Source: Oscillospiraceae bacterium
Lineage (GTDB): Bacteria > Bacillota > Clostridia > Oscillospirales > Ruminococcaceae
DNA: 52,634 bases
Reading direction: 5' to 3'
Assembly (NCBI GenBank): GCA_036311245.1
Contig: JAXJQH010000122.1
Span: 1-52,634, forward strand
Shown here: one piece after another, positions 1 to 52,634 of the stretch
Layout of the letters: the number at the start of each line of letters is the position of its first letter
How positions within the stretch are numbered: position 1 is the stretch's first letter
The notes under the pieces: generated by a model
Seen by the model: only the letters and a program-made list of their open reading frames with translations
Databases searched by the model: none
What the model was told of the DNA's origin: nothing
Position numbers and translations under genes: made by a program

Positions 1-699
1 ATTTATCACAAAGAACAAGGGGTTATCGCTGAGCACTCCCGCACAAAGCTCGACCAAATCGTAAATCTGGTCCTCAAGCTGCCAGACCTCGCCCGACGGG
101 CCTCTGCCATATGACGGCGGGTCCATAATAACGGCATCATATCTTCTGCCGCGGCGAATTTCGCGCTCAACGAACTTTTTGCAGTCATCAACTATCCAGC
201 GGATAGGCTTATCAGCAAGACCTGAAATTGCGGCATTTTCTCTTGCCCACGAAACCATACCCTTTGACGCATCAACGTGGCAAACGCTGGCACCTGCCGC
301 GGCGCAGGCAAGGGTTGCGCCGCCCGTATATGCAAAGAGGTTTAAAACCGAAATTTCTCTGCCCGCGCCCTTTATTATTTCATCAAAAAATTGCCAGTTT
401 ACAGCCTGCTCGGGAAAAACACCCGTATGCTTAAAGCCCGTAGGGCGCACAAGCATAGTCAAATCCCCAAAGCGGACATTCCAGCTCTCGGCGGTCTTAT
501 TAAAAATTTCCCAATGTCCGCCGCCCTTGTTGGAGCGGATATATCGGGCATCTGCGCTGTCCCACTCAGGGCCTCTTGAGGTTTTCCATATTATCTGCGG
601 GTCGGGTCTGATGAGTGTTACATCTCCCCAGCGCTCAAGGCGTTCCCCACAAGATGTGTCAAGTAGTCTATATTCTGAAAACTGCGTGCTGTATCTCAT
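1..699 (-). CDS. class I SAM-dependent RNA methyltransferase (RlmI/RlmK-like); C-terminus lies beyond the left window edge
   Basis: Absent from the ORF track because there is no in-window stop. The minus strand from ATG 699..697 (AGGAG at 705..709) is open for all 233 codons: MRYSTQFSEYRLLDTSCGERLERWGDVTLIRPDPQ...VLNLFAYTGGATLACAAAGASVCHVDASKG...AVIMDPPSYGRG. FAYTGG (SAM motif I) and DPPS (motif IV) are family signatures. Confidence 0.8.
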   Translation of the reverse strand, partial: MRYSTQFSEYRLLDTSCGERLERWGDVTLIRPDPQIIWKTSRGPEWDSADARYIRSNKGGGHWEIFNKTAESWNVRFGDLTMLVRPTGFKHTGVFPEQAVNWQFFDEIIKGAGREISVLNLFAYTGGATLACAAAGASVCHVDASKGMVSWARENAAISGLADKPIRWIVDDCKKFVEREIRRGRRYDAVIMDPPSYGRGPSGEVWQLEDQIYDLVELCAGVLSDNPLFFVIN

Positions 700-714
700 A
701 TTTTCTCCTGATTT

Positions 715-1761
715 TTAAAATGAAATCTGCGCATCGCCGCTATTAGGCATAAGTCCTAAATGCTCGTAGCCCATCGCTGTGACGCATCTGCCGCGCGGTG
801 TGCGGCTTAAAAAGCCTATCTGCATAAGATATGGCTCATAAACATCCTCAAGGGTAACGGTTTCCTCACCAATTGCGGCGGCAAGGGTCTCTAAGCCCAC
901 AGGGCCGCCGTTGTAGCCCTTTATTATGGTTTCAAGCATTCGTCTGTCAATGTTGTCAAGCCCCATATGGTCGATTTCAAGCCTTAAAAGCGCGGTGTCG
1001 GCAAGAGAGCGAGTTATGCAGCCGTCACCTATTATCTGCGCAAAGTCGCGCACCCTCTTAAGTAAGCGGTTTGCAATACGGGGAGTGCCGCGCGAGCGGC
1101 GTGCAATCTCTAAAGCTCCGTCCTCTTCGCAGTCAATCTCCAAAAGACGCGCCGAGCGGCGAATAATTTCGCAAAGCTCCTCGGGGGTGTACATTTCAAG
1201 GCGCAGGATAACGCCAAATCTATCTCGTAGCGGAGCTGAAAGCTGACCTGCGCGGGTGGTGGCTCCTATAAGAGTAAACTTTTTAAGGTCAAGGCGAATG
1301 GACCGAGCCGATGGGCCTTTTCCTATTATGATATCGAGAGCATAATCTTCCATAGCGGGGTATAAAATCTCCTCAACCGCTCTTGAAAGCCTATGAATTT
1401 CGTCAATGAAAAGGATATCTCCCTCATCAAGCCCTGTGAGCAGGGCGGCAAGGTCACCGGGTTTTTCAATAGCAGGGCCGCTTGTTACGCGGATGTTTAC
1501 ATTCATCTCATTGGCAACAATTCCCGCAAGGGTGGTTTTTCCAAGTCCCGGAGGCCCATAGAGAAGCACGTGGTCGAGCGACTCTCTTCTGCCTCGAGCC
1601 GCATCAATATAGATTTTCAGGTTTTCCTTGGCTTTTTGCTGACCGATATATTCATCTAAAGTCTTAGGACGCAGAGATACCTCAGTTTCGCTATCCATAG
1701 AATTATATTCGGGCATTATTATTCTGTCATCAAGTCTGGTCTCGTAATCCTCTACCGGCAT
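715..1761 (-). CDS. ruvB: Holliday junction branch migration helicase RuvB
   Basis: 348-aa ORF with Walker [10 protein letters not shown] and Walker B FIDEIHRL, RuvB-like over its full length. It sits in ruvC-ruvA-ruvB order. Confidence 0.96.
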
Positions 1762-1780
1762 TTTCTGCTCCCCCTCTCAT

Positions 1781-2392
1781 TTACATTTTAGCAAGTTTGC
1801 GAAGCGCAAATCTAATCATATCATCACTACTGAGTGACGCATCAATGCTCGAAAGCGCCGAAAGCGCCTCACTGCGGTTATATCCTAAAGTGACAAGTGC
1901 GCTTATCGCCTCTGAAAGATTATCGGCTCCTACCGTTCTCTCGGTGCGGCTATCGAAAATATCATCGGGAGCGGAGATAACTCCGCTCGGAAGGCTCTTC
2001 GAGGCTTTGTCTTTTAGCTCTAAAACAATTCTCTGAGCGAGCTTAGGGCCGACTCCCTGAGCCTTGGTTATCATTTTGGCATCGCCCGAGGCAATAAACA
2101 GCATAAGTCTGTCAGGGGCAAATTCCGAGAGAATTGCAAGCGCCGCCTTGGGGCCTACTCCCGAAACCGAAATGAGCATCTTAAAACAGTCGAGCTCATC
2201 GCGCGAGGCAAAGCCGAAAAGGTCGAGCGAGTTCTCAGTTATGTGCATATAGGTAAAAAGCGTTACGATGTCACCCGATAGGCGCGATATAGTCTGATTA
2301 GTAGTCTGACAGCTGTAGCCCACACCTGCGCACTCTATAACTATAGTACCGTTTTCCTTGTGGATAAGTCTGCCCGTTAAACTGTAAATCAT
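1781..2392 (-). CDS. ruvA: Holliday junction DNA-binding subunit RuvA
   Basis: 203 aa with two helix-hairpin-helix motifs (VSGVGPKAALAIL, AQGVGPKLAQRIV) and the C-terminal RuvB-interaction domain. Confidence 0.94.
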   Translation of the reverse strand: MIYSLTGRLIHKENGTIVIECAGVGYSCQTTNQTISRLSGDIVTLFTYMHITENSLDLFGFASRDELDCFKMLISVSGVGPKAALAILSEFAPDRLMLFIASGDAKMITKAQGVGPKLAQRIVLELKDKASKSLPSGVISAPDDIFDSRTERTVGADNLSEAISALVTLGYNRSEALSALSSIDASLSSDDMIRFALRKLAKM

Positions 2393-2910
2393 AGGGATTT
2401 CTCCTTATTTTTAAGGTTGTTTAAAAGCTCATAGCTCTGCGAATGGAAGCTGTGCGCGTGACAGATGGCAACCGCCAGCGCATCGGCGGTGTCATCAGGC
2501 TTGGGAACTTCCTTTAATTTCAGAAGCTGCCTTGTCATTTCCATAACCTGCTTTTTCTCGGCAAGGCCATACCCAACAACCGCCTGCTTTACCTGCATAG
2601 GGGTATACTCAAAAATATCAATATGCCGCCTTGCCGCCTCCGTTATTATAACGCCGCGTGCCTGTGCGACATCTATGGCGGTGGTGGTGTTGCTTGCAAA
2701 GTAAAGCTTTTCAACCGAAACCGCCTGCGGCTTATATTTATCTAAGATTGCCGCTGTCCTCTCGCTGATTTTTAAAAGTCTGTCGGGAAAAGGCTCGCCT
2801 GCCTGAGTTGTAATAGCGCCAAAGGCAAGCGGAGTAAGCCTCCCGTGCGTAAAATCAACAAGTCCCCAGCCGACTATTGCATACCCAGGGTCAATACCTA
2901 AAACAAGCAC
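2389..2910 (-). CDS. ruvC: crossover junction endodeoxyribonuclease RuvC
   Basis: 173 aa beginning LGIDPGYAIVGWG (RuvC/RNase H-like fold). It overlaps the ruvA start by 4 nt. Confidence 0.94.
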   Translation of the reverse strand: MLVLGIDPGYAIVGWGLVDFTHGRLTPLAFGAITTQAGEPFPDRLLKISERTAAILDKYKPQAVSVEKLYFASNTTTAIDVAQARGVIITEAARRHIDIFEYTPMQVKQAVVGYGLAEKKQVMEMTRQLLKLKEVPKPDDTADALAVAICHAHSFHSQSYELLNNLKNKEKSL

Positions 2911-3081
2911 GCACGACGCCTCCGTTCCCTTAAAAATGAGTACAGTTTCCCGATTTTAATTCAACCTATATTATAGCACAAAACATTCCCTCTGTCTACA
3001 TATTTTCACTCCCTAAAGCCGCTAAAATTGTTAATATTTTTATATAAAACTATATTTTTTCCCGCCTATTATAATTTAGGT

Positions 3082-3114
3082 CAAATTACCCCTATTTTTT
3101 ATTAGGGAAATTTG
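3082..3114. promoter_or_regulatory. imperfect inverted repeat (possible operator) upstream of the XRE gene
   Basis: CAAATTACCCCTA-N7-TTAGGGAAATTTG lies 24 nt upstream of the XRE start codon and is followed by TAATAT. Inferred from position only. Confidence 0.3.
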
Positions 3115-3137
3115 CCATAATATTTTTGGGTGATAAT

Positions 3138-3365
3138 ATGAACAGATTAAAAGAGCCACGAAAAGAAAGGGGATATACCCAAATCAAAATGCAGATACTC
3201 ACAGGCATTGACCAGTGCGACTACTCCAAGCTTGAAAGCGGAAAAAGGCATTTTACCTTTGAGCAGTACAGAAAATTAGCTCTTGCACTTGACACAAGTA
3301 TGGACTATTTAGCCGAGCTTACAGACCAAAAGAAACCCTACCCCAAAGCTGACAAAACAAGATAA
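3138..3365 (+). CDS. XRE-family helix-turn-helix transcriptional regulator
   Basis: 75 aa counted from ATG 3138; the track ORF starts at an upstream TTG at 3126. RKERGYTQIKMQILTGIDQCDYSKLESGKR is a typical HTH_3 segment. The stop lies 3 nt before the next gene. Confidence 0.8.
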   Translation: MNRLKEPRKERGYTQIKMQILTGIDQCDYSKLESGKRHFTFEQYRKLALALDTSMDYLAELTDQKKPYPKADKTR

Positions 3366-3367
3366 GT

Positions 3368-3823
3368 ATGAATTTACCTGTAAGAAAAAGAGTAAGGCTT
3401 AAAAATTATGATTACAGCCAAAATGGATACTATTTTATAACGATGTGCACAAAAGAAAAGCAAAAGCTATTGTGTAAAATTGTAGGGGACGATGCCCACA
3501 TCGTCCCGTCACCTTACGGCATAATAATAGAAAAATACATAAAAACCATTGTTGGTATAGAGAAGTATGTGATTATGCCGAATCATATACATCTGATAAT
3601 TAAAATCGATAGCGGGACGATGTGGGCATCGTCCCCTACAAAGTCAATTCCACAAATAATTAAATCACTTAAAACTTTAGTTACAAAAGAAGTAGGAAAA
3701 TCGATTTTTCAGCGCTCTTACCACGACCATATTATCCGCAATGAAAACGACTACCTCAAAATTTGGAACTACATCGACACAAATCCTCAGAAATGGTGCG
3801 AGGACTGCTTTTACGCAGAATAA
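3368..3823 (+). CDS. REP-associated tyrosine transposase-like protein (RAYT / IS200-like Y1 HUH family, COG1943)
   Basis: 151 aa with HUH motif MPNHIHLII. The C-terminal SYHDHIIRNENDYLKIWNYIDTNPQKW carries the conserved Tyr region. N-terminal YYFITMCT beta-strand. No flanking IS ends are visible. Confidence 0.8.
   Translation: MNLPVRKRVRLKNYDYSQNGYYFITMCTKEKQKLLCKIVGDDAHIVPSPYGIIIEKYIKTIVGIEKYVIMPNHIHLIIKIDSGTMWASSPTKSIPQIIKSLKTLVTKEVGKSIFQRSYHDHIIRNENDYLKIWNYIDTNPQKWCEDCFYAE
3481..3508 (+). repeat. REP-like module, left arm: GTAG plus 9-bp-stem hairpin, inside the RAYT CDS
   Basis: TGTAGGGGACGATGCCCACATCGTCCCG contains the hairpin GGGACGATG-CCCA-CATCGTCCC. It is the exact reverse complement of 3613..3640. 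Confidence 0.9.
3613..3640 (-). repeat. REP-like module, right arm (inverted copy), inside the RAYT CDS
   Basis: CGGGACGATGTGGGCATCGTCCCCTACA matches the reverse complement of 3481..3508 at 28/28 positions. Confidence 0.9.
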
Positions 3824-3845
3824 GAAGCATAGAATAAAAAGAAAA

Positions 3846-3872
3846 AGCGGCGAGTTTTAAAAACTCGCCGCT
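3846..3872. terminator. bidirectional intrinsic terminator between the RAYT gene and hydA
   Basis: Hairpin GCGGCGAGTT-TTAAAA-AACTCGCCGC flanked by an A-run on the left and a T-run on the right. Confidence 0.8.
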
Positions 3873-3885
3873 GTTTTGTTTTAAT

Positions 3886-5628
3886 TTAGAAACGGTCTCT
3901 CTTTACATAGTGAGTGTGGAGAACCTCGTGAGCCTTGTGGCTGCCAGGAGCGCCGAAATACTCATCATAAAGCTGCTTGACAACGGGGTTGTCATGCGAC
4001 TTTCTGAGGGTGCTGTTCTTATCAATATTGTAAAGAACAGCGGCTCTCTTGGCACGGATATCGGTAAAGCTCTGGACATTTGAAGGCTGAATGGGCTGTC
4101 CGCCGCCGTTTACACAGCCGCCGGGGCAAGCCATAATCTCAACAAAGTGATACTCTGCTTCGCCTGCGCGGATTTTGTCAAGAAGCTCTCTTGCGCAAGA
4201 GAGGCTCGATGCAACCGCAACCTTAACCTCGATATTGCCGACCTTATAAGAAGCCTCTTTGATTCCCTTGGTTCCACGAACCTCGTGGAATTCAAGAACC
4301 TTAAGCTCTTCTCCTGTAATGGTTTCAACAGCAGTTCTGAGCGCTGCTTCCATAACACCGCCGGTAGCGCCAAAGATAACGCCTGCGCCGGTAGAGGTTC
4401 CGAGAGGAGCATCGAATTTCTCATCCTCAAGGTTTACAAAGTCAATACCTGCGCGCTCAATCATACGGGAGAGCTCACGGGTTGTGATAGCAACATCAAC
4501 ATCGGGAACGCCCGCAGCAGCCTCGCCATCGCGTCCGCACTCAAATTTCTTTGCAGTACAGGGCATTACGCTGACAACAAACAGGTCTTTGGGGTCGATA
4601 CCCTCTTTCTCAGCATACCAGGTCTTTGCAACTGCGCCAAACATCTGCTGAGGAGACTTGCAGCTGGAGAGGTTGTCAATGAAATCGGGATAATAGTGCT
4701 CACAGAATTTAACCCAACCGGGTGAGCAGGATGTGATGAGGGGAAGCTTGCCGCCATTCTTAAGACGGTCAATAAGCTCGTTAGCCTCCTCAATAATGGT
4801 GAGGTCGGCAGAGAAATCGGTGTCATAAACACCGTCAAAGCCGAGTCTTCTGAGAGCTGCAACCATCTTGCCCTCAACATCGGTGCCGATAGGCATACCG
4901 AATGCTTCACCGAGAGCCGCGCGGATTGCAGGAGCAGTCTGAACAATGACCTTCTTAGAGGGGTCATTGAGAGCCTCCCAAACCTTTGCAGTGTCGTCCT
5001 TCTCATAAAGAGCGCCGACAGGGCAGGCGGTGATGCACTGACCGCAGGAGATGCATGCTACGTCAGCAAGGTCCTGATCAAATGCACAGCCGATGTGGGA
5101 CTCAAAGCCGCGGTTGTTAGGTCCGATAACGCCAACGGTCTGAACCTTGGAGCAGGCTGCTACGCAGCGGCGGCAAAGGATACATTTGTTGTTATCGCGA
5201 ACCATATGGGGAGCGCTTTCGTCAAGCTCATAGTCATTAACATCGCCTGCAAAGTGGTCAACATCGTCAACACCGTAGTCACGGCAGAGCTTCTGCAGCT
5301 CGCAGTTTGTGCTGCGAACGCAGGAAAGGCACTTTTTATCGTGATTAGAGAGGATAAGCTCTAAGGTAAGCTTTCTCGACTCCATTACCTTGGGGGAGTT
5401 TGTAAAAATCTCCATACCCTCGGCTACAGGGAACATACAAGAAGTTACAAGACCTCTTGCTCCCTTTACCTCAACAAGGCAGATACGGCAAGCGCCGATT
5501 TCATTAACGTCTTTTAAATAGCACAGTGTCGGAATATAGATACCGACGCTCTGGGCGGCCTCAAGAATGGTTACGCCCTTAGGCACACTGTAAGGCATGC
5601 CGTTGATTTGAATATTTACTTTTTCCAT
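3886..5628 (-). CDS. hydA: [FeFe]-hydrogenase catalytic subunit HydA (bifurcating HydABC type)
   Basis: H-cluster signatures TSCSPGW, MPCTAKKFE and EIMACPGGCVNGGGQP. N-terminal 2Fe-2S and multiple 4Fe-4S Cys motifs. Start set at ATG 5628 (AGGAAAGGGG upstream); the track ORF begins at GTG 5637. Confidence 0.93.
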   Translation of the reverse strand: MEKVNIQINGMPYSVPKGVTILEAAQSVGIYIPTLCYLKDVNEIGACRICLVEVKGARGLVTSCMFPVAEGMEIFTNSPKVMESRKLTLELILSNHDKKCLSCVRSTNCELQKLCRDYGVDDVDHFAGDVNDYELDESAPHMVRDNNKCILCRRCVAACSKVQTVGVIGPNNRGFESHIGCAFDQDLADVACISCGQCITACPVGALYEKDDTAKVWEALNDPSKKVIVQTAPAIRAALGEAFGMPIGTDVEGKMVAALRRLGFDGVYDTDFSADLTIIEEANELIDRLKNGGKLPLITSCSPGWVKFCEHYYPDFIDNLSSCKSPQQMFGAVAKTWYAEKEGIDPKDLFVVSVMPCTAKKFECGRDGEAAAGVPDVDVAITTRELSRMIERAGIDFVNLEDEKFDAPLGTSTGAGVIFGATGGVMEAALRTAVETITGEELKVLEFHEVRGTKGIKEASYKVGNIEVKVAVASSLSCARELLDKIRAGEAEYHFVEIMACPGGCVNGGGQPIQPSNVQSFTDIRAKRAAVLYNIDKNSTLRKSHDNPVVKQLYDEYFGAPGSHKAHEVLHTHYVKRDRF

Positions 5629-5645
5629 TTTTGGCACCCCTTTCC

Positions 5646-7433
5646 TTACTTCTTATAGATTGCGCCGAACTTACATTTCTCCATGCAAGCTCCGCACTTG
5701 ACGCACTTGGAATTATCAATAATGTGAGGCTCTTTAACCTTGCCCGAGATAGCGCCTGCGGGGCAGACACGCGAGCAGAGGGTGCAACCCTTACACTTGT
5801 CAGCATCAATGTTGTAGGTGAGCAGCTTCTTGCAAACGCCTGCGGGGCATTTCTTGTCAACAATGTGAGCAAGATACTCATCACGGAAGAAGCGGATAGT
5901 GGAAAGAACGGGGTTGGGAGCTGTCTGACCGAGAGCACACAGCGAGTTGGCTTTGATGTACTCGCAGAGCTCTTCAAGTCTGTCAAGGTCTTCCATTTCG
6001 CCCTTGCCATCGCAAATCTTCTGGAGAAGTTCAAGAAGGCGCTTTGTGCCGATACGGCAGGGAGTACACTTACCGCAGGACTCATCAACAGTAAATTCAA
6101 GGAAGAATTTAGCGATATCAACCATACAGGTGTCCTCATCCATAACGATAAGTCCGCCCGAGCCCATCATACAGCCAATAGCTGTGAGGTTATCATAGTC
6201 GATGGGGGTGTCAATGAGGGATGCGGGGATACAACCGCCGGAAGGTCCACCGGTCTGAGCAGCCTTAAACGGCTTGCCTCCGGGGATACCGCCGCCGATA
6301 TCATAGATGATTTCACGAAGGGTGGTTCCCATAGGAATTTCAACAAGTCCGGTGTGCTCAATCTTTCCGCCGAGAGCGAAGACCTTGGTTCCCTTGGACT
6401 TCTCGGTTCCCATAGATGCAAACCACTCAGCGCCGCGAAGAATAATCTGAGGAATGTTGGCAAAGGTTTCAACATTGTTTTCAACAGTGGGGCAGCCATA
6501 CAGACCCTTTACTGCGGGATAGGGAGGACGGGGTCTGGGCTCGCCTCTGTGACCCTCGATAGAGGTCATAAGAGCGGTTTCCTCACCGCAGACGAATGCA
6601 CCCGCGCCAAGACGGATGTCCATATCAAAGTCAAAGCCTGTGCCGAAGATGTTTTTACCTAAGAGTCCGTACTCACGGGCATCCTCGATAGCTTTCTGTA
6701 GTCTCTTAACAGCGATGGGATACTCAGCACGAACATAAACATAACCCTGATTTGCGCCTACTGCGTAACCGCAGATAGCCATAGCCTCGATAAGGCAGTG
6801 GGGGTCGCCCTCAAGAACAGAGCGGTCCATAAATGCGCCGGGGTCACCCTCGTCAGCGTTACATACAACGTATTTCTGAGGACCGTCAGCAACGAGTGAC
6901 CATTTGCGACCGGTGGGGAATCCGCCGCCGCCTCTGCCACGAAGTCCGGAGTCGATAACACACTGTGTAACCTCCTGGGGAGTCATCTCGGTGAGAACCT
7001 TACCGAGAGCCTCATAACCGTCCATAGCTATGTACTCTTCAATATCCTCGGGGTCGATAACGCCGCAGTTACGAAGAACAACACGGTTTTGCGATTTGTA
7101 GAAAGCAGTGTCATTTAAGGAAACATTGCCCTCGACCTCAGCATCGCCTGTGTCATTATAGACAAGGCGCTCAACGATACGGCCCTTGAGCAGATGCTCC
7201 TCAACGATTTCCTTGACATCCTCAGCGGTTACACGGCTGTAGAATGTTCCGTCGGGGTAAACGATGACAACGGGGCCGAGTGCGCAAAGACCGAAGCAAC
7301 CGGTCTGTACGACCTTAACTTCCTCAGAGAGACCGTTTTTCTCGATATTCTCAGCAAATGCTTTCTGAATATCTACGCTTCCCGAAGAGGTACAACCCGT
7401 ACCGCCGCAAATCAAAACATGTGCACGAATCAT
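5646..7433 (-). CDS. hydB: NADH-binding flavoprotein subunit HydB (NuoF-like)
   Basis: 595 aa with the GRGGGGFPTGRKW FMN/NADH site, an N-terminal thioredoxin-like 2Fe-2S module, and C-terminal ferredoxin motifs CKGCTLCSRVCP and CVKCGACMEKC. Confidence 0.93.
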   Translation of the reverse strand: MIRAHVLICGGTGCTSSGSVDIQKAFAENIEKNGLSEEVKVVQTGCFGLCALGPVVIVYPDGTFYSRVTAEDVKEIVEEHLLKGRIVERLVYNDTGDAEVEGNVSLNDTAFYKSQNRVVLRNCGVIDPEDIEEYIAMDGYEALGKVLTEMTPQEVTQCVIDSGLRGRGGGGFPTGRKWSLVADGPQKYVVCNADEGDPGAFMDRSVLEGDPHCLIEAMAICGYAVGANQGYVYVRAEYPIAVKRLQKAIEDAREYGLLGKNIFGTGFDFDMDIRLGAGAFVCGEETALMTSIEGHRGEPRPRPPYPAVKGLYGCPTVENNVETFANIPQIILRGAEWFASMGTEKSKGTKVFALGGKIEHTGLVEIPMGTTLREIIYDIGGGIPGGKPFKAAQTGGPSGGCIPASLIDTPIDYDNLTAIGCMMGSGGLIVMDEDTCMVDIAKFFLEFTVDESCGKCTPCRIGTKRLLELLQKICDGKGEMEDLDRLEELCEYIKANSLCALGQTAPNPVLSTIRFFRDEYLAHIVDKKCPAGVCKKLLTYNIDADKCKGCTLCSRVCPAGAISGKVKEPHIIDNSKCVKCGACMEKCKFGAIYKK

Positions 7434-7453
7434 TTATATTACACCTCCAAAAA

Positions 7454-7822
7454 TTACTGATTTTTAGCGAAGGTGTATTCTGCTACAACCTTGCCATCTT
7501 TAAGATGCTCTTTAGCAATTTTCTTTGCCTTTTCTGCATCAACCTTTACATAGGTGACCTTCTCTTTGCCTGCCTCGAAAACCTCGACAACCGGCTCAAA
7601 CTGGCAGATGCCGATGCAGCCTGTCTGCGATACGGTTACTTTTCCTGCAAGGCCAAGAGCTTCAACCTCTTGTACAAGTGTGTTTAAAACGGGGCGAGCG
7701 CCTGCTGCGATGCCGCAGGTTGCCATTCCGACAACTACGCGAACTTCCTCGCCACCCTCGCGGATAACGACCTTGTCCTTCATTTTTTCTTTAATCGCCC
7801 TGAGTTCTGCTAATGATTTCAT
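7454..7822 (-). CDS. thioredoxin-like [2Fe-2S] ferredoxin
   Basis: 122 aa with Cys pairs in MATCGIAAGA and SQTGCIGICQFEP. It sits directly upstream of hydB, where many hyd operons carry this small ferredoxin. Confidence 0.8.
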   Translation of the reverse strand: MKSLAELRAIKEKMKDKVVIREGGEEVRVVVGMATCGIAAGARPVLNTLVQEVEALGLAGKVTVSQTGCIGICQFEPVVEVFEAGKEKVTYVKVDAEKAKKIAKEHLKDGKVVAEYTFAKNQ

Positions 7823-7842
7823 AGAGTTCTTCCTTTCCCTAT

Positions 7843-8394
7843 TTAATTGTTTTGGGAATACTGCTCTCGCAGAAATTCCTCAATCCATTTGATTACCTCA
7901 AAGGTACTGAGCGGTGTGTCCCCAAGCACCTCTCGAAGCTCTCTTGTATCAAGAGTAGCCTCTTTTCCCTGCCACTTATGACAAAATAAAAAGTCGGTGT
8001 CGGGATGACCGTGGATGAGCGTTGTGATGCTTGCACACACATCGCCCAGCGGGGTAAAGTCAATATGATTTTTGTAAAAAGACGCTGAAATGACAGTTCC
8101 GTGACTCTCGGGGTATTCATCTATATGCTTAGAGGAGAGACTGAGCGCTCCGCCCGTCTGCTCCGCCTGCATTTTTAAAAGGGGTATCCCCAAGCCGACA
8201 CTGCGTGTCGTTCGCGTCGTATAAAAAGGGTTTTGCGCGGCTAAAACCGTTTGGGGTTTCATGCCGCAGCCGTTATCCCGAATTGTAACGGTGAGCAGCT
8301 GCTCACCCTCGTCTATCAGGATTTCGGTTAATGTTGCTCCTGCCTTGACTGAGTTTTCAGCGATATCGAGAATATTGAGTGACAATTCTTTCAT
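7843..8394 (-). CDS. GHKL/HATPase_c-type ATP-binding protein (kinase-like, no sensor or DHp domain visible)
   Basis: 183 aa: LNILDIAENS (N box), IRDNGCGM (G1) and GLGIPL (G2). It overlaps the PHP gene by 4 nt. Confidence 0.75.
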   Translation of the reverse strand: MKELSLNILDIAENSVKAGATLTEILIDEGEQLLTVTIRDNGCGMKPQTVLAAQNPFYTTRTTRSVGLGIPLLKMQAEQTGGALSLSSKHIDEYPESHGTVISASFYKNHIDFTPLGDVCASITTLIHGHPDTDFLFCHKWQGKEATLDTRELREVLGDTPLSTFEVIKWIEEFLREQYSQNN

Positions 8395-9122
8395 TTCGCA
8401 CCTCTCAGGTAGGCAAAAAGCCTTTCTCTGACCTCCTGTGCGCTCTCTGCGCCGTCAGGAAGCTCAATATAATCCGTTTTTTCCTTGATATCCCACAAAT
8501 AGTGCGCATCCGAGCTTACAATAAATCTGTTTTGAGGAAGATGTGTGACCCTTGAAAGGTCATCTCTCAAATCCCCCGAGTGAAGCTCGGCAAAGTTAAA
8601 TCTCGGTGTTTGTGGAAAAGCGCCAAGCACAGCTATAATGCTGTTTGACTGCTTGTCGATATGCGCGGGGTAGCAAACACCAGCGTATTTTTCACACAGA
8701 GCGGGCACCTCTTCAAGCGACAGCGTTGTGGCGTTTATGAGAAGGTTTTCCTCCTCGCCCACTACCTCATCGTTTTCATTTACGATAAGCTGCTCTCCAA
8801 AGATGTCTTTTCTGTTTTTGTAAAAAACGCGCCTTTTTTCAACCTCGCTGTCAAATTCCATCGCCGACTCAAGCGTCGGAAACAGGCAGACTATGTGGAT
8901 ATCCTCCGCCGTTGTAAGCTCCATGCCCGCAACGGGCACAATGCCGTGCCTTTCGCACGCTGAGAAAAAAGCGGGACAGTTTTTGCAGGAATTATGGTCG
9001 GTAAGCGCCATTATATCAAGAGAGTTGAGCTCTCCCATCCCCGCAATGCTATCGGGGGTAGACTCTCTATCCCCGCAAGGGGAAAGGCAGGAGTGAATGT
9101 GCAGATCGTAATAGTACTTCAT
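8391..9122 (-). CDS. PHP-domain phosphoesterase
   Basis: 243 aa beginning YYDLHIHSCLSPCGD with later TDHNS; these are PHP metal-binding His/Asp motifs. Confidence 0.8.
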   Translation of the reverse strand: MKYYYDLHIHSCLSPCGDRESTPDSIAGMGELNSLDIMALTDHNSCKNCPAFFSACERHGIVPVAGMELTTAEDIHIVCLFPTLESAMEFDSEVEKRRVFYKNRKDIFGEQLIVNENDEVVGEEENLLINATTLSLEEVPALCEKYAGVCYPAHIDKQSNSIIAVLGAFPQTPRFNFAELHSGDLRDDLSRVTHLPQNRFIVSSDAHYLWDIKEKTDYIELPDGAESAQEVRERLFAYLRGAK

Positions 9123-9445
9123 AACACATTTCCAAGCAAAAGAGCGAGTTCATAAGCGCTTTTTTCCGACGAAAGAATATTTATACCCTTGTTTTTCGCA
9201 GCCGCCTCTGCGTCCTCATCGAGCATTACCGACTCAGCGAGAATAACGCAGGATACATCAGAAAGCGATGCGACCGCGATAACATTGATATTTGACATTA
9301 TGGTGACCCAGACATTGCCGCTTTGAGCCTTGCCCATCACCCAGCTAAGCAGGTCTCCGCAGTAGACGCCCTCTATTTCCCTATCCCCATCGGGCAGGAT
9401 AAGGGGTTTAAGCTCTGTTTTTTCACACAGACCCTTTACCGTCAT
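9119..9445 (-). CDS. DRTGG domain protein
   Basis: Start taken at ATG 9445 (MTVKGLCEKT...). Contains DGDREIEGVYCGDLLS. The longer track ORF (to 9532) would overlap the upstream gene by 110 nt; this start leaves a 23-nt overlap. Confidence 0.7.
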   Translation of the reverse strand: MTVKGLCEKTELKPLILPDGDREIEGVYCGDLLSWVMGKAQSGNVWVTIMSNINVIAVASLSDVSCVILAESVMLDEDAEAAAKNKGINILSSEKSAYELALLLGNVL

Positions 9446-10715
9446 CTGTTTCACCGACCTTGTTTTTATTTCTGTATTGTAAAATAGGACATTCTTCGAT
9501 TTTGGCGCAGTTTTTAACCACATCCACAGCAAACGCGCGGCAATTTGGAGCGCCGCAGCTTCCGCAGTCTATCCCAGGCAGCTGCTCTTTGAGCTTTCCT
9601 ATTTCCGCCATCATTCTTATAGACTCCGCCATATTATCGCTGAGCTTTGAGATGGGCTGGTAGGCGGGGAGATTTTCAAACAGAAATTTCTCGTCCACGC
9701 TATCCTTTTTATCCTCGGGCAGAAAATTTTGCGAAACGGGCAGATACCTCTTAAGTCCTCTGAGTCTTGCCTTGGCAATGAACGGGTTTTGCACCGTCAT
9801 AACCCCGCCGACGCAGCCGCCGGTGCAGGCATTGAGCTCAACAAACTCAAGGTCGGGAATACTTTCGTGCTCTATCTGGTCAAGAACACGGATAACATTG
9901 TCAATACCATCAGCCGCGAGGTAGCTCTCATTAAAGATAGCCGTTGCCTCGCCGCCGCTTGTTGCCCAGCCTATTCCTATTACCCCTGAGCTACTGAGAG
10001 GCGGAAGGTTACAAGAATTTTTCATAGCTCCAAGCAGCGAAAAGTAAATATCGCTGATGGACACCACCACATCGACCTCGCTTTTGTAATCAGCAAACCC
10101 GTTATTAACATAGCTTGCCTTTGCGGGGCAGGGTGAAATAAAAAACACACCTATATCAGAAGCTTTAAGCTCACTATGCTCCCGAAGCGCCTTTTCTCTT
10201 GCAAGGCGCGCCGCAACCTCCATAGGAGGGAGCATATGTATGATGTTTTCCGAAAGGGTTGGAAATCTCAGACCGATAAGCCTTAAAACAACGGGGCAAG
10301 CCGAGCTTATGGCGGGTTTTTTTACATTGTTTTCCTTAAGGTAATTCCTTGTATAGGCAGAAACAAGCTCTGCCGCCGCAGAAACCTCAAAAACATCATC
10401 AAACCCGAGCTTTAAAAGCCCGTCCAGCACATAGTCAACATCATCAAGATTCTCAAACTGCCCATAAAGCGTTGGAGCAGGCAGCGCAATATTATATTTA
10501 AACCGCTCCATTTCGGAAAGACTTGCACATTTTGCCTTTTTTGCCTTATTGGGGCAAACGCGGATACACTCACCGCAGTCGATACATCTGTCCTGATTTA
10601 TAACGGCGTGATTATCCCTGATTCTGATTGCCTCTGTCGGACAGCGGCGCAAGCAGGTTGTGCAGCCGTTACACTTACTCACATCGAGATAAACCGAATG
10701 TTTATACGTGTTCAT
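9423..10715 (-). CDS. [FeFe]-hydrogenase-like protein with variant H-cluster motifs (putative sensory HydS-type)
   Basis: 430 aa. N-terminal 2x[4Fe-4S] (CNGCTTCLRRCP, CIDCGECIRVCP). H-domain motifs are SSACPV, SPCPAK and ELNACTGGCVGG. C-terminal CGSCGAPNCRAF Fe-S motif. Confidence 0.8.
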   Translation of the reverse strand: MNTYKHSVYLDVSKCNGCTTCLRRCPTEAIRIRDNHAVINQDRCIDCGECIRVCPNKAKKAKCASLSEMERFKYNIALPAPTLYGQFENLDDVDYVLDGLLKLGFDDVFEVSAAAELVSAYTRNYLKENNVKKPAISSACPVVLRLIGLRFPTLSENIIHMLPPMEVAARLAREKALREHSELKASDIGVFFISPCPAKASYVNNGFADYKSEVDVVVSISDIYFSLLGAMKNSCNLPPLSSSGVIGIGWATSGGEATAIFNESYLAADGIDNVIRVLDQIEHESIPDLEFVELNACTGGCVGGVMTVQNPFIAKARLRGLKRYLPVSQNFLPEDKKDSVDEKFLFENLPAYQPISKLSDNMAESIRMMAEIGKLKEQLPGIDCGSCGAPNCRAFAVDVVKNCAKIEECPILQYRNKNKVGETDDGKGSV

Positions 10716-10739
10716 AAAACTATACCTGCCGAAAATTAA

Positions 10740-11165
10740 TTATTTAATATCGACCCTCATTGTTATGTCGGTACCTTTTCCGACCTCGGATTTTATCTCC
10801 ATAAAGTCGGAGTATCGCTTCATATTGGGCAGACCCATTCCCGCGCCAAATCCAAGCGAACGGACATTGTCGGTTGCAGTAGAGTAACCCTCCTGCATCG
10901 CCTTTTCAATATCCTTTATGCCCGGACCGTGGTCAACAAGCCTTATGGTAACGCTCTCCTCACTGACGGAAACGATAGCCTCGCCGCCGCCCGCGTGAAT
11001 GACCATATTTATCTCGCCCTCATACATAGCAATGGAAACGCGGCGAATTATCTCGGGCGAAAGCCCCAGCTGCCGCAGATTTTTCTTAACACTGACTGAT
11101 GCCTGACCTGCCGATGTAAAGTCAGACCCATCTACCGAAAACTTAAATGTTAAAAGCTCAGCCAT
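10740..11165 (-). CDS. RsbW/SpoIIAB-like GHKL ATPase (anti-sigma-factor-type serine kinase fold)
   Basis: Start at ATG 11165 (MAELLTFKFSV...). Contains EGEINMVIHA, VDHGPGI and GFGAGMGLPNM. It overlaps the upstream DRTGG gene by 8 nt. Confidence 0.7.
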   Translation of the reverse strand: MAELLTFKFSVDGSDFTSAGQASVSVKKNLRQLGLSPEIIRRVSIAMYEGEINMVIHAGGGEAIVSVSEESVTIRLVDHGPGIKDIEKAMQEGYSTATDNVRSLGFGAGMGLPNMKRYSDFMEIKSEVGKGTDITMRVDIK

Positions 11166-11511
11166 TTTTAGCTGTTGCTCCAAGTCCGCTGCTGTATAGA
11201 ATACCGCAGGCCTCATACATTCTTCTCTCGGTCGCCATAAGAACAATTCCGCTCTCACGGGCAAGAGAAATCATTTCGGGGGTGGGCTGCTTACTGCGGA
11301 CAAACACTATGCAAACCATATCCATCATCTCGGCTGTGCGAACAACCTGAGAGTTGACAAGACCGGTAAGCAGCACCGCCTGGTCCTTGACATAAGCGAG
11401 CACATCGCTCATCATATCACTTCCGCAGGCAGAGTAAACGTGTTTTCCTAAGTGCTCCTCATTGCAGATAACATCGGCATTCAATAGGTCTTTAATAGTA
11501 CTGATTTTCAT
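11158..11511 (-). CDS. DRTGG domain protein
   Basis: 117 aa with a SDMMSDVLAY...LLTGL pattern, paralogous in position to 9119..9445. Confidence 0.65.
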   Translation of the reverse strand: MKISTIKDLLNADVICNEEHLGKHVYSACGSDMMSDVLAYVKDQAVLLTGLVNSQVVRTAEMMDMVCIVFVRSKQPTPEMISLARESGIVLMATERRMYEACGILYSSGLGATAKNG

Positions 11512-11542
11512 ACAGATACTGTCCTTTTCTTAAAATACAAAA

Positions 11543-12040
11543 TCAGTCGTTGTATTTTGCGAGAATGTCGTCAACATCGTCAGCAGTCAGTCTTCCGTAA
11601 ACCTCATCGTTAACGGTGAGAACGGGAGCAAGACCGCAAGCGCCGATGCAGCGGCAAGCCTCAAGAGAAAACTTAGCGTCAGCAGTGCATTCGCCGCCTG
11701 CGATGCCGAGCTTCTCGGAAAGTTTATCAAAAATATCGCCCGCACCCTTAACATAGCAGGCAGTTCCGAGGCATACCGAAATCCTATACTTACCCTTGGG
11801 GTTAAGAGCGAACTGTGCATAGAAAGTTGCAACTCCGTAAACCTCTTCGAGCGGAATGTTCAGACCCTCAGCTATCATCTCTTGAACTTCGATAGGCAGG
11901 TAGCCATAAATATCCTGTGCTTTTTGCATAACAGGCATAAGGCAACCTCTTTGGTCCTTTAGTTCACAGATGATTTGCTTAAGCTGTGCTTCCTGCTCAG
12001 CAGTTCCCGAAAAAGGAACCTTACAAATCGTGTTTGCCAT
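11543..12040 (-). CDS. hydC: [2Fe-2S] subunit HydC (NuoE-like)
   Basis: 165 aa with Cys motifs CLGTACYVKG and CRCIGACGLAP. First gene of the operon. Confidence 0.9.
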   Translation of the reverse strand: MANTICKVPFSGTAEQEAQLKQIICELKDQRGCLMPVMQKAQDIYGYLPIEVQEMIAEGLNIPLEEVYGVATFYAQFALNPKGKYRISVCLGTACYVKGAGDIFDKLSEKLGIAGGECTADAKFSLEACRCIGACGLAPVLTVNDEVYGRLTADDVDDILAKYND

Positions 12041-12196
12041 TATTCATACCTCCATAGTTGTAACTGGACATAACGTCACAGATACATTATAACAGATAGT
12101 TTTGAAAAAATAAATATCTAAAAAGTGGTTTTTTGATATTTTTTTCACATTTTACAGAAAATTTTCCGAATTTTTTTCTTTTAAAGCTCTCGGCAA

Positions 12197-12229
12197 CAAA
12201 AATTCCCCTCACAAAGAGGGGAATTTTTG
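12197..12229 (-). terminator. intrinsic terminator after the ABC/GldG/DUF4340 operon
   Basis: AATTCCCCTC-ACAAA-GAGGGGAATT flanked by A/T runs, 15 nt downstream of the stop at 12244. Confidence 0.8.
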
Positions 12230-12243
12230 TGATTTTTTCGTCT

Positions 12244-13740
12244 TTAATAATCGCTGGGGACATCTCTTCCGGCCACAAATTCATTAAGGCCGAAAATAAG
12301 TGTGTCGACATACTTGGAGCGAACAAGCGCAAGGTCGCTGTCATTTAAACGAATAAGATACTTTCTCGTTTCGACCTTTACATATTCGAGGACATCCACC
12401 TTTTCGCGCTCGCGATAGGTGTATGTTATCTTAAGGTCGGCATCTCCCTTGTACTGTCCTGGCTTTACCGATTCCTCACAATACGCCAGCATAACCAGCT
12501 GATAGAGGTCGCGGTACTCGGCTGTGGACAGCTTTTTGCCATTAAGGCGCACAACAAGGTCGTCATCCTCGCCGCTGCTTTCAAAGACATACTTTTTACC
12601 CTCTGTTTCAAAGGCGAGGGTGTCTATCTCATCAATAACAACATTAACGACAATGGAACTCATATATGTGACAAGATCCTCTTTGAAAAAGCTAAAATCC
12701 GCCGCATCGACAATAAATATCGGCTCTCTCTGGTTGGAAACTGCATAGTAGCACTCCTTTTCGTCTACAGTTACAGTATTGCCGAGCTTTATAATAAGGT
12801 CTCCCTTTGTCGACTCGACTTTAATGGTAACATAGGGGTCGGAAAGACCGCACTGACTAAGCTGCGCAGCAGTGGGATTTAGGCTGTATATATCCTTAGC
12901 ATAAACACCGTAATAAGCATTCTGCAAGCCAAGATAGCTATCATTCGAGGTGTCAACCTTCATAGGAGAGGTGAAAATATATTGAGCAGGAGACAGCTTA
13001 CCTGTGGTATCTTCCCCATTTTCAACCGCCTCAGTGTAGGTAACATACTCGGGGTTTTGCTCAATAATGATAGGATTTTCAAGCCCTTTTCCGACAAAGC
13101 TGAGCTTTTTGACTGTGGGGTACTGCTTATTTCCATCTTCATCGGTAGTTACAGTATCTGTAAGCGAGAGATCGAGATATGCCGAGCTTTTAAGCTCAAA
13201 GGGCTGTACCCAATAGTATTCGACCATATAAACCTTGTCATTTTGTTTTAAATAAACATAGGAGTAACCCGAGGAGTTTGTGCTGCCCATCTGGAAAGAG
13301 AGCTTTTCTCCTGTGCTGTAAGTTACAGTGGCGGATATGCCCTCATCGGTAATACCGTAAACCGAAAGGTCCTCAGGGTTTTCCGCTATTTCCTTGGTTG
13401 CCGCAAATTCAATACAGCTTTCCATAAGGGTATCAAGCGCTTTGGAGTTAAGAGGAAATTTTTCCGCCCCTTTAAGCGCCCAGGTTTCCTCTTTTACATA
13501 GTTCAGAGTGAATCCACCCGTAGCATTCTGCACGGTTATATCGCGAACCTGCTCCTTTTCAAAATCAAATACCTTAAGATATCCGTAAAAATCAGTTTCA
13601 ACGCTGGCAGTTTCGGACGATGACCCTAAGGAGTTTCCCTTTTCGCTCTGCTCAGGCAGGTTTAAAACCACAACCAGCGCCGCGACAAGAACAAGCAGCG
13701 CCGCTGCCGCAGCAATAATAACCCTTATTCGTTTACTCAT
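12244..13740 (-). CDS. DUF4340 domain protein (single N-terminal TM helix)
   Basis: Start at ATG 13740 (MSKRIRVIIAAAAALLVLV...), forming an ATGA overlap with the upstream stop. Large extracytoplasmic beta-rich region. Typical partner of GldG-like genes. Confidence 0.65.
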   Translation of the reverse strand: MSKRIRVIIAAAAALLVLVAALVVVLNLPEQSEKGNSLGSSSETASVETDFYGYLKVFDFEKEQVRDITVQNATGGFTLNYVKEETWALKGAEKFPLNSKALDTLMESCIEFAATKEIAENPEDLSVYGITDEGISATVTYSTGEKLSFQMGSTNSSGYSYVYLKQNDKVYMVEYYWVQPFELKSSAYLDLSLTDTVTTDEDGNKQYPTVKKLSFVGKGLENPIIIEQNPEYVTYTEAVENGEDTTGKLSPAQYIFTSPMKVDTSNDSYLGLQNAYYGVYAKDIYSLNPTAAQLSQCGLSDPYVTIKVESTKGDLIIKLGNTVTVDEKECYYAVSNQREPIFIVDAADFSFFKEDLVTYMSSIVVNVVIDEIDTLAFETEGKKYVFESSGEDDDLVVRLNGKKLSTAEYRDLYQLVMLAYCEESVKPGQYKGDADLKITYTYREREKVDVLEYVKVETRKYLIRLNDSDLALVRSKYVDTLIFGLNEFVAGRDVPSDY

Positions 13741-15344
13741 AAGAACCTCCTGCGGATATATACCACGATGCAAAGTATAAGCAGCAGAACGGGAACAACA
13801 ACAGTTGCAATAATTCCGATAGTATTTGCCATATTATAGGTTATGCCCAGAGCAGCTGCGGTAAGGCTCTTTGAGGGAATAGCCAGGGTGTTGCCTCTGC
13901 CGAGAGTTGAATCAACGGCAGCAATGGTAATATCGGGGTTTGCGGAATATGCCTTTTCAAACTGCTCATCCTCAAAAAATCCAAGCGAGTTTACATAAAG
14001 CAGGTTGGATTCCAAAACATCCAAATCCTGACTGTACCTTGAATAGGTGGTGCGGGCCATTGCAACATAAGGATATGCCTCGCCATCTCCCTTATCAAAG
14101 CCGTTTTCGGTAGCCTTTCCTACCTTAGAGGTTTCGGTGTGCTGAAGGATTATGCTGTTTTCCATATAAGTGTCAAGAACCTTGGCAATAGTGGTAGGTC
14201 TGCCGTAGTATCCGTATGCAGAAACCTCTGACATGGCGAAGCCAAGGGTCAGCTCAGCGTCAATAAAATCAAGATGGTTGAGAGCGGGGTTGCTTGCATA
14301 TGCAATAGACTCATCGCTCTCGTAAACAACGCCCTCAGAAACAACGATACCCCAGTCATGAAGGAAAGCCTCGACATTGGGGAGAACGGGCTGGGTGTAA
14401 TCGGCAATATACATAACATTCTTGCCGTATTTTCCGCCGTTGTAAAGGAATTCATCAAGCTTTTTAAGGTCCCCTTCAGAATAATCCTTTGTGGGAGCAG
14501 CTATAACAAGCAGGTTGCTGTTATAATCGAGCTCCTTGAGGATACTTTGAGAATTAACAGCGTAGCCGTTATTTTCAAGAAGATTGGTAAGCTTTTCGGG
14601 CATCTGCTCACCGTGACCTGTAATAACGGTGGCAACGGGGTCGTCAGACGCGGTTACAACCATAATAGCGGTTGAAAGAGCATACTCAGCAGTCAGGCTA
14701 TAGTTGACTTCACTGTTGCCATTCTCACTGGTTGAACCGCTTGTAGACTCATCCTGCTGGGTGTAAATAAAGTCACTCGTCGACAGCTGGCGGTAACGCT
14801 CGCCGCAAACAACAAGAGCATCGCCTAACGCAAGCTCAATGTTATCATAATCGGCGGCAAAGCCTGGGTTCTTGTCAATATCCACATATGATATCTTGAG
14901 ATGGGGGGTATACATCTTGTATTTCTCAGCAAGGGTAATAACCTTGTAATAGTATTCGTCAGAAACCAAATCTGTCTTCTCACCGATGAAAATAATTTCT
15001 ATCTCATATTTCTCAAGGGTTTTAAGATAGTCAATAGACTGCTCCGACAGCTCATAATACTGCTTGTCGGTGGTGTCGATACTGGCGGTAGGGATTCTTG
15101 CCGCAACAAGCTCTATAACGATATTGCAGATTATGACCGCCGCAATAACAATGGCAGTGAAAACGACCGAAAGCGAGCCGTACTTTAAGCGTTTTTTAAG
15201 CTCGGCGCCTGTAAGCCCCGTCTTTTTACTCACGCGCTCTTTTTTGAATTTTTCTTCTTTTTTATTGGAAGAAGAAACATTTTCGGTAGCTTCTGTATTA
15301 TTAGCTTCATCGAGAATTTCGGTTTTTTTCTTAAACAAACTCAT
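13737..15344 (-). CDS. GldG-like ABC-transporter auxiliary protein
   Basis: 535 aa with one N-terminal and one C-terminal TM helix around a large external domain. Call rests on its position after the ABC-2 permease. Confidence 0.6.
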   Translation of the reverse strand: MSLFKKKTEILDEANNTEATENVSSSNKKEEKFKKERVSKKTGLTGAELKKRLKYGSLSVVFTAIVIAAVIICNIVIELVAARIPTASIDTTDKQYYELSEQSIDYLKTLEKYEIEIIFIGEKTDLVSDEYYYKVITLAEKYKMYTPHLKISYVDIDKNPGFAADYDNIELALGDALVVCGERYRQLSTSDFIYTQQDESTSGSTSENGNSEVNYSLTAEYALSTAIMVVTASDDPVATVITGHGEQMPEKLTNLLENNGYAVNSQSILKELDYNSNLLVIAAPTKDYSEGDLKKLDEFLYNGGKYGKNVMYIADYTQPVLPNVEAFLHDWGIVVSEGVVYESDESIAYASNPALNHLDFIDAELTLGFAMSEVSAYGYYGRPTTIAKVLDTYMENSIILQHTETSKVGKATENGFDKGDGEAYPYVAMARTTYSRYSQDLDVLESNLLYVNSLGFFEDEQFEKAYSANPDITIAAVDSTLGRGNTLAIPSKSLTAAALGITYNMANTIGIIATVVVPVLLLILCIVVYIRRRFL

Positions 15345-15362
15345 TATTTCTTCCTCCTTTCA

Positions 15363-16067
15363 TTAGCTCCAGCGGCGTTTTTCCATTACCCGCGTTGTAA
15401 GGAACAGGCAGATAACTGTAAAGCTTAAAAAATACAATACATTTGAAAGCGACACTATTCCCGCAACAAAGGAATTATATCTCGACTGGAAAGAAATCGA
15501 ATAGAGCAGGCTTGAGATAAACGCAGATGGAATAAGGTTTGTAAACGCATCAAACATCAGCAGGAAAAACATAACTGCATAGCTGACGATAGCTGCAACA
15601 AGCTGATTTTCGGTGATTGAGGAAATAAACAGACCTACCGCAATCAGCGCCGCACCCATAAGCAGCAGTCCTAAATAGTTGCCGAGAATGTAGCCCCATG
15701 TAGGTTGGGCAATAAACGCAAGCACTACCGAATAAACAAGCGTTACCGAAATACCGATAATATAAAGAAGCAGCGCCGCAAAGAACTTTGCAAGAACTAT
15801 TCCCGCAAGGGAAACCGGCGCTGTAAGCAGCGCTTGGTCGGTTTTCTGGCGGCGTTCCTCACTAAGTAGCCTCATAGTAAGAATAGGCATCGCCGAAAGC
15901 ACGACAAGGGTAAAGCCGCTGAAAACAAAGGTCATATCAACAGTGTCGCTGTAAAGGGTGCCGAACCAGAAATAAATTCCGCTGAAAAGGTTGATGATAA
16001 TAAGAATTACATATCCGAGCGGAGTGGTGAAAAAGCTTTTGAATTCTCTTTTGAAAATAGCTGACAT
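15363..16067 (-). CDS. ABC-2 family transporter permease
   Basis: 234 aa with about 6 predicted hydrophobic helices. Its start abuts the ATPase stop. Confidence 0.8.
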   Translation of the reverse strand: MSAIFKREFKSFFTTPLGYVILIIINLFSGIYFWFGTLYSDTVDMTFVFSGFTLVVLSAMPILTMRLLSEERRQKTDQALLTAPVSLAGIVLAKFFAALLLYIIGISVTLVYSVVLAFIAQPTWGYILGNYLGLLLMGAALIAVGLFISSITENQLVAAIVSYAVMFFLLMFDAFTNLIPSAFISSLLYSISFQSRYNSFVAGIVSLSNVLYFLSFTVICLFLTTRVMEKRRWS

Positions 16068-17026
16068 TATCTTTTTCCTCCCTTGCCCGAAGTCTTATTA
16101 ACAAGTCCTATAAATATTTCTTCCAAGGTTGCCTCTTGCGCTCTTATCGTAAGAAGACTCCAGCCGCGCTCTAAAACGCGCTTTGCAATTTCATTTCGCA
16201 GGTCAACCCCGTCCTCCGTGCGAACAATAAAGTCAAACGAGCCCTTTTCCTTGCAACCCGAGGTTTCGACCTTTTCTGCACCGGGGATTTTGCTGAGCAT
16301 ACGGTATGCAGCCGCCTCATCAGAGGTGCCGATACGCACACTGAGGTTTTTAAGAGAGCCGAACTGGTTAGTGAGCTCCTGAGCCGAGCTGTCGGCAACA
16401 ATTTTTCCGTTGTTAATAATGATAATTCTATCGCAGACCGCCTGAACCTCAGAAAGAATGTGGGATGAGAGGATAACGGTGTGACTCTCGCCCAGACGCT
16501 TTATAAGTGTACGGATTTCAATTATCTGCTTGGGGTCAAGGCCTACGGTAGGCTCGTCAAGAATAAGTACAGGCGGGTTACCGATAAGAGCCTGAGCGAT
16601 ACCGACTCTCTGCTTGTATCCCTTTGAAAGGTTGCTGATAACGCGGTTTGCGACATTATCAATGCGAACCAGACGGCATATTGACTCAATATGCTCATTT
16701 CTCGGCAATTTTACCTTTTTAAGGTCATATATAAAATTGAGATATTCCGTAACCGTCATCTGATGATAGAGCGGCGGCTGCTCGGGCAGGTATCCTATCT
16801 GCTTTTTAACCTCAAAGGGTTCTTCAAGAATATCCTTGCCTCCGATTTTAGCCTCTCCCTCACTTGCGGAAAGATATCCCGTGAGAATATTCATAGTGGT
16901 AGTCTTTCCCGCTCCGTTAGGTCCAAGAAAGCCAACTATTTCTCCCTCTTTTATTTCAAAGGAAATATCGTCTACCGCCTTGCTGTGGCCATACCTTTTG
17001 GTAAGGTTCTTAACCTCGATGGTCAT
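16067..17026 (-). CDS. ABC transporter ATP-binding protein
   Basis: Walker A GPNGAGKTT, signature LSKGYKQR, Walker B VLILDEP. Confidence 0.93.
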   Translation of the reverse strand: MTIEVKNLTKRYGHSKAVDDISFEIKEGEIVGFLGPNGAGKTTTMNILTGYLSASEGEAKIGGKDILEEPFEVKKQIGYLPEQPPLYHQMTVTEYLNFIYDLKKVKLPRNEHIESICRLVRIDNVANRVISNLSKGYKQRVGIAQALIGNPPVLILDEPTVGLDPKQIIEIRTLIKRLGESHTVILSSHILSEVQAVCDRIIIINNGKIVADSSAQELTNQFGSLKNLSVRIGTSDEAAAYRMLSKIPGAEKVETSGCKEKGSFDFIVRTEDGVDLRNEIAKRVLERGWSLLTIRAQEATLEEIFIGLVNKTSGKGGKR

Positions 17027-17232
17027 TGTCTTTTCCTCCTATGTATGCGGCGGCTTCCGCCGCGCTTGTGTATAAGCTTAATAGTCTGCATACAGCAATT
17101 ATAATTCATTTCATTATACCTTCAAATACCACTGCTTGTCAAACAATTTTGCTTTTTTTAATATTTTGTTTGCAATTTAAGTAAAATGTGGTAAAATAAA
17201 TTATTATTTCATCTTTGAAAGGAAAGATTTTA

Positions 17233-18519
17233 ATGGCATTAATAAAACCCTTTAAAGCAATGCGCTTTAGCCAGAGCGCGGGAGACATAGCATCTCTTGT
17301 CTGCCCGCCCTATGATATAGTAAGTGACGCTCAGCGCGCCGCCCTGCTTTCTAAAAACGAGCACAACCTTATTAGGCTTGAGCTCCCTCGCGGAGATGAG
17401 CCTTACAAGGAGGCTGCAAAGGTAACCCGCGAGTGGCTCGATGACGGAGTTCTCTGTTGCGACGAGCAGGACGGAATTTACGTATATGAGGAAAAATTCA
17501 CTGTAAAGGGCAAGGCTTATTCCTTTAAAGGCTTTGTTTCGCTTGTTAGGCTACACGAATTTTCTGAAGGAATTGTTCTCCCGCACGAATACACCCTTTC
17601 CAAAGCAAAGCAGGACAGATTTAATTTAATGACCGAGACCGGCTGCAGCTTCAGCCAGATTTATTCTATGTATATGGACCCCGAGGGAACTGTCGGAGGT
17701 AAAATCGCTGCTCTCTCAGATAGAGAGGCAGACATTTCGTTTACCGACGGTGACGGAGTTACCCACAGTCTTTGGTGCGTTTACGACAAGGCGGATATCG
17801 AGTTTATTCAGAATGAAATGAAAGACCGCAAGGTTTATATAGCAGACGGACACCACCGCTATGAAACCGCCCTCAACTTCGCCCGCGCAAACTCCAAGGC
17901 TTTAGGCGATGACAGCGAGCGTACCAACTACTGCATGATGATTTTAGTCGATATGGAAAATGACGGGCTTGTGGTATTCCCCACCCACCGCATTATCCAT
18001 TCGCTTGAAAATTTTGATGCGGAAGAGATGCTCGGCCGCTGCAAGGATTATTTTGAGATTTGCGAAAACCTTGACTTGAGTGATATTCAGCCCCGCCTCG
18101 ACAGCGCCGCAGAAAAGGGAGAAAAAGCCTTTGCATTTTACAGCACAAACGGCACATTTACTCTGCTCACCCTCAAGGACAAATCCATTATGAAGGAGCT
18201 TTTGCCCGATATGAGTGAGGCTTCGCAAAATCTTGATGTTTCTGTTCTCCACAACCTTGTGCTTGAGCGCCTTTTCGGCATTGACAAGGAAAATATGGCA
18301 AATCAGAAAAATCTCTCCTACACCCGCGACATTGACGAGGCTATCGCCGCCGTCAACGAGGGGCGCGCAAACTGCGCATTCCTTATAAACCCCACCCTTG
18401 TTACCGAAATCCGCGATGTTGCCGCCGCAGGAGAGAAAATGCCCCAGAAATCGACATATTTCTATCCCAAAATCATTACTGGACTTGTTATGAACAAATT
18501 CGGCGAGCCAAATGCATAG
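17233..18519 (+). CDS. DUF1015 domain protein
   Basis: Start at ATG 17233 (MALIKPFKAMRF, AGGAAAG upstream). Contains the family-typical YIADGHHRYETA motif. Confidence 0.8.
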   Translation: MALIKPFKAMRFSQSAGDIASLVCPPYDIVSDAQRAALLSKNEHNLIRLELPRGDEPYKEAAKVTREWLDDGVLCCDEQDGIYVYEEKFTVKGKAYSFKGFVSLVRLHEFSEGIVLPHEYTLSKAKQDRFNLMTETGCSFSQIYSMYMDPEGTVGGKIAALSDREADISFTDGDGVTHSLWCVYDKADIEFIQNEMKDRKVYIADGHHRYETALNFARANSKALGDDSERTNYCMMILVDMENDGLVVFPTHRIIHSLENFDAEEMLGRCKDYFEICENLDLSDIQPRLDSAAEKGEKAFAFYSTNGTFTLLTLKDKSIMKELLPDMSEASQNLDVSVLHNLVLERLFGIDKENMANQKNLSYTRDIDEAIAAVNEGRANCAFLINPTLVTEIRDVAAAGEKMPQKSTYFYPKIITGLVMNKFGEPNA

Positions 18520-18547
18520 AATAAAGACCTTGCGCCAAATCATATAT

Positions 18548-18578
18548 AAAAACGCCCTCTTCAAAGAGGGCGTTTTTA
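18548..18578. terminator. bidirectional terminator between the DUF1015 and MgtC genes
   Basis: ACGCCCTCT-TCAA-AGAGGGCGT flanked by A and T runs. Confidence 0.8.
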
Positions 18579-18621
18579 TTACCAGATTATTGCAAGCTTT
18601 TGCAGCGAACAAGTGCTTTAC

Positions 18622-19350
18622 TTAGATAACGGGAGTGTTTTCGAGGGAGATTATGTTGTCACTCTCATCGGCAAAAGCGACAAGGTCATCGACATTTTCC
18701 TTTTTGGAAAATGTCATAGTTATCTGCAGGGCGGTTTTGCCGTTTTCTTTTTTGGTTATTCCCTCATAGGAAACCTTTGCATTTCTCTCTGCCATTAAAG
18801 CCTCAAATTCACGGCGGAACTGCGCTGAGTCCTTAACTGTTACGATAACTGCGACAGTTCTGATTGAATCCTTGCCGATAGTAATACGGTGCATTACAAG
18901 CTGCGAAACAATAATGAGCGCCGTTACAAAAATACCCTCAAAATACATTCCCGCGCCTATCGCAATTCCTATGCCCGAGGTTGCCCAGATGCCTGCGGCT
19001 GTTGTAAGTCCTCTGACGGATGAACCGAGCTTAAAGATAACTCCCGCTCCGAGAAAGCTGATTCCAGTTATGACCTGCGAGGCTATTCGCGAGGCATCTG
19101 CGCCGCTTGTTCCCGCGAAATATCCGCCTGTAGCGGTTTGCAAATCGGCAAAGCCATACTTGGAAACTATCATCATAAGGGTTGAGGCAGCGGCAACAAG
19201 AATATGTGTTCTGATTCCCGCCTCTTTAAACCTTCGGGTGCGCTCAAAGCCAATTAGTGCTCCACACAAGCTGGCTACAACTATTCTTAGAAAAAATTCA
19301 AGCTCTTGCGTTATTGTAACCTTGGATAAAAACAGGTCGAAAAAGGTCAC
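18622..19350 (-). CDS. MgtC/SapB family membrane protein
   Basis: 242 aa with the family signature LCGALIGFERTRRFKEAGIRTH, 4-5 TM helices and a soluble C-terminal domain. GTG start preceded by AAGGAG. Confidence 0.85.
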   Translation of the reverse strand: MTFFDLFLSKVTITQELEFFLRIVVASLCGALIGFERTRRFKEAGIRTHILVAAASTLMMIVSKYGFADLQTATGGYFAGTSGADASRIASQVITGISFLGAGVIFKLGSSVRGLTTAAGIWATSGIGIAIGAGMYFEGIFVTALIIVSQLVMHRITIGKDSIRTVAVIVTVKDSAQFRREFEALMAERNAKVSYEGITKKENGKTALQITMTFSKKENVDDLVAFADESDNIISLENTPVI

Positions 19351-19593
19351 AAAAAACCACTCCTTTTATTCTTTTATAAAGAAAAAGTCGCCCGCTTTTA
19401 TTTTTGCGGGTGGCATACCGTTGACTTTTTCTTTTTATCATTTTACAAGACATTATAATAAGTATTACTCATAATATCAAATTATTAGTATGACGCACAA
19501 TAAATATAGTTTACAGCAGTAATTTCAAAAAATTCGAGCTACTGCGAAATATTATTTCAACATATGAAGATTCTGTTCGTAACTATGCATAAA

Positions 19594-19626
19594 AGAGGAC
19601 AGTCGGAAGCTTTCCGACTGTCCTCT
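19594..19626 (-). terminator. intrinsic terminator after the PPIase gene
   Basis: 13-bp stem AGAGGACAGTCGG-AAGCTTT-CCGACTGTCCTCT, 6 nt after the stop at 19632, followed by a U-run on the minus strand. Confidence 0.85.
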
Positions 19627-19631
19627 TATTT

Positions 19632-21188
19632 TTAGTTGGTTGTGCTTGCAGCTGAATTTTTTATCTTAATTGTAGGAATATCTTTGAGTATACCCTCATT
19701 GAGCTCAACAGTGTAGGTTTCCTCGAGCTTTTTGTAAATCGCCTCATATGCAGAGTCTTTAAGCACCTGAATAACGGTGTTTTTCCAGACGGGGTTACCC
19801 TCACTGACAAAATACATTATATGATAACCGTAATCGGTTTTAACTATGCCTGTGTCGCCCGCTTTTCTCGCCTCGTCAAAGGACCAGTTTTCAAAGGGCT
19901 CTACCATTGTTCCCTTTGTAAAATTCTCGTAGAGTCCCCCTGTTGAAGCAGAACCGGAGTCCTCGGTATATTTCTCGGCGAGCTTTCCAAAGCTTTCGGC
20001 AGTTTTGTCGCCCTTGTTGTATTCATCAAGGACCTCCTGCGCCTTTGCCTTTGCCTCTTCGTCACTCTCATAGGAGTCCGAAGAAATCAGAATGTGACGG
20101 ACACTTCGGGTCTCACTCTCGTCACGGTAAGGCTTCTTTGTTAGCATATAGACAGCGCGGCTGTTACCGCTGGGATAAATATAAGTGGAATTAACCTTTG
20201 CTTCGGCATCATATGCCCAAACCGAAACATCAAATTCCTCATCATAGGTGTTGCCGACAATGGAGGAGTTTTCAATAGCGTTCTCAATGTTAGTGTCGGT
20301 GACTCCGCGCTCCTTTAGTATCTCCTTAAGGATACTGTCAAAGCTCTCGGGAGAGGTAGCTTTGGAAAGGCGCTCTGCATAATCCTTGACCCTCTGATAC
20401 TCTGCCTTGGTCTCGTCCTCGCTCATATCTTCGGTAACATTTGGGGCAAAGTTATAGTATTTATAGTCAACCATCTGGAAATCGACGCTGTTGCCCTCAA
20501 AATATTCATTTACCTCATCATCGGTGTAGGTAAGGGTATCAATTTTTTCGCTGTAATACTTAGTTGCAAGAGTTGAGATTTTAAGTCCTTTGCGGATATC
20601 CTCTTCATTTACACCCTGTCCGTAAGCAGTGTGAATATATTCTGTTACATCCAAATCGGACTCTTTGGCATACTTTTCTAAATCGGTAATAAAATCGTCA
20701 ATTTGCTTAAGCTCGCTCTCACTGAGCTTCATACCCTCGCTTGTAGCTTTTTCTGCAAGATAAAGAATCTTGGTAAGGTTAGCCTTGGTGCTCTGCGCCA
20801 TATAGTCAAACCAGTTCTGTCCGTCAGAGGACTCCTGCTGGCGCAAATCAACCTCGGGGTCAAGCCCGTAGCTCGAAAGACGGTCTGAATAGTTGTTTAC
20901 AAAGTCGGTATACTGATAATTTAAGAAATAGGTAAAGGTTGTTCCGCTGATTTCAAAGTTGTCAGATTTTATAGCCACCTTATTTCTTAAAAGACTTCCG
21001 TTAGTCTTGGCGGCATTTAAGAAAATTACAGTTCCGATAAAAACTGCACAAAGCAAAACCGATACCGCCGCTACCACAATATTTGTGATAGTTTTCTTCT
21101 TTTTCTGCCGCAAAAGCATTTCCTGCTCCTGCCTTTTAATCTCCTCAACAGCCTGTCTTGCGCTTCTTGCGCGAGATGCCTTTCCCAT
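19632..21188 (-). CDS. membrane-anchored parvulin-type peptidylprolyl isomerase (PrsA/SurA-like)
   Basis: 518 aa with an N-terminal TM anchor and a C-terminal PPIC domain (VRHILISS...GGLYENFTKGTMVEPFE...TDYGYHIMYF). Confidence 0.8.
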   Translation of the reverse strand: MGKASRARSARQAVEEIKRQEQEMLLRQKKKKTITNIVVAAVSVLLCAVFIGTVIFLNAAKTNGSLLRNKVAIKSDNFEISGTTFTYFLNYQYTDFVNNYSDRLSSYGLDPEVDLRQQESSDGQNWFDYMAQSTKANLTKILYLAEKATSEGMKLSESELKQIDDFITDLEKYAKESDLDVTEYIHTAYGQGVNEEDIRKGLKISTLATKYYSEKIDTLTYTDDEVNEYFEGNSVDFQMVDYKYYNFAPNVTEDMSEDETKAEYQRVKDYAERLSKATSPESFDSILKEILKERGVTDTNIENAIENSSIVGNTYDEEFDVSVWAYDAEAKVNSTYIYPSGNSRAVYMLTKKPYRDESETRSVRHILISSDSYESDEEAKAKAQEVLDEYNKGDKTAESFGKLAEKYTEDSGSASTGGLYENFTKGTMVEPFENWSFDEARKAGDTGIVKTDYGYHIMYFVSEGNPVWKNTVIQVLKDSAYEAIYKKLEETYTVELNEGILKDIPTIKIKNSAASTTN

Positions 21189-21269
21189 TTATAAAACATC
21201 CTTCCGTTTTTTATTAGGCGCTTTTATTTTACAGGATTTTTCGCTTTTATATGTTACGCATTTGTAAAT

Positions 21270-22664
21270 TTAAGCTCTGTGCCATTTTACGCCTTGAGGG
21301 GTATCCTCTAAGATAATTCCCTGAGCCTTTAGCTCATCGCGAATAGCATCGGCTCTCTGAAAATCGCGGTTCTTTCTTGCCTGCTGGCGCTCTTCAATCA
21401 GCGCCTCTATCTCGCTGTCAAGATTATTGTCTGTCTTTCTCTCATAGAGAAGTCCCAGAACAGAAACGAGCTGTTCGAAAAGCTCGCTTGCGGCGGTGAC
21501 ATACTCTTTGGAAGCCTCTTTGCCGACAACATTTGCGTTTATCTCGCGAACTAAATCAAAGATTGCGGCAAGTCCGTCTGCGGTGTTAAAGTCGTCATCC
21601 ATAGCCTCTCTGAACTGAGCCTCAAATGCTGAGAGCTTTTCTATCTGCGCACTGTCAGCGGCTGCATCGACTGCATGTTGCGCGGCATATGCAAGGTTTT
21701 CGCGGCAGTTATAAAGACGGTCAAGCGACGCCTTTGCCTGCTCAATAATCTCGGTGCTGTAGTTAATGGGGCTTCTGTAATGCGAAGCGACCATTATATA
21801 GCGAATGACCTCGTATCCATATTTCTCTCCGATTTCTCTTGCGGTAAAGAAATTGCCGAGCGACTTGGACATTTTGCGGTTGTCGATATTGATATATCCG
21901 TTGTGCATCCAATAGCGGGAGAAGCAGGCACCGTTTGCGCACTCGCTCTGCGCAATCTCATTTTCGTGGTGTGGGAAGATAAGGTCCTGACCGCCGCAAT
22001 GTAGGTCAATGGTTTCGCCTAAGATACTCTTTGCCATAGCCGAGCACTCAATATGCCAACCGGGTCTGCCCTTGCCCCAAGGGGACTCCCAGAAAGGCTC
22101 GCCCTCTTTGGCGGCTTTCCAGAGCGCAAAATCCATAGGGTCTTCCTTCTGCTCGCTTATGTTTATTCTTGCGCCCGCCTCAAGCTCCTCAAGAGGCATA
22201 TGGGAAAGCTTTCCGTATTCCCTGAATTTTTTGGTGCGGAAATAAACATCTCCGCAGGATTCATATGCGTAGCCCTTTTCGCAGAGCGAGGAGATAAGCG
22301 CAATGATGTTTTCTATATTCTCGGTGGCTCTTGGGTGAACGGTTGCGGGGCGGACATTAAGACCCTCTGCATCCCTTTTATACTCAGCAATATATTTTTC
22401 AGCCAGCGCCGCAACGGTGGTTTCTTCCTCTTTTGCGCGGTTTATGAGCTTGTCGTCAATATCAGTAAAGTTCTGAACAAAGTTTACCTTATAGCCGATA
22501 TACTCAAAATAGCGGCGCAGTGTGTCAAAAACACACAGCGGGCGGGTGTTGCCGATGTGGATGTAGTTATAAACGGTAGGTCCGCAGACATACATATTTA
22601 CCTCGCCCTCGCGAAGGGGGACGAACTCATCTTTAGTTCCTGTAAGGGTGTTTAAAATTTTCAT
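21270..22664 (-). CDS. cysS: cysteine--tRNA ligase
   Basis: 464 aa with a class I HIGH motif (HIGN) and KMSKS. Confidence 0.96.
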
Positions 22665-23326
22665 TGGTTTTTCTCCTTTTCTTTTAGCTCCGAAAGCTCA
22701 TTTTTAAGTGCATCTATCTGCTCGCGCAGGCGGGCAAATTCCTGAGAAACGGGGTCGGGAATGTGAACCTGATCAAGGTCCTGCTTTTGTTTTCCCGCCT
22801 CATCTTTTCTGACAACAGCCTTTGCGGGAACGCCGACAGCAGTTGCGCCGGGGGCGACCTCGCTGAGAACTACCGCGCCCGCGGCAATTTTCGCTCCGTC
22901 ACCTACCGTAAACGGCCCTAAAACCTTGGCTCCGCTGCCGACCATAACATTATTTCCAAGTGTGGGGTGGCGCTTGCCCTTATCCTTTCCCGTTCCGCCG
23001 AGAGTAGCTCCCTGATAAATAGTGCAATCGTCGCCGATGACGGTGGTTTCTCCTATTATAACCCCCATACCGTGGTCGATAAATAGGCCTTTTCCTATTG
23101 TTGCGCCGGGGTGTATCTCAATGCCTGTAAGGTGGCGGGAGCACTGAGAGATAAGGCGCGCCGTGAAAAACATTTTATGTCTGTAAAAAAAGTTTGCCCA
23201 GCGGTGGTAGATTACCGCGTGCAGTCCCGAATATAAAAGCAGCACCTCAAGGCTGTTTCTCGCCGCAGGGTCGCGCTCGCGAATGGCTCTTATATCATAT
23301 CTTAGCCTATCAAACAATTTTTTCAC
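22661..23326 (-). CDS. cysE: serine O-acetyltransferase
   Basis: 221 aa of hexapeptide-repeat left-handed beta-helix ([11 protein letters not shown]...GGTGK). It overlaps cysS by 4 nt. The start could be TTG 23314 rather than GTG 23326 (GAGG lies 8 nt upstream of the TTG). Confidence 0.9.
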
Positions 23327-23334
23327 CTCAAAAT

Positions 23335-23609
23335 AAAAAAATCCCGAAAGCGTGCACTACGCTTCCGGGGCGGCTAATACTGGCCGCGGTTCCACTCGGG
23401 TTTATCACTTTGCAGACACACTTACACATCTGCTACCCCTATAACGGAGGGCTATCCCGCACAGCGCTACACACAGACTAAAGCTTCACGCCGCAGGCTC
23501 ATCGGGGGCACTTCGCAAAGGTTCTTTCTCTGCAGCCCTCGCACCAAACGGGCAGCTCTCTTAAGAGAAATCCGACCTGCTACTCTTCCCAATCATTGCC
23601 TTTTCATTT
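23335..23609 (-). promoter_or_regulatory. T-box leader (probably Cys-specific) controlling cysE-cysS
   Basis: Minus strand reads AAACCCGAGTGGAACCGCGG (T-box, 23403..23384). This is followed by the terminator CCCGGAAGCG-TAGTGCA-CGCTTTCGGG plus U7 (23369..23337). Stem I elements AGAGA and GGTGCGA are present. A UGC triplet followed by a purine (23517..23515) lies where the specifier loop is expected. Confidence 0.8.
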
Positions 23610-23615
23610 TTATCT

Positions 23616-23644
23616 ATCTTAACATATCTTTTTGTTTTTTGCAA
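23616..23644 (-). promoter_or_regulatory. sigma-A-type promoter for the cysES T-box leader
   Basis: Minus strand reads TTGCAA, 17 nt, TAAGAT. Confidence 0.5.
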
Positions 23645-23746
23645 CCTTTAAGGATATATTATGTAAAAAATTTTTATTTTGCTATTTACTTAATTGTAAA
23701 ATTGTAGTAAAATTAACTTGTATGTTATCTATTACAGAAAGGGGCA

Positions 23747-24937
23747 ATGAAAATGCCTGAGAAAATGACTATTTCTGAAGAGAGCCTTCAGCTCCACTAT
23801 GAGAAAAAGGGTAAGATTGAGGTCTGCTCGCGCGTTAGCGCAAAAAACAGTCACGACCTTTCGCTTGCCTACACCCCCGGAGTTGCTACTCCCTGCCTTG
23901 AAATTCAGAAGGATGTAAACAAATCCTATGAGCTTACCCGCAGAAGCAACCTCTGCCTTGTTGTTACCGACGGAACTGCTGTTTTAGGACTTGGCGACAT
24001 CGGTCCTGAGGCTGGTATGCCCGTTATGGAAGGCAAGTGCGTTCTCTTTAAAGAGTTTGGCGGAGTTGACGCATTCCCTCTCTGCATTAAATCCAAGGAT
24101 GTTGACGAGATTGTTAACACCATCTATCTCATTTCAGGCTCTTTCGGCGGAATTAACCTTGAGGATATTGCCGCTCCCCGCTGCTTTGAGATAGAGCGCA
24201 AGCTCAAAGAGAAATGTGACATTCCCATCTTCCACGATGACCAGCACGGTACTGCCGTTGTTGTTCTTGCCGCTCTCTTAAATGCGCTGCGCGTTGTTAA
24301 AAAGAATATCAGTGAAATCAAGCTTGTATTAAACGGCGCAGGAGCTGCAGGCATTTCAATCGCCCGCCTGCTCATTTCATCGGGTGTTAAAAACATTATT
24401 CTCTGCGATAAAATCGGAGCTATTTACGAGGGTGTAGAGGGCGTAAACGAGGCTCAGGCAGAGATGGCAAAAATCTCCAACCCCAACAATGAAAAGGGTT
24501 CGCTTAAAGATGTTATTAAGGATGCTGACGTATTTATCGGCGTTTCCGCCCCCAATCTGGTTTCTGAGGAAATGGTAAAGAGCATGGCTGAAAATCCCAT
24601 CGTCTTTGCTATGGCAAACCCCACCCCCGAAATTATGCCCGATGTTGCTAAGAAGGGCGGCGCGGCAGTTGTGGGAACAGGCCGCAGCGACTATCCTAAC
24701 CAGATAAACAATGTTCTTGTATTCCCCGGCATCTTCCGCGGCGCTTTTGATGTTCGCGCAAGCGATATCAACGAGGAAATGAAGCTTGCCGCCGCTTATG
24801 CTATTTCAGGTCTTATATCTGATGATGACCTAAATAGCGAGTACATTCTGCCCGCGGCTTTTGATGAGCGCGTTGGCCCTGCTGTCGCAAAGGCAGTCTC
24901 GGAAGCCGCCCGCAAATCAGGCGTTGCCCGCATCTAA
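23747..24937 (+). CDS. NAD(P)-dependent malic enzyme (short form)
   Basis: 396 aa with LAYTPGVA, VVTDGTAVLGLGDIG and GINLEDI motifs plus a Rossmann GAGAAG. RBS GAAAGGGG. Confidence 0.9.
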   Translation: MKMPEKMTISEESLQLHYEKKGKIEVCSRVSAKNSHDLSLAYTPGVATPCLEIQKDVNKSYELTRRSNLCLVVTDGTAVLGLGDIGPEAGMPVMEGKCVLFKEFGGVDAFPLCIKSKDVDEIVNTIYLISGSFGGINLEDIAAPRCFEIERKLKEKCDIPIFHDDQHGTAVVVLAALLNALRVVKKNISEIKLVLNGAGAAGISIARLLISSGVKNIILCDKIGAIYEGVEGVNEAQAEMAKISNPNNEKGSLKDVIKDADVFIGVSAPNLVSEEMVKSMAENPIVFAMANPTPEIMPDVAKKGGAAVVGTGRSDYPNQINNVLVFPGIFRGAFDVRASDINEEMKLAAAYAISGLISDDDLNSEYILPAAFDERVGPAVAKAVSEAARKSGVARI

Positions 24938-24955
24938 GCTTTGTTTAAAATTAAA

Positions 24956-24985
24956 ACGCCGACAGGTTTCAAAACCTGTCGGCGT
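24956..24985. terminator. bidirectional terminator between the malic enzyme gene and argS
   Basis: 13-bp stem ACGCCGACAGGTT-TCAA-AACCTGTCGGCGT with A/T runs on both sides. Confidence 0.85.
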
Positions 24986-24992
24986 TTATTTT

Positions 24993-26741
24993 TTACATGC
25001 TCTCGGGAACAGAAATTCCAAACATAGTGAGAACATTTTTAAGAACGGTCTTAACAGAGAGGCAGAGAGCAATTCTCGCCTGCATAAGCGGCTCATTTTC
25101 AGGTAGCTTTACGCGGTTTGCATTATAGAACTTGTGGAATTTGGTTGCAAGATCTATGACATAGCGGGTAATTCTCGCTGGGTCATAAGATTTTGCGGCA
25201 ACAATTATCTCCTCGGGGAGCTTTGCGATGTGAGAGATAAGCTCCTTTTCCTCAGAAGCGGTCAGCATACATAATTCCTCGGGTGTCGTGCCCCTTACCG
25301 AGATACCGTCTGCCTCAAGAGATTTTAGAATAGAGCAAATTCTCGCGTGAGCATACTGCACATAGTAAACGGGGTTTTGGGAATTTTGCGAAACCGCAAG
25401 GTCCAAATCAAAATCAAGGTGAGAGGCAGGCTCGCGCAGGTTAAAGAACAGACGCGCCGCGTCTACATCTACCTCGCAAAGCAGGTCTGCAAGTGTTATG
25501 GACTTGCCGGTTCTTTTACTGACCTTTACAACCTCACCGTCACGCATAAGCTTTACAAGCTGCATAAGCACGATGTGAAGGCGGCTGCCATCTAAGCCTA
25601 CCGCATCCATAGCGCCGCAAAGGCGGGCAACGTGACCGTGATGGTCGGCACCCCAGACATTTATTACGCGGTTAAAGCCGCGCTGCGCAAATTTATTGTA
25701 ATGATATGCAATATCGGCGGCAAAATAGGTGGGATTTCCGTTGGCACGGATTAAAACCTCATCCTTAAGCTCTAATTTTTCAATTTCCTTTTCACTCTTG
25801 CCCTGTGCGCGGTATTTTTCAGCCATAAACTCGGCATTTTTATACCAGAGTGCGCCCTCTTTTTCATAGGTGAGTCCCTTATCGGTTAAAATTCCGATAA
25901 CCTTTTTGACAAGACCGCTGTTGTGAAGCTCACTTTCGTGAAACCACACATCATAGTTAATGCGGTACTTTTCAAGGTCACTCTTAAGTGCCGCGATATT
26001 TTTAGGGAGCGCAAACTTTGTGAGTGCCGCTCTTCTCTCAGAGCTTTCGGCACTTACAAATTTGTCGCCGAATTCTTTTGCAAACTCCTCGGCTCTTTCC
26101 TTAATATCAGCGCCGTGATATGCGTCCTCGGGAAGCTCGACAGCATCCTCGCCCAAGAAGTGCTGCAGATAGCGCACCTCTAAGGAAAGGGCAAATTTAT
26201 CTATCTGATTTCCCGCATCGTTGATGTAAAACTCGCGGGTAACATCGTGGCCCGACCAGGAGAGAACTGCCGCAAGGCAGTCACCCAATGCGCCGCCGCG
26301 CGCATTTCCTATATGCATAGGCCCTGTGGGGTTTGCCGAAACAAACTCTACCATAACCTTTTCGCCCGCGCCAAAATCGGTGCGACCGTAAGAGTCGCCC
26401 TCAAAAAGCACCGATGAAATAACCTCAGATGCAAAGCTCTCTGAGAGAAAGAAGTTTATAAACCCTGGGCCTGCAACCTCACAGCGGCAAAAGAGGGTTT
26501 TAGAAAGGTCAATATTTTTAATGAGCGCGTCGGCAATATTGCGGGGGCTTGTCCTCATATTTTTAGCCGACACCATTGCCGCATTGGCGGCAAAGTCGCC
26601 GTGTGAGGGGTCATTTGTAATTTCAACAGCAAATGGTGAAAGCTCGCTCGCTGCAAGCTCACCTTTTTCGAAGGCTGCGGCAGCAGCGCTACTCAGCACC
26701 TTTTCTATTTGTTCTTTTGCGATTGCAATATAATTTGCCAT
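24993..26741 (-). CDS. argS: arginine--tRNA ligase
   Basis: 582 aa with the HIGH-type motif PTGPMHIGNARG, an N-terminal Arg_tRNA_synt_N domain and a C-terminal DALR domain. Confidence 0.95.
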   Translation of the reverse strand: MANYIAIAKEQIEKVLSSAAAAAFEKGELAASELSPFAVEITNDPSHGDFAANAAMVSAKNMRTSPRNIADALIKNIDLSKTLFCRCEVAGPGFINFFLSESFASEVISSVLFEGDSYGRTDFGAGEKVMVEFVSANPTGPMHIGNARGGALGDCLAAVLSWSGHDVTREFYINDAGNQIDKFALSLEVRYLQHFLGEDAVELPEDAYHGADIKERAEEFAKEFGDKFVSAESSERRAALTKFALPKNIAALKSDLEKYRINYDVWFHESELHNSGLVKKVIGILTDKGLTYEKEGALWYKNAEFMAEKYRAQGKSEKEIEKLELKDEVLIRANGNPTYFAADIAYHYNKFAQRGFNRVINVWGADHHGHVARLCGAMDAVGLDGSRLHIVLMQLVKLMRDGEVVKVSKRTGKSITLADLLCEVDVDAARLFFNLREPASHLDFDLDLAVSQNSQNPVYYVQYAHARICSILKSLEADGISVRGTTPEELCMLTASEEKELISHIAKLPEEIIVAAKSYDPARITRYVIDLATKFHKFYNANRVKLPENEPLMQARIALCLSVKTVLKNVLTMFGISVPESM

Positions 26742-27172
26742 CAGTTTGTACTCTCCCTTATCTTGATAAACATCTGATTTTTTGAAACCAGTTCGGTATT
26801 GACATCAAGCTCATAGCTAAAGCTAAGCTCTCCAAATCCTCGGCTATCCAGCCGATTTTTTATGTTTGCGCAGGTAACGCCCAACATAATTACTCCATAC
26901 GGCGTTAAATAGCTGCAAAGATTTCTTTTACCTCTCTCAATAAGCAGCTGCGAAGCCGCGCCACCCGAGCGGCTGACACTCACCCTATCCTCGCCCTCGA
27001 CGCGAATAAGAACGGTGCTGCCGTTATACCCGCTTTGCTCGGTTTCCTTATAGCTCAAAAAAACAGACAGCTCCTTACAAAGCAGCTTGCCACGGGTGGT
27101 TATCTCAATTTCTTGCTGCTCTCCGTTTGCATCTATAAGACTTTTAAGCTCTAATAAAACTTCCCTTTTCAT
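26741..27172 (-). CDS. DUF1934 domain protein (YwiB-like)
   Basis: 143 aa, abutting the argS start. This small beta-barrel family typically sits there in Firmicutes. Confidence 0.7.
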   Translation of the reverse strand: MKREVLLELKSLIDANGEQQEIEITTRGKLLCKELSVFLSYKETEQSGYNGSTVLIRVEGEDRVSVSRSGGAASQLLIERGKRNLCSYLTPYGVIMLGVTCANIKNRLDSRGFGELSFSYELDVNTELVSKNQMFIKIRESTN

Positions 27173-27186
27173 TTATATCTCCGTTT

Positions 27187-27981
27187 TTAAAAGACAGCCT
27201 TTTTTGCATTTGTAATGGGGAAACCTAAGAATTTTTCACCGTTTTTAACAAAGCTGTCTACATCTCCGCTGACATAAAATTCACTCTCAGAGGCTTTTTC
27301 TGACAGCATATCTCTCTCTTGAAGTACGCGGGCTATCTGCTCGCCGCCCTCAGCACCTGCATTTACAAGCTTAGCCTCAGGAAAAAACTCTTTTATGGCA
27401 TCTGTAAGAAACGGATAATGTGTGCAACCCAAAATAATGGTGTCAACACCCGCCTGTTTAAGCGGGGCAACATATTCCTCCACCGCTGCCTTTACATAAA
27501 AGTCCTCTGGTTCTGTCCTGCCGCTCTCAACAAGCGGCACAAACTTGGGGCAGCCTACAGAAATAACCTCTGCCTCTGGCATAAGCTCGCCTATAAACCT
27601 TATGTATCCGCCTATTCGTACAGTCGCTGCAGTTGCAAGAATGCCAATTTTCTTGTTTTTTGTAAGCCTTACTGCCGCGGCAGATGCGGGATACAGCACC
27701 CCCTCAACAGGAACAGATGTCCCCTCAAAATCCACTTTTGAAATAGATGAGGTGGCAGTTGCACAGGCAATAAGAATAGCCTTTACATCCTTTTTGAGAA
27801 GAAAATTTATATCGTCACGGATATATTTGCGAATTATATCATTGCTTTTATCTCCGTAGGGAACACGCAGAGTGTCACCTAAGTAAACAAGTGTTTCGTT
27901 TGGCAGAATTTCACGAAGTCTTCTTACGGCAGTAAGTCCGCCAAGTCCCGAATCAAAAACCCCAATAGGTCTGTTATCCAA
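27187..27981 (-). CDS. murI: glutamate racemase
   Basis: IGVFDSGLGGLT and ILGCTHYP motifs. Start set at TTG 27981 (GGAGGGAAAG 8 nt upstream). The track ORF starts at TTG 28026, which would overlap ddl by 23 nt. Confidence 0.9.
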   Translation of the reverse strand: MDNRPIGVFDSGLGGLTAVRRLREILPNETLVYLGDTLRVPYGDKSNDIIRKYIRDDINFLLKKDVKAILIACATATSSISKVDFEGTSVPVEGVLYPASAAAVRLTKNKKIGILATAATVRIGGYIRFIGELMPEAEVISVGCPKFVPLVESGRTEPEDFYVKAAVEEYVAPLKQAGVDTIILGCTHYPFLTDAIKEFFPEAKLVNAGAEGGEQIARVLQERDMLSEKASESEFYVSGDVDSFVKNGEKFLGFPITNAKKAVF

Positions 27982-28003
27982 AACCTTTCCCTCCAAGCCG
28001 CCT

Positions 28004-29050
28004 TTATTTAAGGGCAGCAGTTTCAATGAGCTTATCTATAAGCTCGCTGTATTTTATTCCCGAAGCCTCAAAAAGCTTAGGATACATACTGATGGAAGTA
28101 AAGCCGGGGAGATTGTTTATTTCGTTGAGCACTATCTCTCCGCTCTTCAGTGCAAAAAAGTCCACGCGCGAAAGCCCCGCACAGTCCATAGTCTTATAGG
28201 CGCGAACCGCCTCTTTTCTTATCTTCTCAGAAATATCCTCGGGTAGGTGCGCGGGAATATTGAGTGCGGTTGTGCCGTTTACATACTTGGCATCAAAATC
28301 ATAAAATCCGTCAACAGGAACGATTTCTCCAATATAATCGGCGGCTATCGGCTCTTCGTTTCCAAGCACTGCGCACTCGACCTCTGCGCCGACAATGCAC
28401 TCTTCAACAAGCACCTTTTCATCGACCTCAAAAGCGGTTTCAAGCGCCTTCATAAGCGCATTTACATTTTCTGCCTTGCCTACTCCGACAGACGAGCCTG
28501 CATTGGCAGGCTTTACAAAAACAGGGTAGCCAAAACTTTTTTCTATCTCGTCAGCCAGCTTTTCTATATCGCAGCCAACCCTCACAGTTATATAGCGGGC
28601 GGTGCGAATTCCCGCCGCATCAAGGCGAATGTGGGTAACCTCTTTATCCATACAAGAGGCAGAAGCAAGGGTGCCGCTTCCCACATAGGGAACACCGCTC
28701 ATTTTAAAGACACCCTGAATAACACCGTCCTCGCCGTTTTCACCGTGCAGCACGGGGAAAAAAACATCAACCGGTATTAGCTCAAAGCCGCTTTCAGTTT
28801 CCCTTAAAATGCCCTTATATTTAGGGTCGGGCGGGATTATTGCGGGAGCAAGTCCTTTAAGGCTTTTCCACTGTCCGTTTGGCAGGTTTCCGCTCTCTTT
28901 TGTGTGGAAAAAGCTTCCGTTTTGGTCAATTATAAGAGTGTGAACATTATACTTCTCACGATTGATATTAAAAAGCACCGACTGCGCCGACATAAGCGAA
29001 ATCTCGTGCTCGTGCGACCTACCGCCGCACACTATACAAACATTTTTCAA
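28004..29050 (-). CDS. ddl: D-alanine--D-alanine ligase
   Basis: Begins CIVCGGRSHEHEISL, followed by an ATP-grasp domain and C-terminal NEINNLPGFT. Start set at TTG 29050 (GGAGGGGA upstream); the track ORF starts at GTG 29065. Confidence 0.93.
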   Translation of the reverse strand: MKNVCIVCGGRSHEHEISLMSAQSVLFNINREKYNVHTLIIDQNGSFFHTKESGNLPNGQWKSLKGLAPAIIPPDPKYKGILRETESGFELIPVDVFFPVLHGENGEDGVIQGVFKMSGVPYVGSGTLASASCMDKEVTHIRLDAAGIRTARYITVRVGCDIEKLADEIEKSFGYPVFVKPANAGSSVGVGKAENVNALMKALETAFEVDEKVLVEECIVGAEVECAVLGNEEPIAADYIGEIVPVDGFYDFDAKYVNGTTALNIPAHLPEDISEKIRKEAVRAYKTMDCAGLSRVDFFALKSGEIVLNEINNLPGFTSISMYPKLFEASGIKYSELIDKLIETAALK

Positions 29051-29147
29051 AACTATCCCCTCCACGGGTTATTATATGCCGCCTTGTGCGGCGTAATGTC
29101 CAATAGAAAAGTATACCACACTTAGAACGCTGCCGCAACCATATTTT

Positions 29148-30344
29148 TTAATTTTCCTCTGTAAGAGTTCTTATATAGCAGCGGCGGCGCTTGTGCTGGC
29201 GGTGCTCAAAGCGCTTCCACATAAGATGGATTTTATTGTTCGTTTCAAGCATTGGGCCTGTTTCGCAGTATTTAACCTCAAACTTTTTAGCTCCCTCAAA
29301 CATTTCGCAGAGCATTTTCGCATTTACTCCGCGGCTCTGAAGCTCAGGCTTTACCGCAACAAGCATAAATTCAAGCACATCGCTCTTTTTGGCTTTAAGC
29401 GCCTTTAAAAGGTGGATAAATCCAAACGGAAACAGCTTGCCGCCGCTCTTTATGGCGGCATCGCTCATAGTAGGCACAACAAGACCAAATGCAACGGGAG
29501 TGTCATTCTCGTCAACAATAAGCGAGAGAAATTCGGGGCGCACCATAGTGATAAACTGGTCGATATACATATCTACCTGTTTATCATTTAAGGGAATAAC
29601 GCCGTAAAGCGGCTTGTATGCCTCATAAAGCAGGTCAAAAATCCCCTTTGCGTAAGGCAGAACATCGCGTGTCTTTTTAAGGCGGACAGAGCGCAGGTTG
29701 TTCTTTTCAAGAGAGGCGTCCGCTATCCTTTCAATGCGTGGGTCGAGGCTCTTTGGAGCAGTTATCTGGTACTCAATCCAGTCCACAGATTTTATATACC
29801 CAAGCTTCTCCATATGTTCTATGTAATAAGGGAAGTTATAGATGGTAAAGAACATACTTTTTTCATTAAAACCCTCTACCAGCATTCCCTCCTTATCAAG
29901 GTCGCAAAAGCCCATAGGTCCTTGAACTTCCTGCATACCTAAAGAGAGCGCCCACTCTTCAACATATGCAATAAGCTTATGCGAAACGCGGATATCATCA
30001 ATGTAGTCAAAACGGGTGAAGCGGACACACTTTCTGTCCCAGCAGCGGTTATATTCGCGGTTTAAAAGTCCGCAAATTCTGCCGACAGCTTTACCGTCTA
30101 TATAAGCCATAAAAAAGCGGGCCTCGCAATAGTCATAAGCGGGGTTTTTCTGAGGGTCTAAGGTGTCAAGCTCATCAAACTGCAGGCAGGGGACATAAAA
30201 GGGACTTCCCTTGTAAAGAGTATTCTGAAAAGCAACAAATTTCTTAAGCTCTCGTCTTCCCTTAATCTCGCGAATTTCAATTTCAGGATAAAGCTCACAG
30301 GCTCTAATGGCGGGAACCTTTTTCTCTACCTTTTCGCAAATCAT
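29148..30344 (-). CDS. uncharacterised protein, probably GNAT-fold acyltransferase-like
   Basis: 398 aa. The segment FFMAYIDGKAVGRICGLL...LIAYVEEWALSLGMQEVQGPMG resembles a GNAT core. No other motif recognised. Confidence 0.4.
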   Translation of the reverse strand: MICEKVEKKVPAIRACELYPEIEIREIKGRRELKKFVAFQNTLYKGSPFYVPCLQFDELDTLDPQKNPAYDYCEARFFMAYIDGKAVGRICGLLNREYNRCWDRKCVRFTRFDYIDDIRVSHKLIAYVEEWALSLGMQEVQGPMGFCDLDKEGMLVEGFNEKSMFFTIYNFPYYIEHMEKLGYIKSVDWIEYQITAPKSLDPRIERIADASLEKNNLRSVRLKKTRDVLPYAKGIFDLLYEAYKPLYGVIPLNDKQVDMYIDQFITMVRPEFLSLIVDENDTPVAFGLVVPTMSDAAIKSGGKLFPFGFIHLLKALKAKKSDVLEFMLVAVKPELQSRGVNAKMLCEMFEGAKKFEVKYCETGPMLETNNKIHLMWKRFEHRQHKRRRCYIRTLTEEN

Positions 30345-30530
30345 TTTTTCACCTCGTAAAATTCAAAGGACTTTTTCTTTAGCAGTTTACCACATTTTTC
30401 TCCTTTTTTCAACTCTTTCCGACACTTAGCTTATATATAAGAAGGAAATATCCGCTAAAGATTGCTTTTTTAATCTTAATGTGTTAAAATAAATTAGTTT
30501 AAGCAAAAAATGGGAAGGAAGTATTATTTT

Positions 30531-31735
30531 ATGATTAGGATACCCTTTTCCCCGCCCGATATAGGAGAAAATGAAATAAACGAAGTTATTGATACTCTTC
30601 GCAGCGGCTGGATAACCACAGGTCCCAAAACAAAGCTTTTTGAAAAGCAAATAAGCGAGTATTGCGGCACCGACCGCACAGTCTGCTTAAATTCCGCCAC
30701 CGCCGCCTTAGAGCTTACCCTGCGTGTGCTCGGAATAGGCGCGAGGGTGACGAGGTTATCACCAGCGCATATACATACACCGCCTCTGCAAGCGTTATTG
30801 TCCACGTCGGCGCTAAGCCTGTGCTTATTGACACGCAGGAAAACAGCTTTGACATGTACTATCAAAAGCTCGCCGATGCAATAAACGAGAGAACAAAAGC
30901 CATTATTCCCGTTGACCTTGCGGGCGTAATGTGCGATTACGATAGTATTTTTGCAGCAGTAGAGGGCAAAAAGCACCTCTTTACTCCCAAGAGCGAGCTT
31001 CAAAAGGCTCTTGGCAGAGTTGCCGTTATTGCTGATGCGGCTCACGCCTTCGGCGCTACTCAAAACGGGAAAAAATGCGGTCAGGTAGCTGATTTTACCT
31101 GCTTTTCTTTCCACGCAGTCAAAAACCTCACCACAGCCGAGGGCGGCGCGGTTACCTTCTCGGCTCGAGATGGTTTTGACCTTGATGCTATCTATCATCA
31201 GTACCAACTCCTGTCTCTGCACGGGCAGAGCAAGGATGCGCTTGCAAAAAACCGTCTCGGCGCTTGGGAATACGATATTGTTGCCCCTTACTACAAATGC
31301 AATATGACCGATATTATGGCTGCCATCGGCTTGGCACAGCTAAAAAGATATGATTCTATGCTTTGCCGCCGCCACGAGATAATAGAGCGCTATGACTCTC
31401 TTTGCCGCGAAATAGGTGCACACTTTATTTGTCACAGCGGCGAAAATTTCCGCTCAAGCGGTCATTTATATCTTATGCGTTTGCCTTCCTTTACAGAAGA
31501 AATGCGCAACGCATTTATAACATCTATGGCACAGGAGGGCATCAGCACAAACGTGCACTACAAACCCCTTCCTATGCACACCGCATACAAAAATCTCGGT
31601 TTTAATATATCAGACTTTCCCAACGCATACAGCCTTTACAAAAACGAGGTTTCCCTCCCGCTGCACACAGGTCTTACCGACGAGCAGATAGATTATATTA
31701 TTTCAGGAGTTAAAAACTGCCTTAAAAAGGTGTAA
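30531..31735 (+). pseudogene. DegT/DnrJ/EryC1/StrS-family sugar aminotransferase, interrupted by a frameshift near 30741-30746
   Basis: Track ORFs 30510..30884 (MIRIPFSPPDIGENEINEV...LRVLGIGA) and 30662..31735 (GDEVITSAYTYTAS...FSFHAVKNLTTAEGG...) are the N- and C-terminal parts of one protein, in frames differing by one nucleotide. Confidence 0.8.
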
Positions 31736-31749
31736 AACGGAGCTGAAGA

Positions 31750-32997
31750 ATGAATAAGATTATCATTTTCACATCGCGTTTCCCCTTTCGCACGGTTTTC
31801 GAAAATTTCTTCCAAATCGAGCTTTTTAATATAGCCAAAGGCTTTGACAAGGTTTATATCGTAGCCTGCGATGTTCGAGACAACAACCCCGAGATTAAAA
31901 AGGAGCTCCCAGAAAACGCCGTTGCTATACATGCAAAGCGAAAAGGATTTATATCCGACTTTATTCTGGGAGCGCTTTCGCTTCCCTTTTGTCCGTTTTT
32001 CATAAGAGAAATAAAAACGATAGTGCGTCAAAAGCGTCCTTTTCTAAGTTCTCTTAAATCAACGGTCTATTCGGGTTGCTACTATTTAGCAATTCGTCGT
32101 TGTTTTGGGCAAATTGCGCGCGAAATCGATATTTCTCAGGATGATAATGTTGTTTTAATGGGATATTGGTTGCACTACATTTCTCAGGCAGCGCTTTTAT
32201 TTAAAAAATATCTCAAACTCAAAAATGCCCGTGTTTTTTCAAGGGCGCACGGTTCTGCTGACATTCGTAATTTCCTTATTCCAAATAAATACTATCCTCT
32301 TCAGGCCAATCTGCTTTCAAAGCTGGATGCAATTTTCCCCGTTTCCGAAATGGGGCGTGATTACCTGCGTGCTCTCTCAGGTCGCCCAGAAGCAATAGAG
32401 TCTGTTTACATAGGCTCTGTCGGACCAAGTGACCCTATCCCCCGCTGCCGTTCCCCCTTTACCATTGTTACCTGTTCTAATATTATCCCACTAAAAAGAG
32501 TGGGCCTTGTGGCTGATGCTGTTCGGCTACTTTGCAGAAGCATCCCTGACATTCGTTGGGTGCACTTTGGCGACGGCCCACTTAGGCAAGAGCTTGAAAG
32601 CTCCTGCGCTGACATACAGGCCCATATTGATTTTTGCGGCTATACCCCTCACGATAAGGTTTTAGAATATCTTGCTTCGGAAGAGCCCTCGGTGTTTGTC
32701 AGCGCAAGCGCAAGTGAGGGACTGCCGGTTTCGGTTGTTGAAGCTATCGCTCATTCTATTCCCGTTATTGCTACCGATGTGGGCGCAACAAGAGAAGCTG
32801 TAATCGCCGAAAAGAGCGGTACCCTTATCCCTGCAGATATAACCTCGGCGCAGCTCGCTCAGTACATATACGCATACTACAATATGCACTCTGACGAATA
32901 CGCACAAATTTCAAAATCTGCTTTTCTATTCTGGAAACAAAATTTTGCACCTGAGGTAAGCACAGAGAACTTTTTATCTCTGCTTAAACGTTTTTAA
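31750..32997 (+). CDS. GT4-family (GT-B) glycosyltransferase
   Basis: 415 aa with the C-terminal motif SASEGLPVSVVEAIAHSIPVIATDVGATREAV (EX7E type). Confidence 0.85.
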   Translation: MNKIIIFTSRFPFRTVFENFFQIELFNIAKGFDKVYIVACDVRDNNPEIKKELPENAVAIHAKRKGFISDFILGALSLPFCPFFIREIKTIVRQKRPFLSSLKSTVYSGCYYLAIRRCFGQIAREIDISQDDNVVLMGYWLHYISQAALLFKKYLKLKNARVFSRAHGSADIRNFLIPNKYYPLQANLLSKLDAIFPVSEMGRDYLRALSGRPEAIESVYIGSVGPSDPIPRCRSPFTIVTCSNIIPLKRVGLVADAVRLLCRSIPDIRWVHFGDGPLRQELESSCADIQAHIDFCGYTPHDKVLEYLASEEPSVFVSASASEGLPVSVVEAIAHSIPVIATDVGATREAVIAEKSGTLIPADITSAQLAQYIYAYYNMHSDEYAQISKSAFLFWKQNFAPEVSTENFLSLLKRF

Positions 32998-33011
32998 TTT
33001 GGAGGAACACT

Positions 33012-34220
33012 GTGAGAAAAACCGCCCTATGGATGACATATTTATATTTTTTTATATGTCCGCTTGAGTTTATTTTTAATAGATGGTTTGGGTCCAGCGT
33101 TAAATATATTGCGCTGGTTGCTGCCGCATTCATTCTGATGTTCTTTATCGTCTCTCCCAAACAGCCAATGAAGTTTGGTGCAATTCAGATATGTCTTGGC
33201 GCTTGGGCACTTTTTGAAGCCGCAAGCTATTTGTGGACCATTCACTCACGTCATACCCTTAGTATGCTTATCACATATCTTATGATGGCCGTTTTGGTTA
33301 TTGCCATCTCTCTGTTTCCATTTGAAAAAAAAGAGCTTGAGGGAGTCCTTCTTTCTTACACATTAGGCTGCCTCATTTTAACTATTCTTGTTCTGGTTTT
33401 TGGCAAAATGTGGAACGACAATGCTTCAGGGCGAATGTCAATTCAGATTCTTGGCTCTTATCAGGATCCAAACGGACTTGCAGCCAATCTTTTAGGCGGC
33501 ATATTCTATTCCTTACATAAAATCTTTGAAAAGCCAAAAAGGTTTCCAATTTTAAATATTCTTTTTGCAGTAATCTGGGCAGTATCATCAATTGCAGTGT
33601 TTTATACCGGCTCACGCGGTGCTTTAGTTGCTTATGCTGTAGCCCTCATAGCGTTTACATTAATGCGCTCTTCCAAAAAAAATCGACTGATAATTTTACT
33701 ATCTGCTTCTTTGGCTATATTAATAATTTATTTCATTCTTAAAGAACTTCTTCCTCCTGCTCTTTTTAACCGACTCTTTGATTTTTCCTCGTACTCAGGC
33801 GGTAGCGGACGCATTAATATTTGGTTAACGGCATTGAGAAAAATAGTAGAAAACCCGATTGTTGGCTTCGGTGTTCTGAGTCACCAAGGCTTTTTCTATC
33901 TGGAAAGAGGCGCTGAAGTCTCTATGCACAACACCTTCCTTTTTATTCTTTTTGAGGTGGGAATTGTCGGTCTTACACTTTTTATGATTCCGTTTATTAA
34001 ATCTTTGCGATGTGCCATTCGTCACAAAAACGCAATGCTCGTTGCTATTATAATTGCAAACATTGCGGTTGCCTTTTTCCTTGATGCGCTGAATTTGCGC
34101 TATCTGTGGAACGCTATGATGTTTGGAATAATTTTCTACAACTGCTGCTATGCGGAAAAAGTTTCTCCCTCAAAAACATTTCCTATAACTCCTCCTCTCC
34201 CCGCAAACAAAACGCAATAA
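33012..34220 (+). CDS. O-antigen ligase/polymerase-like membrane protein (Wzy_C family)
   Basis: 402 aa with at least 10 hydrophobic helices, a YTGSRGALVAY loop motif, and a GTG start. Confidence 0.75.
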   Translation: MRKTALWMTYLYFFICPLEFIFNRWFGSSVKYIALVAAAFILMFFIVSPKQPMKFGAIQICLGAWALFEAASYLWTIHSRHTLSMLITYLMMAVLVIAISLFPFEKKELEGVLLSYTLGCLILTILVLVFGKMWNDNASGRMSIQILGSYQDPNGLAANLLGGIFYSLHKIFEKPKRFPILNILFAVIWAVSSIAVFYTGSRGALVAYAVALIAFTLMRSSKKNRLIILLSASLAILIIYFILKELLPPALFNRLFDFSSYSGGSGRINIWLTALRKIVENPIVGFGVLSHQGFFYLERGAEVSMHNTFLFILFEVGIVGLTLFMIPFIKSLRCAIRHKNAMLVAIIIANIAVAFFLDALNLRYLWNAMMFGIIFYNCCYAEKVSPSKTFPITPPLPANKTQ

Positions 34221-34318
34221 CTGACTGAATAATTCTATTTTTTCATTGACAATGCGCACTTTGCGTGGCATAATTTTAAAGAACATATTCCCTTACCCCC
34301 CCCGAAAGGATGAGAACT

Positions 34319-35395
34319 ATGAAATATGCACTTATCGGTTGCGGTCGTATCGCTCCCAACCACCTGAGAGCCGCTAATGCAAACGGACTTGAGCTTGTTG
34401 CAATTTGCGATATTGACCCCTCACAGATGCAGGCGCTGTGCGAGAAGTTCTCTGTTCCCGACAGTGTTTTAAGATTTACAGACCATAAAGCTCTGCTTTC
34501 CGAAATAAAGCCTGACCTTATAGCTATTGCGACCGAAAGCGGCAGCCACGCAGAAATTGCAAAGGACTGTATCCGCGCAGGCTGCAACCTCATTATTGAG
34601 AAGCCAATTTCCCTTTCATTGCACGATGCTGCCGAGATAGTCTCACTTTCAGAAGAGTACAAGGTCAAGGTTTCTGCATGCCATCAAAACAGGTTTAACA
34701 TTGCCATTCAGAAAGCCCGCAACGCTCTTGAGGCGGGTCGGCTGGGAAATCTCTCGCACGGAGCAATCACCGTTCGCTGGAGCCGAGGCCAGGGTTACTA
34801 TGCGCAGGCAGATTGGCGCGGCACCTGGGCTTGCGACGGCGGGACACTAATGAACCAATGTATCCACGGCTTTGACCTCTTACGCTGGATGATGGGAGAT
34901 GAGATAAGTGAGGTCTACGGGGTTACCCGTCAGGCCTTCCACCCCTACATAGAGGCTGAAGACCTCGGTATGGCTGTTATAAAATTTAAAAACGGCGCTA
35001 TCGCCACTGCCGAGGGCACTACCAACATTTATGACAATTCCCTCGACACCGAAACCCTCTGCCTTTATGGCGACAAGGGAGCGATTGAAATAGGCGGCAC
35101 AGCCGCAAATCGAGTTACCGTCTGGTCATTTGCCGAGGAAGCCTACGACGACAGTGAGCACCGCAACCTTTCCGAACAGGCGGCAAACGTTTACGGAAAC
35201 GGACACACAAGCCTCTATGCTGATGTTATCGACGCGGTACAAAATGACCGCCCGCCATATGTCGATGCGAAGGCGGGAATGCGTGCACTCGAGCTTATTC
35301 TCGCAATATACAAAAGCATGAAAGAGGGGAAACCCGTTTCTCTCCCACTTGATGATTTTTCCACAATGGATATGGTCGGCACGTTTGATAAATAA
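34319..35395 (+). CDS. Gfo/Idh/MocA-family NAD(P)-dependent sugar oxidoreductase
   Basis: Begins MKYALIGCGRIAPNH (Rossmann) and contains an EKP motif (IIEKPISL). Start at ATG 34319 (GAAAGGA 8 nt upstream). Confidence 0.85.
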   Translation: MKYALIGCGRIAPNHLRAANANGLELVAICDIDPSQMQALCEKFSVPDSVLRFTDHKALLSEIKPDLIAIATESGSHAEIAKDCIRAGCNLIIEKPISLSLHDAAEIVSLSEEYKVKVSACHQNRFNIAIQKARNALEAGRLGNLSHGAITVRWSRGQGYYAQADWRGTWACDGGTLMNQCIHGFDLLRWMMGDEISEVYGVTRQAFHPYIEAEDLGMAVIKFKNGAIATAEGTTNIYDNSLDTETLCLYGDKGAIEIGGTAANRVTVWSFAEEAYDDSEHRNLSEQAANVYGNGHTSLYADVIDAVQNDRPPYVDAKAGMRALELILAIYKSMKEGKPVSLPLDDFSTMDMVGTFDK

Positions 35396-35400
35396 TGAAA

Positions 35401-35573
35401 GTGAACTATCCTTTGAATGCGAAATAATGACCTACGGTCATTGTGAAATATTGCTCCTTCGTCGCAATGTGAAATGAAATTTGCCCACATTCGCGCCAGC
35501 GAATATTTCACATTTACGAAGTAAATATTTCACAGCGAAGCTATTTCACTTGCCCGTTAGGGCAAATTTCGTT
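35401..35573. repeat. motif/mini-hairpin array A (TGTGAAATA forward, TATTTCACA reverse)
   Basis: Forward copies at 35418, 35442 and 35468. Reverse copies at 35504, 35526, 35542 and 35565. Each interval is a short palindrome: ATGACC-TAC-GGTCAT, TTCGC-GCCA-GCGAA, TTTAC-GAA-GTAAA, GC-GAA-GC, TGCCC-GTTA-GGGCA. Confidence 0.85.
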
Positions 35574-35574
35574 G

Positions 35575-35620
35575 AAAAGAAACAACCTTTGTCTTGGTAG
35601 ACAAAGGTTGTTTCTTTTCT
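35575..35620. terminator. strong hairpin plus T-run closing array A
   Basis: AAAAGAAACAACCTTTGTC-TTGGTA-GACAAAGGTTGTTTCTTTT. Confidence 0.75.
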
Positions 35621-35667
35621 GAAAGGGTATGAATTTTTGACCTATGTGTTCGAGCACCTACAAATTT

Positions 35668-35838
35668 AGTGATATTGTGCCTTTGGCACAGTGATATTTT
35701 TGCGTTGCAAAAGTGATATTGAAACCTATGGTTTCAGTGATATTATATTCGCCATAAAACTGGGCAAAGCCCAATATCACTCGGCGCAAGCCGAATATCA
35801 CTGCGTAGCAATATAACTCGCCGAAGGCGAATATAACT
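35668..35838. repeat. motif/mini-hairpin array B (4x AGTGATATT, then 4x AATATCACT/AATATAACT)
   Basis: Forward copies at 35668, 35690, 35712 and 35736. Reverse copies at 35773, 35794, 35810 and 35830. Intervals are GTGCC-TTT-GGCAC, TTTGC-GTT-GCAAA, GAAACC-TAT-GGTTTC, GGGC-AAA-GCCC, CGGC-GCAA-GCCG, GC-GTA-GC, CGCC-GAA-GGCG. Confidence 0.9.
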
Positions 35839-35839
35839 G

Positions 35840-35871
35840 AAAAAGACGATTGCTTTCGCAATCGTCTTTTT
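35840..35871. terminator. bidirectional terminator between array B and tRNA-Arg
   Basis: AAAAAGACGATTGC-TTTC-GCAATCGTCTTTTT, 2 nt from the tRNA 3' end. Confidence 0.85.
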
Positions 35872-35873
35872 CT

Positions 35874-35950
35874 TGGCGCGCTGTGAGGGACTCGAACCCC
35901 CGACCTTTTGGTTCGTAGCCAAACACTCTATCCAGCTGAGCTAACAGCGC
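35874..35950 (-). tRNA. tRNA-Arg (anticodon ACG)
   Basis: Minus strand folds as a cloverleaf: GCGCTGTTAGCTCAGCTGGATAGAGTGTTTGGCTACGAACCAAAAGGTCGGGGGTTCGAGTCCCTCACAGCGCGCCA. Anticodon loop CTACGAA. CCA is encoded. Confidence 0.95.
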
Positions 35951-36039
35951 AAAATAAACAAACGCTTTTCAGCGCTCATATATATTATCACAGTTAGGGG
36001 CGGTTGTCAAGCATTTTGCGAACAATTTTTTGCCCAAGC

Positions 36040-36762
36040 TTACATATTGCTTGCGATTGTATAAAGCCTTTCTCCGCTGTCGCTCATAGAAATAAAATCA
36101 TTGTCCCGATTTGAAAAAATAATGTGGTCAACAAGCTCAACTCCGACACTGTCAAGCGCAAGCTGAAGCTGCCGCGTAACCTTTATATCCTTTACCGAGG
36201 GCAGAGCCGCGCCTAACGGGTGGTTGTGAAACACAACAACGCCGACTGCGCCGCAGCTGATAAGCTGTCTTATTATTTTGGGGATACAGATTGAAACCGC
36301 ATCAAAGCTTCCTTCCGCCACCTTTATAAGACGGATAAGCCTTTTCTTGTCATCAAGCGCTAAAACAAAGGTGGTTTCAACATTAATCCCCTGAAAAAAC
36401 GGTACGATATAAGAGCCCAGCCGTTCAGTGGTATTAAGAAACTCCCGATTATCAAAATTGCTCATCTGCGACTTCATCAAATCTGAAATAAATCTTATAA
36501 GGAAAGCCGTTTGCTCGCCCACCCCCTTAACCTTAACAAGCTCCTCTATGGGAGCTTCAAAGACTGCACCAAGTGTACCGAGCTCGTTTATGAGTCTGTG
36601 GGCGACCTCGTTGGTATCCTGCTGAGCATTGCAGTAGTACAAAAGAAATTCCAGCACCTCGTGGTCGGAAAATCCGTCAAAGCCCACTTTGAGATACTTT
36701 TTTCTGACTCTTTCCCTGTGTCCTTTGTGAACATTGGGATCCCTTTTCTTTTTCTCTGCCAC
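36040..36762 (-). CDS. radC: RadC-family JAB/MPN-domain protein
   Basis: 240 aa with an N-terminal HhH region (VKGVGEQTA) and the C-terminal JAMM motif VVVFHNHPLGAALPSVKD. GTG start. Confidence 0.88.
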   Translation of the reverse strand: MAEKKKRDPNVHKGHRERVRKKYLKVGFDGFSDHEVLEFLLYYCNAQQDTNEVAHRLINELGTLGAVFEAPIEELVKVKGVGEQTAFLIRFISDLMKSQMSNFDNREFLNTTERLGSYIVPFFQGINVETTFVLALDDKKRLIRLIKVAEGSFDAVSICIPKIIRQLISCGAVGVVVFHNHPLGAALPSVKDIKVTRQLQLALDSVGVELVDHIIFSNRDNDFISMSDSGERLYTIASNM

Positions 36763-36793
36763 TAAAAGTCCGCCCCCTTTCTCATTTTTATGT

Positions 36794-36822
36794 ATTATAG
36801 CATACTTTTATCGCCCGAGCAA
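36794..36822 (-). promoter_or_regulatory. sigma-A-type promoter for radC
   Basis: Minus strand reads TTGCTC, 17 nt, TGcTATAAT (extended -10). Confidence 0.5.
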
Positions 36823-36832
36823 TACAAAAAAT

Positions 36833-36857
36833 CGCCCGCAAGTAAAATCTTGCGAGC
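36833..36857 (-). terminator. terminator after glsA
   Basis: Minus strand CTCGCAAG-ATTTTA-CTTGCGGG followed by CGATTTTTT. Confidence 0.6.
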
Positions 36858-36917
36858 AACTTTTGTAATTCTTTATTTGATTTTTTAAGCCCAAACAAAA
36901 CTTAATTATATTTGATA

Positions 36918-37835
36918 TTAGAAGATACTCAGCTCAAATTTTTTGCTAAGCATTTCTAATGCTTTAATTCCCGCAACACTGTTGCCTTTTTTATCGAGCG
37001 CAGGCGAATATATTCCTATACCCATTTTGTTTGGAACCACCGCCATAATTCCACCGCCGACTCCGCTTTTTGCGGGGACTCCGACATTTATGGCAAATTC
37101 GCCTGAGCCATCATACATTCCGCAGGTCATAAGCACCGCATTGGTGTATGTGGCATATTCCTTTTTAAACAGCCTTTGCCCGCTTGTCGGCTCTATGCCC
37201 GAGTTTGCAAGGACAAATGCTATCCTCGCCAAATCCTTGACGCTCACCTTTATAGAACAGGCTCTGAAATAGCAGTCAAGCACATCTTCAATGTCATCGT
37301 CAATCATTGAGTATGCCTTGAGCATATATGCCAAGGCTCTGTTTTTGTTGCCCGTTGCCTTTTCAGACAAATACACCTGCTCGTCTATTTCGAGCCTCTC
37401 GCTGCCTGCCATTTTCCTTGTTAAATCAAGCAAGTGCTCAAACTTTTCTTTATATGTCCTTCCGCAAAGCAGCGTGCACAGCGCTATTGCTCCTGTGTTT
37501 ATCATAGGGTTAATATGCTCTCTTCTCAAAGCGCGGTCGCTGTAGTTAAAGGCATCAAACGGCTTGCCCGTTGCCTCTACCCCGACAAGGCTGCGAACAC
37601 GCTCATCACCCTTGTCCATAAGTGCCGCCAAAAGAATAATTGGTTTGACAACGCTTTGCATAGTAAAGCTCTTGTCGCAGTCGCCCGCAGGTTGAGTTAT
37701 TCCGTCATTAGTCAGCACACATATTCCGAATTCGTTTCTGTCCGCCTTTGCAAGCTCAGGGATATAACTGGCAATCTCCCCGTCCTGCGCAAACCCTTGG
37801 CATTCTTTTAATATCTCTTTAAGCTCTTTTTCCAT
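36918..37835 (-). CDS. glsA: glutaminase A
   Basis: 305 aa with YIPELA, FTMQSVVKP (catalytic Ser-x-x-Lys) and SGVGGGI motifs. Confidence 0.92.
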   Translation of the reverse strand: MEKELKEILKECQGFAQDGEIASYIPELAKADRNEFGICVLTNDGITQPAGDCDKSFTMQSVVKPIILLAALMDKGDERVRSLVGVEATGKPFDAFNYSDRALRREHINPMINTGAIALCTLLCGRTYKEKFEHLLDLTRKMAGSERLEIDEQVYLSEKATGNKNRALAYMLKAYSMIDDDIEDVLDCYFRACSIKVSVKDLARIAFVLANSGIEPTSGQRLFKKEYATYTNAVLMTCGMYDGSGEFAINVGVPAKSGVGGGIMAVVPNKMGIGIYSPALDKKGNSVAGIKALEMLSKKFELSIF

Positions 37836-38036
37836 TTCCGATTATCCCAAAAGGGTCCATCTTTCCTTCCCAAGGCTTATTTGTTTTTCTGTATGCAAGC
37901 ATAGTGTGTCCTCTGAGATGGGTTTTTATTATTTCAGCGCGCCTTATACCTCAAGGCGAAAAAAGAGAAAGGATCGGAACAATAAAATGCATATGAACCG
38001 CCAATAAAATTGCAATAACAACAGCTAACAAATTTA

Positions 38037-38687
38037 CTAACAGTGCAATCTTTTTATTTTTTCTTTCGCGATTTCGTTGCATTTATTTAAGTAGCGCATA
38101 ACCGAACGTTTTCCTACGGCTGTGCTTCCGAATGGGTCGTATTCATGGGCGGCAACAATTCGGTTGATGTCTATACATTTTAGTTTATTTACAGACTCTA
38201 TATATCGGTCAAAATTTTTAATTCCATTCCTATATTTCCCAATACCATCCAACTGTAAACAATCTCCTGACAACAATGTTTTTGTAAATGTGTCGTAAAA
38301 GCCAAAGGAATGTTCCGTGTGTCCCGGTAAATAGATGGCTTTTAGATTCCCAAATATTGTTTTGTCATCAACCAAATCTATTCTATTTGATAAATCAATA
38401 TTGAAAGATGTGCAAAGCATTGCATTGGGAAAATTTTCAGATAAACGCCTTATTCCACCCGCATGATCGCTATGATTATGAGTTAACAGTAAATACTTTA
38501 CATCATCATATGGAATATTCATTGTATCAAGAGCAGGAATAATATATTCATCAACATCAGAAGAATAGGTCGCACTATCTATAATTGCAACCCCTTGCTC
38601 ACATACATAAATATACACCGTTGTTGTTATTTCTTCAAAGGGAATCCGTATTTTGAAAAGCCCATTATCAATCTTGTCAATATTCAT
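38037..38687 (-). CDS. MBL-fold metallo-hydrolase
   Basis: Contains THNHSDHAGG (the HxHxDH motif). Start at ATG 38687 (AGGTG upstream); the track ORF extends to 38726. Confidence 0.85.
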   Translation of the reverse strand: MNIDKIDNGLFKIRIPFEEITTTVYIYVCEQGVAIIDSATYSSDVDEYIIPALDTMNIPYDDVKYLLLTHNHSDHAGGIRRLSENFPNAMLCTSFNIDLSNRIDLVDDKTIFGNLKAIYLPGHTEHSFGFYDTFTKTLLSGDCLQLDGIGKYRNGIKNFDRYIESVNKLKCIDINRIVAAHEYDPFGSTAVGKRSVMRYLNKCNEIAKEKIKRLHC

Positions 38688-38714
38688 ATAACACCTGCTT
38701 GGTTGTTTTTTGAA

Positions 38715-38744
38715 ATTATACCCCATTCAGCGGTATGGGTGCAA
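38715..38744 (-). promoter_or_regulatory. candidate promoter for the MBL hydrolase gene
   Basis: Minus strand reads TTGCAC, 18 nt, TATAAT. Confidence 0.45.
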
Positions 38745-38805
38745 GGGTGAAATCAATGCGAAAGATTATTTGATACACAGCTTAAGGTGTGATGATATCA
38801 ACAAG

Positions 38806-39633
38806 CTATAGATAAAGCGTTTGCCCACCTTTAACGCAGTATGTTTTATTTATATGATGAAACCACACATCTATTACAGAGGGATTGTGTATAATGTTTT
38901 TGTCAATACTGATTTGAAGGTTTTCGTATGCTTTTGCATAATCGTATATTTCAACATTAGTAGCATACCAGATATCATCTCTTCCGCCAATATACTCGGC
39001 AAAATTTTCAATCACTTCCCAATTATCATTATTATCAAACTCATAGCTGTGTCCCCACAAATAAAACAGCCAAATATCGCCGTAATATCTACCCTTCTCC
39101 TCAACAAACTTTTTAGCCAGCTCCATAAGTTTAGGGTTGTTGTGATGGCAAGTCGGATTAAGCTCAAGCCAGTTTTCGGGAAACTTGAAACTTTCAGTTG
39201 ATTTTGTAGTTCTTGAATAACAGATCCCACACTTTCTTAAAGCATCTATCACTTCACCGCTATATGTTCCGAACGGATATGCCATTCCTCTTGCCAATGT
39301 ACCGTATTGTTGTTCAATATTCCTTCTATCCTCAATAACTTCCGTTAAAATCTCTTCCGTTTTCAGCTTCTCTAAAAAAGGATGAGTCAGGGCATGAACG
39401 GCAACCTCATGACCTGAATTTATATATAGTTCTTTCGCTTCCGACAATTTCATTCTACCGTAAAACTTTTCACGCGTTGCTTCTTCCGGCAAATACCGTC
39501 CTGTATTTATATTGAAAGTGGCCTTAATTCCATGCTTATTTAGAGTTTTTACTAACCTAATGTCCTGCACAACACCGTCATCGTAACTTAGAGTAAGCAC
39601 CTTTGACTTGCCGTCTTTTAATTTCATGTACAT
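38806..39633 (-). CDS. polysaccharide deacetylase (NodB homology, CE4)
   Basis: Contains LTLSYDDG (Asp-Asp motif), HEVAVHALTHP and a later WGHSYEF. Start at ATG 39633 (AAGGAAG 8 nt upstream). Confidence 0.85.
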   Translation of the reverse strand: MYMKLKDGKSKVLTLSYDDGVVQDIRLVKTLNKHGIKATFNINTGRYLPEEATREKFYGRMKLSEAKELYINSGHEVAVHALTHPFLEKLKTEEILTEVIEDRRNIEQQYGTLARGMAYPFGTYSGEVIDALRKCGICYSRTTKSTESFKFPENWLELNPTCHHNNPKLMELAKKFVEEKGRYYGDIWLFYLWGHSYEFDNNDNWEVIENFAEYIGGRDDIWYATNVEIYDYAKAYENLQISIDKNIIHNPSVIDVWFHHINKTYCVKGGQTLYL

Positions 39634-39674
39634 AATACACACTTCCTTACTCCACTTTAATTAACCTTAATATT

Positions 39675-39703
39675 ATTATATTACAAATGTGATAGCGGTG
39701 CAA
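39675..39703 (-). promoter_or_regulatory. near-consensus sigma-A promoter for the deacetylase gene
   Basis: Minus strand reads TTGCAC, 17 nt, TATAAT. The 17-nt spacer contains one copy of the array motif (GCTATCACA). Confidence 0.6.
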
Positions 39704-39811
39704 GTTATTAGTGATATTATATTTTCCCTTAACTGCCCGAAATGCAATGTAACTCGGCGTTAGCCAAATATCACTGCGAAGCAATATAACTCACCAAAGG
39801 CGAATATAACT
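39688..39811. repeat. motif/mini-hairpin array C (shorter homologue of array B)
   Basis: TGTGATAGC at 39688 and AGTGATATT at 39710. Then AATGTAACT at 39746, AATATCACT at 39767, AATATAACT at 39783 and 39803 (spacing 21/16/20, as in B). Intervals are CGGC-GTTA-GCCA, GC-GAA-GC, CACC-AAA-GGCG. Confidence 0.85.
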
Positions 39812-39812
39812 G

Positions 39813-39848
39813 AAAAAAACTCCTTGAGAAAATCTCAAGGAGTTTTTC
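39813..39848. terminator. bidirectional terminator hairpin closing array C, downstream of the PH-domain gene
   Basis: A7-CTCCTTGAG-AAAAT-CTCAAGGAG-T5. Confidence 0.8.
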
Positions 39849-39849
39849 T

Positions 39850-39899
39850 GGGTAGTTTGAACTTAATGACACGAATGAAATGTGCCTGAAAACTGATGG
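39850..39899. repeat. 50-nt 3'-flank module, copy 1
   Basis: GGGTAGTTTGAACTTAATGACACGAAT... The first 27 nt are identical to 40462..40488. It lies between the PH-gene stop (39909) and the terminator hairpin. Confidence 0.85.
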
Positions 39900-39908
39900 T
39901 TTTCTAAA

Positions 39909-40283
39909 TTATAATACTCTTTCTGAAATCATTTTGCAAATTGCAGAAACATTAGCATTTTTAACAAATTCAAACTTTACCTTACCAAGTCCCGAAAACC
40001 AAAGTTCTAACTCACTATCTAAATCAAAAACTCCAGCTGTTTCTACTGAAAATGCTTGTATTTTACTGTATGGTAAAGAAGTAAAGTCTTTTTTTGTGCC
40101 GGTAAGCCCTTGTACATTTATTGCAATTATCCTTTTGTTTGTAAAAACAACACCATCACGAATGCCTTTAAAGGTAGATAAAATACTTTCTCCATCCGCA
40201 AAAGTTGCAGATATTGAAGAAGCGTATGTAGAATTATCTACTGCCTTTAATTTAAAGTAACTTGCATTTTTAAAATCAATCAT
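39909..40283 (-). CDS. bacterial PH-domain protein (YokE-like, bPH family)
   Basis: 124 aa counted from ATG 40283 (AAAGGGG upstream). The pattern GVVFTNKRIIAINVQGLTGTKKDFTSLPYSKIQAFSVETAG...ELELWF is typical of bPH domains. Confidence 0.7.
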   Translation of the reverse strand: MIDFKNASYFKLKAVDNSTYASSISATFADGESILSTFKGIRDGVVFTNKRIIAINVQGLTGTKKDFTSLPYSKIQAFSVETAGVFDLDSELELWFSGLGKVKFEFVKNANVSAICKMISERVL

Positions 40284-40308
40284 TTTTATAACCCCTTTCT
40301 TTTTGATT

Positions 40309-40337
40309 ATTATAGCATTAGGGAATAAAAAATGCAA
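40309..40337 (-). promoter_or_regulatory. sigma-A promoter for the PH-domain gene
   Basis: Minus strand reads TTGCAT, 17 nt, TGcTATAAT. Confidence 0.6.
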
Positions 40338-40357
40338 GGCAAAGCCTTGCAAAAAAA

Positions 40358-40428
40358 CTTATTACCTCTTACCTATTACTTATTACTTTCCAAAAATCGA
40401 CCCAAAGATTAGTGAAGAGTGAAAAAGT
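40358..40428. repeat. low-complexity imperfect palindrome D (CTTATTAC-type)
   Basis: CTTATTACCTCTTACCTATTACTTATTAC...AGTGAAGAGTGAAAAAGTAA. Homologous to 41631..41724. Confidence 0.75.
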
Positions 40429-40461
40429 AAAATCCCGCCCTCTTTCGAGAACGGGATTTTT

Positions 40462-40510
40462 GGGTAGTTTGAACTTAATGACACGAATTATATGTATCTG
40501 AAAACCGAGG
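40462..40510. repeat. 50-nt 3'-flank module, copy 2
   Basis: GGGTAGTTTGAACTTAATGACACGAAT... lies between the SGNH-gene stop (40518) and a hairpin (40429..40461). Confidence 0.85.
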
Positions 40511-40517
40511 ACTTATC

Positions 40518-41537
40518 TTAATTATGTAATATTTCTTTTATGTGTTTCGACAAATTTTCAAAATAATACTCAAAGCCCTTATCGTTTGGATGGAGTCTCA
40601 AATCGGCAAACAAATCTACATTTTGCGGAACAAATTCAAATCCGTGAATTACCGAAGCGTTTTTAAAATCAGCTACTTGTTTTTCAACGATTTCACCCAC
40701 GCATCTAAAATCACCAAAGGGTCTGCTCTCGTTCATATCCTTGCGCCATATTGGTGTGATTACAAAAATTTTAGCATTTGGATAGTGACTGCTTAAATTA
40801 CAAAGAATTTCTTTACAGTTTTGCGTCAAATTTTCCTTAGTAGACCTGTTCCAATCATTTGAGCCATACGAAATTAAAATATAATCAGGTTCAAAAGTTT
40901 CCTTTTCTTTTGCGAGCTCAGGAAAGTAAATTTCGCCACCAATCGCCTTATTATACTCCTCAACATCAAGCATATTTGCAATTTTGGAAATATACCTATT
41001 GCTTGGATATAGCGCATCATAGCCCTGGGTGATTGAATCACCAAAAACAAGCATTTTTTTACTGAGTTTGACAGGTTTAATAAAAGAATCGTCATCAATA
41101 ATAAGCTCTTTTATTGTGGCCTTGACCGACCAGGGAAAATAGATCAAAACCTCTTTTTCTCCCGTTCCTAAGTAAAACTTTTTAGAAAAATCACCAAATG
41201 AAAATTGGGTTGCGGTATAATTGCCTGACAACTCCGATTCGCAGAAATTTTTAATATCGTCTATTTTTTCACCGTTTACAAATACTTCAAAAGCAAAATA
41301 ACTTCTGGTACTGCCATTGGTAACATCTACGTTTAAAAAGAGTGATTGACTGTTAGTACGAAAACGCATTTTCACGCCTGATGTACAAAAGGTTTTTAAA
41401 TAAAAACTGGTATTTCTATTCTTGTATAATTCCTCTTGGTGCTTCGTAAAACGATAGAAGTGAAAAGCGTTATCATTTTCTTCAATTCTAACCGCACCTG
41501 TAGTTATGTTCTTGATTTGTGATAAATTTAATTTCAT
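40518..41537 (-). CDS. SGNH/GDSL-family hydrolase with an N-terminal beta-sandwich domain (probable carbohydrate esterase)
   Basis: 339 aa counted from ATG 41537 (GGTGGAG upstream). Contains VFGDSITQG (block I Ser), GSNDW (block III) and a C-terminal D..LHP. Confidence 0.82.
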   Translation of the reverse strand: MKLNLSQIKNITTGAVRIEENDNAFHFYRFTKHQEELYKNRNTSFYLKTFCTSGVKMRFRTNSQSLFLNVDVTNGSTRSYFAFEVFVNGEKIDDIKNFCESELSGNYTATQFSFGDFSKKFYLGTGEKEVLIYFPWSVKATIKELIIDDDSFIKPVKLSKKMLVFGDSITQGYDALYPSNRYISKIANMLDVEEYNKAIGGEIYFPELAKEKETFEPDYILISYGSNDWNRSTKENLTQNCKEILCNLSSHYPNAKIFVITPIWRKDMNESRPFGDFRCVGEIVEKQVADFKNASVIHGFEFVPQNVDLFADLRLHPNDKGFEYYFENLSKHIKEILHN

Positions 41538-41558
41538 AAAATCTCCACCTTTAAGCGT

Positions 41559-41587
41559 ATTATAGCATAAAAGCGAAAATAAATCAA
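41559..41587 (-). promoter_or_regulatory. sigma-A promoter for the SGNH hydrolase gene
   Basis: Minus strand reads TTGATT, 17 nt, TGcTATAAT. Confidence 0.6.
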
Positions 41588-41630
41588 TGCGAAGCATTGT
41601 ATTTATAATTCGTGGCGAAGCCACACCACA

Positions 41631-41724
41631 CTTATTACCTTTTACTTATTACTTATTACTTCCCAAAAATCCCGTGAAAGACTTTATTTGAAGTAAGAGT
41701 GAAGAGGTAAGAAGTAATAAGTAA
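41631..41724. repeat. low-complexity imperfect palindrome E (CTTATTAC-type)
   Basis: The left arm CTTATTACCTTTTACTTATTACTTATTACTTCCC pairs imperfectly with the right arm GAAGTAAGAGTGAAGAGGTAAGAAGTAATAAGTAAAA. It is preceded by mini-hairpins AATGC-GAA-GCATT (41586) and GTGGC-GAA-GCCAC (41612). Confidence 0.8.
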
Positions 41725-41754
41725 AATCCCGCTCACTTACGTGAGCGGGATTTT
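41723..41754. terminator. bidirectional terminator abutting the tRNA-Thr 3' end
   Basis: AAAATCCCGCTCAC-TTAC-GTGAGCGGGATTTT. Confidence 0.85.
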
Positions 41755-41830
41755 TGGAGCTGCTAACCAGAATCGAACTGGTGACCTCATCCTTACCAAG
41801 GATGTGCTCTACCGACTGAGCCATAGCAGC
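41755..41830 (-). tRNA. tRNA-Thr (anticodon GGU)
   Basis: Minus strand folds as a cloverleaf: GCTGCTATGGCTCAGTCGGTAGAGCACATCCTTGGTAAGGATGAGGTCACCAGTTCGATTCTGGTTAGCAGCTCCA. Anticodon loop TTGGTAA. CCA is encoded. Confidence 0.95.
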
Positions 41831-41913
41831 AAACCACTTACATATTATATTCAATTTAAAGTGGCTTGTCAAGATATATTTTATTTTTTTGAGAAAAATC
41901 TGTTATATCAGAT

Positions 41914-42105
41914 TTATTCCCCTTGAATATAGCGGTCTATAGCCTCGGCAGCGGCTTTTCCCGCTCCCATTGCGAGAATAACAGTAGCAGCGCCCGTTAC
42001 GGCATCGCCGCCGACTACTGCGACCTTTTTAAGTCCGTCTATATGAGTGGCATTGCCGAGAGGACCTAAAAAGTCGCTTATATACTCGCCCTCGTTTTTA
42101 TGATT
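41914..42105 (-). pseudogene. C-terminal remnant of a GltD/SudA-type FAD/NAD(P)-dependent oxidoreductase
   Basis: A 63-codon open frame without a start codon ends ...VVGGDAVTGAATVILAMGAGKAAAEAIDRYIQGE*. This matches the conserved C-terminus of glutamate synthase small-subunit-like proteins. The rest of the gene is absent. Confidence 0.5.
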
Positions 42106-42189
42106 TTATACATATTTTCATAAGCCTTTTTTCGGATTAAATAGAAAATATAGCAACAATAACTTTTTGTTTTCAACCATTGTTTTAGC

Positions 42190-43479
42190 TTAATTTGCCG
42201 CCCCAACCTTTTCGCGTCTTGGCTGTTTTATTTTATAAAGCTCCTCGGCGGCAAGGCGAGCCTTTGCAACCGAAACGCCTTTGTCTTTGGGAAAGCAGTA
42301 ATACAGGCAGTCGCGCGTTCCGATGCATATTACGTCGCCTATCTCATACCAGAAATAGTCGGCATTAAGTCCATATGAGTAAAGCGGCTTTTGGGTATAA
42401 CTCAGCTTGCCGCCGCAGCCCTCTAAGGCAAAGCCGTTTTCATCGTGGCGAAGCACTCCGTCGCCTACCATATAGAGAGCCTTGTGGTCTACAAGAACGC
42501 CGATATCCACCTCGGTTTCAAGGCTGTAATCCCTGCTCTCAAGCTCATTTTTAACGCACTCTCGCTGCCAGGCATACCAATCGGGAATGTGCGAAAACTC
42601 GGTTTCGCCATTTTGAGCCTCAAGCTCTCCAAGGCTATTTAGATGGTACTTCTTTCCACATTTTTTGCAGGTAAGTTCTGTCCCCTCGCTCTGCATACCG
42701 CCCTCTTTTCCGCAGGCAGCACATTTGTAGAGTATGCGCTCAAGACCCTCTGCGCGAAACGGCTCATTTATCTCAATATTGTTTTCCTTTTGCCACTTAA
42801 AGCCATCAAATGCAAAGGCGTCGTCGAGAATTTTATCAATTTCCTCAACTGATTTTTCGGCTATCTGCTCGCGGGTTAAGAGGCAACAGACCTCGGCGCT
42901 GACCTTTACTTTTCTCAGCCTTAAGCCGTTATACAGCGGGTCGCGCGAAAAGGCGCCGCTTGTTATAATGCTAATAACGGGAACATCCAGCCGTTTTAAA
43001 AGCGCGCCTAAGCGGCGGGGCAGGGCTGTGGCGGTACCGTCAAAGCTGTAGCCCGCCTCAGGGTACATAAGTACGCTTGTTTTGTTTTCCTTTAAGGCAT
43101 ACTGCATATTGCGGATAAGCTGCGTATCGCTTACAAACTTTGTTGTGGGTGTGCATCCGATAAGGCGCATTAAAAGCTCCTTGCCGACAAACCCATCCGA
43201 TGTGCAGACGATATTATATGCGCGCGGATATAAAATTCTTGATGCGATTTTAAGATCAATAAAGCTTGAATGGTTCATTAAGATAAGGCACGGCTCGCTT
43301 TTGCCAATCTTATCCATTCCTTTTTCGGTATAAGAAAATCGGGTCGCCCACAAATCGGGCAGAGCAAGAACACGGATAAGAGTTCTGAAAAGGATATTAG
43401 GCTTTAATGGCTTGTGCTTTTTTGCGCGCGGCAGAGCGTAAGCCTTTTCAAAATCCATTTTTTTAGTTTTAATTTTCAT
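42190..43479 (-). CDS. lysophospholipid (PlsC-family) acyltransferase with a C-terminal Zn-ribbon-containing domain
   Basis: 429 aa counted from ATG 43479 (GGGAG upstream). Contains LILMNHSSFID (HX4D acyltransferase motif) and CAACGKEG...CKKCGKKY. Confidence 0.75.
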   Translation of the reverse strand: MKIKTKKMDFEKAYALPRAKKHKPLKPNILFRTLIRVLALPDLWATRFSYTEKGMDKIGKSEPCLILMNHSSFIDLKIASRILYPRAYNIVCTSDGFVGKELLMRLIGCTPTTKFVSDTQLIRNMQYALKENKTSVLMYPEAGYSFDGTATALPRRLGALLKRLDVPVISIITSGAFSRDPLYNGLRLRKVKVSAEVCCLLTREQIAEKSVEEIDKILDDAFAFDGFKWQKENNIEINEPFRAEGLERILYKCAACGKEGGMQSEGTELTCKKCGKKYHLNSLGELEAQNGETEFSHIPDWYAWQRECVKNELESRDYSLETEVDIGVLVDHKALYMVGDGVLRHDENGFALEGCGGKLSYTQKPLYSYGLNADYFWYEIGDVICIGTRDCLYYCFPKDKGVSVAKARLAAEELYKIKQPRREKVGAAN

Positions 43480-43645
43480 ATAAATCTCCCGCAATTTTAT
43501 AACTTTCAAGAATCCTTCAATATTATATATAAAAACGCGCCGTCTTGCAAGAGGTAGCTTTTTACATAGCAGTTTTCTTGACAGCATTGGCGGCGAGGTC
43601 TATAATAATTTCATATAAAAACCATCTTAAGGGAGCATTAAAAGA

Positions 43646-44290
43646 GTGAAAACAGAGCTTTATCTCATTCGCCACGGCGAAAGCCTTGGAAATCGCGACC
43701 GCCGATTTCTCGGTCATACCGACCTTGATCTGACCGAGCGCGGCTACGAGCAGGCAAAATGCGCCGCAGCCTTTTTTGAGAAGATACCTATAGACGCAGT
43801 TTATTCAAGCGACCTTCTACGCGCCTTTAACACCGCAAAGGCGGTCGCAACTTCAAAGGGGCTTACCGTTGTACCCGAAAAGGGTCTGCGCGAAATTTTT
43901 GCAGGGCGCTGGGAGCTTATGGCCTATGATGAAATTCCCCTATCGTTTCCAAAGCTTTGGTCGGACTGGCAAAACGCAAATGTCCCCGACCTGCGCGCCC
44001 CCGAGGGCGAAAGCTTTTCTGAGCTTCTTGAGAGAGTTGAGCATACCCTTTTGCGCATCGCAAAGGAAAACGAGGGAAAGAGTGTTGCCATAGGTCTGCA
44101 CGCAACTCCTATTCGCCTTATGATGAACAAGCTTTCAGGCAGAGGCATTGAAAGCCTTTATATGACCCCTTGGGTCGCAAATGCTTCGATTACCAAGCTC
44201 ACCTTTAAAGACGGTGAGTTCTCGCTCGACTTCGCAAACGAATGTGCTCATCTGGGCGCTATCAAGACCTCACTGCCCTCCGGCATTTGA
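43646..44290 (+). CDS. histidine phosphatase family protein (phosphoglycerate mutase/CobC-like)
   Basis: Begins LYLIRHGESLGN (RHG motif) with a later GLHATPI. GTG start preceded by AAGGGAG. Confidence 0.88.
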   Translation: MKTELYLIRHGESLGNRDRRFLGHTDLDLTERGYEQAKCAAAFFEKIPIDAVYSSDLLRAFNTAKAVATSKGLTVVPEKGLREIFAGRWELMAYDEIPLSFPKLWSDWQNANVPDLRAPEGESFSELLERVEHTLLRIAKENEGKSVAIGLHATPIRLMMNKLSGRGIESLYMTPWVANASITKLTFKDGEFSLDFANECAHLGAIKTSLPSGI

Positions 44291-44301
44291 AAATAAGCTT
44301 A

Positions 44302-44340
44302 AATATAACTGAGGCACACTTCCTTACGGAGTGTGCCTCA
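44302..44340 (+). repeat. isolated AATATAACT-plus-hairpin module 3' of the phosphatase gene
   Basis: AATATAACT (44302..44310) runs into the hairpin TGAGGCACACT-TCCTTACGG-AGTGTGCCTCA. This is the same junction seen at the ends of arrays B and C. Confidence 0.6.
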
Positions 44341-44414
44341 ACGAATGTCTATTTTTTTGTAGATTGCACTGATTTGGATGACAATGCATCGGTATTACTT
44401 TTTTAGATGCCTGC

Positions 44415-45152
44415 TCACATCTTCTTTCTGCAGCCATCAATCTGTATATTTTGCCCTGAAATATAACTCGCCTCATCACTTGCTAAAAAGCAGATTAGGT
44501 TTGCATTTTCGCGATCGGTACCCGTGCGCCCCATAAAGCTCAGCTCGGACGGCTGGTAATAATCTATATCCTCGTTTTGAGATGAGCTCACGCTGCCCGG
44601 CGAAACACAATTAACCAGCACTCCCTTATCCGCCACCTCTTTGGCTAACGCTTTAGTCATTGTAATAACTGCGCCCTTTGTTGCAGAATAGTGTACCATA
44701 TTTGCGTTTCCGTAAACACCTGCGACAGATGACACGTTAATGATCTTGCCGTAATGGTTTTCAATCATGCTACCGATTACTGCTCTCGTACAGTAATACA
44801 CGCCCATAATGTTTACGTCAATATATCGTTTCCACAAATCCGAAGATGATTCCGCAAATTTGGACCTATCCCGCCACAGCGCGGCATTGTTCACAAGGAT
44901 GTCGATTTTTCCGAAGTGTTTGATTGCATCAAAAGCAACTTCATTTACACGATTTTCATCGCTGACATCACATTCATATGTTAAGACTCTGCACCCACAT
45001 TTTTTTGTTTCTTCGCTGACAGCCAGAAGTTTTTCAGCATTCACATCCAACAAAACCAAATCAGCTCCCTGCTCTGCAAGGCAAAGAGCCACTGCTCTGC
45101 CTATTCCAACCGAAGCTCCTGTTATCATTGCAACTTTTCCCTGAAATTTCAT
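44415..45152 (-). CDS. SDR-family oxidoreductase (FabG-like)
   Basis: 245 aa counted from ATG 45152 (AGGAGGAG upstream). Contains TGASVGIG, NNAA and YSATK motifs. Confidence 0.9.
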   Translation of the reverse strand: MKFQGKVAMITGASVGIGRAVALCLAEQGADLVLLDVNAEKLLAVSEETKKCGCRVLTYECDVSDENRVNEVAFDAIKHFGKIDILVNNAALWRDRSKFAESSSDLWKRYIDVNIMGVYYCTRAVIGSMIENHYGKIINVSSVAGVYGNANMVHYSATKGAVITMTKALAKEVADKGVLVNCVSPGSVSSSQNEDIDYYQPSELSFMGRTGTDRENANLICFLASDEASYISGQNIQIDGCRKKM

Positions 45153-45320
45153 AACAACTCCTCCTTTTTGATTAAGCATAACATTCGAAATCTTCAAATT
45201 CAATGCTTATAATGATGTGCTGTTTAGCATTTTCGAAACAAATATCTATATTATGAGCGAAAATACATCATATTCTTGACTATTATGAATTTAAATGGTA
45301 GTATAAAACGGGTGAGGGAA

Positions 45321-46067
45321 ATGAATAACAACAATATCAGAATCGAACAGTTTAAGAATATTTCCTATGTGAAAGATAAAAAAGGACGTATCTTAACCTT
45401 TCATTCGCGCTATGCAAGTTGTTTTATCATTACTTTAAAAGGAAGACTTAAGTTCACTTTTGATGACAAGATTATCATAACCGATCATACCCAGGGACTT
45501 TTCATTCCCGAGGGAATGGCTTACATCAATGAGTGCCTTGAGGATGCAGCAAGCATTTCTGTAAACTTTCAAATAGCAGAACCGGCCACGTCTCCACGCA
45601 TATTAAATGGAATGAGTGAGGTGCTGGCAATGGACTTTTATCAGGAGATCTGTCGTAAAGCATATGAAAACACAGAAATTGCACAATACTATCTATTGTC
45701 AAAACTGTATCAACTTGCCCTCCTGCTTTTCCAGAACGATTCACCGAAAAGTATTAAAGAAATTCTTGCAAAAAAAGCCTGCTCCTATATTCAAAGTGAA
45801 TTTTCAAGATCGGACTTACAGATAGATGATGTGGCAAGGTTTTGCAATATTAGCGCAGTTTATCTGCGAAAAATAATGAAAGAAATCTATCATAAGACTC
45901 CCTTTGAGCTGTTGACTGAACTTCGAATGAAAAAGGCATATGAAATGCTTATGGAAAAAATGTCCGTTAAAGAAATTGCTTTAACGGTGGGATACTCGGA
46001 TATTTATCAATTCAGTCGTGCCTTTAAACGTCATTTCGGACACACGCCTACTACAGTTTCCAAATGA
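45321..46067 (+). CDS. AraC-family transcriptional regulator (cupin-like N-domain plus HTH_18)
   Basis: C-terminal IALTVGYSDIYQFSRAFKRHFGHTP. Start at ATG 45321, downstream of a TTGACT / 17 nt / TAGTAT promoter-like site at 45275..45303. Confidence 0.85.
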   Translation: MNNNNIRIEQFKNISYVKDKKGRILTFHSRYASCFIITLKGRLKFTFDDKIIITDHTQGLFIPEGMAYINECLEDAASISVNFQIAEPATSPRILNGMSEVLAMDFYQEICRKAYENTEIAQYYLLSKLYQLALLLFQNDSPKSIKEILAKKACSYIQSEFSRSDLQIDDVARFCNISAVYLRKIMKEIYHKTPFELLTELRMKKAYEMLMEKMSVKEIALTVGYSDIYQFSRAFKRHFGHTPTTVSK

Positions 46068-46074
46068 CACGAAA

Positions 46075-46109
46075 AGACCTGCAATCCCGAATGGGATCGC
46101 AGGTCTTTT
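46075..46109 (+). terminator. intrinsic terminator after the AraC gene
   Basis: AGACCTGCAATCCC-GAAT-GGGATCGCAGGTCT followed by TTTT. Confidence 0.8.
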
Positions 46110-46171
46110 AAAATTAATTGTCATAGTTATTACAGATTATTATTTTTGCACCAGGCGTTGCTTTTTACTAT

Positions 46172-46280
46172 GGGTTATCGCTTCGCGCCGCCTCGTGGTT
46201 CCCGAAAAACCCTGCGGCGAGCTCTCGGGCTCATAACCCTCGCAAGCATTTGGGGCAAGCTGTACCGATTTAGATATCGA
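46172..46280. repeat. copy X of an unclassified intergenic repeat family
   Basis: A GGGTTAT...ATAACCC bracket (46172..46239) encloses the core GCCGCCTCGTGGTTCCCGAAAAACCCTGCGGCGAGCT (33/37 identical to 52336..52372). It is followed by CCGATTTAGATATCGA at 46265. Confidence 0.75.
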
Positions 46281-46324
46281 TATTCGATACTTCTTGATTG
46301 ATTTTTTCTGCTTTAAGGCTTACC

Positions 46325-47173
46325 TCATCCAAACAAATACGGCATCCTACCTTTAGTTTTTGTTTCACAAATAAATGTGTATCCAGAATTTGTGTCAATG
46401 CTTAAATCGGCTCCGCGACTTGCAGTTACAATCACTAATTTGTCCATATTTTCGCCCGCAAAGCAACAACTAGCAGGAATTTTTGCAGGAACGCTTATAT
46501 ATTCTTTGATTTGCATATCAGCAGTATCTACCACCGCAATGTGGCTCTGTTTCCAACAAGCAACATAAAGAAAATCGTTTTGATCTATTGTAAAACCGTC
46601 TACACCTTTCACCCTTATCTCTCTACCTGTAAATGAGATTTCACCTTTTTCTTTATCAAAATCATATTCCTTGATTATTCCTGTGGCACTATCGGTATGA
46701 TAAAACCGTTTTTCATCTATGGACCAATCAAAACCATTTGAAAGAATTAGTCCGTCAAGCAAAATTTTCACTTCGCCGTTTTTATCTATACTGTAAAGCT
46801 TGCCGTTTATCTCATCGCCTGTTCCAAAACGCTTACTGCTTTGAGTCCCAATATAAAATCTCCCGTCAGGTCCTACCTTTGCATCATTTCCAAACTCTAT
46901 TTTATATTTTTCGGTATCATAAAGTGGTGTGCGGGTATTGTCATCATTTAATTTAAATGCACCGTCCGCACAAGAAATAAGCATTTCACCTTTCTTTGAG
47001 AAGCCCATAGCCACCACACCAAAGGGGAGTTTTCTGGTTGTTACTTCCCCTGTTTTAATATCTATTTCAAGAATTTCATCAGCATAACCGTTTACCTGAT
47101 ATAGCTTATTGTTAAATTTATTCCAAATTGGACCTTCGCCTATGATACAATGCTTATTGGATAATATTTTCAT
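46325..47173 (-). CDS. SMP-30/gluconolactonase/LRE-family beta-propeller protein
   Basis: 282 aa counted from ATG 47173 (GGAG upstream). Contains EGPIW, NDAKVGPDGRFY, SNGFDWS and DGFTID metal/active-site motifs. The track ORF is extended by 54 spurious codons. Confidence 0.85.
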   Translation of the reverse strand: MKILSNKHCIIGEGPIWNKFNNKLYQVNGYADEILEIDIKTGEVTTRKLPFGVVAMGFSKKGEMLISCADGAFKLNDDNTRTPLYDTEKYKIEFGNDAKVGPDGRFYIGTQSSKRFGTGDEINGKLYSIDKNGEVKILLDGLILSNGFDWSIDEKRFYHTDSATGIIKEYDFDKEKGEISFTGREIRVKGVDGFTIDQNDFLYVACWKQSHIAVVDTADMQIKEYISVPAKIPASCCFAGENMDKLVIVTASRGADLSIDTNSGYTFICETKTKGRMPYLFG

Positions 47174-47210
47174 TTTATTTCTCCTCACAATAGTCCGTTT
47201 TCCTTCTTCT

Positions 47211-48029
47211 TTAAGATTCGTCTTTTGTAAGTCTGTTTTGAATAATTGCTTCTGCCGCCCGAATTTGTTCGTCCGAAGGTAATATTTTAGGCAAAGTATT
47301 TTCCATACCGAGTGCATCATACTTTGAGCCGGCATAATTATGATATGGCAAAACCTTTACTGCTTTTATGTTTTTTACTGTTCTTAAAAACTCGGCAATT
47401 TTTTCAATTTGGTCAGAGTTGTATTCAGGCACATATGGTACTCTTACTTCAATAGTTTTACCGAGAGAGTCTATATACTTAATATTTTCTAAAATTAGTT
47501 TATTAGACTGTCCTGTGCATTTAATATGTACGTCTTCATCAATCGCTTTTACATCATAAAGAAAAGTATCGGTATATGGTAAAACCTTATCAATAGCCTC
47601 TTTTGGCACAAAACCGCAAGTGTCAACTGCCGTGTTGATGCCATTCTCTTTTAATACCCTTAAAAGTTCAGCACAAAAGTCAGCCTGACAAAGACATTCT
47701 CCACCTGAAAGAGTAACGCCGCCACCGCTTGTATCGTAAAAATCTTTATCCTCTAAAAGCACAGGCAGCAATTCTTCTACCGTCATTTCTTTGCCGTACA
47801 AGACCTTTGCCTCACCAAGGCAGCCCTCAGTGATAAACCCTTCTTTTTGACATTCACCGCATCCGATACATTTGTTTTTGTAAAAGGCAATCTGCGGTTT
47901 AAAAGAGATGCTTTCGGGGTTGTGACACCAAATGCATTTTAGCGGACAGCCCTTAAAAAATACAGTAGTCCGTATTCCGTCACCATCGTGAACGGCAAAA
48001 CGCTTTATATCTGAAATTAATGCTTTCAT
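47211..48029 (-). CDS. glycyl-radical enzyme activating protein (radical SAM)
   Basis: 272 aa with CPLKCIWCHNPE (CX3CX2C), an extra CIGCGECQKEG cluster motif and GGVTLSGGE. Its start forms an ATGA overlap with the GRE stop. Confidence 0.92.
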   Translation of the reverse strand: MKALISDIKRFAVHDGDGIRTTVFFKGCPLKCIWCHNPESISFKPQIAFYKNKCIGCGECQKEGFITEGCLGEAKVLYGKEMTVEELLPVLLEDKDFYDTSGGGVTLSGGECLCQADFCAELLRVLKENGINTAVDTCGFVPKEAIDKVLPYTDTFLYDVKAIDEDVHIKCTGQSNKLILENIKYIDSLGKTIEVRVPYVPEYNSDQIEKIAEFLRTVKNIKAVKVLPYHNYAGSKYDALGMENTLPKILPSDEQIRAAEAIIQNRLTKDES

Positions 48030-50305
48030 TGTATATTCTCCGCTCTTAGAATATAAGCATCCTGCTCTTTTTTACTCATATTGTTCCAAAGAACATTCCA
48101 ACCACAAACTCTTACCTGCAAGTTTTTATATTTATCGGGATTCTTTTGTGCATCAAGAAGCATTTCTTTATTAAAAATATTAAAGTGAATTGAGGCACCG
48201 CCTTTTTTCATATATGTCTGCAAGACATTATATAAAATCTCCAGACCATCCTCACCCTGCACAGCGGACGGGTGTAGCATTACATCTAAGCAGGTACCCG
48301 AATCCGCAAGACTTAAATCCATATTTGTTGCCGAGGCGATCAGCGCGGTAATGCCGTTTTTGTCCATACCCGCCGTAGGTGAGGCGTTTTTGGAGGTTTC
48401 GTCTCCATGCTTTCTTCCATCAGCAGTGGCCTCGGTTCTTCTGCCCTGACCTATATAGGCACGCGCAGAATGAAGCTCATATTCAAAATTGCCTCCATGA
48501 CAATTTTTAAGACCTGAGAATTGCGCCGAAAAAAGTTGATGTATGGCGTTAGCGTAGCTGTCAGCCAATTTATCACCATTGCCGTATTTGTGCTTGCAGT
48601 TTAGCGCTTTTAGGCGTAGTTTTTCGTAGCCAACCCAGTTGTTTTGTAGCGCCTGTTTAAGCTCTTTGAGTGTGGTCTCGCCTTTTTCAAAAACCAATTC
48701 GTAAACGGCCATAAGTGCATCGGTAGCACTACCCAAGCCATTGAGCCACATACTAGATACATTGTTTATACCGCCGTTATTTGCATCAATCATCTTCTCT
48801 ACACATTGCGGTATGGTCGCCGAATACAAAACAGAGGGATTAACTCGATTAACGTGTGTTTCAAAAACTAATATACCCTCGAGTGCACGCCTAACAACAT
48901 ACACAAATTGACGCCTGTATGCCGAATAAAACTCCTCAAAGCTTTTAAACTCGGCTACATCGCCGGTTTCTACGCCTAATTTAATACCAGTCAGCAAATC
49001 GACACCATTATTAAATACTAACGCAACCGGTTTTAAAGCGTTTACAGTATTAAAAGATATACACAATGTGTCGGCCTTTGTAACATATTCATAGCATCCT
49101 TTCACTACCGAGTCGAGCGCCCTTTCATAAGTTGCACCCTGACGCATAAGCGCCTTAACTATGGTTTCTTCATTACAGAAAACAATGCTATTGGAGCCGT
49201 GGCGAATCATTTCAAGCGCCTTTAGGATAAAATCCTTTGGGGTATTGCGGTTCACTTTAATCTGTATTTTCGGGTTATAAATATCAAGCTCATCATATAC
49301 ATCCAAAATTAAATAAGTCAATTCATTGACCTTGGTGCTGCCATCGGGGTTGGTACCCGCAAGGTACATAGGCTGACCCCAGTAGTTTCCCATAGCAGAA
49401 AACTGCAAAAGAAAATATACAATAAAGGTTGCAATTTCTTCCTCAGTGAAGGTACCGTTTTGGATGTCTTTTTTATAAAAAGAATAAAGCGTTGCATCAA
49501 GACCATAGCCTAACGAGCGTACTTGATAATGGTCAATACTTTCGCTAATCATAAAGTATAAATAAATCATCATCAGTGCATCGTATGTGGTTTTTGGGGC
49601 GCCGCTCCAAAGGTTTTTAAGCGATTCGGAAATTCTTTTTTGCTTATCAGAGCTTTTAGTGAGTGAATAGTTATATAACCTGTCTATAAACCTTAAAATT
49701 GCTTCATACGTAATGGTCAATGCCGCAAAGAATTCCTTTTGCTCTTCACTCAGTTCGTGTTTATCATTCAACGCATCGTATGAAGCCTGCGCACGAGCCA
49801 AAATGCCTCTGAAGCCGAGTTTCATCAAAGAGTTATAATCCGGAACAGTATGGTCAAAATCAAGGTGCAGGTTCACAGTACCCGTCGTTGAATAATCATT
49901 AATGTAATTGCTGCCAAGCGCCTCTTTAGTCTCTTCGTATGCCTGCTGATGCCACGGATTGATTGTGTGCGCATCAATTAATCTACCCCAAGAATAAATC
50001 CCTGGGAAATAGTCATTTTCATTAACATCAATTCGCGTATTATCAAGAACATACTCGACAGTCCTCGCCTTTATAATATAGCGAGATTTACCTTCTAACT
50101 GCTTAACAAGCTTTGCAAGACCTGTATTAATTTCATTATCGCTAAGCCCGGTTGCCGAATCATACTCGTATCCATGGTATTGCCTATGACGAAAAGCGTT
50201 GAAGGATTCATTAGTATTATGATATTTGTTTTCAATATAAGCCCTGTCTTGCTCAGGTAAGATAAAAGAATAATTTTTCATGTGTTCCTCCACTATTTTT
50301 TTCAT
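48026..50305 (-). CDS. glycyl radical enzyme of unassigned function (PFL-like fold, Cys-x-Glu eliminase-type active site)
   Basis: 759 aa. The C-terminal Gly-radical motif is VRVCGWN (Gly codon 48101..48103). The Cys loop is KGCYEYV (Cys 49094..49096, Glu 49088..49090). There is no CC pair as in pyruvate formate-lyase. Confidence 0.85.
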   Translation of the reverse strand: MKKIVEEHMKNYSFILPEQDRAYIENKYHNTNESFNAFRHRQYHGYEYDSATGLSDNEINTGLAKLVKQLEGKSRYIIKARTVEYVLDNTRIDVNENDYFPGIYSWGRLIDAHTINPWHQQAYEETKEALGSNYINDYSTTGTVNLHLDFDHTVPDYNSLMKLGFRGILARAQASYDALNDKHELSEEQKEFFAALTITYEAILRFIDRLYNYSLTKSSDKQKRISESLKNLWSGAPKTTYDALMMIYLYFMISESIDHYQVRSLGYGLDATLYSFYKKDIQNGTFTEEEIATFIVYFLLQFSAMGNYWGQPMYLAGTNPDGSTKVNELTYLILDVYDELDIYNPKIQIKVNRNTPKDFILKALEMIRHGSNSIVFCNEETIVKALMRQGATYERALDSVVKGCYEYVTKADTLCISFNTVNALKPVALVFNNGVDLLTGIKLGVETGDVAEFKSFEEFYSAYRRQFVYVVRRALEGILVFETHVNRVNPSVLYSATIPQCVEKMIDANNGGINNVSSMWLNGLGSATDALMAVYELVFEKGETTLKELKQALQNNWVGYEKLRLKALNCKHKYGNGDKLADSYANAIHQLFSAQFSGLKNCHGGNFEYELHSARAYIGQGRRTEATADGRKHGDETSKNASPTAGMDKNGITALIASATNMDLSLADSGTCLDVMLHPSAVQGEDGLEILYNVLQTYMKKGGASIHFNIFNKEMLLDAQKNPDKYKNLQVRVCGWNVLWNNMSKKEQDAYILRAENIQ

Positions 50306-50424
50306 CTAAAATATACATTATTTGCAATGCTCTGTAAATAAATAAAAAAAACAATTATTACTTTTAGAACATAAAATCATTGCATTTTCATAACTTTTGA
50401 TGTAATATATATTTGGTGATGCAA

Positions 50425-51216
50425 ATGAAGATAACCGATGTTGAGTTAAATATAAATTCCATACTTGATGTTAAGAAAGGCAGAATACGGCCATCTTCCC
50501 CTAAGTGCAGTGCGCGCCATAGTGATTGCTTTGCTTGTGTGCTTACAGGCAGCGCGGAATATATTTTAGACGGCAAAACCAATATCGCTCGGCCCGGCGA
50601 TATTATTTTTCTATCACACAACAGCAATTATTCAATAAAGGTAACCGATGAAAACTATACCTTTATTTTTATTGATTTCTTTTTTGAAAACGCATCAAAT
50701 ACGGTTTTTACAAATGAAATCTATAACCTCAAAAATTTTTCTGTTTTAAAAAGCAGTTTTGAGAGAATATATCATTTTTTCAATACAGGCAATTTTTCAG
50801 ACAAAATCTATTGTAAATCTATCATTTATAATATCTATTCGGAGATTGTAAAATCCTATTTTTCACAGTATATATCACACGATAGACGAAAACAGATAGA
50901 ACAAATCGCAACATATATTCACGAAAATCTATCAGATAGCGACCTATCCATCAAGAAATTAAGCAAAATGTGCAATATTAGCGAAGTGCATTTCCGCAGA
51001 ATATTTTCTTGTATATATCATATTTCTCCCATAAAATTCGTTACTCTCGCCAGAATAAACAAGGCAAAGGAGCTTTTACTTTCAGAGACCTGTAGTATTG
51101 CCGAAGTTGCAGAAAAATGTGGATTTCAGAACCACTATTATTTTTCAAAGGTTTTTAAATCCGAAACCAATATGACCCCCCGCGACTTCAAAAGATTTTA
51201 TTCATCAAATTTGTAA
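50425..51216 (+). CDS. AraC-family transcriptional regulator, divergent from the GRE operon
   Basis: Cupin-like N-domain and C-terminal HTH (IAEVAEKCGFQNHYYFSKVFKSETNMTP). ATG 50425 has GGTGA 5 nt upstream. Confidence 0.85.
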   Translation: MKITDVELNINSILDVKKGRIRPSSPKCSARHSDCFACVLTGSAEYILDGKTNIARPGDIIFLSHNSNYSIKVTDENYTFIFIDFFFENASNTVFTNEIYNLKNFSVLKSSFERIYHFFNTGNFSDKIYCKSIIYNIYSEIVKSYFSQYISHDRRKQIEQIATYIHENLSDSDLSIKKLSKMCNISEVHFRRIFSCIYHISPIKFVTLARINKAKELLLSETCSIAEVAEKCGFQNHYYFSKVFKSETNMTPRDFKRFYSSNL

Positions 51217-51300
51217 ACCAACTCTCCGTTACCGCTTACTGCAGAAAATTACAGCACCGTATTTGCTACTGTTCTTTACCTGTTCTAAAAGATAAAAACG

Positions 51301-51334
51301 AAATCCCGAAACCGCCCAGGTTTCGGGATTTTTC
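51301..51334. terminator. hairpin plus T-run between the AraC and nucleotidyltransferase genes
   Basis: AAATCCCGAAACC-GCCCA-GGTTTCGGGATTT followed by TT. Confidence 0.75.
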
Positions 51335-51391
51335 GCGCCGATATCTTTTTCGGTTCGCATTGTTGGCACGTCGCACCGATTTAGATATCGG
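51306..51391. repeat. repeat family copy L
   Basis: The 61-nt segment 51306..51366 is 51/61 identical to 52212..52272 in direct orientation. It also carries CCGATTTAGATATCGG at 51376..51391. Confidence 0.85.
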
Positions 51392-51420
51392 TGTGAAACC
51401 GTTTGATAATTGGAATTGAC

Positions 51421-52080
51421 TTAACTGTTTTCGGCAATCCATTTCTTTGACCAAGTAAACAATGTTTCGGACATCACGTCAAATTCCACCGTTCCACCAT
51501 TTTTCAAAGTCATAAATGTTTCGATAATGGCCTGTTCATCAAAAGATACAACTTGGAGCAATTCTTTTTGATGCTTAATATAGTTTCCGGTTTGCTTGAA
51601 GGCAATTGCCTGAACAACGAAGGATGCAGATTTATACAGCCCTCGTAAGATATCTTCGCTCTTTTCATGGAGCATATTGTGAACACATCCGTGGTATATA
51701 TTACAGACACCAATTTTGATTGCTCTGTTCACAGCACTTTCGTCAATAACTGCCATCACTTCATCAAGGCTTCCCTTGATTGGTGTGGTGTCATGGCAAA
51801 ACTGGAACAGATCAGACGTCTCCCAATTCATAAGATCGTCTTTGCCGGAGAGAAAACCACAAATAAGTTCTCTATGCGAAAGAGAATCCAACATTATGTT
51901 ATAAGTTTGAATATCCATAGCGGACAATTCATCCAAAATGACGACAACATCAATGTCGCTGTTTTCGGTTGCTTCGCCCCGACCGTAACTGCCTTGCAAT
52001 CCAACAAACCATACACGTGCTCCAAACGTATTATTTAAAGTTTGCAAGAAGTTTTGTATCCACATAGTAATATCTATCAT
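51421..52080 (-). CDS. Pol-beta-superfamily nucleotidyltransferase with a helical C-terminal domain (KNTase/ANT-like architecture)
   Basis: 219 aa with GLQGSYGRGEATENSDIDVVVI (GS-X9-13-DxD) and a helical C-terminal half of about 110 aa. Substrate unknown. Confidence 0.75.
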   Translation of the reverse strand: MIDITMWIQNFLQTLNNTFGARVWFVGLQGSYGRGEATENSDIDVVVILDELSAMDIQTYNIMLDSLSHRELICGFLSGKDDLMNWETSDLFQFCHDTTPIKGSLDEVMAVIDESAVNRAIKIGVCNIYHGCVHNMLHEKSEDILRGLYKSASFVVQAIAFKQTGNYIKHQKELLQVVSFDEQAIIETFMTLKNGGTVEFDVMSETLFTWSKKWIAENS

Positions 52081-52211
52081 TTTAGCTACCTCTTCAAGTT
52101 CTTAATTTCCGCCTAATATCGCCTTGATATTTGGTTCAAGTCCTCCCCAAAAGCCTTTTAGGGAGGAAGATATCTATAAAATTCAACTGCGAAAAAACGC
52201 ATAGAAAAAGT

Positions 52212-52272
52212 CCGAAACCGCTATGGTTTCGGACTTTTCTGCGCCGATATCTAAATCGGTTCGCATTGTTGG
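52212..52272. repeat. repeat family copy R
   Basis: Direct repeat of 51306..51366. Contains CCGATATCTAAATCGG (52244..52259), the exact reverse complement of the 16-mer at 51376..51391. Confidence 0.85.
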
Positions 52273-52304
52273 TTGCGGAGGAAGGACAGATGCCAACGAC
52301 CTTC

Positions 52305-52487
52305 GGGTTATCTTTTGAAGGCAGAGCCTTCAAAAGCCGCCTTGTGGTACCCGAAAAAGCCTGCGGCGGGCTACCGCCCTTATTCCTTGCCTTTTTCGAC
52401 CACTGCGGTGCCGTTGCGTCGCCTTATTCCGCTCTGCGGCGGCGACACATCAGCCCCAACGAGCACCGCTCGTCGTTCTCATAACCC
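52305..52487. repeat. copy Y of the GGGTTAT...ATAACCC bracketed element (expanded version of X)
   Basis: Same bracket and core as 46172..46239. The 3-bp CGC-TTC-GCG hairpin of X is replaced by a 10-bp hairpin (52312..52336), and there is an insertion of about 105 nt after the core. Confidence 0.7.
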
Positions 52488-52580
52488 GAACAGATAAGCG
52501 GAACAAAGTCTCTCCCAAAACAAAAAATAACGGATACCCATTAGGGTCGTACCCTAAAGGACAGTTCTTTCGCAGGATAT

Positions 52581-52609
52581 GGCATAGCCCACACGGGCTA
52601 TGCCTTTTT
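52581..52609 (+). terminator. plus-strand intrinsic terminator near the right edge
   Basis: GGCATAGCCC-ACAC-GGGCTATGCC followed by TTTTT. No plus-strand CDS precedes it. Confidence 0.7.
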
Positions 52610-52634
52610 CCTTTATTCAAGCGGATTTCAGCGG

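Follow-up and report, generated by a model that had tools for sequence, protein, structure and literature searches.

Gut-1 RNA (RF01706) was described from the human gut, without known function (Weinberg 2010, PMC2864571). The published description is a single sentence, and the motif was graded "certainly RNA" on covariation by Rfam and Weinberg (PMC2864571). A search of the literature for Gut-1 RNA, Gut-1 motif and RF01706 returned nothing beyond that 2010 paper (PMC2864571). Mini-hairpin DNA of the types d(GCGNAGC) and d(GCGNNAGC) occurs at single-strand initiation sites, namely the phage G4 origin, RSF1010 ssiA and the phage N4 promoters, and the GCGAAGC-type hairpin is extraordinarily stable as DNA, its RNA counterpart being far weaker (PMC13037366). 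The REP/BIME/REPIN-RAYT elements of Enterobacteria and Pseudomonas are short extragenic palindromic units that number from tens to hundreds and cluster behind genes and near terminators, with orientations that alternate; they bear a conserved single-stranded motif at the hairpin foot and are thought to act as ssDNA. The BOX elements of Streptococcus pneumoniae (boxA-boxB(n)-boxC) are modular, with many intergenic copies and modules conserved in sequence.

Gut-1 membership and module architecture

We analysed a 52.6-kb stretch of DNA from an Oscillospiraceae bacterium (the window, hereafter). It carries two adjacent arrays, A and B, and a third, C, which lies ~4 kb from them (Table 1). An earlier note on this DNA had not been able to match the arrays to a known element. 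They do match one, as the covariance model of Rfam Gut-1 RNA scored 68.5 bits (E 1e-12) in array A and 54.9 bits in array B, both on the minus strand and both above the curated gathering score of 50 bits, which was the criterion of membership. Three weaker matches, on the plus strand of A and B and in C, fell under that score (Table 1). The model alignments displayed the Gut-1 layout of four (G)UGAAAU linkers between three variable-sequence hairpins, and the window units share with the Rfam family the linkers, the three covarying hairpins and relatives in gut metagenomes. Arrays A, B and C are copies of the already known Gut-1 family. A single instance is ordinary, and any Rfam scan gives it the label Gut-1. 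The Rfam model, however, spans only the terminator-proximal half of the module described below. The published description mentions neither the attached bidirectional terminator nor the second, inverted unit, helix P1 or the tRNA linkage, and it is equally silent on multiple copies, on shuffling and on hairpin statistics of the DNA type. In the original seed alignment, the same order can be read: tRNA-Arg, a predicted terminator, a B-type unit, and an inverted half in the flank.

Table 1. Positions of motifs, module parts and the adjacent tRNA gene in the window
Feature	Position	Strand	Remarks
Array A, forward motifs	35418, 35442, 35468	+	TGCGAAATA, TGTGAAATA and TGTGAAATG, in this order
Array A, reverse motifs	35504, 35526, 35542		TATTTCACA at the first two, TATTTCACT at the third
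Array A, degenerate fourth reverse copy	35565		ATTTCGTTG
Array B, direct motif	35668, 35690, 35712, 35736	+	AGTGATATT; spacing 22/22/24
Array B, complement motif	35773, 35794, 35810, 35830		AATATCACT or AATATAACT; spacing 21/16/20
Array C	39710; 39767, 39783, 39803		AGTGATATT at 39710; reverse copies at the other three
Module A, distal unit A'	35399-35480	+	motifs GTGAACT, GCGAAAT, GTGAAAT, GTGAAAT; longer hairpins between; 37.3 bits
Module A, P1 central arm	35476-35486	.	GAAATTTGCCC (on +); pairs with 35560-35570; 11/12 complementary
Module A, unit S	35500-35574	-	terminator-proximal, the Rfam Gut-1 unit; four (G)UGAAAU linkers, three hairpins
Module A, terminator T0	35580-35620	.	14-bp stem, A-run on one side, T-run on the other; from sequence
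Module B, distal unit A'	35667-35748	+	four exact AGTGATATT, three hairpins; 48.1 bits, just below gathering score
Module B, P1 central arm	35744-35753	.	TATATTCGCC (on +); pairs with GGCGAATATA at 35826-35835; 11/12
Module B, unit S	35769-35839	-	terminator-proximal Gut-1; motifs GTTATAT, GTTATAT, GTGATAT, GTGATAT; 54.9 bits
Module B, terminator T0	35839-35872	.	bidirectional; terminator scan; 1 nt past tRNA-Arg CCA end
tRNA-Arg(ACG) gene	35874-35950	-	ARAGORN, Rfam tRNA
Module C, distal-half remnant	39710-39727	+	one AGTGATATT and a degraded P1 arm; alignment with L311
Module C, unit S	39742-39812	-	paralogue of module B unit S; Gut-1 model 46.4 bits; alignment
Module C, terminator T0	39813-39849	.	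bidirectional; terminator scan

All motif positions and spacings given in the earlier note were recovered on recheck, and the last motif indeed runs into a terminator hairpin, in each of the three arrays. The repeat motifs are real, although not as 9-mers: the conserved single-stranded unit is a 7-mer (GTGAAAT, GTGATAT or GTTATAT), and the outer bases are the closing pair of the adjoining hairpins. A three-motif pattern gave three matches in the window and none in 100 shuffles. A motif-free scan, for any 7-mer repeated at least three times with palindromic gaps, singled out these arrays and no others in the 52.6 kb, and 20 shuffles yielded nothing. The plus strand of array B had a folding energy of -66.8 kcal/mol (z -7.9), 7 kcal/mol better than its minus strand (z -5.9); the plus strand of array A gave a z of -5.9.

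Of the three arrays, A and B are complete copies, and C a truncated one, of a terminator-linked repeat module of gut Clostridia. The arrays recur elsewhere: we met the same architecture at ~200 loci among the matches listed, from many gut metagenome-assembled genomes. The order was a bidirectional intrinsic terminator (T0), unit S, a centre, and an inverted unit A'. Unit S has four 7-mers (GTGAAAT or GTGATAT) between short G+C-rich hairpins, and unit A' has the same 7-mers on the opposite strand, with longer hairpins. Neighbouring units were convergent in 30 cases, divergent in none and tandem in one, with a usual spacer of 26-30 nt. The terminator lay upstream of exactly one unit in 24 of the 30 pairs, and in 21 of these 24 that unit was the one with short hairpins, the exceptions being L186, L214 and L215. 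Array C had rightly been taken for a related array; aligned to its intact orthologue in L311, it proves to be a truncated copy, in which the rest of unit A' has been deleted.

A long-range helix of 10-12 bp, P1, pairs the first motif and the 5' arm of hairpin 1 with the module centre, and it covaries. At least 10 of 12 positions were complementary in 26 of 31 modules, with at least six covarying sequence classes; the TATAT/ATATA variant of module B, for instance, covaries with the GAAAT/ATTTC of A-type modules. The suggestion that the forward and reverse blocks form one long decorated stem survived in part, as energy minimisation draws such a stem and P1 covaries, but motif variants are uncompensated between the halves (GTTATAT stands opposite ATATCAC in module B, and L231 and L122 show mismatches too). 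On this ground we rejected a long rod pairing all forward with all reverse 7-mers, the support being for helix P1 only.

Copies, shuffling and placement behind genes

Three modules lie in the 52.6-kb window, one assembly has at least 12 arrays on five contigs that total 492 kb, and two to four copies occur at several loci, all these copy numbers from genome and metagenome scans being lower bounds in non-random samples. The orthologous locus running from radC and tRNA-Arg to the GFO gene is devoid of arrays in L243 and L242 and has different, plain terminators there. Relatives of the locus at 74-85% identity lack arrays, and an exact RadC was met only once more, on a contig of 1 kb. L152 and L183 bear two copies that are ~99% identical; the identity begins precisely at the A-run of T0 and stops at the last ATTTCAC, and the flanks are unrelated. 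At these borders we saw neither terminal inverted repeats nor target duplications, which led us to discard a MITE. About nine hairpin families were reused in differing orders across 21 arrays. Terminators were also swapped between modules when the window was compared with L311, where another module bears a T0 near-identical to that of module C, with a single additional T in its loop. The T0 family of module A (..TTTGTC..GACAAA..) was found again in L216, L210, L199, L160, L177 and L195.

In 22 terminal tRNA genes, which represent 13 isotypes, the CCA end is adjoined by T0, with a start 0-1 nt past CCA in most. Module B is directly behind tRNA-Arg in this manner, the junction reading gcgcgcca/AGAAAAAGACG, and a promoter scan placed a promoter-like site for this tRNA at 36010-35982. 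On the other side, the distal unit of module A begins 4 nt past the stop codon of the GFO/IDH/MocA gene (35395), and the T0 of this module, terminator-like on both strands, is the only terminator downstream of that gene. Judging by position, tRNA-Arg and the GFO gene owe their terminators to the modules, and array A would therefore be transcribed as the 3' UTR of the GFO gene. Across the related modules, the gene flanking A' pointed in 15 times and out 14 times. Nor did we find a conserved internal promoter in the modules, so that their transcription is not assured. Extended -10-like matches (e.g., TGaAATAAT) were scattered, none at a conserved position, and we dismissed an internal sigma-70 promoter or small RNA gene; a promoter-like match in array B (TTGAAA-16-TGaTATTAT, 35719-35746) is likewise not conserved in position.

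This behaviour resembles that of REP/BIME elements, in that many interspersed extragenic copies per genome were found (a lower bound). The REP palindrome, however, is conserved and has a 5' GTAG, whereas in the modules it is the 7-mer linker alone that is fixed, the palindromes being variable; neither a conserved 5'-GTAG palindrome nor a repeat-flanked cognate RAYT gene was found with them, and the modules carry their own terminator. A RAYT-like gene is present in the window (3368-3823), as a further likeness to REP/BIME, with 65 bits against NF047646, under the cut-off of 80. No arrays lie beside it, no homologue occurs in 2.5 Mb of related loci, and it has GTAG-type palindromes of its own. 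We rejected it as the mobilising enzyme and keep it only as a lead. BOX and similar Gram-positive repeats share with the modules a modular build, a variable number of internal units, strong folding, and an intergenic, noncoding location; they are not known to be related to the modules in sequence, and BOX differs by the sequence conservation of its modules.

Hairpin statistics

The earlier note had claimed that the stems change in sequence yet keep their pairing. This was borne out by 452 distinct hairpins from related loci, in which 96% of stem positions were Watson-Crick, versus 29% after shuffling. Since the stems vary and the pairing is kept, it is a single-stranded secondary structure, RNA or ssDNA, that is selected. 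The arms were 174 distinct sequences among 263 hairpins, and the constant part was GTGAAAT or GTGATAT. G·T versus A·C mismatches numbered 27 versus 32 in the array hairpins, and 32 versus 6 in tRNA stems of the same loci, where acceptor and T stems at fixed positions were used for the comparison. Hence, the array hairpins showed no G·U excess of the RNA type on either strand.

Triloops outnumbered tetraloops (285 versus 167). The closing pair was C-G in 383 hairpins and G-C in 11. On the GTGAAAT strand, the loops were T..C in 274 cases and G..A in 8, and the opposite strand reads C-GNA-G or C-GNNA-G. The shortest hairpins are literally GCGAAGC, found twice in the window on the plus strand (35535-35541 in unit S of module A, 39776-39782 in unit S of module C), and GCGTAGC (35803-35809, plus strand, unit S of module B). 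The C-G closing pair, the GNA or GNNA loop and stems down to 2-3 bp are those of the known DNA mini-hairpins. The latter, in contrast, are single and sit at replication or transcription starts of small replicons, whereas here they stand in rows around the chromosome.

Units measured 16-26 nt and the gaps 9-19 nt. The alternative proposal of the earlier note, a protein-binding array on duplex DNA phased at two helical turns per unit, fails on this point, as units of 16-26 nt imply that helical phasing is absent.

Readings of the module

Taking the observed family membership, architecture, copy behaviour and hairpin statistics together, we read the module as a REP/BIME-like interspersed structured repeat that folds as a single-stranded nucleic acid, probably DNA, and supplies terminators, with a probability of about 0.5. 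With tens of copies per genome, it would behave like a REP/BIME-type interspersed element and not like a single-copy RNA gene. Recombination at the constant 7-mer would reshuffle hairpin cassettes and terminators, alongside sharp-bordered copying, and the modules would settle immediately after terminators, very frequently at the place where the last tRNA gene of an operon ends. The hairpins would be selected to fold single-stranded, with a signature that fits DNA on the ATTTCAC-bearing strand better than RNA from one strand. Since the two units are inverted, each DNA strand would bear one such hairpin row, the likely substrate of a putative protein that would recognise hairpin and 7-mer and either copy or bind the row. 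We counted several points against this reading: the palindromes vary and only the linker is constant, unlike in REP; T0 keeps both an A-run and a T-run, which speaks for transcripts crossing the module from the A' side, as they must in array A, and hence for a possible role at the RNA level; GNRA-type loops are also good RNA loops; and no enzyme is tied to the arrays, nor were inverted ends or target duplications seen at the borders.

A bolder version is that Gut-1 is not primarily RNA. It would be a new REP-like class read as ssDNA, made of C-GNA-G mini-hairpin cassettes on a constant 7-mer, one row per strand, copied, shuffled and placed behind terminators and tRNA genes by a putative hairpin- and 7-mer-specific enzyme, with sister families using other linkers. 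We put this forward tentatively, as possible more than probable.

The module might instead be a classical structured ncRNA, a transcript whose four (or four plus four) GUGAAAU linkers make a multivalent protein platform, that is, a sponge of the CsrB/RsmZ kind or a scaffold. The covariation grading by Rfam and Weinberg supports this, and so do the strongly covarying hairpins, which fold far better than shuffled sequence. Single-unit relatives close with a purine-rich tail (GTGAAGGAAG or GTTGTGGAATATTC) and then a terminator, as a small RNA gene does, and the tie between loop polarity and linker polarity implies a strand-specific reader. CsrB and RsmZ also repeat a short single-stranded motif between or on hairpins. 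However, the modules have no GGA motif and no promoter was found in them at a conserved place; their tens of copies per genome and their cassette shuffling are unlike sponge RNAs, and so is the position of the units behind a terminator. In the Rfam orientation, the unit is immediately 3' of a strong terminator, and this context argues against routine transcription of the GUGAAAU strand. Moreover, G·U excess is absent on both strands, unlike in the tRNA stems of the same loci, 2-bp stems with triloops are marginal as RNA (PMC13037366), and inverted halves cannot both be sense within one transcript. On balance, an ncRNA is unlikely, although it is the competitor that we take most seriously.

Less likely again is a cis-acting RNA domain at 3' ends, whereby transcripts that come in across A', the GFO mRNA for example, adopt a compact and nuclease-resistant structure before the shared T0, so that the mRNA is stabilised, termination is reinforced, or both, and the module spreads as a useful portable terminator. 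Nothing but array A separates the GFO stop codon from the terminator. In nearly all modules, T0 keeps both an A-run and a T-run and is bidirectional. On either strand, the second half reads as a hairpin followed by AUUUCAC, weakly terminator-like, and the better folding of the plus strand of array B goes in the same direction. Yet, for about half of the modules, the gene on the A' side is directed outwards, which leaves no mRNA to enter; plain terminators suffice in relatives; and this reading leaves unexplained why the 7-mer is constant, why the loops are polarised in both halves and why G·U is absent.

That the 7- to 9-mers are protein sites on double-stranded DNA (iterons, centromere-like sites, integrase arms, or half-sites of the ParB/Noc kind) appears very improbable. 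Eight oriented copies of one short, lineage-specific motif would suit such an array, which the bidirectional terminators would shield from transcription, and TGTGAAATA may be intermediate between the parS and Noc half-sites. Nevertheless, the 16-26-bp units lack helical phasing, no integrase or partition gene lies beside the arrays, and duplex binding explains neither the 96% Watson-Crick palindromic spacers of unrelated sequence, nor the polarised loops, nor the covarying P1. That the arrays are a local duplication in decay, or palindromes clustered by chance, as the adjacency of arrays A and B could have suggested, is already refuted by the ~200 loci of the same architecture among the matches listed, the empty shuffles and the Rfam family match.

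Other element classes were set aside as well. A CRISPR array, in which direct repeats of about 23-50 nt alternate with unique spacers that are not palindromic, usually near cas genes, does not fit repeats of only 7-9 nt with "spacers" that are 9-19-nt palindromes, and no cas gene is among the neighbouring genes. Iterons, or phased duplex sites in general, do not fit the inconstant spacing of 16-26-nt units, and integrase arm sites do not fit arrays with no integrase gene beside them. A type III toxin-antitoxin RNA (ToxI-like), in which near-identical tandem repeats precede a terminator and a toxin gene, is excluded by units that differ in sequence and by neighbours that are a tRNA gene and polysaccharide genes. 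The integron attC site has the core pair 5'-RYYYAAC ... GTTRRRY-3' on a folded bottom strand. Here, both strands show the reverse order, GTGAAAT ... ATTTCAC, and each element contains many motifs.

The value of the REP/BIME-like reading is a possible reinterpretation of the Gut-1 family, left without function or context since 2010. The module, its linkage to the ends of tRNA operons, the sharp-bordered copies, the swapping, the lack of a G·U excess and the GNA triloops suggest a widespread repeat system acting as ssDNA in gut Clostridia and, apparently, in Akkermansia. If this is true, a partner protein is to be found, and some "RNA motifs" defined by covariation are DNA structures. In practical terms, metagenome assemblies break at the modules, which are also a source of portable bidirectional terminators.

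Arrays with other linkers (CATCAT, CGAGATT and ATGATAT) were also seen in related loci, including Akkermansia. A loose pattern scan of viral contigs gave mostly noise, with three true arrays (L017, L038 and L066) among the loci checked.

Gut-1 identity and module order

Arrays A, B and C belong to a known family, Gut-1 RNA (RF01706). In an Rfam 15 scan, one half of array A and one half of array B scored above the gathering score of 50, and at a permissive threshold the opposite-strand halves and array C were also detected. The Gut-1 consensus places three hairpins between four (G)UGAAAU linkers, which is exactly the layout that the earlier note had described as phased 9-mers separated by mini-hairpins. 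Its claim that the arrays matched no known element does not hold; its coordinates were all correct on re-check, as was the terminator-like hairpin that closes each of the three arrays. The hairpins next to a 9-mer use its outer bases as their closing pair. Gut-1, with 43 sequences, was graded as certainly RNA and not cis-regulatory, from human gut only and with no further description (Weinberg et al. 2010, PMC2864571), and we found no later Gut-1 paper when searching the literature by motif name and accession.

Coordinates of features in the window
Feature	Position (strand)	Detail
Array A, motifs TGTGAAATA and TATTTCACA	within 35418-35550	related to array B motif
Array B, direct motif AGTGATATT	35668, 35690, 35712, 35736	four copies
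Array B, complementary motif	35773, 35794, 35810, 35830	four copies
Array C	39710-39811	third array
Gut-1 match, array A	35500-35574 (-)	68.5 bits
Gut-1 match, array B	35769-35839 (-)	54.9 bits
Opposite half, array B (permissive)	35667-35748 (+)	48.1 bits
Opposite half, array A (permissive)	35399-35480 (+)	37.3 bits
Gut-1 model, array C (permissive)	39742-39812 (-)	46.4 bits
Helix P1, module A	35476-35486 with 35560-35570	GAAATTTGCCC
Helix P1, module B	35744-35753 with 35826-35835	TATATTCGCC
Literal GCGAAGC	35535-35541 and 39776-39782	among shortest hairpins
Literal GCGTAGC	35803-35809	among shortest hairpins
Promoter match, array B	35719-35746 (+)	good
RAYT-like HUH gene	3368-3823 (+)	151-aa ORF
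Inverted repeat in that ORF	3480-3508 / 3613-3641	29 nt, perfect, in frame
tRNA-Thr	41755-41830 (-)	second tRNA gene of the window
Terminator of tRNA-Thr	41723-41754	
Element behind tRNA-Thr	41630-41757	
Inverted repeat of that element	41630-41669 / 41683-41722	40 nt, imperfect, TTACTTATTAC-type units
Distant copy of terminator arm	41663-41674 with 41746-41757	12 nt
Polysaccharide biosynthesis cluster	30662-35395	adjoins the arrays

Related loci (L-numbers) were gathered by scanning viral contigs with a loose pattern, one genome per species for three GTGAAAT motifs (at least 120 rows), and metagenomes for three AGTGATATT motifs (at least 120 rows). Parsing yielded at least 116 distinct A-type units (linker GTGAAAT) in 73 loci and at least 89 units, mostly B-type (GTGATAT or GTTATAT), in 62 loci. 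Among the matches listed, true arrays lay mostly in metagenome-assembled genomes of gut Clostridia (Oscillospiraceae, Ruminococcaceae, Acutalibacteraceae, Christensenellaceae and unclassified Eubacteriales) from humans, ruminants, deer and horse; a few were on Akkermansia-binned contigs and one on a Bacteroidaceae-binned contig (L123).

Among the same listed matches, unit pairs at most 120 nt apart were convergent in 30 cases, tandem in 1 and divergent in 0, with a spacer of usually 26-30 nt between neighbouring units. In 24 of the 30 pairs, only one of the two units had a terminator-like hairpin with a T-run immediately upstream, and in 21 of these 24 that unit was the short-hairpin one (mean 11-14 nt, versus 15-18 nt for its partner). 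This orientation and terminator placement gives the module order T0-S-A', in which T0 is the terminator, bidirectional because it has an A-run as well as a T-run, S is the Rfam unit and A' is the inverted unit. The Gut-1 motif is half of this larger module, and the original seed alignment has the same order (tRNA-Arg, terminator, unit, inverted half), the unit alone being modelled. T0 started 0-1 nt past the encoded CCA of a tRNA gene in most of 22 cases, spanning 13 isotypes, and 25 of 45 tRNA genes in related loci had a unit behind them. In the window, module B lies behind tRNA-Arg, with T0 starting as in the related loci, and module A follows in tandem.

Within a module, the first motif and the 5' arm of hairpin 1 are complementary to the stretch that immediately precedes the first ATTTCAC in the second half. 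This covarying long-range helix, P1, paired at 10 or more of 12 positions in 26 of 31 modules and fell into at least six sequence classes, each with its own partner (AAATCC, TTTGCC, TTCGCC, TCCACC, TTCGTTCC and a B-type class with a TATAT motif); P1 and hairpin 1 are competing structures. The longer stem proposed earlier, in which the full set of forward 7-mers pairs with the full set of reverse ones, is indeed drawn by energy minimisation, but there is no compensation between the halves: GTTATAT faces ATATCAC in array B, and mismatches also occur in L231 and L122.

Relatives with a single unit (L126, L127, L157, L175, L204, L209, L286, L324 and others) finish with a conserved purine-rich tail (GTGAAGGAAG, GTTAAGGAAG or the partly palindromic GTTGTGGAATATTC), then a hairpin and often a second bidirectional terminator, which leaves a terminator at either end of the array. 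This tail seems to have a homologue in the centre of paired modules (GTGAGTGG, GTTAAGGG). Behind tRNA-Thr, the terminator is followed by a different structured element, in which a distant copy of the terminator arm offers a pairing whose logic resembles P1. Arrays that share this design but are built on different constant linkers (CATCAT, CGAGATT, ATGATAT) were seen in L127 (~3585-3700, -), L124 (~2390-2470, +), L122 (4907-4962, -), L304 (2986-3049) and L309 (2686-2984); the CATCAT array adjoins a Gut-1 unit in L127, and the CGAGATT array is on an Akkermansia-binned contig. This suggests a wider class of hairpin arrays, the linker being lineage-specific.

Hairpin chemistry

We compiled 263 A-type and 189 B-type distinct hairpins. 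Watson-Crick pairs occupied 95.7% and 95.9% of their stem positions, respectively, versus 29% after shuffling. G·T and A·C mismatches numbered 15 versus 19 (A-type) and 12 versus 13 (B-type), whereas the control, tRNA acceptor and T stems of the same loci, gave 32 versus 6 in 516 pairs. Selection for a structure in one RNA strand should leave an excess of G·U, which the arrays lack.

There were 285 triloops and 167 tetraloops; the closing pair was C-G in 383 hairpins and G-C in 11 others. Read along the GTGAAAT strand, 274 loops had T first and C last and 8 were of G..A type; on the complementary strand they read C-GAA-G, C-GCA-G, C-GTA-G, C-GCAA-G and C-GTAA-G. At the short extreme, the hairpins consist of GCGAAGC and GCGTAGC themselves. 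GCGNAGC and GCGNNAGC constitute the "mini-hairpin DNA" motif, which is extraordinarily stable as DNA, binds SSB poorly, occurs at single-strand initiation sites and is much weaker as RNA, r(GCGAAAGC) having a Tm of 39 °C (PMC13037366). The array hairpins look like DNA hairpins. Loop polarity was coupled to linker polarity in both units. Owing to the inversion of the units, exactly one row of hairpin(GNA) plus ATTTCAC lies on each DNA strand. Having both halves in the same sense is impossible in one transcript and possible across two DNA strands.

Behaviour as an interspersed repeat

At the orthologous locus of two relatives (L243 and L242, RadC 74% and 85% identical), radC and the promoter are kept, tRNA-Arg is identical, and there are no arrays. 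A different, plain terminator follows tRNA-Arg, and a separate one serves the GFO/IDH/MocA oxidoreductase (GFO) gene. The gain of modules A and B is thus lineage-specific, and each brought a terminator; module A now provides the sole terminator of the GFO gene in the window. Where modules A and B lie in the window, relatives have an SNF-family transporter gene or a remnant of it.

L152 and L183 each hold two ~99% identical copies, bordered exactly by the T0 A-run and the last ATTTCAC; outside these limits the sequences are unrelated, and we found neither inverted ends nor target duplication at these borders. Across genomes, the T0 families GCACTTGC..GCAAGTGC and ..TTTGTC..GACAAA.. turn up repeatedly behind tRNA genes of differing isotype. 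There are 3 arrays in the 52.6 kb of the window and at least 12 on five contigs (492 kb in total) of metagenome assembly ERZ808278 (11-14x coverage). Twenty-one arrays from this assembly and relatives draw on about nine hairpin families, which recur in varying order (A-B-C, C-B-F, E-B-I, F-E-A), pointing to cassettes exchanged at the constant linker. At the orthologous site of array C, the module of L311, a close relative, is intact; array C itself has lost most of its second half. The terminators of two modules are swapped between L311 and the window. In L183, the otherwise identical T0 terminators of the two copies (~4262-4295, ~4977-5010) differ by the inversion of the loop, TTAC versus GTAA, presumably a footprint of strand switching within the palindrome; such flips are almost absent from array hairpins (8 G..A against 274 T..C).

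Our preferred reading, to which we give a probability of about one half, is a REP/BIME-like interspersed structured repeat. Its hairpins would fold on a single strand of nucleic acid, which is most probably DNA, the element would spread and recombine as a whole module, and each module would provide bidirectional terminators. REP elements have a GTAG-type palindrome, as does the RAYT-like gene of the window. The best match of this gene is the REP-associated tyrosine transposase family (NF047646, 65 bits, cut-off 80, E 6e-18; Pfam Y1_Tnp, 23 bits), and it has an HUH motif (HIH) and a conserved Tyr. It has GTAG-type palindromes of its own and we found no association with the arrays; as their partner, it is only a lead. 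Each arm of its inverted repeat is GTAG then a palindrome (GTAGGGGACGATGCCCACATCGTCCC), which makes a REPIN-like pair. A small HTH ORF, XRE-like by sequence, lies just upstream, and ruvABC is adjacent. Classical REP-like palindromes of the same type, GTAGGGG plus a G+C-rich palindrome, lie beside or between Gut-1 units in L122 (~4860-4890) and L135 (~3790-3815).

Alternative explanations and genomic neighbours

A conventional protein-binding RNA appears rather unlikely. Besides the missing G·U excess, which the tRNA stems do have, and the two halves that cannot share one sense in a transcript, a strong terminator stands directly upstream of the unit in Rfam orientation, and no promoter at a conserved position was found across modules. 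Among the matches listed, the gene on the A' side pointed toward the module in 15 cases and away in 14. Modules cannot be taken to be transcribed as a rule.

Less probable still is a cis-acting RNA domain at transcript 3' ends. Transcription of the GFO gene must extend through array A as its 3' UTR, and the conserved T0 A-run suggests that transcripts do arrive there from the A' side; RNA-level effects may follow. The polysaccharide cluster contains genes for a DegT aminotransferase, a GT1 glycosyltransferase, a Wzy-like polymerase and the GFO oxidoreductase.

Binding sites in duplex DNA, which the earlier note had envisaged as phased at two helical turns per unit, are highly improbable: unit length ranges from 16 to 26 nt, which rules out helical phasing. 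Such variation would be harmless to extruded hairpins, because hairpin closure holds the linkers adjacent whatever the stem length. The 9-mers TGTGAAATA / TATTTCACA (35442-35450, 35504-35512 and others) are intermediate between what we take to be the parS half-site (TGTTTCAC/GTGAAACA) and the Noc half-site (TATTTCCC/GGGAAATA), a resemblance that may be coincidence.

A decaying duplication or chance has a negligible probability, since the three-motif pattern matched 3 times in the window and 0 times in 100 shuffles, a motif-free scan (any 7-mer at least three times across palindromic gaps) returned these arrays only and nothing in 20 shuffles, and the arrays folded far better than shuffled sequence (z-scores -5.9 to -7.9): they are genuine, non-random structure.

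Follow-up and report, generated by a model that had tools for sequence, protein, structure and literature searches.

An orphan glycyl radical enzyme operon with an SMP-30/gluconolactonase-type hydrolase and a divergent AraC-family regulator in an Oscillospiraceae bacterium

Genes and features of the locus

The window analyzed here is a stretch of 52,634 nucleotides from an Oscillospiraceae bacterium (assembly GCA_036311245.1, contig JAXJQH010000122.1). Genes for a glycyl radical enzyme (GRE), its activase and an SMP-30/gluconolactonase (SGL)-type hydrolase, together with a divergent AraC gene, form one unit in this window, bounded by a strong terminator (Table 1). An earlier, sequence-only reading had placed these four genes at the same positions, with the cupin-AraC gene transcribed divergently from the GRE operon, and our analysis agrees on both points. 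The block had also appeared AT-rich, and its GC content is indeed lower than that of the first 37.9 kb (38.7% at 45.2-52.6 kb versus 46%).

Table 1. Coordinates of genes and features at the GRE locus
Feature	Position	Strand	Remarks
SDR gene	44415..45203	-	Pfam
Second AraC gene (AraC2)	45276..46067	+	Pfam
Terminator hairpin	46072..46109		17-bp stem; between convergent SGL and AraC2 genes
SMP-30/gluconolactonase-family six-bladed propeller hydrolase	46325..47173	-	282 aa; last operon gene
GRE-activating radical-SAM enzyme (activase)	47211..48029	-	TIGR02494, 300 bits vs cut-off 174
Activase CX3CX2C motif	47925..47948		CPLKCIWC
GRE gene	48026..50305	-	759-aa ORF; Pfam PFL-like (PF02901) 4e-97, Gly_radical (PF01228) 9e-23
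Glycyl radical motif RVCGW (Gly735)	48098..48112	-	Kept in 78/78 family sequences covering the column
Cys loop G403-C404-Y405-E406	49088..49099	-	Catalytic Cys and CxE Glu; C404 and E406 invariant (79/79)
His152	49850..49852	-	Invariant (79/79)
Divergent intergenic control region	50282..50412		Between GRE and AraC genes
AraC-family regulator	50413..51216	+	Cupin-like N-terminus and HTH_18; Pfam HTH_18 5.6e-19, HTH_AraC 5e-16

Translation of the GRE most likely begins at Met9 (50281), giving a protein of 751 aa, since a GGAGG putative ribosome-binding site precedes this codon and the resulting length equals that of the closest relative. A putative promoter (TTTACA-17-TATATT, 50338..50310, minus strand) lies ahead of it; both elements were recognized by consensus match only. 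The GRE and activase genes share an ATGA overlap at 48026..48029, which upholds the translational coupling suggested earlier. The activase carries the CX3CX2C motif and represents a cognate activase encoded nearby. Its ferredoxin-like insert is shortened by a 23-aa deletion, leaving four of eight auxiliary Cys residues. The hydrolase gene was correctly described as following the activase gene, but the gap from the activase stop is 37 nt rather than 38. Its longest open reading frame spans 46325..47335, and the start equipped with a ribosome-binding site (GAGGAG) is at 47173. No hairpin comparable to the terminator was found in a scan of the activase-SGL junction, and the terminator is likely the end of the GRE-activase-SGL transcript.

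The glycyl radical enzyme and its clade

Both a PFL-like barrel domain and a C-terminal glycine radical domain are present, which places the protein in the GRE superfamily. The RVCGW motif and the GCYE loop noted in the sequence-only reading were confirmed: by alignment, Gly735 corresponds to G763 in glycerol dehydratase and to G765 in HypD, and C404/E406 correspond to C433/E435 and C434/E436 of these enzymes, respectively, assigning the GRE to the CxE class. His152 occupies the acid-residue position, aligning with His164 of glycerol dehydratase, His160 of HypD, His165 of YbiW and His156 of PflD. In glycerol dehydratase, His164 protonates the leaving oxygen, and the His of hydroxyproline dehydratase acts likewise. 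Because the Gly site is kept along with the catalytic Cys, the Glu of the CxE loop and this His, the enzyme is predicted to be a C-O-cleaving eliminase or a ring-opening isomerase.

An AlphaFold2 model of the GRE (pLDDT 90.8) can be overlaid on solved GREs along its entire length, giving TM scores of 0.79-0.86 (about 0.82). The N-terminus had been regarded as atypical, which holds for its sequence but not for its predicted fold: the N-terminal 150 residues are family-specific, and out of 1.84 billion cluster representatives only 107 match the N-terminus. Assignment to a known function through NCBIfam, PDB sequence and profile searches, and Foldseek was rejected, as these returned distant and about equal matches to all eliminases and isomerases.

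The GRE scored below every NCBIfam equivalog and subfamily cut-off. For the equivalogs, bit scores against cut-offs were 344 vs 1100 (HypD, NF043068), 237 vs 1050 (CutC, TIGR04394), 289 vs 1000 (HpfG, NF048009), 272 vs 1000 (HpsG, NF048011), 211 vs 1109 (PflD, NF007437), 203 vs 1150 (HPAD decarboxylase), 188 vs 1100 (IAD decarboxylase) and 87 vs 994 (PFL, TIGR01255). The PFL2/glycerol dehydratase subfamily model (TIGR01774) gave 321 bits vs 678, with the first ~150 residues unmatched. Identity to reference GREs is 19-31%, compared with 46-86% to members of its own family, the closest of which is 86% identical and 751 aa long. In a tree of 79 family sequences and reference GREs, the family is monophyletic, and the window GRE falls outside all characterized GREs placed there; furthermore, the 79-sequence family alignment revealed a unique set of invariant residues. 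These results confirm the orphan status proposed from the sequence alone, and the contrary outcome, a position inside a characterized clade with identical pocket residues, was checked and did not apply, as residues at the pocket positions differ by alignment.

The clade occurs in at least 558 species genomes, and its best 80 loci all belong to uncultured gut Clostridia from ruminant, horse, bird and human guts. NCBI records label its members as "hypothetical protein". A June 2026 review states that "entire clades" of GREs "still lack experimental validation" (PMC13450708, section 7); the window clade is one of these, now delimited with signature residues and an accessory gene set.

The closest functional comparison is with HypD (6VXC) and the glycerol and propanediol dehydratases (1R8W, 5I2A), with which the window GRE shares the fold (TM about 0.8), the Gly motif, the CxE Cys loop and the His. 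As in the HypD and glycerol dehydratase systems, a cognate PFLE_PFLC-type activase is encoded directly downstream. However, the window GRE has just 27-31% identity with HypD and with glycerol dehydratase, carries Q261 in place of HypD Asp278, H612 for Tyr640 and S417 for Asp447 of glycerol dehydratase, and lacks the Arg of the "GR-x-DQ" motif while possessing a new invariant Arg263. The sequence-only reading had also remarked on the absence of accessory genes of known systems. For shell proteins, P5C reductase and a small subunit, this held among the window Pfam matches listed, which comprise every protein at 36-52 kb and, for the remainder, the top 25 by frequency among 72 matched families; accordingly, no P5C reductase or microcompartment genes of the kind accompanying HypD or glycerol dehydratase were seen near the window GRE among these matches. 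Microcompartment shell genes were likewise absent from the scanned operon neighbors, partly as judged from the 25 most frequent Pfam families listed.

Five polar or charged residues, Q261, R263, K/R410, H612 and K639, are invariant in the family, whereas other GREs have hydrophobic, acidic or other residues at these positions. Q261, R263, H612 and K410 are candidate pocket residues, the pocket positions having been mapped via alignment alone, and together the five may give a weak hint of an anionic substrate. The placement of R263 differs between alignments, with HMMER and MAFFT aligning it with glycerol dehydratase S282 or I283, and this residue may do no more than make up for the Arg missing from the usual "GR-x-DQ" motif.

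The hydrolase and other accessory genes across the clade

The SGL protein matches the Pfam SGL domain (5e-49, 167 bits vs cut-off 26), and its nearest solved relative is human regucalcin (9e-28, PDB 3G4E). The regucalcin metal ligands E18, N103, N154 and D204 align with E13, N96, N146 and D192 of the window protein, and these four residues are kept across GRE-linked SGL proteins, which places them in the family with a predicted lactonase activity. The window protein thus resembles SMP-30/regucalcin and bacterial sugar lactonases in its SGL domain and metal ligands, but its identity to solved SMP-30 members is ~30% or less. SGL proteins linked to a GRE constitute a subgroup of their own, being 46-71% identical to the window protein (one outlier at 27%), compared with at most 34% for other SGL proteins. 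A search of metagenome contigs with the SGL protein retrieved mostly unrelated soil SGL proteins (at most 34% identity) and only three close relatives. These comprised a PTE-SGL pair without a GRE on a 6-kb contig, an SGL-EamA-GDSL cluster beside a GRE paralogue, and a protein from a contig too short to show its context.

Across related loci, the conserved core consists of AraC, GRE and activase only, and ~65 of 82 loci have a homologous AraC gene upstream of the GRE in divergent orientation. In approximately 75% of loci, that of the closest relative (86%) among them, the operon contains neither a hydrolase nor a permease. Hydrolases or a permease are present in the operon at 19 of ~80 loci spread over the family tree, mostly between the GRE and activase genes, a position that implies co-transcription. 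The window, in which the SGL gene follows the activase gene, differs from this commonest order. The most frequent Pfam families co-directional and contiguous with the GRE were SGL (12), EamA (12), SASA (5), GDSL (3), PTE (2), glucuronoyl esterase (2) and beta-lactamase-fold (1). The lactonase and esterase folds recurring in these operons are non-homologous. The EamA protein is nearest, below threshold, to an NCBIfam model for carboxylate, amino acid or amine transporters, which may weakly hint at an anionic substrate.

The sequence-only reading had allowed that the lactonase adjacency might be absent from all other genomes. This is refuted by the SGL gene, which recurs at 12-13 of ~82 loci dispersed over the family tree. 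The GRE-activase-lactonase synteny whose recurrence that reading had suggested testing is therefore real in its scattered recurrence but not a fixed feature, since about three quarters of loci consist of AraC-GRE-activase only. As the core lacks SGL in most loci while SGL recurs over the tree, the lactonase-GRE link is real but facultative.

The non-operonic neighbors were heterogeneous, and a Pfam census of 269 of them within 4.5 kb, read from the 25 most frequent families listed, revealed no recurrent catabolic genes. KDG kinase, KDG aldolase and a dedicated sugar dehydrogenase were not recurrent near GRE loci, and a DHquinase_I/DeoC-like gene was near the GRE in only four loci. Small intergenic ORFs within operons were considered as GRE small subunits and rejected, as they are remnants of an activase gene and an EamA gene. 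The presence of such remnants inside two operons indicates that modules were assembled and then decayed within the operon.

A proposed system and its alternatives

We tentatively propose, with somewhat less than even confidence, that the locus is an AraC-controlled operon for a new GRE family that cleaves a C-O bond of a hydroxy compound partly occurring as a lactone or ester. The predicted first steps are strongly supported: the activase would generate a radical on Gly735, which would pass to Cys404, and Cys404 would take a hydrogen from a hydroxyl-bearing carbon. Glu406 is in place, as is His152, whose counterpart in glycerol dehydratase protonates the leaving oxygen. The chemistry would then be the breaking of a C-O bond, by either a 1,2-elimination or the opening of a ring. 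The substrate would be a polar, probably carboxylate-bearing hydroxy compound, present partly as a lactone or ester, from which the SMP-30-type hydrolase would free it in the window; in other genomes, this role would fall to lactonases of the PTE type and to SASA, GDSL or beta-lactamase-fold esterases. The EamA permease, where encoded, would import the substrate, and the AraC protein would sense it. The lactonase would be an optional helper, being absent from most family members.

The partners most often encoded are ester hydrolases and a DMT permease rather than dehydrogenases, which argues for de-esterification or delactonization feeding the GRE and against an oxidative sugar route. Our best guess for the GRE substrate is a hydroxy acid derived from a lactone or ester. 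Candidates are sugar acids, aldonic acids among them, in free, lactone or O-acetylated form, and cyclitol acids and esters of plant origin, for example quinate or quinides. Against the proposal stand the lack of downstream pathway genes conserved across loci, the many loci, that of the closest relative included, without an operonic hydrolase or permease, and the position of the window SGL gene after the activase gene.

The last two observations would be expected if the lactonase adjacency were incidental or loose, AraC-GRE-activase being the whole system, acting on a small free substrate and passing its product to general metabolism or excretion. The occurrence of the core in unrelated genomic contexts, resembling a mobile cassette, and the AT-richness of the block also fit this explanation, which we nevertheless regard as unlikely. 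Hydrolase or permease genes were inserted between GRE and activase in many independent branches, activase and EamA remnants lie inside two operons, and the chance occurrence of an SGL neighbor is expected at fewer than one locus in 82, a figure estimated rather than computed on the assumption of at most 2 SGL genes per ~2,000-gene genome.

An oxidative, non-phosphorylative sugar route had been put forward in the sequence-only reading, with the SDR/AraC2 divergon (44415..46067) as a partner of the operon. In a specific form of this route, the SDR would yield an aldonolactone, the SMP-30 protein would open it, and the GRE would dehydrate the aldonate to a 2-keto-3-deoxy acid. This chemistry is plausible for a CxE GRE with the His, and the SDR gene lies 1.2 kb off in the window. 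The SMP-30 and PTE families include sugar lactonases, the PTE protein has a sub-threshold NCBIfam match to a phospho-furanose lactonase, carbohydrate esterases occur within operons, and RhaA or fucose isomerase is encoded 3' of the GRE operon on the same strand at three loci. However, no dehydrogenase, aldolase or kinase is conserved with GRE-lactonase loci, the closest relative has neither an SDR nor a lactonase, and the strong terminator and a separate AraC gene part the SDR from the operon. Only four of ~82 loci have an SDR gene less than 3 kb from the GRE, with 27-39% identity, and the SDR/AraC2 divergon is therefore probably outside the GRE system. We consider the sugar route improbable.

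Little credence is likewise given to the GRE being a ring-opening isomerase like YbiW/PflD, acting on a cyclic ether or lactone-type ring while the hydrolases trim side groups or the product. YbiW and PflD open the rings of 1,5-anhydroglucitol- and 1,5-anhydromannitol-6-phosphate. The window GRE resembles them (8ID7, 8ID0) in its CxE motif, its His and its predicted C-O cleavage, both residues being kept in YbiW and PflD according to our alignment and the review (PMC13450708), and Foldseek scores to isomerases are no worse than those to dehydratases; His152 cannot tell dehydratases from ring-opening isomerases. Similarly, E. coli pflDC is adjoined by a putative transcriptional regulator gene, yijO, as the GRE gene is here by AraC. 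In contrast, identity to YbiW/PflD is only 26%, and the window GRE lacks their context of PTS, phosphatase, sugar-phosphate (fructose-6-phosphate) aldolase or kinase genes, its partners being ester/lactone hydrolases and a DMT permease. Finally, that the GRE is a missed orthologue of a characterized enzyme (hydroxyproline, glycerol or propanediol dehydratase, or choline or isethionate lyase) is extremely improbable: its top matches are HypD, PFL2 and glycerol dehydratase, but all family scores are far under the cut-offs, identity is at most 31%, and both its place in the tree and its pocket-position residues set it apart.

The sequence-only reading knew of no described GRE pathway that involves a lactonase, and both PMC13450708 and our literature searches bear this out; nor is any lactonase other than those described here known to share an operon with a GRE. 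Nothing relevant emerged on GREs in combination with a lactonase or gluconolactonase, with sugar acids or quinic acid, or with AraC regulators, and a match to literature on S. anginosus proved unrelated.

Returning to the proposed hydroxy-acid system, it is possible, although we hold this with less confidence than the proposal as a whole, that it represents the first GRE pathway dependent on lactone or ester hydrolysis, a system widespread in gut Clostridia and combining import, opening or de-esterification, and radical C-O cleavage of a diet- or plant-derived compound. If so, its substrate class (for instance lactones of sugar acids, or cyclitol acids and esters of the quinate type) would be new to GREs. 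The GREs of gut microbes carry out difficult anaerobic chemistry that affects the host, producing trimethylamine, p-cresol and H2S precursors. The regulatory unit and recurrent accessory genes described here focus the search for substrates on hydroxy compounds derived from lactones or esters. Were the clade assigned, the GRE superfamily would gain a new reaction or substrate class, and an unknown step in how dietary compounds are broken down anaerobically could be explained.

Operon architecture and placement of the enzyme

The four genes proposed in the sequence-only reading, namely a glycyl radical enzyme (GRE), its radical-SAM activating enzyme (activase), an SMP-30/gluconolactonase-type gene (SGL) and a divergent AraC regulator, were recovered by ORF calling and Pfam/NCBIfam searches, and direct reading of the sequence confirmed the GRE/activase ATGA overlap together with the GCYE and RVCGW motifs. 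The SGL gene lies 3' of the activase as described, at a spacing of 37 nt rather than 38 when its start is placed at 47173, behind a GAGGAG site; no hairpin comparable to the terminator downstream of SGL was found in this gap. A GGAGG precedes GRE Met9 (50281), probably the true start, which gives 751 aa, the same length as the closest relative. The block is also AT-richer than its surroundings, as had been noted (38.7% GC across 45.2-52.6 kb vs 46% in the first 37.9 kb).

Coordinates of features in the window
Feature	Position	Strand	Description
Metallo-beta-lactamase-fold protein	38037..38726		Second AT-rich island
CE4 polysaccharide deacetylase	38806..39642		Second AT-rich island
GDSL hydrolase	40518..41624		Second AT-rich island
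tRNA-Thr	41755..41830		Beside second AT-rich island
Terminator	46072..46109		17-bp stem, downstream of SGL gene
SGL ORF, longest form	46325..47335	-	SMP-30/gluconolactonase (SGL) domain, 5e-49
Activase ORF	47211..48029	-	272 aa; Radical_SAM + Fer4_12; TIGR02494 300 bits (cut-off 174)
CPLKCIWC (activase)	47925..47948	-	Read directly in sequence
GRE ORF	48026..50305	-	759 aa; Pfam PFL-like 4e-97, Gly_radical 9e-23
RVCGW (GRE)	48098..48112	-	Read directly in sequence
GCYE (GRE Cys loop)	49088..49099	-	Read directly in sequence
AraC gene	50413..51216	+	AraC HTH domains, cupin-like N-terminus

The window GRE missed every curated NCBIfam cut-off: HypD (344 bits, cut-off 1100), TIGR01774, the PFL2/glycerol dehydratase subfamily (321, 678), HpfG (289, 1000), HpsG (272, 1000), CutC (237, 1050), PflD (211, 1109) and PFL (87, 994). 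In a neighbour-joining tree with seven reference GREs, all 79 family members (the window GRE and its relatives) formed a single clade, outside which fell HypD (31% identity to the window GRE), A. fulgidus PFL2 (28%), glycerol dehydratase and CutC (27% each), YbiW and PflD (26% each) and PflB (19%), so that its description as an orphan GRE holds. Solved GREs were distant and roughly equal matches in both sequence searches and Foldseek (TM 0.79-0.86, identity 18-26%). The suspected atypical N-terminus is atypical in sequence only: of 1.84 billion cluster representatives, only 107 match its 142 residues, whereas a confident AlphaFold2 model (pLDDT 90.8, pTM 0.90) predicts a canonical GRE fold over the full length.

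A protein search with the window GRE returned over 120 clusters (54-86% identity, about 745-755 aa), all unnamed or annotated as "hypothetical protein", the named records being Clostridia MAGs. A scan using one genome per species found relatives in at least 558 genomes, the best 80 of which were without exception uncultured gut Clostridia, with Oscillospiraceae, Christensenellaceae, Acutalibacteraceae, Avilachnospira and Scatosoma in the record titles and samples from goat, buffalo, deer, sheep, horse, and Hadza and Nepali human cohorts.

Genomic neighbourhood of the family

For neighbourhood comparison, ORFs were called and clustered in 82 non-duplicate loci, and neighbours were annotated with Pfam. 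The conserved core comprises the GRE, a divergent AraC gene in about 65 of the 82 loci, and the activase in about 57 (many contigs being truncated). Among genes contiguous and co-directional with the GRE, SGL and EamA were the commonest families (12 each), followed by SASA acetylesterase (5), GDSL (3), PTE, glucuronoyl esterase-like and RhaA (2 each) and a beta-lactamase-fold esterase (1). SGL usually begins 8-22 nt past the GRE, ahead of the activase, which implies co-transcription. The richest locus, L052, reads AraC< GRE SASA PTE SGL GDSL EamA activase PTE, with a beta-lactamase-fold gene, an MBL-GDSL fusion, a PIG3-type reductase and a DHquinase_I/DeoC-like gene upstream. Recurrence of the GRE-lactonase synteny, which the earlier reading proposed to test, is confirmed across the tree, although as a facultative feature: hydrolase/permease-type genes lie inside the operon in 19 loci including the window, scattered over both major branches, and the closest relative (L001, 86% identical) retains the core alone. 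The link between lactone/ester hydrolases, DMT permeases and the GRE is recurrent, involves several unrelated folds and lies far above a rough chance estimate. Among non-operonic neighbours, which were heterogeneous, the Pfam census found no recurrent catabolic genes. In several loci (L005, L007, L009 (Candidatus Avilachnospira), L018, L025-L027 and others), the sequenced flank of the family GRE lacks an activase gene; a divergent DMT/EamA-like permease directly follows the GRE in its place in L007 and L009.

The oxidative sugar route proposed earlier, in which the nearby SDR acts with the operon, was not supported. An SDR occurs within 3 kb of the GRE in four loci, at 27-39% identity, and a terminator separates it from the operon in the window; the SDR and its adjacent AraC gene are not conserved partners. 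An aldonate substrate is possible but not favoured. Upstream of the GRE cassette in L047, L052 and L061, a second gene group recurs, each with a DHquinase_I/DeoC-like TIM-barrel gene and varying companions: SDR, PIG3-family quinone oxidoreductase (L052, L061) and hydrolases (beta-lactamase-fold, MBL, amidohydrolase), as well as EamA in L061. This group may catalyse additional steps in the turnover of a substrate of cyclic or enone type.

Possible module shuffling and the remaining window

In a comparison of window 47211..50305 with L061, L063, L069, L077, L079 and L055, the window activase shared 80-83% identity with activases paired with GREs just 48-49% identical to its own. The closest match of the SGL protein is in L055 (70-71%), whose GRE is 49.5% identical. 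These discordant histories suggest that operon modules have been shuffled, and an 84-aa N-terminal activase remnant between SASA and SGL genes (L017:10902-11156) and a 93-aa EamA remnant inside an operon (L038:11107-11388) show that modules were inserted and then decayed. The window activase carries a 23-residue deletion in its ferredoxin-like insert, leaving four of the eight usual auxiliary-cluster cysteines (CIGCGEC...C); this short form is shared with L001, L055, L061 and L069. Of 61 activases, about 11 do not exceed 273 aa.

In L006, L008, L011, L012, L014 and L045 the family GRE has another GRE paralogue as its neighbour (about 708 aa; 33-38% identity), directly upstream in five and with the activase gene intervening in L014; the two apparently share a single activase. 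The paralogue keeps the Cys, the His, R263 and, in most copies, the CxE Glu, and lacks Y314 and H612. The hydrolase module is also found apart from the family GRE: L088:536-2395, on a 6-kb contig without a GRE, holds a PTE-SGL pair whose members share 73% and 66% identity with those of L052, and in L090:3-2016 SGL-EamA-GDSL adjoins a cassette in which AraC accompanies a more distantly related GRE paralogue.

Elsewhere in the window, a second AT-rich island (37900..41750, 34.5% GC) contains three hydrolase genes. Homologues of its metallo-beta-lactamase-fold gene adjoin GRE cassettes in L047 and L052, and a functional link with the GRE operon is possible. Positions 1..37900 encode housekeeping functions of the kind usual in strict anaerobes ([FeFe]-hydrogenase with NuoF-like and 2Fe-2S subunits, RuvABC, CysRS, Ddl, malic enzyme), with no GRE-related genes among the Pfam families listed.

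Active site and proposed reaction

All 79 family GREs keep D149, H152, P155, R263, G268, D270, P312, Y314, G403, C404, E406, H612, A614, S638, K639, N640, S642 and D674; Q261 is kept in 78, and residue 410 is Lys or Arg throughout. The CxE pair of all eliminases/isomerases aligns with C404 and E406. The window GRE and its activase form a complete pair that carries the eliminase-type catalytic set. H152 corresponds to His164 of glycerol dehydratase, HypD His160, YbiW His165 and PflD His156, whereas CutC has Asp. Since His164 is the proposed proton donor to the leaving hydroxyl (PMC13450708), we infer that the enzyme cleaves a C-O bond, by dehydration or by ring opening, two alternatives that the sequence does not separate.

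By alignment, Q261 (HypD D278), R263 (in place of a hydrophobic residue, although HMMER and MAFFT place it differently), S417 (glycerol dehydratase D447), H612 (glycerol dehydratase Y640) and K639 (Asp or Glu in others) are family-specific polar or charged residues adjoining known pocket positions, and in the GR-x-DQ motif GYG takes the place of the usual Arg. These features hint that the substrate is polar and perhaps anionic.

The SGL protein is intact, keeps all four metal ligands of human regucalcin and is a predicted metal-dependent hydrolase in the GRE transcription unit. In the proposed pathway, AraC would sense the substrate, SGL would open its lactone or de-esterify its ester form, and the GRE would carry out radical C-O cleavage adjacent to a hydroxyl-bearing carbon; in other genomes, different lactonases or esterases would take the SGL role, with EamA for uptake. 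The product would enter general metabolism, as no dedicated downstream genes are linked. On general chemical grounds, optional hydrolases would fit a substrate that exists as free acid alongside its lactone or ester, or whose lactone or ester hydrolyses spontaneously.

A June 2026 superfamily review catalogued all characterised GREs, none with a lactonase or esterase, and left entire clades without assignment (PMC13450708). We class the present clade as an unassigned, widespread GRE group whose accessory partnership is of a new type. Unassigned GRE clades are to be expected, but this one is large and sharply bounded, and a class of candidate substrates can now be put to the test.
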